DNA of 64,000 bases from Takakia lepidozioides (lineage: Eukaryota > Plantae > Bryophyta). The stretch's first letter is position 1; the number at the start of each line of letters is the position of its first letter. Of this stretch, positions 1 through 64,000 are shown one piece after another. The stretch covers positions 49,414,001 through 49,478,000 of the forward strand of contig CM060731.1 of assembly GCA_030704615.1 (NCBI GenBank). The letters are read 5' to 3'. The notes below the pieces were generated by a model, which searched no databases, was not told the origin of the DNA, and worked only from the letters and a program-made list of their open reading frames with translations. The translations under genes and the position numbers were made by a program.

Positions 1-1500
1 AATTCCGAGTTCCATGTTAGGTGGTCCATAGGTTACTATGTGAATGCACACCACAAACATCCTTACTCACCATATCCAAGTTACAGAAGTCCAGGAAAAC
101 CAAGACTATAAGAAGTGCAATCCTAAGCTTGCTACTGTCAGACACAACAGCGCATTGGTCAATCCGGTGTAGCAAGTGGTCCGCCTATGCATCATCTTCA
201 TCATGTATGGCAATGACGTCAACTACATTACTGAAAGTGTCAATGCCCTCTCCACGGGGTATTATACCCGATCCGCCCACTGATCACAGCTATTTGGGCA
301 AAACCGATCCGTATTCAGGTTCCTAGAACCTGAATTAGTCTCAGAGCATCCCCATCATCTTGAAAGGCTTCGGGGTCAGAGAATCATGTCTGGACCCCCA
401 TTTTTCAAAAAAATCTATTGTTTAGTTTCTCATGATTTCCAGTGGCGAAAATTACTCAAAGTTCATTTTATCTCCTTGCCTGAGAGACTGAAAATATGAA
501 ACAACAACCGTGCAGTCATCAAATCCAAAAGCTCTCCAACTAAAGCTCTCCGAAGTTACCAAGAGTGCGGCCAAGGGCCCCACAGGTTGGACGGGTTGTG
601 CACGTCAAACAAACATCAAACTCATTATATAGATTACTTCTCAGTTTTACAGAATTTGAGTTTCCTAAGCATTTCCAGAAGCAACATTAAACTTCAGACA
701 TGAAACTGGACACTGAGTGAAACGACTTGGATGCTCTGGAAGAAGTCATCCCAGGATCGATATGTGACACACAGCTAGCTAGCTCCCAAGAACTCCAGGT
801 TAGACGTACTCGATGCCTACACAGTGGTTCTGGAGCTATGTATAAACCATTGACTTTCATTCCAAGAGAATTGAATGCCTGTGTAGGCCGATAGTAAAAC
901 CCACCCATGGGTAATTCAGCTAACAACTTGTTCCAGCTCTGCAAAGAAGCTGTAAAATGACGTAAGGAATTCTTTTTTCTGAGGTGATCTCATTTCTTCT
1001 CCTCTCCTCTAAAACAGCTTTCAACTGACGCTAGTGTAAGATCAGAAGACAGAAATTCAAGTGTTACCAACCTTTGCCTTTGCCATGTCCAGGATCATTT
1101 CTTCTGGAAGCGCATAATGCCAAAAGGACAGTACTACAGGAGAAAATGCCTCTTTGAAATTGCTCTGACCTTTCGGGTACAAGAGCTATATATGAACGAA
1201 ACAAACAAACTCATCTTGGCCATGCGGCAACTTCTAGGGAGGAAAATTAAAATCTGGAATCATCATGAGTGAGCATCATGGCCTGCATCCCTCCAGTGCC
1301 ATCACTTGATGACAAGAAGAAAATACGCACGAGAATTCACATCGATTGGTCGATCCAAGTTCTGTCTGGATGTCTGGTAAGCACCTAGTTCTCGGAATTC
1401 ACTACCTTCATATATGAAAAACCTTTCTTCTCCATACTACCAAACCCAACATCCCAGTATATCAGCGCAATAAAACGAAAATGTGGACAAGTATCCGAAC

Positions 1501-1860
1501 CTTTCTTCCTTTGACGTGCTTCTGGAGGAGCTCTGGGTGCTGGAGCAATCCTGCGCCGATGTAGATGGGGTAACTCCGATCACCAAGGTCAACCTGCACA
1601 ATTACAGGCTGCTCCCGCATGATCGGAGGCGCAGCTTCCATCACCCCGGCCCCGCTCGCCCTAGCTCCTGCGAGACCGTTGTAAGAAACGGCCTTCCTGC
1701 ACTTGACTTTCAAGACGAGATTCCGACCGAAAGTGGTGGCCAAAAACGAGGAGTGTTGGCGGCTGGCTTCAAGGCTCCAGAAGGGGAGAGGTGAAGAGGA
1801 CGCACGATCGGCGGTGGCGAAGAGCGGCGTGAGGGCAGAGCCTGCGGCCATAGTCGCCAT
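1501..1860 (-). CDS. DHQS: 3-dehydroquinate synthase, plastid; exon 1 (transit peptide plus start of mature domain). The rest lies beyond the left edge or was not recognised
   Basis: Ser/Ala/Arg-rich transit peptide followed by VQVDLGDRSYPIYIGAGLLQHPELLQKHVKGRK, the conserved AroB/DHQS N-terminus; GT donor (AAG|GTTCGG) at 1500. Confidence 0.9.
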
Positions 1861-2489
1861 AGCTCGCTCACGCGAGAGAGAGAGTTTGTGCATCAACAAA
1901 AACGAAGAAGAAGGGACTCCTTTGTATATATTATACAACATTTGACGATTTGCCATCCATCCATCCATCCATCCATGTCATCTCTGCGGACCGTTGCGAG
2001 CCGGCTTCTTTGACCTCCGCCGGTCTGGCCTATCTAAGTTCACTATTATCTTTTATTCGGAGCTTCTGAGCTTTGACCCCTTTCTAAATAAAGTCTTACA
2101 GGGTTTCAAAAACCAAAACAAAAATGTCTAAGTTAAGAAGGATCTCAAGAAGCTTTTGTGGAAGATTTGGTCCTCTTTAGGATGCCAGCTAAGTAGTGCC
2201 AAGTTTTTGTTTCTCAGCAAGACAGAAGGCCACGTCGACAAGTTCTGGCTAAACCCTAATATATTCTAGCCAAAAAAATCACATTACTTTTAGCCAAATA
2301 ACTATATTGTTAATAGTTGAATTATTGAAGGGGAAGAAGAGTTAAATCTCAAAGCCCTCATGGTGCAAAAAGGGGTTTTATTTTTTTTCCCACAATTTTG
2401 GAATAGATGAAATATTTAAAAAACAAATCTCAAAGGGTGCCATACAGCCTCAACAGTCAACCATGACCAAGAAGAAAAACCCTGTTTTT

Positions 2490-2963
2490 GAGATGTAATA
2501 TGATATATAACTTGATTGATTAGATTTAAATTGGAATGATGTATCTGATATTGAAAGCATGATATAAATTGATAATATACTTATTTTTATGATATATAAT
2601 ATACATCATTATGTTTAAATAAGTAAATATATTATAATTTTGGTTCTTTTAAATAATATTTTATTACGTTCATTTATATAAATAAAATAAATATTTAATA
2701 GTTTAAATTTGAAATGATAATAATAATTTTTATAATCATTATAAAAATATAATGATAAGATATAAAGTGATATGAATAAATAATTATGTAGTAAGTAAAA
2801 ATAACGGGTGATTGTAACTGATAATGATCTATTTATGATAATTGACTGATTTATGTAGCGTGGTTAGATTATAGCTAGATTTTAAAATACATTTTTTAAA
2901 ATATAATATAAATATTCGTTGTGGACAAAGGATGGCACCTTGTGGGGCCCTGGATTCCACTAG
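2490..2963 (+). mobile_element. Possible non-autonomous Helitron remnant
   Basis: Very AT-rich tract ending in an imperfect GC hairpin (GGCACCttgtGGGGCC), then ~10 nt, then CTAG|T; no 5' end identified. Confidence 0.3.
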
Positions 2964-3348
2964 TGCCCATGGCTGATTTTTGCACCTGTCACAAGGCATT
3001 TGACAGGCAAAAAAAGGCAAAAAAAAAATGAGCCTGTCAAAAGAAAGGCAATGAGAAAAAAATGCCTGTCACAGTGAAAGTAAGAAAAAAAATAGCCTGT
3101 CAAAAGAAAGGCAGAAATTTCTGATAATTAGGGGTAATTTGATTACTAAGTCCACCTAGGAGAGGCTCACAAAGCCTGAAAGCTACAAATGAGTAGAAAA
3201 TCTGCAGAGATTACTGATAGTTATTAGCAATTTTATTAGTAAGTCCACCTAGAGGCTAGGAGAGGCTAAAAAAGGTACAAATTGTTAGTAGTTTTTGTTA
3301 ATCTTACTAGTAAGTCCACCTAAGGGGAGCCTCATCGAGCACTGCCAG

Positions 3349-3556
3349 CAGTGTTTTTCTTAGGAAATTTGGAAAACAGCACGAGTGGCTACAGAGTTAT
3401 GCAGAAAATAGCAGTACATTATGTTCATCCACTGAAATCATCCACTTCTGTACCATAATCCATATATATCATCCATATTTGGCAAATGCATCCATATTTA
3501 TTTTTATTTGGAGAAATTTGGCAATTTCATCCATGAAAAACATGGGACTTTCGACA

Positions 3557-3596
<40 letters not shown>

Positions 3597-3638
3597 AGGT
3601 CGAAATCTGGCGAAAATTCGCCTATAAAAAAAATGCTG
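3349..3638. mobile_element. hAT-like MITE containing a (TA)n tract
   Basis: Imperfect TIRs CAGTGTTTTTCTTAGG / CCTATAAAAAAAATGCTG; 8-bp flanks ACTGCCAG and AGTGCCAG (7/8 TSD); the same terminus recurs inverted at 63964-64000. Confidence 0.6.
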
Positions 3639-3769
3639 AGTGCCAGCTGCCCTTCTTTGTGTTTCAAGCCTTAAACCTCTAAGCTTACTTAGGCTCTCCC
3701 TCTTTGTTTTCCTGTGCGTGCTCCAGCCTCCATTCTTAGTTTTTTTTTTTCGTTCTTGAGACCGGGTGT

Positions 3770-3900
3770 TGAGTAGACAGATATTTGGAAATATCCATTT
3801 TGGATAATGTGGGCATGCACTTGCTTTCTTGTTTCTAGGTCTTTACTCTTGATACACCCTTGAAAAATGCACAATTAAGTACTGGAGTCTCTGGCGGCCA
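3770..3900 (-). pseudogene. PPR (PLS-class) gene fragment
   Basis: DSST*LCIFQGCIKSKDLETRKQVHAHIIQNG resembles the L-motif of PLS-PPR proteins; in-frame stop and no continuation. Confidence 0.5.
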
Positions 3901-5004
3901 AAATGAATTGCTGGTTTGTAGTGCCTGTTTGATTGTTCTCCCTTACACGGTATACCCACAGCCACAGCAGTGCCAGAAAAATTCTTCTTGAGTCCCTCTC
4001 ATGATCCTGTTTCAAAAGCATTTGTTGTGGAGGAGGTGCCATATTCAGACCACTGCACCTAATTCGACACGGCCATCTTGCATGACTCAAAATCTTAACT
4101 TACAATCAACTGGCATATTGTATTCCTAGCTCATTGATAAGCCAAGAGAATCTCTCTCCAAGAATAGAGGCTTGGGACTACATATGAAGAGGTTAAAAAT
4201 GCTAAAGTCTTATAGTTAGAGAATAAGTGGTACAAATACTACATGTTTGGGTTGGAACCCATGAAAATAGTAAAGACAATACCATATGTATTCACGGACT
4301 GGAGCTTCACTAATTGTAGTTGTAAGAAGTTCACATTTTATTTTATTTTTTAAATTCACACTTCTTTTCATTTTTCGTTTCAATTTCATATGACAAAATT
4401 GTGTGAAAGGTCAAAAATCTGTCAACCTGTCATGTGAAAGGCATTTTCTCAAAGTTGTATGTCACAGTGAAAGTAAAAAAGAAAATTAACCTGTCACAAA
4501 AAAGGTAGGGCTACCTGTCAAAAAACAACTGCCCATACTATTCTCTTCTGTCAGACTTTGTTCCATTGTGTAAGATTTTTACAGATGAAGTGCAGTCAAG
4601 ATTAGTGGTGCGCACAACACACTGATGTCTTGCCCGTCCTATCTACTTACTTGGTTACCAGCTGCGAGAGCTCTGATTTATGCGTGTCTAAAGGAGCTCA
4701 AGATTGTTGTGAATTTCTTGAGGGTTGACTGGGAGCCCAAACATGTCAAAAGGGGCAAGTTTGAAGCAACCCAGACCACGCTATGTACGGCAATGAAGTT
4801 GCGGGCCCTACTTTGACATATTCTCACTGACAAGAGAAGAGAAATCAGAGGAAGCAATCTTTCAACTATGACGCTGCCGGGAGCAGTGGGCGTTGGTGGT
4901 GCATATATATTGGAGAGCTGGACAGTTGAGCAGTTGGGTTGATCGAGTGTGAGCCGACTGGATTGACGAAAGAAGATATATGTGCAGGGCAGGCGGTGGG
5001 CAGG

Positions 5005-7401
5005 ATGAGTCGGGGGGTCGTTTTGATGTGGGTGTTGGTGGTGGTGATGAACCATCTGCAGATTGTGTGTGCTCAGGGGGTGGGAGGGCTTGCAGTAGTG
5101 AGCAATTCGGGTGAGGAAGGTGGTGTGAGTGAAGGGTTCTCGCACACAGACACGGCCACCACCTTGTACTCTTCCGTCAACTACCTCAAGTGCACTTCGG
5201 ACCACCAGGTTGCTCCGACCAGCACCCAGGAAGTGAGTGGCCTCATCAAGCTGCACGCAGCAAGCAACAAGCCTGTCAAGATTCGGGCCACTAGGCCCGG
5301 CTTCCACAGCAGTGCAGGCTTCGTGTGCTCTGGAGGAAGGGACAGCAGCAAGAAGGAACACAGAGAATCGGACAAGGACCCGGGCGGTGCAGCGACGTCG
5401 ATCACGGTGCTCCTCCATCTCATGAACCGCGTCGTGTCAGCTGACGCCGAGCAGCACAGGCTGACGGTAGAGGCGGGGATGACGCTGCTCGACCTGGCGG
5501 ATGCTGCCGAAGCAAACAGTATGTCAGTTCGTGCTGGCGCGTTTTCCATTTACGGGAATTTGACAGTTGGCGGGGTGATCCTGGCCTCCGCACACGGATC
5601 CGGGCTTGGAACTCTCAGCAGCCTGCGCGATTTGGTGACCAAGGTAAAGTGGGTGAATGGGAGGGGAGACATAATTGTCAGCGACTCAGCGACGGAAGCT
5701 GGGGCAAAGGAGATGAATGCCGTGGTGGCTGGATTGGGATTGTTGGGCATCGTTACGGAGTTCACTCTCCAGCTTGAACCCCCCTCTCGAACCATTGTGG
5801 AAACTCGAAACGGGTTGGACGATACAAATATTGTGTCTGACTTGAAGAAGATGTTGGAGGTTGAGACGCCTCATGTCATTGTTCACTGGAGACCTGACTT
5901 TGGGACGTACAGGGCGACAATGTGGACGCAAGTGGGGAGCGACGTACCACGTCTTGGAGGATCAGAGCCAGCATTTCGCCCAAATGCAAGGTGTATGTAC
6001 TTGAGTGTTGTGGATGACCAAATCGCAGGCAACTGGAGTGAGCTGATGGCTGCTTGGGAGGCAGACCCTGCGGAAGAATCAGCCACCGCTGACAGGCTGA
6101 ATTCAGGTGATTATCGGTCTTCTCTCTCATGGCTCTGTCCTCTGGTATACAACGACATTTCAACCACAGCCATAGCCAAAGACTTCTTTAAGCTTTCCTG
6201 CAACTTGCAATTGATCCTGAACCCGATCCTGAGCAGTTGATATGCATTCATGGGAACCCAGCGAGCCTGCTCAAAATAGGGAACGGGCATCTCAATTGTC
6301 CTCCATCTATGATCACTCATGGCCGGTTAGATCTTGGCTCGAGCGATCAGGCCCATCGTCAAACTGGTGACGACCAAACCCTCCTATCCGGACATTCAGG
6401 GAACTTTCTTGTGCATCCGATGCTTCCCATGCTTAACCATTGTTCTAGGGATACATTAAATCCATGGAGATCAATTCAATGCTTCATAAGAACTGATTAT
6501 GTAGTAGAACTGGGTTACTCAAGTTGTTCTCACTTACCAATATTGTAATTCATGGGTAAATCTTGTTGGCCACACAGGTGCCTGCGCAGCTGGAAAGATT
6601 ATGAACAGTCTCCCCATATTCATGGATGGGAATGGTACCCCCATCCATCATGCAGCGACTATTCCAACCAACTACGCAATGCTATCAGCTGAATGCAGTC
6701 CCAAGTGTATCTACCAGCTTCATCACATGGGCACCTTCGCGGAAGACATCGAGTTCACAATCAAAATATCCCAGCTGGAAGATTGGGTGAAGGATGTGAA
6801 GTTTATTGTCAAGACAGAGCTTGACGAGATCCAAGCTCGCCTCGACAAGCGGTACGGCAAAGGCAAGGTCACAAGGTGCATGCCTCCAGGGTATTTCTGG
6901 CTACGTTTTGGCCAAAGCTCAGAAAGTCTGCTTTCTACAAGCGCTGGCACCGAGAATGTAGTGTTTGTACAATGGACCTCCCTTCATTCGGCGCTCATCC
7001 CAGGCAAGCCTGCCAAGCAATCATCAATTGTTGAGACCATTGAGCAGCTGAGTTTGTGCAAGTACAAAGCTCGCCCACACTGGGGGAAGAACCACGAGCG
7101 CACGTTCCGCCACCCCGAGTGCCATGTGCGAGATAACTTCCCTCCTTCGAATTTTGAGCAGCTACTCGAGATGCAAGAGCACCATGACCCACAAAAGCTT
7201 TTTGAGCCTGAGCTTTTCAGCCATGTACTGCAAAAGAGTGGCCCTGACTACTCTGATCTTTGTACCCTACATTTCTGGTGCTACTGTCGGGAGGATGCTC
7301 ACTGCCCCCATGGCCATGCTTGTCAGCCATCCCCTGCCTTCCCAGAGTACAAGGTCTGCAAACTAGTCGAACCTGTTGGTGCTGGACATGACGAATTCTG
7401 A
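5005..7401 (+). CDS. L-gulonolactone oxidase-like FAD-dependent oxidase (FAD_binding_4 plus ALO domain); exons 5005-6106 and 6578-7401
   Basis: Signal peptide; APTSTQEV..LI, LTVEAGMTL, LTVGGVILASAHGS, GLGLLGIVTEFTL, ARPHWGKNH, DPQKLF and a Cys-rich tail like plant GULLO; the GT-AG intron 6107-6577 joins the two ORFs in frame. Confidence 0.88.
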
Positions 7402-8929
7402 TACTCAATATGTACCATATGCCATTACATTCATAAACAGTATACGCTTACAACACGTTACAGATACATGTAGTGATCTGCCTTTGAGCAACATGAGAAG
7501 CACCGATTGTTTGATGTGCTGTGAGCTTAGACATTTCATTTTAATGCAGAGTTCCTGCAAGCAAAAGACGTGTGTATTGGAGTCTACACGAACACCTGGT
7601 TGGTTCAAAATGTGCCACACCTCTTTGAAAAGCAGTGGTGATGGTTGAGTTACTAGTTTGATCTCCAACAAGCAGTTGTGCCTATTTCAAGTTTCAACTC
7701 TACTATCCTCCATGACGTCAAAATCTTACTTTATAAACATGCGCACCCCACTATTTGGGATATGCCTGAACTTATTCCTACATACTCCAAAGAGCTATGG
7801 TTTGATGAGGACTAGCTTGTTGCTAGATTTACAAGACAGGGTTACCAGACTACTGCAGTCAAATACTTCAAAAACAACTTGGAAAACTCCCATCTGCTTA
7901 AGAGAAGGCATGCATCCTTGAATAACCTGATGTATTCTTGCTTTGGAGCTCCAGGATGTCTACCCACATTAGGACCATCACCAGATCCTGCTGGAACCTG
8001 TATCATTTCCAGCTACTTCTGCTTCCACCCAAGGAGGGATTGACCAACTCTCAATCCAAAGGGCCCTCCTCTGTATACTTAGGTCTGAAGTTTGGTGATC
8101 TTGACCTTTCCTGTGAAACCACAGGTGGATAGCGGAGCAGCTGTACCTTTATCCACAACCTCACATTTCTGTGGACAAACTTAATTTCATACTGTGCTAA
8201 TAAGTGGTTCGACCTACAGATTCCATCCAATTTTGCTTCTTTTCAACGTGAAGAGAACATACGACATTAATCTAGCCAACTGCAATAAATAAATCTCAAG
8301 ATGATCCTCACCTCAAACCTGTTCTCCCGCCACTGTGAAGGGTCTGAAAGGAACTCTTCACCTTTTTGCCCAAGTCTTGGTATTCCAAATGATAAATCAC
8401 GTCCCATACTTCGTTTCATAGAGCTTGACATGGTGTGTGAGATAGAGCAGAGTGCAAATCCTAGAGTATTGAAGAATAGATCGTGAAGCATGCGTGGATA
8501 ATGAGATAGTGATCTAAACGAGACACGTACATTCACCAATGTACATTAGGACCCAGTGACGTTCATAGACTACTGCAGCGAGATAGTTCGGGTTCAATTT
8601 GAGATGTAGTCGGGATTTGCATTGCAACTCTTCCGGTTATTATGTCATGTCATTGTTATGAAAATCTGAAGTGTTTCCGACTTTGGAGATGGCTTCGTGC
8701 TAGTTAATGACAACATTTTCTTAGAATGAGATCAATCTTCAATCTTGTTTTGCAATACATGTTTGTGTTCCAACCAGGTGGACTTGCAGATGGCTTCGTG
8801 CTGGTTATTGGCAACGAAGGCCATCGAAATCTGCATTTTTTCCAATGTCACATTGATCTACGTCCACCACAATTTTTTTTGCTCGATCAATCTTGTTTTG
8901 CACAATTGGTTATGACTACACTTTCTATG

Positions 8930-9345
8930 AGATGAATGAATGAGATGAATGAGATGAATCCGATGAATGTCATGAATGTTCTTTTACAAGCAATCTTATT
9001 TCAATCATTCATGGTACATTCATCCAATCATTTTTCATCCCACATTCATCCTACATTCATCCATTCATCTTTGTCATTCATCCTTGCTTACCTTTATCGA
9101 GAAGTTTTTCGTGCACATTCATCTTAGATTTTCTTGCATGGAGGTTGGCGTCTTCGGTCCCGGCATAGTATGTTACCCTCCAATTTGCACAAGTTTGCGT
9201 CCACGACAATAGGCCCTGCTTCTTCCACGTTTATACGCTCCACTTCCATTTTTTGCTCACGCTTAAGGGAATCTGCTCACAATTAATGGAATCTGCTCAC
9301 GCTTAGTGCGCTAAGCGTGAGCACGCTCACGCACTAGCTACTCTC
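8930..9345. mobile_element. Orphan right end of an element related to the 24374-35740 MULE
   Basis: CATCCATTCAT-rich tract followed by clustered GCTCACGC/GCGTGAGC motifs, the same layout as 35150-35740. Confidence 0.4.
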
Positions 9346-10830
9346 TCCAAATAGTCCTCCAAGGACTCCCAATGGTCCTCCAAGAACTCTTCCTATGTCA
9401 CCAAGCTCCCAATGCGTTCCCAATGTGTTCCCAAGTTCCCAATGGGTTCCCTAAGTTCCCTAAGAATATTCTTAAGAATATACCATAATATTCCCCCAAT
9501 ATTCCCCTGGGCCTATACATATTCCCCTTGTATTCCCCTTATATTCTCCTTAGGAATAGCCATTTCCCCCTTGGCAATAGCCATTTCCTCTCATAGAGTA
9601 GTTCATTTCCTCCCAAGGGTTTAGCCATTTCCCCCTAGGCTTTAGCCACTTCCCCCTCTATTTCCTTGAGGTTTAGCCTTACCAAGCTAGGGTTTGTGCT
9701 CCTTGGGGCTCTATGCTTAATCCCCTCAAACATCCATGAATTCTATGGGGTACCAAGGCAAATTCCCTTGATCTCTTCACCTTAAGCTACTCAAATTTGT
9801 CTCCAACTCAACTAGCAATGCATTGGCCACACAACAAGCTCAATTTCTCATTGGAACTCAAAATCAAGCTTGTACCTCCTTTGGCAAGCCACCAAGCCTT
9901 GTCTCCTCTCAAGCCTTGGTCATTCAAGCTCCCTTCACTTGCTAGCTCAAGAGCCACTTCTCTCAAGCTTGAAATTGCAAAACTAAGGCCAAAAACATGC
10001 TTCACACATGCATCATCTCATACACAAAGGAATCAACTTACTCCATTCACCTTCTAGCTCTCCTCAAGCTTGAAATGGAAGCCACACTTGGGAAGCATGC
10101 TTGAATGATGATCTCTCTTCAAGGACTTTCCACAAGTTGTTCTCCAAGCCCTTCCAATGCCCTAAGCTTGGCTCTACACCACCATGATTGGAAGACTTCT
10201 TCACCTGCTCCTGTTCAAACCTCTTGAGCTTCCTAATGCTCTCCAAGTGCTTGCCCTTGTTGTCTTCAAGCCCAAGCCTATGTAGCTCCTTGGCTTCTCT
10301 TCCACAACATCCACACTTGAGCTTAACCCTAGATTGATAGTGAAATGAGTACTAACAATCATTTAGTTGCTCTCCACAAGCCATGGCACACACCATTGAC
10401 TCCATAATGCATAGAAATGATTCTCAATCCCTAGAATCCATGCTTCCACACACACAAGACTTCCCCTCTTGCAATCCTTGCAAATATTGTGGCAAAGAAG
10501 CTCTTTCTTGAGCTCCCCAACACCTTGGTGTAACACAACAAGTACCTTTCCTCACAAGCCTTGTGATGCAAGAGCTAAATTCTCCTAGCTCTCCAATTCC
10601 TTGGTGCATGCAACTTCACCAAGCACCTTTCCTTGCAACACCTTGCAAGCCTTGTGAAATACCTGAGGTTTTTCTAGGTCTCTCATTCCTTGGTGTACAC
10701 CAACACAAGTGCTAAACTAATCCTTACACTCCGCACTCACAAGCATAAAGTGATCTTCTTGTAGTGATAATAAAAGTGAACACAAATGAAACATTCCACT
10801 GAATCCACTCAATCACATAAACTCAGTCAA

Positions 10831-12051
10831 GCCATAGAGTACATGGCAAGGGTGGATGAGGAAGCCCCTCGGATGTGGAAGGAAGAGGAGGATGCACGAA
10901 CCAAGGACATCATCTTGCCCAAAAAATCGAAGAGGGTAAAATTGCCGACCTTGGTGATTGAGCAAGCGCATGACTTCATACTGAAGAACACCTCATCCAT
11001 ATATGAGTGGGAGGCAAGATACAATAATCTTGTTCAGCAACGAGAGGAGGAGACGCTTGCATGGAGGCGGAACCATCCAAGGCCGGTTACTAGACGCCCA
11101 CGACGAGGAGCGGGCCGCCAGAATGTTCCTTCACAAAATTTGCCCATGGAATTGCAGCCTCTAAGTTCATTCCAACAGTGGCTTCGGACTTCAGTTTATG
11201 ACGCCGTTGCTCAAGGAGAGGTGGTTTCAGATTTGGTGCAAGACATTGCAAGAGGCCCATCTCAATTCGCGACCTCATACACGGCGGTTTGGGTTCACTG
11301 TCGTCATTTCCGCATTCGTGCTCTTGACATGAAGCACAAAACAACCTTTGATTTTGGCTTGTGTGCCACATATTGGCAAGACTCCGTGTGGGGCAAGGGA
11401 GATACACGACCTGCTATGAGCAAACTTGAGTACATTGGAGACCTTGAGAGTATACTGCAACTTCAGTAGACAAGGTACCGGCCTCTTCTCTTCAAAGGAA
11501 GGTGGTTCCAGCCACATCTTGTAGGGCCCTCCGCAACACTAGTGCAAGATGATTGTGGTTTCATGCGCATCAATGCAGATAGGCTCAACCCTACTCATCG
11601 TCCCTCCGATGAGCCTTTTTCACGGCCTTCAGACATGGAGCAAGTTTTCTTCTCCGATGACAAAACACGAGGGGGGAATTGGAAGGTGGTTGTGCATGCT
11701 CAGCCAAGAGGAAGACGTATTTATCATGGTCTCGGATCTCCATGGGGTGAGGCAATTGCGGTGGACGGAGAGACTGGTCATAATGATGCTGATGATGGAG
11801 GTTGGGTAGAGGGGGTAGAAGAGGATGATGACGCCCCGGACAATGCATCTTGGACCCTATATGATGAAGCTCTAGAAGATATGGATGTTGGAGAAGGAGA
11901 CAAAGACACGGCCATTGACAACGAGGTGGAGGATGATTTGGAGGTGCCTTTTGAGGGCCGGGCCATTTATGACGATGACTCCGATGACCAAGAAAACTTG
12001 CAGCTTGATGAGGATGAAGAGGCTCTGGATTATGATGTTCAAGTTTATTAG
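10831..12051 (+). pseudogene. C-terminal part of CACTA TnpD transposase (DUF4216-like region plus acidic tail), inverted relative to its N-terminal part
   Basis: SYTAVWVHCRHFRI, YIGDLESILQLQ*, LFKGRWF, QDDCGFMRIN, DEPFSRPSDMEQVFFSDD..WKVVVH; begins AIEYMARVD, which continues QEAMFY at 13275. Confidence 0.8.
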
Positions 12052-12289
12052 ACACAAAATCAAAGCTACATGAAACATTCTCGCACTGAACTGGACCCAT
12101 CCCTTCGATTGATTGTACATGTACATGCATATTGTACTTTATTTCTATGATTCATCAAATATGGCTGTGACTGCTAGTCTTTCAAGAAAGAAGGCAGAGA
12201 CAATGAATATGTTGGAGCAACACATACAGATGTGGTATCAAGAGAATTATCAAAATGAATGTCACAATCTACAAGAAGGTCCACAACAA

Positions 12290-12337
12290 CAAGCCAAACC
12301 ATAAAGAAAAACAAACACCCTACCCCAGTACCATAAG

Positions 12338-12381
<44 letters not shown>

Positions 12382-12860
12382 CAAAGGCCCTAAACCTAAA
12401 CCTAGAAAGCCCTGCCGTCGCTGCCTGCAACCCCCACGCGTCACCACCTGCGAGGTGGTTTCTAGGATTTATGAGGCCGGGGGTCGCAAACGGCAACGGC
12501 CAGCCGTCGCAAACTGTGACCCGTTTGTTTTTTTGCAAGAATAGGGTAGTCGGGCAGTTTGCGACGCCCGGCCGTTGCAGGGGCCTTTTGCCCTTCATGC
12601 CACCATGCACGGCCTGGCGTCGCAAGAAAGAGCTGCGATGAAAGAAATGGCAAGAAAGGGTTTTTATTCTCCGGCGTGCGACGAACGGCCGTCGCCAGAA
12701 ATGGCTGCCTTCTGCCCTTCGCTGGGGGCGATGCTTGGGCATCGCACGGAAGGGCTGTCATTTGCCTCGCCGCCTAGCCCCGGCGCCAGGTGGCAACCCG
12801 CGGGGTTTGACTGCGACAGCCCGACGTCGCAGACACGCTTCACGGGGCAATGGCACCATT
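12290..12860. repeat. CACTA subterminal repeat block (GCGACG/CGTCGC motifs) after a poly-A tract
   Basis: Near copy of 19290-19620 (CCCAGTACCAT..A(n)..GGCCCTAAACC..GAAAGCC..GCCGTCGC). Confidence 0.75.
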
Positions 12861-13274
12861 GCTAAGGGAATCCACCCTACAAAGCCCTCAACACACTCCC
12901 TCTCAATACCTAGAGCTATGGAGGTGAGAGAGGCTCATGGAGGCTCCACTACAAGAAGATGAACCCTCCTCAACACTCACAAGGGGCAAACCCATCCCCA
13001 TGTTCCAAGTGAGGTTTGATACCTCACTTGGCATATGAGACCAAATGAAGTCCCAACACACAAAATACAAATATAAATATCCAAAATATCCTAGTTAACT
13101 AAAAGTAGGTAATTCTAGTTAACCATGACTAAAACCATGTCACACACATTACTACCACAGTACAACCTGACAAGATTTGAACACCAAACCTTATGATTTT
13201 TCATTGTTCTTAACCACCACACTACCCACCACTTTTTACAAACCCTTGCACACTACAGCAAATTGGGGGGGTTA

Positions 13275-16200
13275 ATAGAACATAGCTTCTTGCAACGTAT
13301 ACCCCTCCATCATGCTACCCTCCGGGTGCGCCATTTGTCTTACAAATCCTTTCAAAGTCTTCATATAACGTTCAAGGAAGTACATCCACCGAAAATGAAC
13401 GGGGCCGACAATCGAAGCCTCTTCCACTAAGTGCACTACCAAGTGCACTTAGATGTCAAAGAAGGAGGGAGGAATGTGCATCTCCAACATATACATTACC
13501 TCCGCCGCCTCCTTCTTCATGCGTGGAAAATCTGCTTCTTCCAACTCTTTGGAGCAAATCCACCGGAACAAGCCTCCCAATCTATAGATTGTCTCACGAA
13601 CCTCGGGAGTCAATGTCCCACGTACTGCAATGGACAAGATGTCTTGCAATAGATTGTGGTAGTCATGAGACTTCAAACCATGGACCCCGTCTTCTTCGCT
13701 GAACTTCGTACGGAGGGATGACCCATAACCAGTTGGTGTTCGGACAGCACATATGGTGGCTATCACTTTCTTGTATTCCTCCTTTGTCCATTGTCAAGGT
13801 GCGCGCATATACTTCCACCCTACAACACCCTTTGGGTCCATACCATTTTGTTCGGCCCATAGATGGCGCATGCGACCCTGCTCCTCAAGCTCCTTTCTAA
13901 CACCGAGAGAATCTCCTTTTGTAGCCACTCCCTTCTTTGCCGGCGTGCCTTGAAGTACCCGAAAAAAGGACGAGCAGACATTCTTCTCAATATGCATGGG
14001 ATCTAGAAGATGACGAATCTTCAGGTCCTACATATATCCCCACCCACAAAGACTTACACAAATTGTTTTACGTGAAAGTGACAATGCAACGCATACCAAA
14101 TGTGCAATATCACATGCATGCATAGGGATATTGACGGTGTTTTTGTGGAATATGTACCGCCCAATATGGCAACTCGTAGAAGATTGAAAGTCGTTTCATT
14201 AGGCATGTCCACTTCACCGTCCGTGCCCGTATGGGCCTCCTTCCATCGGTCTTCCCAAAACTGCCCGGACGGTGTCATATGGGGGGGGGACGTACTTCCT
14301 CTTTGCCATCAAACAAGTGTTTCTCTCTTCTTCTCCATCGATGGCTCATAGGAAGAAATTTGCGGTAGTTGGGATACACCATCTTGTGAAGATGGCGGGA
14401 GCTATGTGCATCAAGATCATCGCCACAATGCAAGCATGCATGGTACCCTTTGGTGCTTAACCCCGAGCAAACAGTTAGTCTTGTACTACACATCCCGCCA
14501 CATTAGCAAAAACAAAAAATTGTCATGTGCATGGCCCATAATGCCATCTACCCACTACGGTGCACAAGACTGTCGCCGCTACTTCAATCAATCCCAATCC
14601 TCATCGATATTATCCGGCATTGACAAGTGAATGTACGCGGGTTGTTCATGGGGAACATAATATACCTGGATAATCATGCATTGTCCAAAGCAAGATGTCT
14701 CTCATCTGAAAAGATTGTCCGGCCATAGGGTCAAGTGAAGCATCCAATGTCGGGACCCCCTCCATAGCTCCTTAAGTTCATCAACAAGAGGTCGCAAGTA
14801 CGTGTCCATGTTTGCCACTTGTTTTTTCCCTATGAGACATTCACATCATTGTTTCAATGCTCCACCAATATGCAAATTATACTACAAAATGAATTACACG
14901 TCTTACTCCATGATTATGTCACTCATCAATCTTGCATCCGAATTGCGTCAGAGATCAGAAGTTTAATGTAAAGTCTAAGGCAATAATAAACATGAAATGA
15001 GTACACTCACCTGGCACAATGGCAGCCAACATGATATGGCATTTTTTTAATTGAAAGATACGGAGGGATGTTGTAATTCACCATGGTCACCGGCCAAGTG
15101 GAATGACTACATGACTGGACAGAGAATGGGTTGACCCCATCCGAGGAGAAGCCGAGGTGGACATGTCGTGGGTCCTCCAAGAGAAAAGGCCACATCTCTT
15201 CAATATGCCTCCATGCTTGTGAATCTTGTGGCCCGCACACCTTTCCCGGGGGGGCTCCGATGCGAGGCGTGCCATCTCATGAGTCTGGCCAATTCGGGGC
15301 TTCGGTACTGTGCCCTCAATCGCGGGATGATCGGAAAGTAATGCATTTTCTAGGATGAAATACCCCACGCCCCCCACATGTAATCATCCCATTAGCACAC
15401 ATAATACAACACCCTTATGTCTTTCCTTTATGCAGCCTCTCCCTCATTTGGGTGTGAATGGTCAAAACCGAACGTCGCTCCTTCCACTCCTCACTCACTC
15501 CTTCCAAAACCACAATCAGATCTTGCATGAGTACTACTCTCTAAACCCTAAACTTTGTGGAATACACTTTACATACATTGAGAAGATTAAAGAAAGTAAT
15601 CTCCATGCGAGGGGGAATGGCGCTTATACCTTGCGTGGTACTTTTTTCCCTTGGACATCATCCCGATATCGGTCTTTCTTGCACTTTGGGCACTTGGTGA
15701 GATGCGAATCCTCTCCGTAGTATAGGGTTTTATCACATGGACATGCATGAAAAATCTTATAGCCCATCCCCACAGAGTCCAAGACTTCGCGCGCCTCTTT
15801 CCGCGACCGTGGCATCTTGGGTTTCAAGTGTGGAGCAAGGATATAGTCTGCAATAGTTCGCATTATGGCAGACATCCCAACATTACTTATGCCAAATCGA
15901 ATTTGAAGATTGAGCAAAAGTAAGATTGTTGAAAGTCGACTCACTTTCGCCCCTTCGTACAAGGGAGTTCTCGCCTCCCTCTCCATGTCATTTGAGGGGG
16001 CCATTTCAGGATCATCGATTGGCCGGGTTCCCTCTTCATGGGATGCATCAGCGCCCACATGATGCATTAAGAGATCCTCCATGGCTTGCACATCCTCCTG
16101 GTTAATTCCATGCTCATTGTTGTTGTCACTGTCACTATCACTGTCATCATCATCGTCGTCCGGTACCGTGGGGGCGGCGTCTCGCCCACGGCTCCCGCCT

Positions 16201-16614
16201 GATGTACTTGGGTTGTTTTCGGATGGGGTGCCAAGAGAAAAGACCGGGAAGGGATGGACAAAGTCCTGATACGAACAAATGAACATAGGGACATATATTA
16301 TAATGTGTCATTGCAACCATACACTTCATTATAAGCGAAATGCAAACAACAACCTTCAATGTGTGTGTGCATCAAATATGTCATTCAATAATTACATGTA
16401 TGTGCGCAACGTACACGCATGCAAAGTTTCAAACCCAAACAAAATCATTTGCCCCCCCAATGACGCATTCACCCTATCAACCAATTTTTGTTTATTAATG
16501 TGAAAGAAAATCCTCTCATGCCATTGCACCCAACAAACGGATGTGGCTCAAGCTTCATTTTTTCCTACATGTGCTTAAATATGTGTGCAACACCTGTACA
16601 AAGATCCAGCAGGG

Positions 16615-16651
<37 letters not shown>

Positions 16652-18973
16652 CCCAACGACGCACTCACCCTTGCACCAATTTTGAATTAAATCGAATTTA
16701 AATGAATTTAAAATAAATATTTGCATTTAGAAAATATATGATTGCGGTTTTGAGGGGCGTAATGATTTTATTTTTAGCTCTATTTTGTTCTGTGACATCG
16801 GGCTTTGCACCACTACATCCATGCAAAAAATGGAAAAAAAATAAGTGTGTTTCTAGGGTCACTTTTGCAAAACTCTCTATGAAGAGTGCATGAAGTTGAA
16901 GATAACTCAACTTTGGAGTGCAAATGAGAGAACAAAATCTGGTTATGGGTCCAAATGACTTTTGTTTACTCCCAAATTTTGCACGCACATTGCATATGCT
17001 ATCATTAAGCATATGGCTTGAAAATGGAATAAAAAAAAAATCATCTGCAGGCGAAACACAATTTTCCGTCTCTATGACACGTAGCTGCGTTCAACACTAG
17101 AATGACCCATTGAATCAACTTGGTTCAAGCTCATATTTGGTCCACATGTGCATAAGTATGTTTAGATCACATATGCAAAGTTGCAACCCACACGAGCAAC
17201 AAGAAAAAATTTTACATCAATCGATTAATCGGATGTATACAAAGTACATCATGAGAATATCTACAATGCCCCTCTACGCGATCCCTGTCTCAAAGGAACC
17301 CTATTTCTATCATACACATCCCACTCACGCTGTAATCGGAGGTCCCAATCATCCCGGGAGAACTCGTATGATGCAAATAGTTCGCTGCCAGCCCTAATAG
17401 TCCTACTAGCACATGTCATCACAAACATGTGCATCCCCTCACAGTATACTGACGTATGACCACAAAAGCTCTCATGCCCATCGCTTCGCTCGTCCCATAC
17501 TACATTGGTTCTCCTAGGATGACCAAAAGAACTATTGACCAGCCCAGCAACATTGCCGAAGATGTCGGGGTCACCATCACAAAATCTGATCTCAATGGGA
17601 GACAACCCCCGTCTACGTACATCCTGTCCGTTGACACACAAAATGTAGGGTAGGATGTATGGGGCTTCGAGGCGTAATGTACGGAACTCCGCGGAGGTGT
17701 AGTATGGACCGTAGTAGGGAAACAAGTCCACCATGTTGTTTCTCCGAGGAGGAACCACAATATCATTGACCGTGAATAAACCCCGACCCATAGCAGGGTC
17801 TGTAGCGGCTCTCACAACATACCGTCTCCCCCAATACTCGAACTCCACATTTTCTCGGATGGGGTGGGAGGGTCGAGATGATTCCCCCAACAACGAGGCT
17901 GGACGGTCCTCAGTAACATAGTCCTATGCGCTTCCCATCGGGGGCGAGGATCCGGCTCAGGCGCCCAAGCCGAAGGGAGGAAACCTAGGGCGAAGCCGAC
18001 CCCTCCTAGGGGTTCGGGGGGCACATGCACGTGGAGGTGGTGGTGGTGGAGGTGGAGGTGGTACTGCTGGCGGAGGAGATGAAAGTGGAGGTGTTGAAGA
18101 TGTAATGTCGGGGTACACGTCCGGATCAGGCAAAGAACAGACGGGGGGGGGGGCAGGCACAATCAGGGACCGCCTGAGGGAACTGGAGGGGGGGGGAGGC
18201 CACAATCAGGGGACCGCCTGAGGAAACTGGAGGGGGGGGGGGGGTGGGGCCTGCTCGTCGCCGGCCATAACGCCTACGACACCTACGATACCCCTCGACC
18301 CTACGCATCTCATCTACGTGCTGCTGGGGGAACCAACTGGTCACATCGGGCACATGCTCTGGCACAAATTCTGCAAGTAGACCGGCGCAAAATGCCTCCT
18401 GTGCAATGTGATTGCGAGCTTGGGCATCAAGTCGTGGCTGCAATGTGCGTAGTGAACGACGCATCAATACTTATGTCGTAATTTGATTCATGTATGCTTA
18501 CCAATCATACTATATTATTAGATAAACCTAAATGTACCTTAAATGAATGTTAATGAGAGGGTGGGAAAAACACTCACCTTTGCCGCATCCGCAATCTTGT
18601 TCTTCTTGTAATGTTTTTCGACAACATGCGGTCGCCGCCTCGGTGGTCTGGTGCCGCCCGGCGGTATCCGTTCCCAACACTTAGTGCACCAACACTCAAT
18701 CCTGTCGGGGGGGGTCAAAGGTGGACGTGGTTGGACGGGGTGGCCCGCGAGGGGCAACCCGCGGCGCGCCCGACTCGATCCCGGAGTGTCAACATCCTCC
18801 GCATCACCTGAAATTTGGCCCCGGTCCCTTCTACGATTGTGCCCGGCAGCCTGTATTGGATCAGGTGCAATGGGTGGCTCCTCGCCACGAAAAATGGTCG
18901 CTCTAGGGCCACAATCGATATGTGGTACTACCTCCCCATCCTCGAGGGAGACGGGTCGATGTTTCCTCACCAT
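13275..18973 (-). pseudogene. CACTA TnpD transposase (Transposase_21/DUF4218-like), multi-exon, with stops and frameshifts, broken at 13275
   Basis: Exon 1 has CWCTKC..VEKH; then HACPCDKTLYY..CPKCKKDRY, DPRHVHLGFSSDGVNPF, STWPV..NYNIPPYL, DPMHIEKNV, GLKSHDYHNLLQ, PPSFFDI, WMYFLERYMK, PEGSMMEGY. Confidence 0.9.
17261..18467 (-). pseudogene. SET-domain (protein lysine methyltransferase-like) cargo ORF in TnpD intron 1; the SET part 17261-17893 is open, the upstream Pro-rich linker has stops and frameshifts
   Basis: MGRGLFTVNDI, FPYYGPY, DGDPDIFGNVAGLVNSS and ASRTIRAGSELFASY follow the order of SET motifs GxG / YxG / RxxNHS / ELxxDY. Confidence 0.75.
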
Positions 18974-20039
18974 CCATCCTAATTAACACACACCACCAAC
19001 ACTTTCATTTCTCAAAAACCGTTGGCAAAAAAACCCTATGCCTCAGCCTCGGGGCTTTCAAAATTGGTAACCAAAGGCGGAGCATCCCTATGGTGCTAGA
19101 GCCCAAGACAATAAATCCTTCCTCTCGTTCTATCTTCAGGATGCCCACACCATGGAAAAATTTGTTGAGACCCAGCGCTTTGCGATTATCAGATTGAACC
19201 ACATTTTGGGTATGTGAATCCTAATTACACCGTTTATCCTTTTAACCCCAAGACCCACAACCAAAACCGCCAATCCAAAACCCAGCACCATAAAGAAAAG
19301 CAAACACCCTAACCCAGTACCATATGAAAAAAAAAAAAAAAAAAAAAAAACTAAGAAACCCAAAAGGCCCTAAACCCTAAACCAGAAAGCCGGCCGTCGC
19401 CTCCTGCGACACCCTCGGCGTCGCATTTGACGACGAGTTTTTTTTTTATTTTTACCTGGGGTCGCACCCTGCGACGGACAGCCGTCGCGGGGGCGACGTG
19501 TTTTTTTATTTATGGGGCCGGGGGTCGCAAGAAACGACGGCCAGCCGTCGCAAACTTCATTTTTACATTTTAAAAAAGGCGGGCGCAGGCGTGCGACGGC
19601 CGGGCGTCGCACGTGGGCGCCGCGTTTTTTTTTTCCCCTAAGTGCTTGAAGCATCTCTTTCCCCTCCCGTTTTCGTTTGTTCTTTGGGGAGAGGTAGTTC
19701 AGAGAGTGGGGTTTAGGTGGAGGAGAAACGCACCTGCTGCTGAGCCCGAGGTGGTCGCAAGGCCCCAAGGAGTTTGCCCCAACGCCGCTCCAACGCCCAA
19801 GGTAAGCACCGCCTCCTCCCTCACTTTCTGTCTTTCTTTCTTGCCCTAAGCACGGGCTGATGTCTCTCTCCCCTGTGTGGTAGGAACGCCGCGCAGAGGC
19901 GCGACCTAACGAGCTGAAGAGAGAGAGAGTCGTGGTGAGCGGGGGAGAGACGCCCTGCAGCGGCGGGGACCCGCGCCGCTGGCAGCCGCGACAGCACCGC
20001 AGCAACTCGCTTCAAGCACCAGCACCAACACCAGCAGCA

Positions 20040-21410
20040 GCACAGAGGTACGTCAGGGAAATTGCACTCTCTCTTTCCTCTCTGCTTCTGTTTACTGTTC
20101 AAAGGTAGTCTTCCTGCCCTGACTTTAAATTTAGGTCTGGTGCCAAGAGTGGGATAGACCCTTGAGCGCATCCATGATGTCCTCCCCCATGTCACAGACT
20201 GGAAACAGGTTCAGGGAAGTTTTTCCTAACTTCATTTTCATCGGACAATTTTCTGGTAACAGACATGGCTTTGGACACTACACTCTCTAAGTCAGGTTTA
20301 TCCAGCAAGGTCAAGACTTGCGGGTCCAGATTCAGATCCTTGAGAATCTCTTTTACTCTCTTCTCCCAGGGCTCACCCTGACAGGGCGGTCCTGTTTCCA
20401 AGATATAGAGTCGATTAACTTATGATATCTGGTGTTGGACATATGTTGCAGCTGAACCCACCATCTGACCTTGAATTTAGGGTGTCGGGAGCTTAAAAGA
20501 GAGCAACACAGAAGAGAGGGAGAGAGAGGGAGAGAGAGAGGGAGTGAGAAGGAGACATCAGGGGGCAAAAAAGAAAAGAAAAGAAGGTGGGGGGGGGGGG
20601 GGGGGAGTGACTGAGCAGCTGCTGCTGCTCAGTCACTCCCTCCCCCCCCCCACATTCTGTTTTTTTCTTTGTTGCCCCCTCTCTTGGGGAAACAAAAGGG
20701 ATAGATCCTACCTCTGTCAGGGGCTGACGTTGGTAGTAAGACTTACCTTCACATATAGAATTAATCCGGGTTTTCAAGATATCCTCTACAAATCCCTTCA
20801 CACAAGCATCAATCTGCTGTGTGTGAGATGCCCAAAAACTAGGCCTCAGAAGGGGCTGGGCTTTTGGCTCAGCCTCAACTTTTTCAAAGTTAGTAAACAG
20901 AGGTACATGCACAATTCTCTTGATAGATTTGAAGAGAGCGTCTCTTTGGTGAGAGAACCCCGGACAGTGTATCAGAAAATGAGTACTGTCTTCAAATTGC
21001 CCACACAACGGGCAATTGCGCTCTCTTTTTCCTCTCTGCTTCTGTTTGCTGTTCAAAGGTAGGTTTCCTGCCCTGAGTTTAACTTTGAGGTCATCCAAGA
21101 TGTCCTCCCCCATGTCACTGACTGGAAACAAGTTCAGGGAAGTTTTTTGCCTAACTTTATTTTCATCAGACAATCTCATGGCAACAGACATGGTTGGACA
21201 CTACAGCCTCTAAGTCAGATTTATCCAGCAGGGTGAAGACTTGCGGTTCCAGGTCCAGGTCCTTGAGAATCTCTTCTACTGTCTTCTGCCAGGACTTAGC
21301 CTGTTTGACAGGTTGGTGGGCGGTCCTGTTTCCAAGATATAGAGTCGATTAACTTAGGATATCTGGTGTTGGACATATGCTACAGCTGACCCCACCATCT
21401 GACCCCCCCC
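20040..21410 (-). mobile_element. Non-LTR retrotransposon (LINE) 3' fragments, partly tandem-duplicated, inserted in the CACTA right arm
   Basis: KLRAGNLPLN..RNCPLCGQFEDSTHFLIHCPGFSHQR is a C-terminal CCHC typical of LINE ORF2; 20060-20470 is similar to 21010-21400. Confidence 0.7.
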
Positions 21411-21479
21411 CAACCCATTTTTTTTCATTGTTGCCCCCTCTCTCCCTCTGTCTCCCTCCTCGGAATTGGCCGGTTGCAT

Positions 21480-22135
21480 CAGTGTTCTTTTCATGATTTT
21501 CCATCTATACCAAATGGACTCTAAAAAGGTATTTTCACCTGACTTGTAAAGGTTTTCTATCCATACCGGAAGAATCACCTGGGTGGACAGTAAAATACCT
21601 TTAAAAATGACCTATAAATTTTCATTCCTCTTTTATTGACTTTCATCTATATCAGATGAGTCACCAGAGAATGAGGAGTTACCTCTGTAGGGGTTATGAC
21701 ACTGACATCCTATCTATAATTTTTCCATCCATGCCGGATGAAAAATACCAGGATTTGAATTCGTTTTATTCCCCCTTTATGCTTTTTTTTCCATACGGGA
21801 TGAGGCTTTCTCTTAAGGGATGACGAATTACCTGTTAGGATGAGAAACCTCTGCCCTGGATGATGTATACTACTTTTTCATCCTGTTGATGGACCTCATC
21901 CAAATAAATGAACCTATTTATTTTTTCATCTGAACCGGATGAAAAAAGCAACTTATGATGGCCATGGAGAATTTTTTAATTACCCTTAATTATTGCTAAT
22001 TAAGGAGTGAAACCCTAACTCCTACCATATAATCTACTGTTTAAACCTAGCTAACGGATGACATCCGTCGGTTTTGTTGAGATAAAGGGTATTGATTATT
22101 CATCCTCCGGATGAAAAATCGGGCTCTGCCCTAGG
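21480..22135. repeat. GGATGA/TCATCC-rich dispersed repeat, probably a non-autonomous DNA transposon
   Basis: Many GGATGA/TCATCC motifs on both strands; no clean TIR or TSD. Confidence 0.3.
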
Positions 22136-25026
22136 GTGTCTCTCCCACTGTCAGCTGCACTCCTCGAGCTGCTGAGCTCGCGAGTTATGGCGTCTGAGCT
22201 CTGCTGCTACCCTGTCTGCTGCTTCATGCCGGACGAGCTCCTAGGGATGCGCAATGGCGGTGTCTTGTCTCTTCTCATTGAGCTTGCAGATAAGGATGTG
22301 TGCAAAAAGAACATATTGTTGCTGCCCGCAGCCCCGATTTTGGCCCGCTTGCTCCCGGTTTGACATGGTGATGCTTGCTTTTGACTTATCTTTGGCTGCT
22401 GCTGATGGAGCACTTTGGCCTGACAGCCTTGTCTCATGCAACACTGCATGTGAATCCTACCCTGTCTTGAATCTTTGACAGCTTTGCCTGTGGATTTTTA
22501 GACTAGGTTCCCTTTTTTTTGGCCTTAAAAGAGGATTGATGGTGTAAGGGAAAAGTCATAGGTGGCTGTTTGGCTCTAAGGATGAGGAGACCTGAGTTTT
22601 GTTAAAGAAGACAGCCTGATAAGGCAATGACAGGCCGTTTTCAGACCTGGATTTGTTGTGGAATGGAGCATAGTGAGGTTCTATTTGCAAAACATGACAT
22701 TAGCCTCCTGTGAAACAATGACGGTAAGCTCTAAAGGACTCTGGCCAGTGATTATTTACTTTATTTTGCCATATGAACAGCCACCTGCATTGTTTGATTT
22801 ATCTTGGCCAAGTGGGCTTGGTCTTGGGGCACTCAAAGTGTATGTGTGTCCAGATCTGGATGCTGTGACAGGGCAAGCCTTTCTTCCATGCCAAAACGCC
22901 TTACATGATGTATATCTTGGGGCAACTGTACATGATGTAGAATGAAGTCGCAGTCAGTCAATCAACCCCAACCCCCCCCCCCACCAGGTTGCCCTTGCGA
23001 CTGCAGCACATCGCCAATGGCGACATGTTTTTTGGGCGGGGGTCGCAAGCAACGATGGTCAGGCGTCGCAAACCCCATTTGCGGGCGGCAACGCCCGACA
23101 CTCCCTGCGACGTGTTTTTTTGGTCTAGGGGTCGCAAGCCGCGACGCTCTGGCGTCGCGGAGACCGCCACCCTGCCCGCGCCACGTCTTTTATTATTATT
23201 AAATATAAAACAAAAGCGATGCCGGAGCGTCGCAACAACCCACGCCTGGGCGTGGCGGAGACCGACTCCTACTCCTGCTGTTTTTTTGCCACGCCCAATA
23301 GTCGTTTGCAGCGATGCACGGGCGTCACTTGGCGTACCACCCGGCTTACGCCACATGTTTTTGGGTTTTAGGATGGGACTCTCGGGCAGGTTAGAAAAAA
23401 AAGGGGATGCGACGCCGCGCCGGCGCCCCCACCAACGCCGTCGGCTGGAGGGCCGCGACGGCGAGACGTCGCTCGAAGAGGCCCCTGCCATCGGCGCGGA
23501 CGGCTTGAAAAACCGACGTCCAGCAGTCGCGGGAGTTGGGGCGGGGGCTCGCGACCCCCATACGTCGCATTTTTGCGACGCCCATGCGACTTCCGGGCGA
23601 CGGCCGTGCGTCGCAAATTCTGCGCCTATCGCGTGCCCGAAAAGGGCGTTTTCCCGAAGCTGCGGCGTGGCGCGGGCGTCGAAAAGGCCCCATTTTCCTG
23701 TAGTGGCAATAACTAATGCTTTATTATGTGCATATTGTGGGCCCCAGCAGACCAGCTTGTTGGCCAGACCCAGTAGCAAACTAGCCGGGTCCGGGTAGGG
23801 GCGCTCCCACCCTCCGCGACCTCCTCTGCCACACCGCAGGCCCCGCCGCAGCCACACGCGCGGGCATTCATGACCCTATTATTGCTCAATGAGAAGCGTT
23901 GGTTTCAGTTGGGAGTCCAATGGGCTTCTCACTAATAGATAAAAGGGACTTCAAGGCACATTTTGTGTGCTTGTGGCAGGGCCCACGTGTAACATAGAGG
24001 GTCATGAAGGGTGGGAGGGTCTTTATCAGTGTGCTGCTGCTGGATTGCCGTAGATAGATTTGCTAGACAATAAGCGAGTCCCCAATGGTAGGTCTCACCC
24101 AAAGGGGCCTATGACCTGCCAGGAGGCTCTGGTAATGGACATAAAGCATAAAGTATTTCCTTTGATTTAGAAAAGATTGGTTAGTATGATGGTTATGAGC
24201 ATTGAGTAAGATATATAATGCTTAGTGTTCAATTTTTGTCGAGTGCTATGTGTGTTGATGTTGAATCACTTTGTAAACTTGTTCTTTTTGAACTTTTCTT
24301 AAGCCTTTATTTTTCTACGGCGGGGGTGGGCGTGGTGGACTCGCCTTGTGTTTAGAGCCAGCCTTGGAGAGTGGACCAACGACGCAATGGCGTGAGCGTT
24401 GCACGTGAGCGCGCGAGCGTACGCTCACGCAGGAGTGACGTGGCGTGAGCGTACGCTCACGCCAGCTGACGTGGCGTGAGCCTGCACACATGCTGACGTG
24501 GCGTGAGCGTCATGTCAGCATGCTGATGTGGCGGTAAATGATGACGTGGCACTGTCCGTCAACTGCCACGTCAGCATTAACATGCGCCGCCTATAACCGT
24601 GGATGGTCCTATGACCGTGGAATTAATGCAGGGAATCTTGCCTAAATAGAATCAAGACGAGCGTTGAGGCCTACAATTGCAGCATCCAACATTGTGCAAT
24701 TACAAATGTTTGTTTCACTTTTACAATTACGAAGACGACAAAATATCCTCACAAAGTGTGCGCCATAAAGGCTGCCACGAGAAGACTTCTTCCCTCCTCA
24801 AATAACAATGAGAGTTATGATCATCTTCAAAAGATGATTGTAGTGCATAGCGACAGCAAGACATGTAGACTTCGAACGGTGCAATGACAAATGTGCACTA
24901 CCTAAAAGTTGTCACTCAGACCTCACTCCGTATAGTTGGAGGCCATATCATTGCACAGCCGACGAATTGATGTGAATTACACATTTCAAATCATGGTCAT
25001 CCACATACCACATTACATAGTTCATG

Positions 25027-28000
25027 CTACCCATGTGTTGTATCCCGCTGCAAAAGAGTATCGACCTCGTTGAAACTCATAGTGGCCTGGTGAATGAAGT
25101 TGTCACGTTTGGGATCGCAAACCATCCTCCTCAAAAATATGAAATACAAATGTTTGCAGGGTATGAATTTACCTCTCTTGCCCAAACTGGTTGATAGCAT
25201 ATTCACAAAATCAGGACATGTGCAATTGGGGAAATTGGAAACCGTGATGTCGTAGGTCCTGTCATGAACAGCAGATGTGGAAGTGATGATTGTGAATACC
25301 CGACCATATCCTGGATCGGGTACTTCCGTGGTGCTTCCGACACGAGCTTGGAGCATTCTTGCGGACTCCACTTTGCCAAAGTGTTCAGCGGTTGGAGGGA
25401 AACGCCGAACGAGCTTTCCATCTCGTTTGGTTGGCCACAAGTCAGGATTTGCCGGGGGGACCCGGGAGGACGCAGGAATAGTAGCACATGCATGGAGTTG
25501 GGGTTGTCTCGCAAGGGAAAAACCTGCCTCCTCCAGCATTTCAATCTCCTGAAAGCTGAGATGTGTTCCCACCTTCACGGGCCAAACGGTTGGAGGAGAT
25601 GGCTTCATCACTACGGAAGGACGCACAGTTCCATGCACACATCTGGCACAATCATCTGCGCAGAACCAGAACTTGTGGTTCTTGGCTTCTGGTTGACCGT
25701 ATGGACGCATCAAGCCCGTGAAAGTCGGAGCAGGAGTTCGGGCACCACCTCTGGATATAGATGAAGTGCACTTCTCGAAATTAGTTGCCCTGATCGCTGT
25801 ACATTTCACACGAGACCCGACACTTGTGCGTTCTATGTGCCAAACGTGGTCGGGGCATGCGGACTCAAGCACATCAAGGGGGTTGTTTCTCTCCTGCACC
25901 ATTTCAGTGGCACGGTTTGATGCTGGAGCTTGCCGTCGTGTTGGAGGTTCCTCCACAATGGAGGTTCCGGACACGGAGCTGTCATGCAGGGGAACACGAG
26001 GCTTCGAGAAGTTATCACGGTCTGCCCTGTGGGAATCTGAATCCGAACCAGGTGGAGTGTTCAATTTCCTCTTACAGGAGCCGAATCTCTCCTCCCCTTC
26101 AAGATGTGGAACTCTAGAAACAAGTGGCGTTCCCTGGGCATACATGCTCACCGCCCGTGCTATCTTGATTGGATCCCCAGATCTGTTTGCAGCACGCAAC
26201 ATCAACTCCTGATTTGTCCGGACCCTTGCCACCAACCCCACCTCGTAAGAAATCACGGTATCGGGTTTGTTGTTGCAAGGCACGTATCAAATCATCTGTT
26301 GTTGCCACATACAAATCCCGACCTCGTTTCCCAGACTGCTGCAACCATGCATTGTGCACAGTTTCTGCCAAATTGCAAGATGGCATGTCTGCCATTTCCT
26401 CAATGGACATGTTCTGCAAAGAGGATAACCACACTTCAGAATAGTGCACAGGAAACAACATAAAGAAAGCAATGAGTCAAAAATATGGAAAGCAAATGTA
26501 TGAATAAAGCATGAAATAGAAGCCTCGTACCATTGTCATGGCTGCTCCCCACTGTCTATACCGGAAGTGCCAAAACGCCAGCCAATCTTCCAATGCTCTC
26601 ATACTCTCAAGTGATGCAGCTCCAGAAGAGAACCACCAGGCACGAATTGTCTGGAACAAAGTGTCCGCCTCCTTCATTGTTCTAGCATCTTTGTACTCTT
26701 TGCACAATTTACGGTGCTGAGTCTGCATCTCTGGTTTGATGTCCGACTTTGTATGTTTTTCCAGAGATTGTGTCCAATGGAATAGACATGTACGCTCTCT
26801 TCCTGGCATAGGCACTTTTGGGTCGCCCGATCCGAAGACAATACGAATAGCATTGAAATTTGCTTGAGCACTATCCGCCATGAAACCTGCGAAATTTGGA
26901 GATGGCAGCCCATGGCAGCCCATGACACGTATCAGGGAATTCCACATGAGCTTCTGGGATTCCGTATCCTCGGATTGCATGTCACAAACTGCAATTGTCA
27001 TAACTCGTTGGTACACTGGATCGTAGACATGACAAGCCATTGTCGTCCAATCCTTCACTCGTTTCACATGATCAAACATAAGAAAACAGTTCTGCAAGTC
27101 CCCAGTCTTCTGCATCCGCTTCACGAGGCTAACCCCACTGCCCTCCCCAACAGTCGACATTTTGAAAAGAAAAACTTTGATGGCACCTTGACCTGGGAAT
27201 ACATTGTCCTGGATGTAATCGTACTTGCTCAGTCGTTTCAATTCCAAAATATTGTCTATGTAGCCTCTGATCCCAGAGCCCATTCTCAATGCATTGATCT
27301 GATGCCGAATGTTAGGTGAACTTAAAGTGGAGAAATGATCCATGACCAGGTCCAATGCTGCACCGTCAAGTTTAGTCCCCACAGAATCTCCTTCACTCAA
27401 AATATGGCTTTCCAAGAAGGACTTGCTTGCGCCAAGAGCAATTGCAGATGTTGTTGCGGATGGGTTTCTCCCGAACTCCTGTTTGATCAACCTCGATACT
27501 GTCTCAACACTCTCCCTGTAATCCCCCTTCGAGACAGGATGGTTATGGAATCCAAAATGCACACAAGCTCTCGTCATTGTATTCAAACGGTGGACAACAT
27601 AGTACATTCTTGCTCCGCAGAGCGCCAAGCAGGATGGCACAAGTTTGCAGAATTTGCAGACGAAAGTGTTTGCCGGTGGAGGGCAGTCCCAGGCTGAAAT
27701 GGATTCTCCGCCAGACCCTCCCATTCGCTTTGATTATGAACTCCAGACTGAAGAAAGTGTCTGCAATTCAAATTATCACACCTAAGGTGTCCATTGCAAA
27801 CTGTCCTCCTGAAAACAAGCTTGTCATCATTCTGAATATTGGATGTTTTTGTTCTGCACCACGGGTGCCCGTCGTGTTTCTTGTCCATTCCATGCATCAT
27901 GATTGTTACACCTCCAACTCGCGGAGGAGGAGGCAGCTCGAATAGGATATCGCCATCAAAAGTCTCCGGCAAGAACTTCACAGGCACCTGCTTCAAAGAT

Positions 28001-28542
28001 TCCCAATCAATTCCCCGCAACTCGCTTTTGAATCCAGCCATTCCTCCCATCGCCCGCAATTTTGGAATGACACTACAAATCTCTTCTTCATCAGCTTCTG
28101 CAACCACAGTAGGAAGGACTGGATTTGGAATTTCACTTATGTCATCATCGGAAGAATCCGAAAGCTCAACGATTGGAGTGGAGGAAGTCTGTTCTTTTTT
28201 CACCACCACCTCCCTCTTGTCTTCAACGACCGAAGCAGCAGTCCCGGGCGTCACATATGACCCAAGGGACTTTCGCCGAGGCTCTCCAAGTACTCTGTAT
28301 CGACCAGGACGCACTCTCCACTGGCTGATATGAGCCGTCTCATCACGGTTTTGGAAAGAATATTTCACCAACTTCCCTTTCAGATCGTAAACCTCTTTCT
28401 CCAAAAAGATGGAGCCATTCTGCAGCTGAAAACGGGTAGCCAAGACATGTTCCAGAACAATTGCAAATCCATTGTCAAGGACTTCCTGGGAGAACGGCAC
28501 TGGTTTGTCGTCTGAGAAGAACTCCGCTTCAGAGGAAGCCAT
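25027..28542 (-). CDS. MULE-family DDE transposase with N-terminal WRKY/GCM1-like Zn fingers and a C-terminal SWIM finger; one intron (26414-26530) and two single-base frameshifts (~27690, ~26213)
   Basis: DGHPW..CNGHLRCDNLNC, CKFC..C..HFGFHNHP, LMFDHVKR, FMADSAQANFNAIRIVF, CLFHW (CxxH), SCNLAETVHN, CTCPDF..PCKHLYF. Confidence 0.85.
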
Positions 28543-29397
28543 CTTCCTTCCTCGAGTATGTTTGTACCTTGCTATCGCAGATCTAGTGTAAATCGGTTTA
28601 CTGCTGTCTCCAGAACACAGTTGAAGAATGAGCAGAGCATATGGCGGAGGAAGCTCAGATAACGACTGTGCATATTCTGTTATTCATTCCAGATATGCAG
28701 CCGTCCATTTTAATTACTTTTCTTGTGGGCCCAGTGGTCAGAGAATCCATAGGGGCAGTGTCGGCAACTGTTAAACCGTTAATCAGAACCTCATCAATAA
28801 ACCCAATAACAAAGCCGACTTCCTGGAAGCATGCCACAGGATCCGAGAATGGGATTGCAGATTAAGTAAATGTATCTATATACTACTACCAATGATCATG
28901 CGCACCTGGAAAGTTCCAAATGTGCAACGAATGTGGGGTTTGGATAACAAGGATGACCGTGTATGATATTCCAAAATTTGTCATCAAACTCTCGTTCATT
29001 TATATTTATTTGTTTAAGACTGCGCATCAATTTCTGGGATTCGCTGTTCTTTTTAAATATTGAACCAGTTATAATTTAGAACACGCCGTTTTGTTTTGGG
29101 CGGCACACGTCAGACATCCATAACTGAATACGAACAGCTGTACACCAATTGCTGGCATGTGCACTAATATCGAAACGACTATGTGTAACGGTCACGCGGG
29201 AGGGAATCCGATGCTTCTAGAGACACGCAAGAACACAGGCAATCCCGCAAGAAATCGGGAGTCACTGCGTTTTTCTACTTTTCGCGCTTAGAGGGAGAGT
29301 GGTAGTCAAGCTGGAGAGGGTTCCTTCTAGAATACGAAAGAGAAGAAAGTCTCTTTATTTTACTTCCCTTAGAGAGAGACGCAGAGCAAGAGAGAAA

Positions 29398-32300
29398 ATG
29401 ACGAGGCGTCGTTTGTTGGAGAACACAGGGCCAAGGCAGCAGGTGAACGCGGAGACTGATTCACAAGAGCAGACGGAGACTGAGGCAGCGGCTGCGACAC
29501 AGCCGGCGATAAGAGTGCGCCAGCCTGTGGAGGCAGAGATGAATCGCAGGGACACTGAAGAAGGTGGAAGCACGCGGAACGCCGAACCTGAAGAAGGTCA
29601 AGAAACCCTTGCGCAGACAGAAACTCCAGCAGATGTGAGAGGGAAGAGGAAAGCTGCAGAAGGGGATCAAAGTTCAAAACCTAAGAAGGTGCCAGTAAGT
29701 TTTATCATATAGTCTATGTGATTGCCTTTCAAGGAGTCCTTCCTCTTCCATTCTTTAGCAGGAACTACTGAATCGCGAGCGTCGTTAACGCCATTCGATT
29801 CTGCTTATGAGATTTATGTACCTATGTGTTTGAAGAGAGAGTCTGCACTTACTATCCGCCCTAAACTACACTGAATGTCGTTGCCGCCAATCAGTTGCAC
29901 ATGTATGTCATTACACAACACCGATCCGGCAGGTCGTTATCTTTTGTGATTGTCGTTAACGCCGTTCGCTATCGCTCTCGCTTTTGTTTTGAATACGGAC
30001 AGTCTCGGCTTTGCTTGTGTAGATTGTGCTGAATTCTTTCACACCATTCATGGTGAGTTTCCTTGATACAGAGTGATGGTCGTTACCGCCATTCACTATT
30101 TGCAAATGACTTAGTCAGAACTGAATGGCATCGTGCAGAAAACTGTGAGGTCGAAGCCTACAGGATCAGAGGGGAAAGGATCTGGAGATGGGGACGAGTC
30201 CGCAAAAAGCTCAGAGAATACAGATGAAGCAGATGAATCCGAAGTGCACTACCTTGACAAGGTGAAAGAACTCATGTCATTCCAGAAGGTAAACTCTCAG
30301 GAGGTTATAAGGGACATGCTCGTATCTGGAGGGCGTCTGGACATACCTCTGTGCCGGATGATATCAATGCCTGTTGTGCGTCCACCTCTTTCCCATGACA
30401 TAACAAAATTGGAGAGTGATTTTGTGCATGGATATAGACTTGGTGCACAAGTTTTTTATGTGTCACTGACGGATATAAATGGGAAAAGCACATTAGTTTC
30501 TCCAGAGATCAGTGATAACTGGGATGAGTGCTGGAAAGATGCCAATGAGGAGTTCGAGCTGGGCCTCATGATGGGAAAGAACACCCAGCAATTTTGCAAC
30601 CACATGTTCTACGTCTGGGACGGCAACCACCGATTGCTGGCATGGATGGGATACATTCAGAAACACCATTCGAAAGACAAAGACAAGCATGTTGCTGTGG
30701 AGGCAATGGTTTTGGATCCAGGAAACGACATCGCTAGGCTTCTTACAGCTATGCACGACGTGAACAAGTAAGTCATCCAGGAGATTTGATTCCCTCTGTA
30801 GTGTCTTGTTGATCCTCAAAAAACAGTGTTAAGGAATGCAATGTTTCCAATGTTTTTGCAGATCGACAGAGAAATCGCATGTGACAACAAGCTTGGTTCA
30901 CACACTATTCCGAATTCAGAGGATTGGTCTGATGAAGCTGGATGATTTTCGGACAGTACTACCACCCAATATCATCAAGAAGTGCGAAACAGGAAGAGCT
31001 GCAGGCACTTGGTATTCTTTGACACGAGAGGCGTTTCTGGAGTACATGTATGCGGTAAGCCCGAGTCTGTAATCTGTTTACTTTTCGAATACATGTTTAG
31101 AGTCCCTTCGGAGCTAATCACTACTTGAATGAATGCAGCAAGAACTGGCAGAGGCAGCTGAGAAGGGAAAATCCGAATATTACCGCACTACACCAGAGGA
31201 ACTAAGGACATCAAAGGGTGTGGAAGCTGCAATAAAGAAGGAGTTTGAGATGCGAAGAACCAAATTGATGTCAGCCTTCGGAAAGCAGCTTAGAATAGTA
31301 GATCCTGGACTTGGTCCTGAGTTCCTTCAGCAGATCAAAACACACTATGACAAGCATGTGCATCCGGAGATGCAGCAGGAGAAATTGCACCGGCTGGCCA
31401 TATCGATGGTCGACCCACAAACAAAAATAAGGTGGCTGGAGATATGGAACTCAGATCAAACAGTAAAGGACTTGAATCAGTTCCCAAAGAGCACCATACA
31501 GCCTGGCACAAAGGTGGAAGGAATCAGTGATTTGGTGTTTGATAACTGGCTCCACAAGGCTACATTTTGGAGTCAGGTGTGTATTCGAACATGCTGTTTC
31601 TTCTCTTCAAGTATGTGATGTGTTTCTTTTTTGCAATTCTGACAAATATTCTATTTGCAGCTCGAAAAGCGCGCCGTCATTGTGCTGGATCAGACTTTGA
31701 AGGACCTGAACATTGCGATTGTTTCCCCTCCCCAAATGTCATTGGAGGCATACATAAGGAAGTGGAGAGGTCTCACCTGGAGATACTGTTTTTTCCGGGA
31801 GTTCTCCAAAGATGGTAACATTTTACGGTCCAACGACTTTGACAGTCAGGTTGGAGGAGAGTGGGCCATGATGCGAGTTGTGTACAGGTGAAATGTCATA
31901 CTTGAAACTCTACTGTTTTTTTGGGAAAAATTGTGGCTTCATATGGATTGCAATCTTAGATCCAGATTGAATGTCGTTGACGACATTCACTTCTTTGTCT
32001 GAGTCATTCTTAAGCGAGTATATGAATTCACCTGGTTAGGATCTAAGGGTGCAATTATATTGTCCCTGATTAGAATTGATAATGTCCTTGAATGGCGTTG
32101 ACGACATTCACATACGGAGTTGTTGTGTGGTCCTCAAGGTTATTTAAATTTTTGTAATGTCCATAGAGGATACAATGAGGGTTGATCACTTCATTTTGCT
32201 GAATGTCAATGCAGACATTCAGTTGTTCTGCATTGTTTTTTCCTCTTGCGATGAATATGGAGGCTTCATAAGCTCTGTTTTAAGAAATCCAAAGTGAATG

Positions 32301-34709
32301 TCGTTGACGACATTCACAGCTGTGTCTGTATTATTAAAAAACGACAAATTCAATTTTCATGGATTGGGGAGCTAAGTAATTGGTTTCTTTTTTGTATTTT
32401 TGTGAATGGCGTTGACGCCATTCACATACAGTGATGTTGTGAGGTCCTCAGTGATAGGTTCGTTATGAATGTGCATTGAGTTTTCCTGGATGGTTCCTTA
32501 CTCAATTTTTTTATTTCCATCCTGTGATTTTGCTTCATTTCAGTAATAATTTGGCTTCATTCTTGAATGTCGTTGACGACATTCACTTCTATGTCTGTGT
32601 CATTTCTAATCGCATATTTGCATTCACCTGGATTAGGATGTATTTACAGTGTCATGGAATGGAATGTTCTGAATGGCGTTGACGACATTCATATCTGGAG
32701 CAGTAGTGTGGTCCTGAAAGGTCCTTGGAGCAGTTGTCAGAGCCATTTCAATCCATGTTTTTATTCTTTCTGTTCTACTTGCATCTTTCTCACTGAGCGC
32801 TTTTGTGGGTTGGGATTCATCTCCTTTTTTCAGGTACACGAAATATGTGCTTATGGAAGGAAATCACCTGAGCGGAATTCCCGACTATCTTGACATGTGG
32901 TCGGACCCTGCAAACGATCCAACCATGTATACTGCTGCAGGGATATTGAAGGACTGGAGTCCTTCTCACTTCAGAGACTGTGGGTGGTACCTTGACTGCC
33001 CACCTGAGCACACGACCTTTCAAGAACAGCATATGAAATACTTGAACAATAACGCTGAGATGCTGGCGCCTTTGACTGACGAAGAGTATCAACGAAACAT
33101 AGCAACCTTGGCTGCCAAGGAGCCTGATGCTCAGGGAACGCCGCAGAAGGGAAAGAAGGCGGGCCGCAAACCAAAAGACAAGGCTGTTGATGTCATAGCC
33201 ATCTCACCAGCAAAGCCAAAGGACAAAGACAAGTCCAAAGAGAAGGAAAAGGACAAGGGGAAGGAGAATGAAAAGGAGATGGAGAGTGGGCAGGACTTTA
33301 GTGCTGGAAGATATACCCGCACTCTTCAGTGCGTGTTCGATGCCAAGCCACACCCTTCCCGTTCTGATTCAGCAGGAGAGATGAAAATTGTTAATGAGGG
33401 TTGGCTTTCGATGATGCAGAGTCGAAAGAGAGGATACACTGGGGTGCCATCCCCTACCTGGGACAATATAATCTCATTCCTCAATCTGGTGAGAATTCCA
33501 CTTTCTTTCCTTTTTCTCTGAATGTTTCGTTGGCAGTATTTCAGTCTCGTTCTTTGAAAACATTCTTGCCATCGTTCTTATAAAAAACATGTCTGTTGCA
33601 GGTGAGCACAGGTCCCACCTTCGTGTGCGGTGTGCAGAAAACTTATGCGGCCGACATTGTCATTCTCGACATCCCGGATGGCCAGGCTGTGCCAGAAGTT
33701 CTTCCAAAGGGCAAGACGCCAGGGTGGAACAAATTCGAGGACAACTACTGGAGTTGGGTATTCGGGTTCTGTAACAATTTCCTCTCTGATGCAGGGACAC
33801 TTCTGCTTTTTCAGTCATGTGACAATGATAGTCGTCGGGCATTGGCATCATACCTCAAGTCTTCAGGGTTTGAAGTTTTGCGCACATGGAATTGTGTGAA
33901 CAGCCTCTACCTTGTGAAAGGGGGTTTCCCTGGTCAGCTGGTATGCCGTCTGCCTTCTGCTTATGCTTTGATCATGAGTTTCAATTTTCTCTGCAGCTCC
34001 ACTCTAGTAGAATGTTTTATGATCGACACCGATCATCAACGATTCATGGTTTTTGGTGTCAGAGTTCTGAATAGCCGATGTACACACTTCCACTTTAGAT
34101 TGTGTTTACCACACTAACCTGCTATCTTTGGCAGACGAGGATGTTCGAGGCGATCTGCCTGCGGAGGATTCGCACATCAAAGACACCATCCTCCATCCGC
34201 AGCTTTGAGATTTCTGACCAGGGTTGTTTCGTCAACCCCCCCTATGAGCCCCATGTCGATGACATTTTGTACAACTTCATGCAGTCCAGTCAGACTCTGA
34301 AGAGACCAGATGGCACTCCCTGGAGAGGTGCAAAGGAAAAGTCACCAGCATTCATGCAAATACTGCTGGAGTCATGCAGCCACCGCTCTGCACGGGTGGT
34401 CGATCTTTCTGTGTCCACAGGTTCGTTTTCTCCCTTCCGAATTGGTTTCCTTTCAACAGTTTCATCTGCTTAAATCCCCTCCTCCAAACTGCTTATGTTC
34501 TCCTGTCTGGTGCAGGAGCAACTTACCACGCATGCAAGGCAGGCGGAAGAAGCCTTTTTGGTATGGAGGGTGATTCTGACCTCTACAACACAGTGCTCCT
34601 CCCCCTTTTGTCTGGCTCCACTTCAGGCACACAGACTGATCGTATTCATATTCGAAATGATGACGATCCCGAAGATAAGCAGGTCGACAACGACTTTTCA
34701 TGTGAGTAA
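29398..34709 (+). CDS. ~1,080-aa protein with a ParB/Srx-like N-terminal domain and a C-terminal beta-class N4/N6 DNA methyltransferase-like domain; exons 29398-29694, 30139-30767, 30862-31054, 31139-31576, 31661-31887, 32834-33488, 33602-33940, 34135-34420, 34516-34709
   Basis: All eight GT-AG junctions are in frame with no stops. ParB-type FYVWDGNHRLLAW; MTase-type ADIVILDIPD, LSDAGTLLLF, EKSPAFMQILLESCS..ARVVDLSVSTGATYHACKAGGRSLFGMEGD. Confidence 0.8.
29777..30094. repeat. Four degenerate copies of the 20-bp palindrome (intron 1)
   Basis: 29777 GAGCGTCGTTAACGCCATTC; 29873 GAATGTCGTTGCCGCCAATC; 29948 GATTGTCGTTAACGCCGTTC; 30075 GATGGTCGTTACCGCCATTC. Confidence 0.75.
31969..32690. repeat. 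Seven copies of the palindrome GAATG[T/G]CGT-TG-ACG[A/C]CATTC (intron 5)
   Basis: Starts at 31969, 32090, 32201 (degenerate), 32296, 32404, 32565, 32671; arranged within three ~270-330-bp higher-order units. Confidence 0.92.
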
Positions 34710-36865
34710 GTGCTAAACCCTCTTTGGGAGTCATACTCAATTTCTCGATAACATCAAAGTTACAGTAATAACTTTTTCAGGCTGTCTTTCAGGAAAGCCA
34801 GCGGTGGATCTTCAGGAGATACAGTCATTTCTGGCGAGTCTGTTTTCGACAGCCCCCTTTCCAATTTTCTGCTCCCTGTTTATGCCGAAGCAATGGCACT
34901 TCACGCGTCCGAGTCCCTATCCCCTGACTTTTTAGTGGCCAGCCGTAGGTGTATCCAGCGTGGATCCGGTGTTCTAAAATACTTAGACTTAGATGCAGAG
35001 GAAGAGGGGATACATTGTACTGACTCTGAGTCAGACTGAACTGTATTCTTTTAATATTCATTTTCATATTATCTGGAAAACGTTGAATCCCCTTACTCTA
35101 CCGTAGTTGTTCCTTTAGAACAAATAATAATCACAGAATCAACTTTCGTTTAAATTGCTATATGTATGAATCCATCTCACAAACCTTCCTGACTCTTCTC
35201 ATATCCATTGTGCATTCATCTACACTGTATTCATGCGTGCTCCATTCATGAAAGCTTCCTTTGTACAACATCCATTGTACATTCATCCTCTGTACTCTTT
35301 AATCCACCCCACAAACCTTCCACACTCATTTCATATACTTTGTGCATTCGTCAAAAGATTTGGTCATGCATCTTCCTGTCATGAATTTTTGTCATTGCTC
35401 AACATCCATTATACATTCATCCATTTTACTCTTATCCATCCGTCATTCATCCATCTACATAGATTTTTCAAACTCATCCATCTGTTTATCATCCAACTGT
35501 ACATTCATCCATCATTTATTCAATGCCTTTTTATGTCGTCCAGCTTGTTTCCGCGGTAAAGGGTGCCAATCCGCGGGAATACACTCCACTTCTTTCTGGG
35601 TGCGTGGTGACTCGGCCTCCACGTGTGATGACGTGGACTGAGACCCGTGACGTGGCATTTGCGCAAGGTGACGTGGCGTGAGCGCAGTCGCGCTCACGCG
35701 CTCACGTGCTCACGTGACCAGGCTCACGCCGAGGCATCCCTGGAGAGTGACCCGGCCGTGACACAACACCAGCAAGAATCGTTGTCCGGATCCTCATCGA
35801 CTTGTTCTTTTTGTGGAAACTAACATCCGAGTTGTGCCGTCCTACATCAAGGAATTTGTTTCCGTGCCATGGCAAAGATGAGTTACTCTCACTCCCCAGT
35901 AGCTAGTTTGGTCGACTCCCCCAAGTCACAGCCAAGGGTGAAATTTTCCAATTTCCACTTAGTGCACTCTTCTTGGTCCATATTGCGCACCTCACTTTGG
36001 TAAACTCCCCTTAAGTCATACTTACTCACTTTTGATGCGCGTACCTAACTCCCAAACTAGCCGCCGGACCAACTTAGAGCTTCGGAACAAAAGGGGACCG
36101 TTATGCCCCGGTGAGCAAACCAATATGAAATCCAGTAGGATAAACATCCTTACATTGACATTGAGATGAATAAATGTACAATGATTGGAACTTCACTATA
36201 TTGTACCTGTTGAGAGAACGGTCATGAGAATAATAGCAACTACGAAGTGGATCCTTCAATTCTTGCGGGGAAACCTCCAGTGAAACCCCTCCTGCAGTTC
36301 AGGAAGATTAAAGAAACAGGCAGTTTGGGCAGTTTCGATGAATTCTATCAGCGTTTTTCGGGTGGGCAGTCCAGGCAGATTTAAAAGAATTGACGACGAA
36401 ATGTGGCGACGATGATGTGGCGACGAAAACGTGGCACTATGACACCCTATTCATGCTCTACGCTAAACTAGCTTCCGACCTTGGTCGTCGCTAAAACTTT
36501 GAAATATAAAGAGTGTGACACATCTAGTCATATAGTTATTATATATACCGTCATAGTCATGCAACATGATTTCTCACACATTCGAGATACTTCACGAGGC
36601 CCACGCCCTCTCTACAATACTGTCCTGTGTTGCTGACTGTCTCTTGCCCCACCTCTCTCATGTCTCTTGCCCAGCACAGACATGAGCTAAATCATCTATG
36701 CTTGCCATCATCCATACTTGCTCATATTAGCTAAATCATCCATACTTGCCACCTGTCATTCTTACAGATCTACGTGTATTGACAGTGTGACTTACTCCAC
36801 ACTGTTGTGAGACAAGCTTTGGTCAACACGCATAGTCATACAGTTGACATGAGTCATTTTATCCA

Positions 36866-37610
36866 CACTAGGGTAGCATGTGCCGTTGGCCCAAGTGTCC
36901 AGTGTCATCTAAGTCCAATTGCCATCCCCTATGTATCCAAGTGCGTCTCCTATGTCGAGGCCCAAATGCATCCTCTAGGGTAGCTTGTGCCTTTGGCCCA
37001 TATGTGAAGAATTGAAATCTAAGACCAAGTGTAATTTCTTATGTGTCCCAGTGCGTCTCCTACGTCGAGGCCCAAGTGCGACCTCTAGTGTAGCCTATGC
37101 AGTTGGCCCATGTGTCAAGAATTTAAATCTAAGCCCAAGTGCAATATTCTATTCATGTATCCAAGTGCATCTCTCATGTACAGGCCGGGCAAGTGTCCAA
37201 TGTCATCTAAGCCCACGTGCGCCAATCCCATATGTATCCAAGTGGGTCTCCTATGTCGAGGCCCAAATGCGACCTCTAGGGTGGCCTGTGCCGTTGGCCC
37301 AAGTGTCCAGTGTCATCTAAGTCCAAGTGCAACCGCCTATGTATCTAGAGACCCTCATGTTTGGGAGATCTAGGCCTAGGGCAGCCTGCGCCATTGGCCC
37401 ATGTGTTAAGAATTGAAATTCGTCCAATCCCCTATGTATTCAAGTAGCGTCTCATATGTCAAGGCTCATGTGTGAAGAATTGAAATCTAAGCCCAAGTGC
37501 AATTTCTTATGTATCCAAGTGGGTCTCCTATGTCGAGGCCCAAATGCGACCTCTAGTGTAGCCTGTGTCGTTGGCCCAAGTGTCCAGTGTCATCTAAGTC
37601 CAAGTGCATC
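36866..37610. repeat. Degenerate minisatellite with ~100-120-bp units
   Basis: Recurrent CTAGGGTAGC.TGTGCCGTTGGCCCAAGTGTCCAGTGTCATCTAAGTCCAA and GTCTCCTATGTCGAGGCCCAAATGC. Confidence 0.8.
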
Positions 37611-37959
37611 AATATATGAAGCAAGCCATATCCAATCATTTTATTTCCACAGAGCCTACGACCAGATTTGAACCGGAGACCTTCCCCTTGATATCTCTCC
37701 CATCGAGGCTCCAACCATTGTCCCAGGAATGCCCACTTTGCCAGTTTTGCTATTTTTCGGGAATTTCCAGCGACCAAAAGTACTTGAAATTCCATATCTC
37801 CCACATCGCAAGTCCAAAAATTGTGAGACCAAGCCCGTGCACCCCTCCTCGTTGAGGGTTTTCCAACGGTACCAATCACCAAGGCTGGGGCCTCGCGGTT
37901 GGGGACATCTCAACGTGGCAAAAACAAACAAAACAAAAACAAACGTCTCGCTTCATATA

Positions 37960-38426
37960 TTGACGTCCTACCAATGTGGTATAATCCACACTAGTGTAAA
38001 ATAAGCCCAGTAACCTTTTTCACACCGTGTCTAGTCAGCATGCCACCTCTGAGTCCCTTAATCGACGTGTCCAACCAATGTGACATAATCCACACTAGTG
38101 TAAGATAAGCCCAGTAACATTTCTCACACCATGTCTAGTCAACATGCCACATCATATAGTTGATCCCCATTGTGTGGATTAACTTACATTATATGGCTCA
38201 TTCTCACACTGGTGTGAGATAAGCCTTGTATACCGTTCGATACCTTCTTGGTCAACGACTATTGACCACATAAGATGTAAGCTTGGTGTAGACTAGTCTA
38301 TACAAAGCGGGTTTTCTTACACTGGCTCAATCTACACCAACGAGATTTTACAGGGGTGTAAGATTATACGTAAAAAACAGGTGTGAACTACCCGTGATGT
38401 AAATAAAGCCAAGATCTCTTGTAGTG
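37960..38426. mobile_element. Right end of a non-autonomous CACTA element (left end not identified)
   Basis: TACAC/GTGTA/CACAC subterminal motifs ending AAGATCTCTTGTAGTG. Confidence 0.6.
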
Positions 38427-40119
38427 GTAGTGGTTGTAAACTACCTATAGCTTCTCTATAAGGCACTCCATTCATACCATCAGCCTTTTCTACTCATGTC
38501 ATGGGCTCGTCAACCTTGGAAATGTTACAATTAATATCCAGGGGTGTGCTTACTGGCTTGCACTCTTTCATACCGAAATGTCGGAGAACATCTCTTATTA
38601 TATATTTGCCTTGACCCAGATTAATGGTTTGTTCCCTTTGTCGCGGATGATCTGGAATATACCCAAACAATATTCTACTTCCCCAGATCCTTTATTTCAA
38701 ACTCATGACTAGGAAACTTCTTAACCATGTCGAATACTTTCACTCAAGATGAAAAAATCATCAACATAAAGTGCTAGAAACACATGCCCATCATTTTCCT
38801 CTCTGAGTAAGAAAAGCACTTTGATATGACTCACACCTTTTGAAGCCAAGTTTCTGAAGTGATGTGTTGATCTTTGCATTCCAAACTCTTTATGCTTGCT
38901 TTAGGCCATATATAGCCTTCTTTAATTTGCACACCAAGACTTTGTCATTGGAGACTTCATATCTGATTGGCTGGACCATATAAATGTCTTTTGTTAGGTC
39001 TCCATTAAAAAAAAAACAATTTTCACGTCCACCTAGTGTATTTCGAAATTGCAGATTGCCCCAAAGACAAGCAAAGTTATGTAAAGGAGAAGGGCCTAAG
39101 TGGAGGGCCTTTCGCCATTTGAGGGCCGTAGACGAGGGCTCGAGGCCTATGTCCTGAAAATGTACATGTGGGCCCTTCTCCTGCCCGAATTATGCGAAGT
39201 GTAGCCTTAAGAAATCGTAAGGCTCCTGCGGCAAAAAATACTGATCTTACGAAAACGTAAGATTACCATTTGCAAGGCATTGTCAGATTGGAGATTGCGC
39301 TAGGTAAGGCAGCACAAAATTCGGGCAGTTTACGATAGAGGAAAGTTTTGCCACTGGTGTGTAGGTCTCATCAAAATCGTATGTGCAAACCCTTTGCTAC
39401 CAACCTCGCTTTGTATCGATCCACCTCACCATTTGTCTTTTGCTTAATTTTGAAGATTATAGGACCCACCCCCGAAAGTGGGTAGTAGCCACAAGGTGAA
39501 GTGGGTCTTAGTTACGTCGGCTTCGGCCAAAGTCATCTCTCTCTCTAATTTTGAAGATCCACTTGATTCCTATTGCCCTCCTCCTGCATCGATGTGCATG
39601 CCAATTTCAATATGCCGGGAGTGGATATGGCAACGAATTTACAGAAATCTCAAACGCTAAAAAGCTTACTTGCCATGGGATCGTCCATTTCACAATGTAT
39701 GGGAGTGGTTGACATGCCTACATGGAAGTTCGTACACTTAGAGAACGAAGTATTTATATGAAAATCGCTAGCCTCAGATACAAAAGCAGCGACTTGACTG
39801 TTTTCTCAGCTCTCAAAGAGAAAGAAGAGAAATCATCGAGAGCACTGAAAGAGGTTTGTGCGCCTGATACCTTAAACCAGGATATGATAAACATCAAACA
39901 GTTTAGATGACTCGAACAAAAGTAGTAAGGGTTAAGCTTACCGCAACAATGTAGTAATCGTATCCAAGGTTTCATATCGAGTTCCACTGCGAAGATAACT
40001 CCTTAGAATTACAAATAGCAGTGCAATGCAAGTACTTGATTTGCAACTAACATAATCATACTCGCTGGTTTTGAGAGTACAACCGTCCTGCACACAAGGA
40101 GCTTTTGGGGACGTTTCCT

Positions 40120-40400
40120 CTGTAGCAAGTGGAAAAGGTGTCTTTTACTCCCTAACACTTACCTCTGTCAGAGGGGAATATTTTTTTCCTTCAAGAATTC
40201 CTGAAAAAATTGTATTACAGAGGGAAAAAGTGTAACATTACCATACCACTCTGAAAAACTATAGGGAAAAGTGGGACTTTACCATATCACACTAGAAAAC
40301 AACAGGGGAAAAAGTGACATGGCCAAATCACATTGGAAAATTACTGGGGAAAAAGTGTAAAAAAGTGGGAAAAAGTGCCAAATCACCTCTGTCCCCTGTT
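40120..40400. repeat. GGGAAAAAGTG-type short repeats, probably a transposon terminal remnant
   Basis: Repeated GGAAAAAGTG/GGGAAAA units. Confidence 0.4.
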
Positions 40401-42427
40401 TAAAAAAACCACACACGCCTATGACGCTTTGCGAAGAGGAGCAGGTAAGCGATGGCTGGAAGAGGAGGGGGATTCTTAGCACGAGTGAACGTCGTCAACG
40501 AGATTATTGACGATCGCCTTGCTACCAAGTACTTATTTTTTCTCCTATGCCACTTCTCTCTCTCTCTGGTCTCCGTTTCTGCATACATTTCTTCATACTG
40601 GAAAATGGTGAAACATTCTAAAATTTCTAAATAACTAAAGAGTTCACACCAATTACCCAAATGGAGCTTGATTCGCTTCATAGGATAGATTTAAAGATGT
40701 GGGCATGGCTAAAGGTTCCAACTGGTGAATTAGGAGGGTAGTGCTCTTTTACGCAGAGTTGTAACTGCGAAGGCTTTCGTGTGGTCTTGCACTCTAGTTT
40801 CTTACAAGCCTTTTATCTTTGCAGTCTTTTAGGCTTGGGAGGATCTTTACAGCAGTGGAAGATTAGCAATCTTGTTACTTGATGACTTAATAGAGAGGTA
40901 CTCATTTCAAAAGAGAGGTACTTCATTGCATGTCTGGACCCTTTAAGAAAGTGGCTTGGTTAGGTTTCCATGTGGCCATACCATGCCAACCCACAACTTC
41001 CACAACTCTTCATAACCTTGAAATGTATATGTTATGCACTGAGTGGTGTTGACATGCACATATGGCTCCAGCATGTTGTGAAATTGAGAATCACGTATCT
41101 CATACTTCACCATGTAGTTGTCTCTTCCACCTTGTATAAACAATGTCAAAGAGGGCAGGTGGTCATGTAGGATGACTGGTTTCTATTGACAGGGGACCTT
41201 AGCCACCTTCCATAGGTATGGAGGCCTTAGCAAGTACTGGTCAAGAAATTGTGGTTAATGGTTGTTCTATCTGGTTGGAGATTTTGTTGTTCTCCGTCAA
41301 GAAGTGAGGCCGAAATTGAAAATGTTCATATGGGGTGGGACTTGGATTGGCAGGTGAACGGATGGTGGTTGCAACTTTGGTGGAGTTAGGTCTGACCCTC
41401 TTAGATGAAGTGGTTGAGGAGATCATTGATAAGGTGCATTTACCCGTGTGCTTCTGTCTATATGTGTCAAGCACTCACTGTTTTGGGAATTCCCCGCAAC
41501 CGTTTTTTTGATAGCTTTATGAAACAATTTTGCAAGGTTTCGTGTGAATAGGAAAAAACTCTGATTCTACAGTAGGATAAAGCTTTTGGCTTAGTGGTTG
41601 CCGAGTCCTTTGCTTGACAAACCTGGTCATTCTGTAGTGGAACTTTCCAATGGGAAGTGGCCACCCATTGATGACAGTCTTGTTTGAAATACATACATGA
41701 TATTGCAATTGGAAGTGCAATCAAAAACACATCGCCCGCAGCTCTTGCTTGTCACTGATTCAAATTGTCTTCATTAGTTTTCAATCATGAATTTTTGTAG
41801 TTGTAACAGTCAACTAACCTAAATTGACTGCATTTATTATCTTTTTAACTGGTTGCTGTAGGTGGTTGTAAGGCCCCAGCTGCATCTGGCTGCTAAGAGG
41901 CCTACTCAGATAGTAACGGCCACACCTACTCACTATAGGCCCAGCTAGCTAGCTGGGCTGTTAAATTGTGCACGGGGATTCAGTTAACACCTCACCCCTG
42001 CTGTTAAATCTTGGTCACCTGTTAAGGATGGGAAGATAGACAAGGAAGCTGAATGGCGCAGTTTGGTGTAGCAGCGCCCCACTCTTCTCAAAGAACATGA
42101 CTCTCCCCTACCTCAAGTGAGTACTATATTCTCTCTTTTATGTTCTGCCTGCATTTTTCAAGGTTTTGACCATCAATGTTTGAATGCAGGATGTGACTCA
42201 GCTGCACGTTGCTATGAATCTTGCCCTGCAAGGTTGTTTGCACTCTCACAAGGTTCCTGATGTTGGTTAGAATACCTGAGGTTGTTCACATCTAATGGAC
42301 TGTGTTTTTGGTGTATTTCTGCTGGTGTAACAGGGACATCACAACAACTTTCCCCAGTTTTATTTTCCATTCACAGGTGGAGGAGACCTAAAGGTTCAAA
42401 AGAGGGGCACTTGTAACTGAACCTCGT

Positions 42428-44970
42428 ATGACTATTGATTCTAGAGGGCCAAAATACTTGGTTGTAATGGATGATCAAGGAAGACTGCGCTGTAGTTGTT
42501 CTTACAGATGTCAACACTTCGCTCCCGGATTTGCTTGGTTGCCAAAGAGGACATGGTACAACCATGAGAGAAAATCTCAAGCAGGAGAATTGCATCACGA
42601 TGTGAGGAGGCTGTTAAGGCAAGATCCTTCTCCTCCGGTATTGTCTATGGACGTCACAGAGGGGCCATCCACGTCTGGTGGAACTACATTTGTGTCGCAA
42701 GCTTTGAATGAACGACTTCTGCTACCATGTTTTTGTCATTTGTGCAATGGCCAACGGAAATGGACCCAGGGAACGGTGAATAAGCATTATAGTTACGAAA
42801 GAATGCGGAATCAATTGATGGCCATCCCTACACTAAGAGAAGATGACAAAGAAGAAGGTCCCGATATCTCTCTTCTGGCGAGGGACATGGTGAATACTGA
42901 TACAATCTAGGTGGTCCCAAGTTCTTCTGCCCCTGAATTGGTGCAAGTAAGCTTCAAAGGCCGGCTTAGAGCTCACATGAGGCTCTCATGGCGCGGATTA
43001 TTGAATTACAGGTGCTTCTTGATAAGTGCCAGACGCCAATCCATGCACAAGGACAAATCCTGAAGAATTTGTTTGGATCACTGACTGAGCAACCCCGTGT
43101 GATGGACTCAGGGTTCATGGATTACAAAGACTTATCCTTAGGACGATTGTTGTCTCTTCAAGGTTCAGATTGGGATTGAGACATCAATGGATTTCGAGCC
43201 CCCACGTCATGGAAGCAACTTACAAGCATCTACAAGGGTCTCGGCATGGTGGAGGCACAAAAGTGGCGACTTTGCACAGGTGACAAGAATGGAGGGCATG
43301 CTCCTGCATTGATGAAGCCTCATGTTGAGGATGATCTTGATATGCAGCTCGACTGTTTATGTGTTTCGAAGACCAGGGTCAAGCATAGAAGAGACTGCTC
43401 TAAGTGTGGTCAGAAGTGCCCTGTGTGCGAGAAAATGAGAAAAGATGTCTTGTCCTTTGAGTATTTGCCTATAAGAGGTATACTAGCTAGTATGTGTTTA
43501 AGCCGCACATTTTGCCACCATTTTTTGGCTTTATGGAGGAACAGGGAAGTATGGAGAGGGCTTCCAAATGATTTCATTCCTGCTACCCTGAAGGAGTTCT
43601 GGGATGGCGGGAAGCTACGTGAATATCAAGCATTTTGGGATCCTGAGGCAGATTGGGAAGCTCCCATCATTTGCCCGAATCATATGTGCAAACGTAGTTT
43701 TAGAGCATTTCCCTAGACTTTGAGATGCAAAGAGCTACAACATGGTTGGATTCATGAGCTTGGGGTGTACTCTTTTCCTTGTCCAGAATGCGCTACTCGT
43801 GTGAAGGCAACACGGCGTTTGCAAAAGGTTGGTAACACTTCACATTTTTTTTGCCAACCCCATAATTCATTTCTTCCAAGAAGCTCTCTCCCTTTGGAGC
43901 ATGCTAGTCTCTAAGTTAACGTCCTGCAGTGATGCCTCCATATTTCAAACATTTGTTTGTTTTTAGTCAAAACTGATGGGTTGGGTTTGACTGGGTTTGA
44001 TCATTATGGGTTTTGTTGTTGTAGGGAGATCCCCGAAATTTTGCTCTCTTAGGCCATTGGGATGGCTTCCAGGGTGCAAGGACAAGGCAACGGGACTATT
44101 GGACACTTGAGGTTGTTGTGCTAAACACAGGGAAGATCTCCCCTTTGGGCCCATTCCCAATCCTCTTCATACCTGCTAGCTCTGATAAGATCATCAAGCA
44201 AACTGACACAAGCATCTTATCTACCTTTTTAGAGCCCTTCATTCAAGAACTAGAAGAAATGTTTATCCATGGCTTCCCTATATCATATGCGTACCCGACG
44301 GATCTTGTGAGTGAACATCTTTTGCAAGGGCCTGTTGGTGAGACCATTACATTACGTGCCATCTTGATGATGTACAGTGGGGATCACCCTGCCCAGTGCA
44401 AGGGGGGGGGTCTAAAAGATGGAGGGTACTCAGGTTGTAGGCATCATGAGCTGAACTTGGAATTGCAAAGAAGAGGTTCAAGTTCTAGAGCAACTTTGGA
44501 GTACCAAAATACACGTGAAGAAGCACGCCACCCCCTTCCAGTGCGAAGTTGTGAGAGCATCTTTGATGCAGTAACTGTATGGCAACAATTACCTCATGGA
44601 AAAGAGAGAGTGGTGGAAGAGAGGAGAGGTGGCATATCAGGCCACTCCATCATGTGGCGCTTGTACCATCTGTACGGATTTGACATTTCTTTGGATCTTG
44701 TGTATGATGTAATGCACACCCTGGCTCTAAAATGTACTGAAGAAGTATGTTGTTTTGCTGGTTGAGACCATGGAGATGTTAGGTCGGATAAAAGAGCTCG
44801 AGGAAGCGCTTGCAATTGCAACACAACACAGACCCAAAGGCTTGGGAGGGCGGTGGCCCAGGATGCTGAAATCCTTGGGTTATTATAAGGCAGAAGAGTA
44901 TCAATTATTTGTGATGTGGCGTTTGCCCTACATATTGGATCATCTTGATCTTCTGCGCCCGGACACCATC
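42428..44970 (+). pseudogene. Divergent CACTA/CMC-superfamily (Transposase_21-like) transposase, decayed and 3'-truncated
   Basis: PCFCHLCNG..NKH, FEYLPIRGILASM, EFWDGGKL, PRNFALLGHWDGF, FLEPFIQELEEM, SGDHPAQCK..YSGCRH, YDVMHTLAL, YKAEEYQLF; several stops and frameshifts. Confidence 0.8.
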
Positions 44971-45349
44971 TCAAAGACGATTAGTAAATGATGGTCCAAT
45001 TTAGTGACGAGATTGCTGAAAAAGAAATATCTATTTTTCTTTTTCTAGGTCTTCTGGCCTTTTGGCAAAGTCTGGTGACTTTTCCATATGCTCAAATAGA
45101 TTATTCGTGTTGTTACTTACCTGCCAAGTCGGTAACAAAATTGTCCACTGTAGAAGCAGTGTAATAAACAGTTATGTTAACACCATGACGTCTAATCAAG
45201 CTAAAGGGTGCATTATCCATCCATTTTTTTTGGAGTCGTTCCGCGCCAAAAGGCCCTACGGGCCGTTCGCTTGAGCCATTCCTGGAACGGAGGGTAGGCA
45301 TGAAGAGGTCTGGTCTGGAAAAAGGAAGACCGTTGAAGAATACGTACAC

Positions 45350-46545
45350 TTCCGGTTGGGAAGTGTCTCTGTCTTCTTTACTTCTTATTATTCTTTTCGT
45401 TTACTTTTCCCAACCTTTTTAGCACCAACAAATTCGTTCAAGCGAGACATCTTACGATGTCACGATGCGCCTATTCTTATGGCAATCCCTTTAATCCTTT
45501 TAGCTTCTGGAAGTATTTTTGTAGGATACTTGGCCAAAGTGTGACATGTTAGCTTATAAGTCACTCCTGTGACGAAGCGGTTGATGCTCACCCAACACAG
45601 AAGAAATATATATTCTTTTCGAGGTGAACGATAATTGAGAATTGGATGCGGGCAAAATTCCACTACAATAGATCGCGGTAGTTATGAATGCCAAACCGTG
45701 GTAGTCATGGTTTTCTTGACTTTGACCATGACTGCACCATGTTTTTATATGAAATTGACCTCCCGCAGTCGTTCATACGACTGTAGTCATATGAACGACT
45801 ATCTAAGTAGTCGTCTGTATTATTACATGGCTCCGGAATGGGCGGAAGGCTGGTCAACGGCAATTGACCAGATTTAGCTCACCATTCATAGTCATTTCCA
45901 TGACTACAGTGTACATGGATGAGATTACATAGTCATGATGACTACTGGGGATTTTATAGTTTGGTGTGTATAATATAATGAAAACACCATATGATCACAT
46001 GAATGACTAATGGGTGTATTGGTTAGCAGGTAGTGAACTATAACTCTTATAGTAAAGAGGTTGCAAGTTCGAACCCCTCTAAGTACAATCAAATGGATAA
46101 GATGGCCCTAGGGTTAGTAGGCGTGCTAGGGATAGCACGTGGTAGCCTAGATGTGCTGCCATGTGGTTTTTTCATTATTATAAAATACATTATGCCACGT
46201 GGCACAATGCGGTGCGACGCAGCGTCCGACATATGTTTTTATTTTTTCCTCGTTTTTTTAATTTAATTTAATTTTTAATCAATTACGCCTCGTCACGTGG
46301 CGCGGCAGCGGCGACTGCAGTATGATGATATATATGACTGCAGTGAGAGATATCACTTGGTTCATCTGACTGTAGTCATCCGGACCGTACCATCTTGTAC
46401 TCATTGTATTCACTTGGTTTGCACGACTTACAGTCATAGAAGTCATATGTACCGTTTATGACTACAAAATAGTCATAGATACAGTCATAAATACCGTGAT
46501 CTATTGTAGTGTTTCCGCCAATGGCTGAGAGGTTTAATCGACTCT
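45350..46545 (+). other. nad5: NUMT: mitochondrial nad5 exon fragment (45350-45538) plus the 5' part of group II intron nad5i1455, interrupted by a MITE
   Basis: [63 protein letters not shown] followed by GTGTGACATGTTAGC..GTGACGAAGCGG; the intron resumes after the MITE (GCCAATGGCTGAGA). Confidence 0.88.
45661..46511. mobile_element. Non-autonomous CACTA element (851 bp)
   Basis: TIRs CACTACAATAGATCGCGGTA / TACCGTGATCTATTGTAGTG (19/20); internal TAGTCAT/ATGACTA repeats; flanks TTC and TTTC. Confidence 0.92.
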
Positions 46546-46547
46546 CT

Positions 46548-46990
46548 TTCCTTGTTCTCCAAACGTTGCAGTGAACTCGGACATAAATGCTTCAAAATTG
46601 TATAGTAAATGCGCTTTTTTTTCTAATAGCGGTGCAGATCAAGATAGGGCAGTGCCTGACAGAAGGGTGCACACGAATCCCACTTGAATACCTTCATCAG
46701 GATAGCGTTGTGGATGTAGTCGTAGGAACAGTCGTACTTGTTAAACAAAACCGCGAAATCTTGATCTCGTCCCATCAAATTTCTCGGGCATGCTAATCTT
46801 TGGTTCTCTCGTAATCTGTTGAAGAGGAACCGTTGCAGTAGGAGCTGTTGCAATAGGGACTCGTATGGTTGAAGATCCATTGTTCGACTCCTTTAACTCT
46901 GAAATTTGTTGTTGCAAATTGTGGAAAGCATTGCCAAGATCTTGAGACTGATCAGCTTGCAATTGGAGATCAAAGGAGACCAATGTCCCA
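46548..46990 (-). pseudogene. Ty3/gypsy gag fragment
   Basis: EPKISMPEKFDGTRSRFRGFV*QVRLFLRLHPQRYPDEGIQVGFVCTLLSGTALS*SAPLLE..NFEAFMSEFTATF. Confidence 0.8.
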
Positions 46991-47140
46991 ATGGACACCT
47001 CAAAAGCCACAAGGTCAAAAAATCCATGCCTCAAAAGGCCCAGCCAAAAACAAGCAAGCCCACACATGGGCTGAATTGTTGTAGCTAGTATGTTCTAGTG
47101 CTATTAGAATCAAGAACTCTGTTAAACAGTGCAATACTGA

Positions 47141-50100
47141 CTATCCCTTCCGCAACTCCATAAGTTTCAGTAACTTTAGACTCCAAAGTGTTGTTTGGCC
47201 AACCACCTGCCCCAACTCGGTCTGTTTCCTAACACCATTCACATATGGTAGAGGGGTGTTACTGACACATGCCTCTTTGATGTACACACAGGCATAATCA
47301 AGGGGCACAACAGGGTACCCGTAACCCACCACATCACCTTGAAGAGCAACAATCAGCCCTACTCCACATTTCTTGCGTTTGGAGTTCACATCCAACAGCC
47401 GAACCTCGTCACCCACCCTGAACTGTGATCCCAACTCCACACAAAAAGAACACGATGTGAAAACCCATGACATACACACGACTAAGACACTCAACATTTG
47501 CGAGTTAAAGAGAGCCCCAAGGTTGGAAAAAATAAAACAAACAAGACAACGGCCTGGACTTACTCCATTTGCAATCTCCAGTGGTGGTGAGACCTCTTTT
47601 GGGGGGCTACTCGCCGGGTCGACACTCTTGCCCCTCGTCTGTACCGGCTTGTCGACAATATCACCTTTGTTTGTCACAAGTTCCTGTGTCACAGACCAGA
47701 GAACAACCAAGAAAGCAATGAGCAAACATGAATAGTGAATAGAAACAAAATCCAAGTATGAATCAAACAAAAAAAACCAACATGAAAAGCTGCAAAGAAA
47801 ACCTAACATTAATCAAGCAACCGAGGAGAAGCATCCAGGAAAGCAATGCAATGAATGAACCTACAAAATTGTAGCCTCTGGAGCACTGTCAGAATGTTTG
47901 TACCTTCACAGTAGCAGTGTTGTATGGTTGTTGTCCGAAAACAGGCTTAGACTCCAAAAACTTGGGAATACTGGCAGCTTTCGATGCCTTCCACAAGAAA
48001 GGCCACAACACCTCTGTTAGATACTCATCAGTTGGTGAATCTGGTTGCACCTTCCATGGCTCTGGAAAAATCCCACTGAAGGGAGGATTGTTTGTCGCCT
48101 TTCTTGGTGTGTCGTCAACAAGAACAGTGTCCTAATAAGTCCATTCTGGCCAGTCTGCCCACACTGTAGACAAGTTCTTGAAATATAATGGCTTTGAATC
48201 AGACCCCTTACGGCATGGAGAACTGGATCCTCGTCACAGTGAAGGGCATCCCACTGGAAAACCAGGTTAGTGTGGGCTGCAAAAATATAGTCCACCATTG
48301 GGAAAGAAGTTGCAAGCTTGGCAACAAGACACACCGCCACCTCAAAGTGTTCAAAACACTTTTGCAAAACGTCATAACAGCGTGGTCTCAAAACTACCAT
48401 CTTCTTGCCACACATCTTCCCCACAAAAACCTTTGGGAAGGGATGCAGGCCCATTAGCGGAATGAAAAGATTCACATAACAGACCATTTAAGTCCAGAAT
48501 TAGTAAATGCTTCCTCGTTGGTCCAGGAAGTAAACTGACATTTGGCTTCAATATGTGAGCAGGAGAAATTAAAGCAACCTGCTTGTTTGTTTTGTCCCCG
48601 TCTGCATCTTCCTCCCCATTTAAACTCCCACATACCTGCATACCAGAATCCGGTGTGCCCGACGGCTCTGTCACCATTGCCCCCTGGACTGCTACTGCCT
48701 TTGTACGTGGCAAGGGCTAAATTTCCACGTGTACCTCACAGCTGGCCTTCCCTGTATCCTGCTGCTGCTCGGTCAAATTCAAAAGATCATCAGTGACATG
48801 AAGACATAAGGGCTTAGAGTGAGCACCAGTTACCGTCTAAAATTGGGATTCCAAAACATTTTGATACTGTCACAGCAGACATATCCATCGTAGATGTCAC
48901 TGGTCCTGCGCCTGGTAGATTAATCCCAATCTGATCACAATGGCTTTCTGGTACTCAATCATACTCTGCATCTGTAATTTTAATTCTGCCTGCCATGTCA
49001 CGTCCTTGTGATTCCACCAGTTTGTCCAAGCCATCTATCCTGCCAACTACTGTAGAATATGCGAGACTTCCCTCCTGCCAATCCATGAAAACTTGCCCAA
49101 GTATGAATCAAACCAAAAAAACCTAGCATGAACAACCATTGGAAAGAAAACCCAGGCCAAAAGCCGTGAAAAAACCCTAGCAACCTATGATGCAGCAACC
49201 ACTCTAGCAACGTGGAAAACACACTTACCCGCCTGTCACTCCTAGCTGACAACCGTGACACTGAACCCTCTTGAATTTCATATAATGTAGGAGGGCACCC
49301 TGATAGTGTTTCCTACAAATTAATTCATGCCACAAACAAACCCATGCCACAAGTCAGTAAGCAATGTGAGGGCTGACTATATACACATAGCAATTCAATG
49401 AGGAAAAAAAATACAGAGTCGTGATGATGCCACTTACCAAGCGTGCTTCCACCATTGCCTTCCCACCACGGCCAGTCTTGGTAGGATTCAGAATTGGACC
49501 ATTTGCCTTCTTCATGTTGTCCGACACTTTGTGGAACACCTCTGTCTACCAGTAACTTACAAGCTTGTTCCATACCTCGTCAGATACAGTAATGGGTTTC
49601 CCCTTACCACCCAACCACGCAGTGTGTGCTTCATAACGCTGGCTCTTCATTATTCTGCCAATTGTTTGTTTTAGGTGGAAGTCTCTTAACTTGTGTGGCG
49701 TATATGAAAATAGCTTAGCCAGGTGATCTCTGATTTCGTATACAACTTCATCAGGTTGGTTGTTGATGACAAGGGAACAATCTAGCTTGCGATAAGCCTG
49801 TCCTTTAAGGGCAGCGTGCCATACATTCCGGGTCTGACCATACGGGGCTCCTTTGAGGTTCGTCAAAATCACCGTGGGAGGAAGACCTGCAGCTATTCTC
49901 TCTTCCTTCACCTTGGCAGCTTCAATTTTGGCTGAGCTATTAGCCCTCCTTAAAGCATTGGTTCTATCATTCTTTGAAATGGCACCCTTCCCTCATTCAG
50001 AGACCTCCGTGCTCAGGAGAATTCAAAGCAGGATCCTGCCAAGTAGGGACTGGTGGCCATGGCTGTTGGCCAGAAGGCCGAGGACCATACTGGCCATACT

Positions 50101-51270
50101 GTCCATAAGCAGGAGGATATTCCGGTGGCCTGCCACCCCCATAGCTATTAGGGGGTGGCAAATATGGTGGAGGAGGATACTGGCCATACTGCCCATATGG
50201 AGGAGCACCATATGACCCTGACCATACTGAGTGCCAGACTGTGGGTACTGAGGCATACCATAATAAGGTGGGGGTACTGGTGGCACAGAACCACAACGAT
50301 GGGAGAGTTAGGGCCACCTCCTGCGTTCTTGTGGGCGCCATCTCCATTGCTAGCAGCAGGGATCGTGGATCCAGTGCGCTTGTGCTTGCCCTGAAAAGAA
50401 ATTCCCCCAGTACAATGTGGGTGATTACACATACATATAGGCAGCAAGCAGCAAATCCTTGAATTCAATATAACAAACTGGAAGCACATATCATTTGTAA
50501 AGACAAGATTACCCAAAACTCAGTATGATCTTGGGCAGTAAATCTCCCAAATTTGATTGGCCCCAATGATGTCCTCCCAGTACATTTTTGAGCCCTCTTA
50601 GGTATGGGGTGTTCCTGAAATCCATAGCAAGAATTCAAATGGACAAACCTGATGGGTCCATGAGAAGTATCCCTCCAAGTTTTACTGATATTCTGGGTGC
50701 ATAAGTAACCCAAGTATTCTATAAGTAGCCATTGTAGCTTAGTACCAGGACGTTGGTTTCATGGGGCAAAGAATTTGAACACACCTGAAGTCTACATTGG
50801 CCTGACATCATGCCTTTGGCACTTCAACTTGTCTAGTGGAAATCATTTGTGATTGTGCCTTGGCTGACCCCTGCATTGTCCAACTTCCTTGTCTTGACAG
50901 ACATACCCTATCTCTTCGTGATTTTACCAAAAACATACATAATTTGAATCATGGTCATTGTGAAGAACTATAACTCACAGACGGAGAAGGTGTTCGTAGT
51001 GTAGATGATGGGCGTTTTTGTCCTGCGACATGAGCATGGGCATGTTCTCCTCGGCTTGCCGTGGCATCCGCCGACGACGCACTCGCCTCGCACTGGCGTG
51101 GGAGGAGTGGATCGTCCTCATCGTCCTCAGAAGAGCCCTCATGCAGAATCGTAGTCTTCATCGTCTTCAGTCTGGCACTTTGCCTTGCAGGACCTTGATC
51201 CCTAGCTTTTTCCTTCGGAGCGCGTGGCTTGCGAGGGCGATTCGCTCCCGCAAGCCTGCACAAACACCTC
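47141..51270 (-). pseudogene. CACTA TnpA-like multi-exon gene: Ptta/Transposase_24-like region, internal FCP1/NIF-like domain, C-terminal TNP1/Transposase_23-like domain
   Basis: WNKLVSYW*..FHKVSDNMKKAN..TGRGG (49436-49900); VGDEVRLLD..GVGLIV..PLPYVN..ELGQVVGQTTLW (47141-47418); GT-AG exon boundaries between them. Confidence 0.65.
48050..48520 (-). pseudogene. FCP1/NIF-homology HAD phosphatase-like domain (frameshifted)
   Basis: RKHLLILDLNGLL, VVLRPRCYDVLQKCFEHFEVAV, LVFQWDALHC, KPLYFKNLSTVW, DTVLVDDTPRKATNNPPFSGIFP, spread across three frames. Confidence 0.75.
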
Positions 51271-52515
51271 CATGACCTCCCTCTCAAACAATCACAAACA
51301 AATGCAAGCACACATACCCTAATACTCTTAAGCCTATGCTGAACCACAGCCGCACCCTACCAGGACGTAATGGCTGCCCACGAATGACGGCGGACATCTC
51401 CCGCCTAATGACACACCCTCCTCAAACCTAATCGTCACTCACTGCATGTTGTTTGCCTCTCTGTTTGTACAAGTCGCAGCTACTCGCCCCCATTTGTGCT
51501 ATGAAGCTTATGATCGCTGTAGGAAGGTTAGAGGATAAGGCGAATCGCAAGTTTAGTGGGTGGGTATCCAAAGTCAGGAACTAAACTCACCCATCTATCG
51601 ACTGCTTGAACGTTACTTCCACCTCCTTTATGGCAGCAATCCGGCGCTCTCGGAATTGCAGGTTCAACTGATTTTTTCACCTATGGTTGCTTTTCATACA
51701 ATTACATGGGGGTTGAAATCTCAAAATTGACAACAGAAAATGTGCCTCCAAATGAGGTATTTTTTTTTTAAAATTAAAAAAAAAAAAGCCAACAGTGGAT
51801 GTGTGTATTTAATGCTCACACACCACAAGGTGAAGTGTTTTTTCCAAAATTGCTAATTTTCTGCCAAAATGCCCTTTGGACTGCAATCTGTTTCGGGCTT
51901 GTTTACCTGCCACATCAGCACTCAACAAGCCCTTTTCAGGCCCCAAAACGTAAATGAGAGAACTAAGATATTTTTTGTAGGTCGGAGCTTTTGTTTTTTT
52001 TAATTTTGCATCATACTGGAGACAAATCCCTTGTCATTAAAGCTTCAGGAGGGGGCCCCATCAGCTTAGATCTGCAAAAATTAGGTCGAACTGCAAATTC
52101 AAAGTGACCGCATTCAGGTCGCTTGGGAACTTAAGGGTTAAAACAACAAAAAAAAAACTTCAGAAAAAAAATGCACAATATAATAGCAAGAAACTTAGTT
52201 GAAGCACAGTGATGGCAGCCCTAAGCTTGTCGGTTCAAAGAAGAAAAGAAGAGTGCGGGAGTGATGAGTGATGGTTGCTAGAACCCTGGCCCTGTACTAC
52301 AGCTTAGCTGCCTGTGAATTGCAAGGCTGGGCAGACACACAAGTTGAGGCAGAGATTGATTATGAAAGGGAGATGGAGATGTCCAGCAGAGTAGCCGATC
52401 TCTTGCAAGGGGATCATGCAGGTGAACCACTCACAAAATTGCTAAATCTAGAAATTGGTAATGAAAGTGGGCATCTGAGCTGAAATCGGTCCTTTGAGGA
52501 TTGTGGGTTGTCACA

Positions 52516-53255
52516 ATGACAGCAGATGAGGAATCGGAGCAGGCTACTTCCGAGTCAGTGGAAGCGACCATAGGGGCGGAGGGAGAAGACGGAAAGTCCA
52601 GCAAGAATGAATCGTCGGATGCCATAGAGACGGAGGGGGAAGAGAGGCAGTCCAGCAAGAATAAGTCGGCGGATACCATAGAGGCGGAGGGGGAAGAGAG
52701 GAAGTCCAGAGAGAAAGACGTGTTGGATGGCACTGGAGCAGATGGAGAAGACAGAAACTTCAGCCAGTATGACTCGTCGGATTCTAGTGGGGCGGAGGGA
52801 AAAGACGGAAAATCTAGCAAAAATGAATCGTCGAATGACTTAGGGGCGGAGGGGGAAGAGAGGAAGTCCAGCGAGAAGGACTCCTTGGATGCCCCTCGGG
52901 TGGATGGAGAAGAGAGAAACTCCAGCCAGAATGACTCCTCGGAAGCCACTGGGGGGGAGGCAGAAGAAAGGAAGTCCAGTAAAAATGACTCGTCGGATGT
53001 GAAGGAGCCAGAAATACCGGACGAAACTTTGCAAGAACAAAAGGTAGGGGGGTCTCGACACTCCAAGGGCACCAACATGAGGTTAACGTTGCACAATCTT
53101 CTAGAGAGATCCGTGGCTTTAAAGCAATCTCTGGGTTTTTCTCGAGGGTGTAATCAGATACTCATCTTGAAGGTTCCGGAAGCGGACATGTTGGTCATCA
53201 GGGTGTTCTGCTTGTATTTCATTGATGGCCCGTTTGCCTTCATAAACACAGTGTA

Positions 53256-53309
<54 letters not shown>

Positions 53310-56189
53310 TGTGTGTGTGTCATAGCATGTCAATGCTAGACAAGGAGACACAAAACATCTGTGGTGTCTTCCTTTTTCTATGACATCATACAGCCTGGTT
53401 TTGGTGCCATCAAACTGCCTCAAGCCGAATCTGCCTCCATACCTCCCTTTGCCATATTTAGATGTAGGGTGTTCTAAGTGGCAATCAGATGCACACGAGA
53501 TAGGCAGGTCACAAGGTTTCCTTGTCACTTTCAGATCCTCGGAAGTAGAAGCATAGTATGTGTAGTCATAGTATGGTGTCAGTAAGGCTGCCATTAAGGC
53601 ACTCACAGAGACACTTGTCTGCATGCAAACTCTACAGCCCGATTGCGGAGTTATTGATTTTAATTTTATAGCCCTGCGTTTAGTTCAGTCTAGTGCAGAG
53701 AGAGAGAGAGTTCATAAGATGTTGTTTGCCGTAGCCTTGTGGCCATTGACCCTGCACCCAGTTTGAGTGGAACACAAAGGGACAGAAATTACCTCTGTCA
53801 CGGGGCTGACGCCGGTAGTATGACTTACCTTGAAACAGACAATTGATCCGAGTTTTCGAGATATCCTCTAGATCTGCCTTTGCACATACATCAATCTGCT
53901 GTGTGTGATTTGCCCAACAACTAGACCCCAAAAGGGCCTTGGCTTTTGGCTCAGCCTCGAGATTTTTGAAGTTGGTAAACAGAGGTACAGGAACAATTCC
54001 CTAGTGCACAGAGAGATATTCACATAGCATGTCAAAGCTAGACAAGGAAACGCAAAGCACAATGTGCTGTGTTTGCCTCTTTTTATGGACATCAGACAGC
54101 CTAATCTCTGCCTCCTCACTTTCATATTGTAGGAAGTGACAGTAGTAGTAGGAAGAGCACAAGTGTCTCCTTAAATGTAACTCCTTTCCTGTAGGTAGAT
54201 CCATCAAACCAAACAGAGCAAAAACAGCAGTAGTATGTGTACTTAATCAACAAACAGATTTGAGGTTTGAGAGAGCTCAAAGCCTCACTCCCTTAGTCTC
54301 TTGCCCTTAGTAGCATTTCCTGCAACAAAAGAAGGTGAAGTGGCACGACCTGGATCCATCACAGCCAACCAACCCACCAACCAACAGGTTAGTGATCCCT
54401 GTGCACCCCAGGCTTAAACCACTTCACATTTGTGATCAATGTCATCCCTGAAACAGGTCATATTAGCAAAGAGAGGAGAATGCCTGAATACTTGTGCAAA
54501 ACCAAGGGCTTCCATATGTGCCCTTGCTTAGTACTTGGTCTTCCTTTTGGGAATAGGCGCCTGTTGTCATGCTTACTTACATGGACTTGACTATCTCTAC
54601 TCTGATTCTATGACTACTTTTGCAAACCAAAGACCACTATGTGTCCCTTTGCTTGAGTCTAGTGACACCTTCCTCTGGGGAATGGGTGCTTACTGACATG
54701 AGACCACCCCCCCTCCCTCCGGAGCATGGGCTGAAATAGGTGCTCTGTACCTATGTTGAATGAAATTTTGCTGAAAGGACCTCCCTTACCTCAGAGTAGA
54801 GCTTAGTCAAGTCCATTTCGGTTCCTCATATTGTCAACTCTCTTTGTGTTGCCATACTAAGCAGCCCATCACAGCGTTGAATGAGTCTCAATGGATACCT
54901 TGCTTGTGGCCAGAGTGTAGTCAGCTCCTTCAGCTCTTGCCTGCTCCTCTTCCAAATGCGAAGAGTGGCCAAGCTTTACCATATAGGGCAGCAGCTTTAG
55001 GTTAAGACCTCTAGGGTGAAACCTCATGAGTCACCCTAGCGAGTCATCCCGTTATCCAATTCGGGGTTCCGTTCTAGACAAAAATCTGAACAGAATAACG
55101 GGATCAGGCCATTCTTGAATGCTGTCTATAAAGATCTTAGCAACATTCAAGGAAAGAGAGAGAGAAAAAAACTCTCAAGCCTCCCAATTTCAGGTTTCCT
55201 AATGCCGATAGAAGGCATTCACTACAGTAGACCAGCCAGGAGAGCAATGTCCTTTGACCGGATCAACGTAGAAGGTGTACACATATGCTCTATTATGCTG
55301 CTGCTGTAGGGCCTAGCACAAGATATCAGGATGGAGAAAGAGCTCGAGGGATCAGGCAGTTCTTGAGTGTTGTTAAAAATAACGTATCCACATTCAAGGA
55401 AAGAGCGAGAGAGAGAGAGTATGTGTACGAAATCAATAGATACAAACAGATTTGAGGTTTGAGAGAGCTCAAAGCCTCACTCCCTTAGTCTCTTGCCCTT
55501 AGTAGCATTTCCTGCAACAAATCTTGGCTGGGTCTACTGTAGCCAATGGCATGTCAGCATTAGGAAACCTGAAAACGAGAGGCTTTAAGGTGTCATGATC
55601 TCTTATGAAGCACAGCAATATTTCTGCTGTGATCATGATGATGATGTGAAGCATTGAGCTAGGGCTAGTGTTTTATGGTTTGCCTGTGAAAGGTGCTAAT
55701 GTGGGGAGGTATGTGGTCTTAGATTGAGATTCTATACTTATACGAGTTTGACACATCAAACGATATTGAAGACTGCGTTTATGGCATTGGATGATCACAG
55801 GGCAACTGTGAAGTGAAGATTCACATTAGGATATTTGATGTAAGTTTTGTCCATTTTATGACACAAAGAGCTTGGGGATTCATTTTTGCATACAGGAAGA
55901 TGAAGAGGAAGAGGAGTGTGGTTTCTGTCTGTACATGAAGGCTGGTCCCTGTGGGAAAGCGTTCTCTGCATGGGAGCAGTGTGTAGAGGAAGCAGAGACA
56001 TCAGGCACCGATCTCGTGAAGAAGTGTGCACAAATGACACATTATTTGAAAGAATGTATGGAATCCAACCCTGAGTACTATGGTCCTGTGCTCCAGGCAG
56101 AGAAAGCTATGGATGAACAAACTGCATTGGAAGGGAAAGAAGTGGGGGAGGAAGAGGAATCTGACGATTTGGAAAAAATGGTGGCATAG
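52516..56189 (+). CDS. GCK-domain protein with an acidic N-terminal tandem repeat; exons 52516-53043 and 55896-56189
   Basis: ECGFCLYMKAGPCGKAFSAWEQCVEEAE..CAQMTHYLKECMESNPEYYGPVLQAEK; phase-0 GT-AG intron. Confidence 0.85.
53257..53320. repeat. (GA)n(GT)n microsatellite
   Basis: Read directly from the sequence. Confidence 0.95.
53785..54000 (-). mobile_element. Dispersed copy of the LINE 3' fragment
   Basis: Colinear with 20708-20915 (TACCTCTGTCA.GGGGCTGACG..GGTAGTA..ACTTACCTT...CATCAATCTGCTGTGTGTGA...GGCTTTTGGCTCAGCCTC). Confidence 0.8.
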
Positions 56190-57804
56190 AAATGGGAAAT
56201 ACTTGGCTGGAATTTTAGGTGTGTGGAGTCTTCAGTTGGCGCAGCTTTTCGATGCAATGTGGTGTCAGCTGTTCCAAGGTGGACTGAAAAGAGAACCTTG
56301 CTTACTTCTCTCCCAGAAATAGACATTCAGTTGAGATGGATGGAGATGGCATTTTCTTGTAACTTGCCACCAGAAATAGGAAGGGTTGCAGCAAAACATA
56401 GAAAGAGACAGCACTTAAGTAGAGGGAGGATATGGGGAATAAGCATCACCCTTTATCAACAAATTTGTTAACCTCTGGTCACAATAAGCAAAGCAGTTTT
56501 GTAGGATTGTGAGACGCAGTAGGTTGCTGAGGACAGAGTTTTGTAGGGTTAAATGGAAGGGAGAGTACACTTTCTATACTCCTTTCTATGGGAAGGAAAG
56601 TAGAGAGACGTTTTGAGTTTTGACTGATGAACTCTTCACGATTTATGATTTGAAAAGTCTGTTCAGCAGAAGGTTTCGTGAACTGTTCACTATTTATGAT
56701 TTGAGAAACCTGTTTGCTAGAAGAATTCCTCTCTTAGTATCTTTGTATCCCCAACCCTTCCAAGTTCTGGCTGTTTTCAGTTATAGATTATGGTTCATTC
56801 ATTTGCTTGGATATTGACAGGAGGGGGTGACTGAGTGATTTCATGTTTTATTTTGATGTCAATTCTGTGTCCAGAGGCATATTTCACATATAAATCTCCT
56901 CAGATGGGAGGATGAGGCGTTTTTCACCCAGAATCACCTGACTACGACATCTTGACTCAGGACTGCACTATGCAGAGACACAAGTGTGCTAATGTCTGTG
57001 GACCGCAGAAACAGTATATTCAAAGGAATAGGAAAAAATGAGTCAGAGAAGTTTGAGAGAATGGAGAGAGTTGTACAGAGAAAGAGGATGTTATAATTCA
57101 TGTCTCTTCCTTCCTCCTGCCTCCCTCTCATGAAATTGAATATTTCTGTCATAACTCCTGGACAGTCGGCTAATAAGAGTGAGGGGAGCAGGACCCCTGC
57201 ATGCAAGTCTACCAATGCCAGTAGAACCCAACACCACAAGGTCAAGAGACTTGTTTGGCTGTGCACTGGCTATGCACTGCCAGATAGAACACATGCACCA
57301 CTTTTTATGCTTAATCTTCTGGAGAGGGATTTGTAGTAACTTATTCTCTTATCAGTTTTTCAGCCTGCATTCACTTTGGCATTTGTGGATTCAAAATCAT
57401 CCAAGTAAATATCTCAAATGGAGGAGGGTTATTTTAGATCAAAATTGTGCTTTCCCTTCTCTTTAGAAGAAAATCCCAAAAACACTAGGGAGCAGTCAGG
57501 AAGCTGTCCTCCTCCCCAGGCGCTTGCAATGGCAGAGCATTCCATGTTATCTTGGAATTGCAATGAATGTCAAATGAGAGTTTGCCCTATTCCACGCCTA
57601 GCTTGTGCTGAAGCATGTGGGTTTCTTTTCTAGCACTGTTACACCTTACCCTCACTCTTCATGTCATGATGAACTAGAATGCATAGTGACCAATCTGCAG
57701 GGACAAATGGTCTTAAAGCTCTGGAAGGAAACTAGATTGCTGCCGTATAAATAATGATGTTCAGGTGAAAGGCTATTAATGGAGTAGTGATCACCGTATA
57801 AATC

Positions 57805-60800
57805 TTAGAAGAGAACATTAACATACAGAAAAAGCCACAAGGCCATTGAGACAACTGCCAGAATATGCTCCCAAAACAGAATGGCCGACGCTTCCTTCTC
57901 AGCATGTCCATGAAGATTGGTTACAGCACCTGCTGACACAATCGAAGTTTTGCAGTAATAATCATGACCCTCAACACTATATAACATGTGCAGTTCCTCA
58001 GTTTCTAGAGCAGAATCAGATGAAGGTGATACTCTTAATTCAACTACATAAACCTAGACACCATCTGTTGTGTGGTTTATCTTCTTAAGTATTGACAAGG
58101 TAGTCAATACTGTACTTTTGAAAGTCTTCTTCCAGACTCGCACTATCTGACATACACTGTAACCTTCAATATCCACCACGAGAACCATATATAATTTAAC
58201 CAGTGCTACATGTAGACGAGGAAGAAGTTACCTGCAAGAATGGATGTGGGCATAGAGTGCTGCAAAAGCAACACAAACCGAAACATCTTGTCGTTGGGGG
58301 GAAGGAGACCTAGTCTATCAGCTGCCAGTACTACTGCCAGACCTAACGGCGGCACCAAAAACAGCCGTGTAAATGTGATGGCCACTGTTGTGCGCCTCCC
58401 GAGCTGGGACCGTCCAGGCCCTGCAATTTCACCAAAAATGTTTGTTCTGTCACATAATCCACACAGCCTACATGACGCTAGCTACTTCTACGTTTTCAAT
58501 TGTCTTTCTTACCCTGCTGAGAGCTAATCAATCTCCTCTTTTCAAACAGAATGGTGACTTCGATTTCACTGCCCTCATTTAGAAACAATCTCTACCAATA
58601 GCATTCACAAGAATTCACTAGAATTCACTAGAATTCACAAGATGATCTTCTAGAAGAACGTACTGAGCTAGATGTCACCTATCTAACACTAGTGCAATGG
58701 GGAGATAATCAAAGAGTGTCCAGTATCTGTAGTTCAAAGTGGAGAGAGAGTGCAAATGAGTACAATGGTGAAGAAAAGTACCTCCCACTAAGTTGCCACC
58801 CAAGACAAGCATAATGCAAGGGACCATTGCTCCCCTGCATCATTACCACCCTAACCACATCAGAAGGGAATGCACATATAGCAGAATAACTCGACAACAA
58901 TCATCCAAATGTTGAATACACAATTGCAGGACTGGATGAAATAACTAAGGGGTCATGCATACACAACCCGGAGAAGGATGTTTAGGCTCAAGAGATTCAG
59001 AAAACATGACAGAAAAGCCCGGAGTACATACCCCAAAATACTGAGGCTGTCATAAAAGAAGAAGAAAAAGGAATGCTCCTCTATAATCCAACTTCTGAGT
59101 ACAGGTGTAGCTCCAGTAACCAATGCCAGCAACTGCAATCCATGAAGCATAAATCTCAGTTCATGTGCATCTCTTCAAAAACCTCTAGAATGGCTTGGCC
59201 CACTATAAATCCCTCCTGGAGCTAGTCATGTGTACAAAATTTCTCAAATGAAAAAGGACTTATAAGGATTGTCTGATTTGACAAACTTACAGAAGCTACC
59301 ACTGGTGGCTGGAAGATATCTTGAATTCTCGTATGCGCCAACCAGGCCTTCACACGTGGCAAAACCTGCAGGAAGCAAGCACCCAATCCCCACCAGAAGA
59401 ACCTGGTTTAGTTATCTCTCTCCCCTCTGTAATCAGCACCCTTCTCAGTCTTTGACACACAAGCTAGTGGCCAATACTAGCTTTATTCGGTCTAACATCC
59501 AAAATACTTCCTGAAGGGTGCCTCTGGGAACACCTACGACCGTATTACTGAACCAGTCACTTCTGAAATCTCCCTCCCCATCACATAAAACCACAAGGGT
59601 GTCCATTCAATAACTTACCAGGCGAGCTTAAAACTTCCACCAGTGAGGTCAACTTTCTTGATCAAGGGTGTCTGTCTCTGCCATTGCACTTGTTTATTCA
59701 AACTTTTGACAGACCTACATAAAGAGACTTGCGGAGCTAAATTGTTCAGTGATCATTGAATCCTAGCTAGTGCATCCATTCATGCAGGCCAGCAAGAGCT
59801 CAATTGCCCTGTGCTTTATGTCCAGGTGTATACACACAAGCATTAGCTTCAATCCAGGGTATGTCTACTATCCATATGGACAAGAATACGTCCACCTTCC
59901 AAACAGAAGGCAGTAGCCCTTCGCGGTGAACTGACATAATAGCTTATGCTTGCTTCGGAAAGAATCTCCCTTTTTATTTTGGACAAGAATACAGATCTCC
60001 GGTGCAAGCAGAGTAGGTGAACCCTCACATGCCCAATTATGCAGAGGACATATGAACAAAATCCCCATGAAGATACCATCCAACACATCCAGTGAAACTT
60101 CGGAATCTTCACTGACCTTGGATACTGTAGGCGAGGATTGCGGAAGAAGCAATGGGACAGACATAGAGTCATCCACATCAACATAACTGGGAAGCTCTGG
60201 AACAGTTTCAGACAAGCCATTGGTAATCTCCATTTTTATAGCCACGGAATCCCCATACGCGGTCGAAGAGGTGACTTCACCAGGTGGTGTAGGAGGTGCC
60301 AACATGTGGTACGCAAAGGTGTACACAATGACCGCCCCGACCTGCACCCCATTATGATTCCTATTGAGGGGGCCTGTAACCCCACATTACTGGCATCCAC
60401 TGGTTGATGCCAAACATGTTCAACTTCATCATCACGCAAACATGCACTTGCGCTCACCTGTGGACTGAAGTTTGGAGCGAGTAACAACTTTGGCAACAGC
60501 CAACTGAGAGCAATCTAATCTACAAGTTCACCCAACTATTGCTAGACATCACTTAAGCTCAACAGTATGAGCTACCAATATGTAGAATCTTTCAGTTGCA
60601 AAGGAAGCATCAAATCCATGTTGAAGAAAACATACCCACTGGCCAAAGGATATGTAGGCCACCCCATTGGTATTGCAGGTGCTTGGATCCTCAAATGGGT
60701 TATTGTCATCTCGACAAATTGACCCTATTATCACAAGTGGGATGTTGCCAATGTTCCCTGTTCACAATCCAGTCATTGTTCTTCAGAGGCACATACCAAA

Positions 60801-62686
60801 CACACAAAGGTTGCACTGATTGAGGAAGTGATGAGATCACAGTCTCAACATACTCTATATTCCACCCAATTTTTTAATACAAGACTGTATTTGTTTGACA
60901 GACATTGGAACATGGAAAGGTCGCAAGAATTACTTGGACACAGTCAACGCACCTATTCTCTATGATGCATTATTGGTGAGCATGGAACCTGCTGAACAAG
61001 CAATAGAATCCTCTTAACTTCTTCACAATACAATTCAGCGCATCCTCCTGGAGTGGCTGGGAACATGTGGTCCCTGGATTCCCAGGGACCCAGTATATCC
61101 AAAATAGGAATGTCCCAATTACATGTACATACATACAGAGAGCTTGAAAATCAGAGAGAAAAGTTCCAGAGACCCCTTTGAGACAAGATCAAATCTTTGC
61201 TGTTAAAGCTCCTGGCATCAATTTGGACCAATTCTCACCAATTTGAAAAGGGACTAATCATATGCTGGAGAGTACCATCAAATTGCAGGCTGAGGTGTAC
61301 CAAGTTATACACAACATGAGGAGATATGAGCAAAGTCAATCTCACCAATACCAATCATGATAACGGTGAAATTGAAAAATTGTGGGGGAGGCTTGACCAC
61401 CAGTGCCACGATGTAGCCCAGGGTGCAGCCCAAAGTCGCTCCCAGTAACACATTCACAGGGATGAACCACCTGCCACCCCACCTGTGGTCACATAACTTT
61501 TACCCATCCCACTTCCCAGCTAAACCTCCACATTTGGGCTTCCTCATTAAAGTTGTTGCATCTTCAACTTACCAACCTGATGTGTAGGCATCTACCGTCA
61601 TGGTTCACCAGGAACATAGCAAGGTGGCTTGTGATAATCTCAAGTGGGCCTTTGCTACACCTGACAACACTTTCAGTCGCGTCGTATAGGCCCTTGTCAT
61701 TCCTTGTAAATCCTGGAGCCGAATGATGCTTGAACCAGATGAAAAATGCAAAATGACACAAGTTCGTAGAAGCGAGTATAGCACATAAACTGTAGAAAGA
61801 TGGAGATGGGAGGACTTACCATTCGAGTATCTTCTCAAGTGTGACAGCCTTCCCCAATTGTGTGAAGATTAAACAGGGGAGAAAGAGAGAGAAGACCAGC
61901 TGCAAATGCACACAAACACCACTGAGAACCTCCAAGGTCTGTCTCACCAGAAGGCAAATGGCTCACCAGGAATTGCAGTCAAAACATTCTGAATATAACA
62001 ATCGACCACACTAGTACAACCTTCCCCACCAGAACAGTGCACATGCCTCCAGAGACTTTTACCCAAAACTCCACGCACTGCTTTGGGTGGGTGACACACC
62101 TAAGAAAGCAAATAGGCAAGGAACTTTATAACATCCGTTTCGATGGGACACTTCTGATTAACAAACAAAAGCCTCTAGAACCGGCCTACATCACTTGCTT
62201 GAAGATGGAGCTCCTCGTGAGCACTTTTTAAAGAAACAGTAGTATCTCTCTGAGCTAATCTCAGAATACCCAAGGCAGTGGTGCTCCGTCACCACTTTTC
62301 GCGTGGTGTCAGGGGGTAAATCCTATCCTCACGCGGAATAACAGTCCACATTCCTCCCTGTCTCAGTGGTGAGAACGTGCAGCTGGCTCCTATAGTCCCC
62401 AAAGCCTTCGAATGTGATGTAGGCGACGTTAACGACAAGCAATATGGCAGGAGGATGCGATTACACTTTATTCGGAGCAAGTTCGACTTGTAAAATCGGG
62501 ACGCCGGCACTAACACGTGGATTTTCCGAGAGCCTTTTTCGATCAGCCTGTTGGATGACCCATGGGGACTGATCAAATGGGGCCTAATTTTCTGCGTACA
62601 GTTACTGTCCGCACAGGAAACGGCAAACTACGCTGAACTATCAAATTTACTGCAGAGGGAGGAAGGAGAGAAGAACTAAAAAAAGA

Positions 62687-62767
<81 letters not shown>

Positions 62768-62980
62768 TTTTAAATCTCAGTTCGTATGGGAAAACGGCAA
62801 GAGGAAGATAATGTACACCTTCGTGAGTAGCCTGCGGGAGGGAGCAGGGAGAATGTTGATGTGGGAGGTGGACATAAGCAAGCCCAAGCCACACAGCACC
62901 AGGACCTTGGCAATAGGTAGCACTGCAAATTGTACCAGGGCCGCAGTCGATTCGTGCAGCTGCAGCACCATATTCTCCAT
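57805..62980 (-). CDS. PILS: PIN-LIKES auxin efflux carrier family protein (PILS2/6-like), ~10 exons
   Basis: AVLPIAKVLVLCGLG, LVFSLFLPCLIFTQLG, WFIPVNV, GNIGNIPLVII, GVAYISFGQWVGA, MVPCIMLVLGGNL, DKMFRFVLLLQHSMPTSILA, EASAILFWEH. Confidence 0.93.
62691..62763. repeat. (GA)n microsatellite in PILS intron 1
   Basis: Read directly from the sequence. Confidence 0.95.
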
Positions 62981-63963
62981 ATGTAACCTTCCCTTTCAAA
63001 AATACATGCAGAAAACACAACACACACACACCAGTCTGTATAAAAATTTAGTGACCAATCAAATGAATAGCTGCAGTCCTATAAAACCCAAGAAGACAGA
63101 GAAGATACACAGACGAGAGATGCCCAGGAAGTTTCCTCGGGGAGAAATAATTACCGGCGGATTAAAGCTCCAGCCGTTCAAGCGCAGAGGACCCCATTAC
63201 ACTCTCTCCTCCATGCACACATCAATTCCAATTCTTCTTTGTTGTCACTCTTGTTGCCATAGCGGTTGCCATACTAACATATTTTAATCCTCGTCATCAC
63301 CATCTGTGTCTCCCTTAATCGCTATTCCTATGCTCTACAGCATCACCACGCTGCGAACAATCAGCTTACTCTCACAGCTTCCAACGAGACTGAAAAATTA
63401 AAAAGACATAAGCCCGGGCTCATGGTTGTCCCTTTCCGCTCTTCTTTACCGGCGCGATTCCTAGAGCGATTGAAATACTAATATCTCTTCACTCTATTGC
63501 AATATCGCTGTCAGCCACAGAAAAGGCTCCTTGACAATCAGATCACTGCCAAATCTTTCAAAGTAGACTGCAAAACTGAACAGACTTCACCCCACGCCCC
63601 TCTTGTGCTCCTAGCCGTCATGATACTCATTCTCTTCACTCGCCTCGTCCGCCTTTCACACCTCTCTCTCTCTCCTCCACACCATCGCCTGCAAAGCTGC
63701 AAAGCTTGGCTGGCAAGAGAAATTGCAGGAGGGTTTCATGAGATGGAAAGCAAGCGCGTCTGCAAACTACCTACCCCGCAGGGCTGCCATCGACACTGCA
63801 CTACGCACGTGTGGGCGCTCTGCAGCTCTACGCACGCCGCCACGCTGCGCGCTCGCCGCATGACACCTACGCAGAGCGATTGCTCGCCACTTGGCCGGCC
63901 ATCGCATGTGGCCAATGGGTGCACTTACCTCGCACGAGTGTATCGCACGTGCATAATCCGCAG

Positions 63964-64000
63964 CAGCGTTTTTTCGAATTTTCGCCAGATTTCGACCTCA
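63964..64000. mobile_element. Terminus of a second copy of the 3349-3638 MITE family
   Basis: CAGCGTTTTTTCGAATTTTCGCCAGATTTCGACCTCA is essentially the reverse complement of 3595-3638 (a few internal bases missing). Confidence 0.65.

Follow-up and report, generated by a model that had tools for sequence, protein, structure and literature searches.

A CACTA transposon family with a conserved exon of predicted SET fold in its transposase gene, and a predicted zinc-finger–SET isoform, in Takakia lepidozioides

The CACTA element and its transposase gene

The window, by which we mean the whole 64,000-nucleotide stretch of the Takakia lepidozioides genome that was analysed (contig CM060731.1, positions 49,414,001 to 49,478,000), carries a CACTA element on its minus strand (Table 1). 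Several features by which such elements are recognised are present: termini starting with CACTA (at 23705 and 13251), a TGC target-site duplication on both sides, subterminal repeats and TnpD domains. The transposase gene (TnpD) gives two Pfam matches to Transposase_21 (E 7.8e-22 and 3.1e-14), together with matches to DUF4218 (E 0.07) and DUF4216 (E 8.7e-5) that both lie below the cut-off. In the window, TnpD carries stops and frameshifts. Its frame is broken off close to the 3' terminus, at 13274, where it ends as ...AMFY, and resumes, inverted, as AIEY... at 10831. The 3' part has thus been excised from a point immediately within the 3' terminus and is found in inverted orientation some 430 bases beyond (10831–13274), with both termini and the TGC intact, reflecting either a local rearrangement or a misassembly. 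With its TnpD broken and rearranged, this copy is therefore not autonomous. A first-pass annotation of the same DNA had recognised no TnpA gene, and we likewise see no TnpA-type second frame in this rearranged copy, where only about 250 bases separate the DUF4216 stop (12051) from the 3' arm.

Table 1. Coordinates of the CACTA element and its genes in the window, listed from the 5' end of the element
Feature	Position	Strand	Remark
5' terminal inverted repeat, CACTACAGG..., TGC ahead	23686–23705	−	16 of 20 bases match the opposite end
GC-rich subterminal repeats, outer 5' arm (limits approximate)	22990–23685	−	repeat family D8
About 3 kb of other repeated sequence breaking up the 5' arm (limits approximate)	19951–22989		internal duplication, and match at 53771–54002; longest frame without a Pfam match
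Inner 5' arm	19287–19950	−	19287–19556 has 76–82% identity to 12298–12515 of the 3' arm
TnpD coding exon 1, 132 codons, CxCxxC...H finger (18694–18611), phase-0 donor	18578–18973	−	counterparts in L002 and L003
GT-AG intron of 140 nt, exon 1 to SET exon	18438–18577	−	spliced out in one X8 contig
Terminal SET exon: Pro/Arg-rich linker, SET domain (about 17878–17333), stop (17263–17261)	17261–18437	−	about 394 codons with one-base deletions allowed for
TnpD exon 2, 212 codons, phase-0 acceptor at 16265	15630–16265	−	donor at 15630 used in run X9
Later TnpD exons (Transposase_21, beginning of DUF4218), interrupted by stops and frameshifts	13274–15349	−	Pfam
3' terminal inverted repeat, then TGC	13251–13270	−	paired with the 5' end
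Displaced, inverted 3' part: TnpD remainder with DUF4216 (stop at 12051), then the 3' arm (approximate limit)	10831–12830	+	frame continuity

Exon 1 of TnpD encodes a putative zinc finger, the C, C, C and H of which are common to the window and to two metagenomic loci described below (L002 and L003); the structure model of the window finger is poor (pLDDT 67, pTM 0.40). An N-terminal transposase-associated domain (Transpos_assoc, PF13963) has been described as a feature of CACTA elements (PMC8978399). No Pfam match to this domain was found for exon 1 of the window, and its counterparts in L002 and L003 give weak matches (E 5e-4 and 1.3e-3, respectively). The first-pass annotation had placed a SET-like frame on the same strand as TnpD, between an exon 1 ending in the donor AAG/GTGAGT and exon 2. 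This arrangement is borne out: the donor is present, with its GT at 18577, and TnpD exon 2 starts at 16265. The start of the SET exon, left unplaced earlier, is an acceptor at 18437. Phase 0 is found at the donor (18578) and at both acceptors (18437 and 16265).

The SET exon: reading frame, fold and splicing

As assembled, the SET exon contains an open frame of 220 amino acids (17923–17261, minus strand), which includes all four motifs on which the SET assignment had been based—GRGLF, YYGPY, GNVAGLVNSS and RTIRAGSELFASY—and has no cysteine beyond the last of them, in agreement with the reported absence of post-SET cysteines. No second SET copy was found among the 1370 frames of the window. Two stops upstream of the open frame, TGA (17960) and TAG (17926), had been attributed to C-to-T decay. 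Comparison with public contigs (runs X1, X4 and X5 being DNA, and X8 and X9, from two studies, RNA by guess only) leads to a different explanation, namely that both stops are out of frame owing to one-base deletions. Contigs of all four runs X6, X7, X8 and X9 have an extra base at 17860, and contigs of X6, X7, X8 and of X1, X4, X5 have extra bases at 17961 and 17974/5; over the stop region, the X5 and X6 contigs differ from the window by zero substitutions and three gaps. Applying the three insertions takes the TGA and TAG out of frame and extends the open frame from 220 to 315 codons. With the five listed insertions applied, the exon measures 1182 nt, a multiple of three, and stays in phase all the way from its acceptor (18437) to the stop codon. 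One TGA persists where a proline tract is duplicated and flanked by long runs of G, and the frame of the linker is provisional.

All nine insertions that were inspected in the public contigs lengthen a run of the same base. The one-base deletions in the window SET exon are likely to be assembly errors, and they may otherwise be private to this element copy. Compared with public contigs, the window lacks single bases in many base runs across 17200–19000; this pattern suggests an unpolished long-read assembly and calls for caution over frameshifts elsewhere in this genome.

By sequence alone, the window frame is a marginal SET match: its Pfam SET hit (E=0.038) lies below the cut-off for that family, phmmer returned no matches to the PDB, and the PDB sequence matches of the SET profile have E values of at least 0.037. 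A protein language-model search retrieved SET clusters at 0.95–0.96, with giant-virus SET proteins nearest in feature space. A structure model built on a 54-row alignment (pLDDT 86.8, pTM 0.82) was compared by Foldseek, and every match listed is a SET protein. In a wider structural search, the best match is SET8 (Z 12.9, rmsd 3.3, 131 aligned), followed by PRDM5 (Z 12.7), Set1 (12.6), PRDM3 (12.2), PRC2 (11.9) and SET7/9 (11.8). A predicted SET fold for the window frame is therefore well supported by modelling. SET8/KMT5A, SET7/9, PR domains, Set1/MLL and E(z) share this fold with Z scores of 11–13 at 12–22% identity, and motifs I, II and IV align; the window domain differs from them in having no post-SET cysteines and NS in place of NH. 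No clear best structural match emerged among the named host subfamilies (SET8, SET7/9, SUVH, E(z), ATXR5/6, PRDM, Set1 and Set2) and, as the Z scores are tied across subfamilies, the fold gives no indication of the substrate. A viral origin of the domain, also considered, is possible without being favoured: viral models reach a TM-score of about 0.5, no better than cellular SET domains, and resemblance to viral SET proteins in features and fold does not establish common descent.

Turning to the active site, motifs were counted in 70 near-full cores from 160 collected proteins and the window, at about 35% overall identity. The GxG glycine is kept in 68 of these cores, the motif-II glycine in 64, the motif-II tyrosine in 69, the motif-III asparagine in 61 and the terminal tyrosine in 62. 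Motif I (GxG) and motif II (YxG) were aligned to EZH2 and, via the relative P0026, to MLL1; the terminal catalytic tyrosine (ELxxxY), which is present in the window too, was aligned to EZH2. The exception is the NH motif of active SET lysine methyltransferases, in which the asparagine is retained (61/70) and the histidine is replaced by serine (66/70), giving NS. The NH motif is described as essential for SAM binding (PMC12886896), and its replacement across the family raises the alternative of a catalytically dead SET fold that serves as a binding module or decoy, for example on histone tails or on host Polycomb or SUVH partners. SET proteins are known that act on chromatin without being active enzymes (PMC12886896). 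PR domains take second and fourth place in the Z ranking, and most PRDM proteins have no demonstrated activity (PMC13137591). However, the family retains GxG, the motif-III asparagine and both tyrosines at about 35% identity, whereas the inactive SET-24 has neither NH nor the tyrosine (PMC12886896), and PRDM9 is active despite a divergent domain (PMC6116924). A dead fold is rather unlikely in our estimate, and methyltransferase activity of this SET family is plausible from its motifs.

The first-pass annotation had further proposed an alternatively spliced zinc-finger–SET product, and the exon 1–SET half of this proposal finds support in contigs of the two putative RNA runs. A contig of run X8 joins 18578 directly to 18437, leaving out the GT-AG intron. 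The same join does not occur in the DNA runs X1, X4 and X5 (2497, 1393 and 40 matching contigs, respectively), a comparison made at a 92% threshold and hence applying to a near-identical join only. Contigs of X8 and X9 also hold the exon 1–SET join of a more diverged sister, with 30 letters replacing the skipped part; by eye, 19 of these align ungapped with the last letters of exon 1. Run X9 additionally skips a TnpD intron (15629–15350), and unspliced contigs spanning the exon 1–SET intron are present in X6, X7 and X9. Relative to the window, the X8 SET contig has eight non-synonymous and five synonymous codon differences, two conserved positions among them, and a one-base deletion in its tail, so the transcript may derive from a decayed copy.

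The other half of the proposal, a join of exon 1 to TnpD exon 2, is not among the joins listed in any run, which proves nothing because neither X8 nor X9 covers the start of exon 2, an effect due in part to the skipping of repeats. We infer this second join, and hence the word alternative, from splice sites whose phases are compatible, both in the window and in L002. Some Riccia gene models suggest a read-through SET–TnpD fusion, a reading that we rejected. SET is cut before the terminal tyrosine in those models, and the X8 contig passes the SET stop. We take the Riccia fusion models to be probable prediction artefacts.

A SET-carrying family and its exon layout

A phmmer scan with the window SET domain recovered 66 clusters at E<=0.001, 27 of them at <=1e-10; Pfam SET matches 41 of the 66 at E<=0.05 and 21 above its cut-off. 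Among the 30 of these 66 clusters that were looked up, seven name an organism, comprising Riccia sorocarpa (five), Ginkgo biloba (one) and Psilotum nudum (one), and none names a flowering plant. A word-seeded protein search with the single window frame found nothing, and no long SET–transposase fusion was found among proteins of 878–2505 amino acids, which is weak evidence. A similar finger lies ahead of SET in P0007, P0008, P0035, P0110 and P0134. In P0110 and P0134, finger and SET fall within one called frame, which by its sequence suggests intron loss. The Ginkgo and Psilotum proteins cluster with a large AT-rich subgroup of the SET family (P0089–P0157), many members of which lie on contigs of 10–40 kb.

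The exon layout recurs in distant elements. A locus scan with a narrower alignment (A2, the first alignment A1 being too diverse) identified three loci (L001, L002 and L003) among 66 pattern matches in metagenomes, with none among 50 in viral contigs or five in prokaryotic genomes. All three comprise a finger exon, a phase-0 donor, an intron of 111–156 nt and a phase-0 SET exon with about 35% identity to the window. In L002, these are followed by a second phase-0 acceptor and an acidic segment that ends like TnpD exon 2 (similarity E 4–8, not significant), after which the contig ends; the L001 and L003 contigs end ahead of any transposase sequence. In two Riccia proteins (P0025 and P0059), SET leads into sequence resembling TnpD exon 2 (E 5e-9 and 5e-6 when six sequences were compared). 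Between the window and L001–L003, identity is 0.46–0.58 at codon positions 1 and 2, which are conserved, and 0.24–0.30 at position 3, which is near random. In the host itself, 2497 contigs of the DNA run X1 match 1.8 kb of the element at 92–100% identity. The copy number is very high, though summed contig depth is not itself a copy number, and the contigs point to a large family of recent origin, with exon 1 and the SET exon both present.

These observations bear on the possibility that the SET frame is a piece of a host gene acquired in a single neutral event, now in decay and absent from other family members. TnpD is broken in the window copy, close copies show no clear purifying signal, and the window SET domain forms a long, isolated branch when 55 of the 70 cores are placed in a tree (without an outgroup, and leaving out 15 rows, mostly members of the same 90% cluster). 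Against this, 66 related clusters exist, the same layout is found in three distant loci, third positions have diverged with the motifs conserved, exon 1 is joined to SET in the contigs, the upstream stops are out of frame, and the copy number is very high. Neutral capture is thus largely refuted and, in our judgement, very improbable.

Proposed function, related systems and neighbouring features

We propose that exon 1 is shared, likely being spliced either to the SET exon in the first intron or to TnpD, and that one transcription unit would yield two proteins: a finger–linker–SET protein of about 525 amino acids and a finger–TnpD protein. The finger, with DNA binding assumed, would recruit the SET domain, either to the element or to the transposase, and histone lysine methylation at the element's own copies would keep them expressed and mobile. 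In the reading that we tentatively favour, and which we judge to fall a little short of probable, this CACTA family with its conserved SET-fold exon thus encodes a zinc-finger–SET protein, a predicted lysine methyltransferase, that marks the family's own copies and counters their silencing.

Two further readings retain an active enzyme and differ in its target or effect. The SET domain could methylate a non-histone protein, either TnpD or a host silencing factor, and thereby tune transposition. SET7/9 and SET8 are among the best structural matches, and a finger common with TnpD could pair the two isoforms; however, the top Z scores are tied across histone enzymes, and we regard a non-histone substrate as unlikely. 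SET enzymes such as SETD7 do methylate non-histone proteins (PMC13137591). The enzyme could also be chromatin-active and serve self-restraint, through a repressive mark that limits copies, or integration, through preparation or choice of target sites. Domains of PRC2, SUVH and NSD2 score as high as those of activating enzymes. The nearest clusters in feature space are the giant-virus SET proteins, one of which we take to be a writer of H3K27 methylation. The family is very abundant, however, a better fit with help than with restraint, and we consider self-restraint or integration improbable.

The favoured reading, self-directed histone marking against silencing, would give the zinc-finger–SET isoform the accessory-regulator role that TnpA holds in flowering-plant elements. 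This role is drawn by analogy: TnpA activates cognate Spm elements, acting via host DNA demethylases and leaving H3K9 methylation in place (10.64898/2026.08.24.746577). TnpA-like proteins are apparently confined to flowering plants, according to the available text of the same preprint. A more far-reaching form of the favoured reading, which we hold to be possible and rather doubtful, is that a CACTA lineage of non-flowering land plants (liverworts, whisk ferns and gymnosperms) replaces TnpA with a spliced zinc-finger–SET histone writer acting on its own copies, a writer whose active site would be of the NS type and whose lysine target might be unusual. If true, this would bear on how silencing is countered in lineages from which TnpA-like proteins are reported to be absent.

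Among the closest known systems are the En/Spm elements (maize Spm, Arabidopsis Spm1 and Spm3), which are alike in their CACTA termini, 3-bp duplication and TnpD domains. In Spm3, one gene yields both the transposase TnpD and the accessory protein TnpA by alternative splicing, which has been shown there (10.64898/2026.08.24.746577). The accessory protein of En/Spm is a tandem-HTH TnpA, whereas that predicted for the window is a zinc-finger–SET protein from an exon in intron 1, with no TnpA seen. An angiosperm CACTA survey lists TAD, Transposase_21, DUF4218, DUF4216, Transposase_24 and Peptidase_C48, and the word SET is absent from its available text (PMC8978399).

SET cargo is already known from other transposons. 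The red-algal Plavaka element likewise bears a SET domain on an EnSpm-superfamily element, in an accessory gene (PAG2) proposed to modulate transcription, a function described as untested in the available text (10.1101/2025.02.11.637652). PAG2 is a separate gene, combining SET with an N6-adenine methylase in a three-gene cassette, whereas in the land plant studied here SET occupies an exon nested in the TnpD gene and is joined to its putative transposase-associated finger; no match to an N6-adenine methylase was found in the window frames or in the 66 SET relatives. SET genes are also carried by oomycete HarbingerS and MuDR elements (PMC12730594) and by Helitrons as well as Plavaka (10.1101/2025.02.11.637652). 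Compared here through citing papers, HarbingerS, MuDR and Helitrons are likewise DNA transposons with a SET gene and differ in superfamily and host, and in having SET as an accessory gene rather than as a spliced isoform with a transposase exon. In the openly accessible literature searched, we came across no report of a land-plant CACTA transposase gene with a SET exon, or of its spliced form; the supplements of the Spm and Bostrychia preprints list accessory domains and may bear on this point. Further context is given in PMC11982613 and 10.1101/2022.10.24.513474.

In the literature consulted for this comparison, the SET cargo of other transposons has no tested function, and a spliced isoform makes the purpose of such cargo a directly testable question. 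The window isoform is defined at base level, with expression evidence, an abundant family and liverwort relatives. Element-encoded factors that act against the silencing of their own family are known from Arabidopsis, where VANC of the Mutator-type VANDAL elements is a DNA-binding factor that causes DNA hypomethylation, with experimental support (PMC12730594, 10.1101/2025.02.11.637652 and 10.64898/2026.08.24.746577). The corresponding role of the window isoform is a proposal from sequence. Both VANC and TnpA work via DNA hypomethylation; an element-borne histone writer, if true, would represent a different route.

Several other features occupy the window. A host gene on the plus strand (4930–7401), apparently of two exons, encodes an L-gulonolactone oxidase-like flavoprotein (FAD_binding_4, ALO; GULLO2-like), and long frames on the minus strand (25030–28683) probably represent a Mutator-type transposase with a SWIM finger (E 0.006). 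A small non-autonomous CACTA element with 30-nt terminal repeats lies at 45661–46511, flanked by TTC and TTT. The remaining features are repeats: a near-palindromic cluster of families D9, D10 and D12 (29872–32717), an array of units of roughly 100–110 bases (36815–37625), and a 54-base tandem array within a 275-codon open frame (52519–53052).
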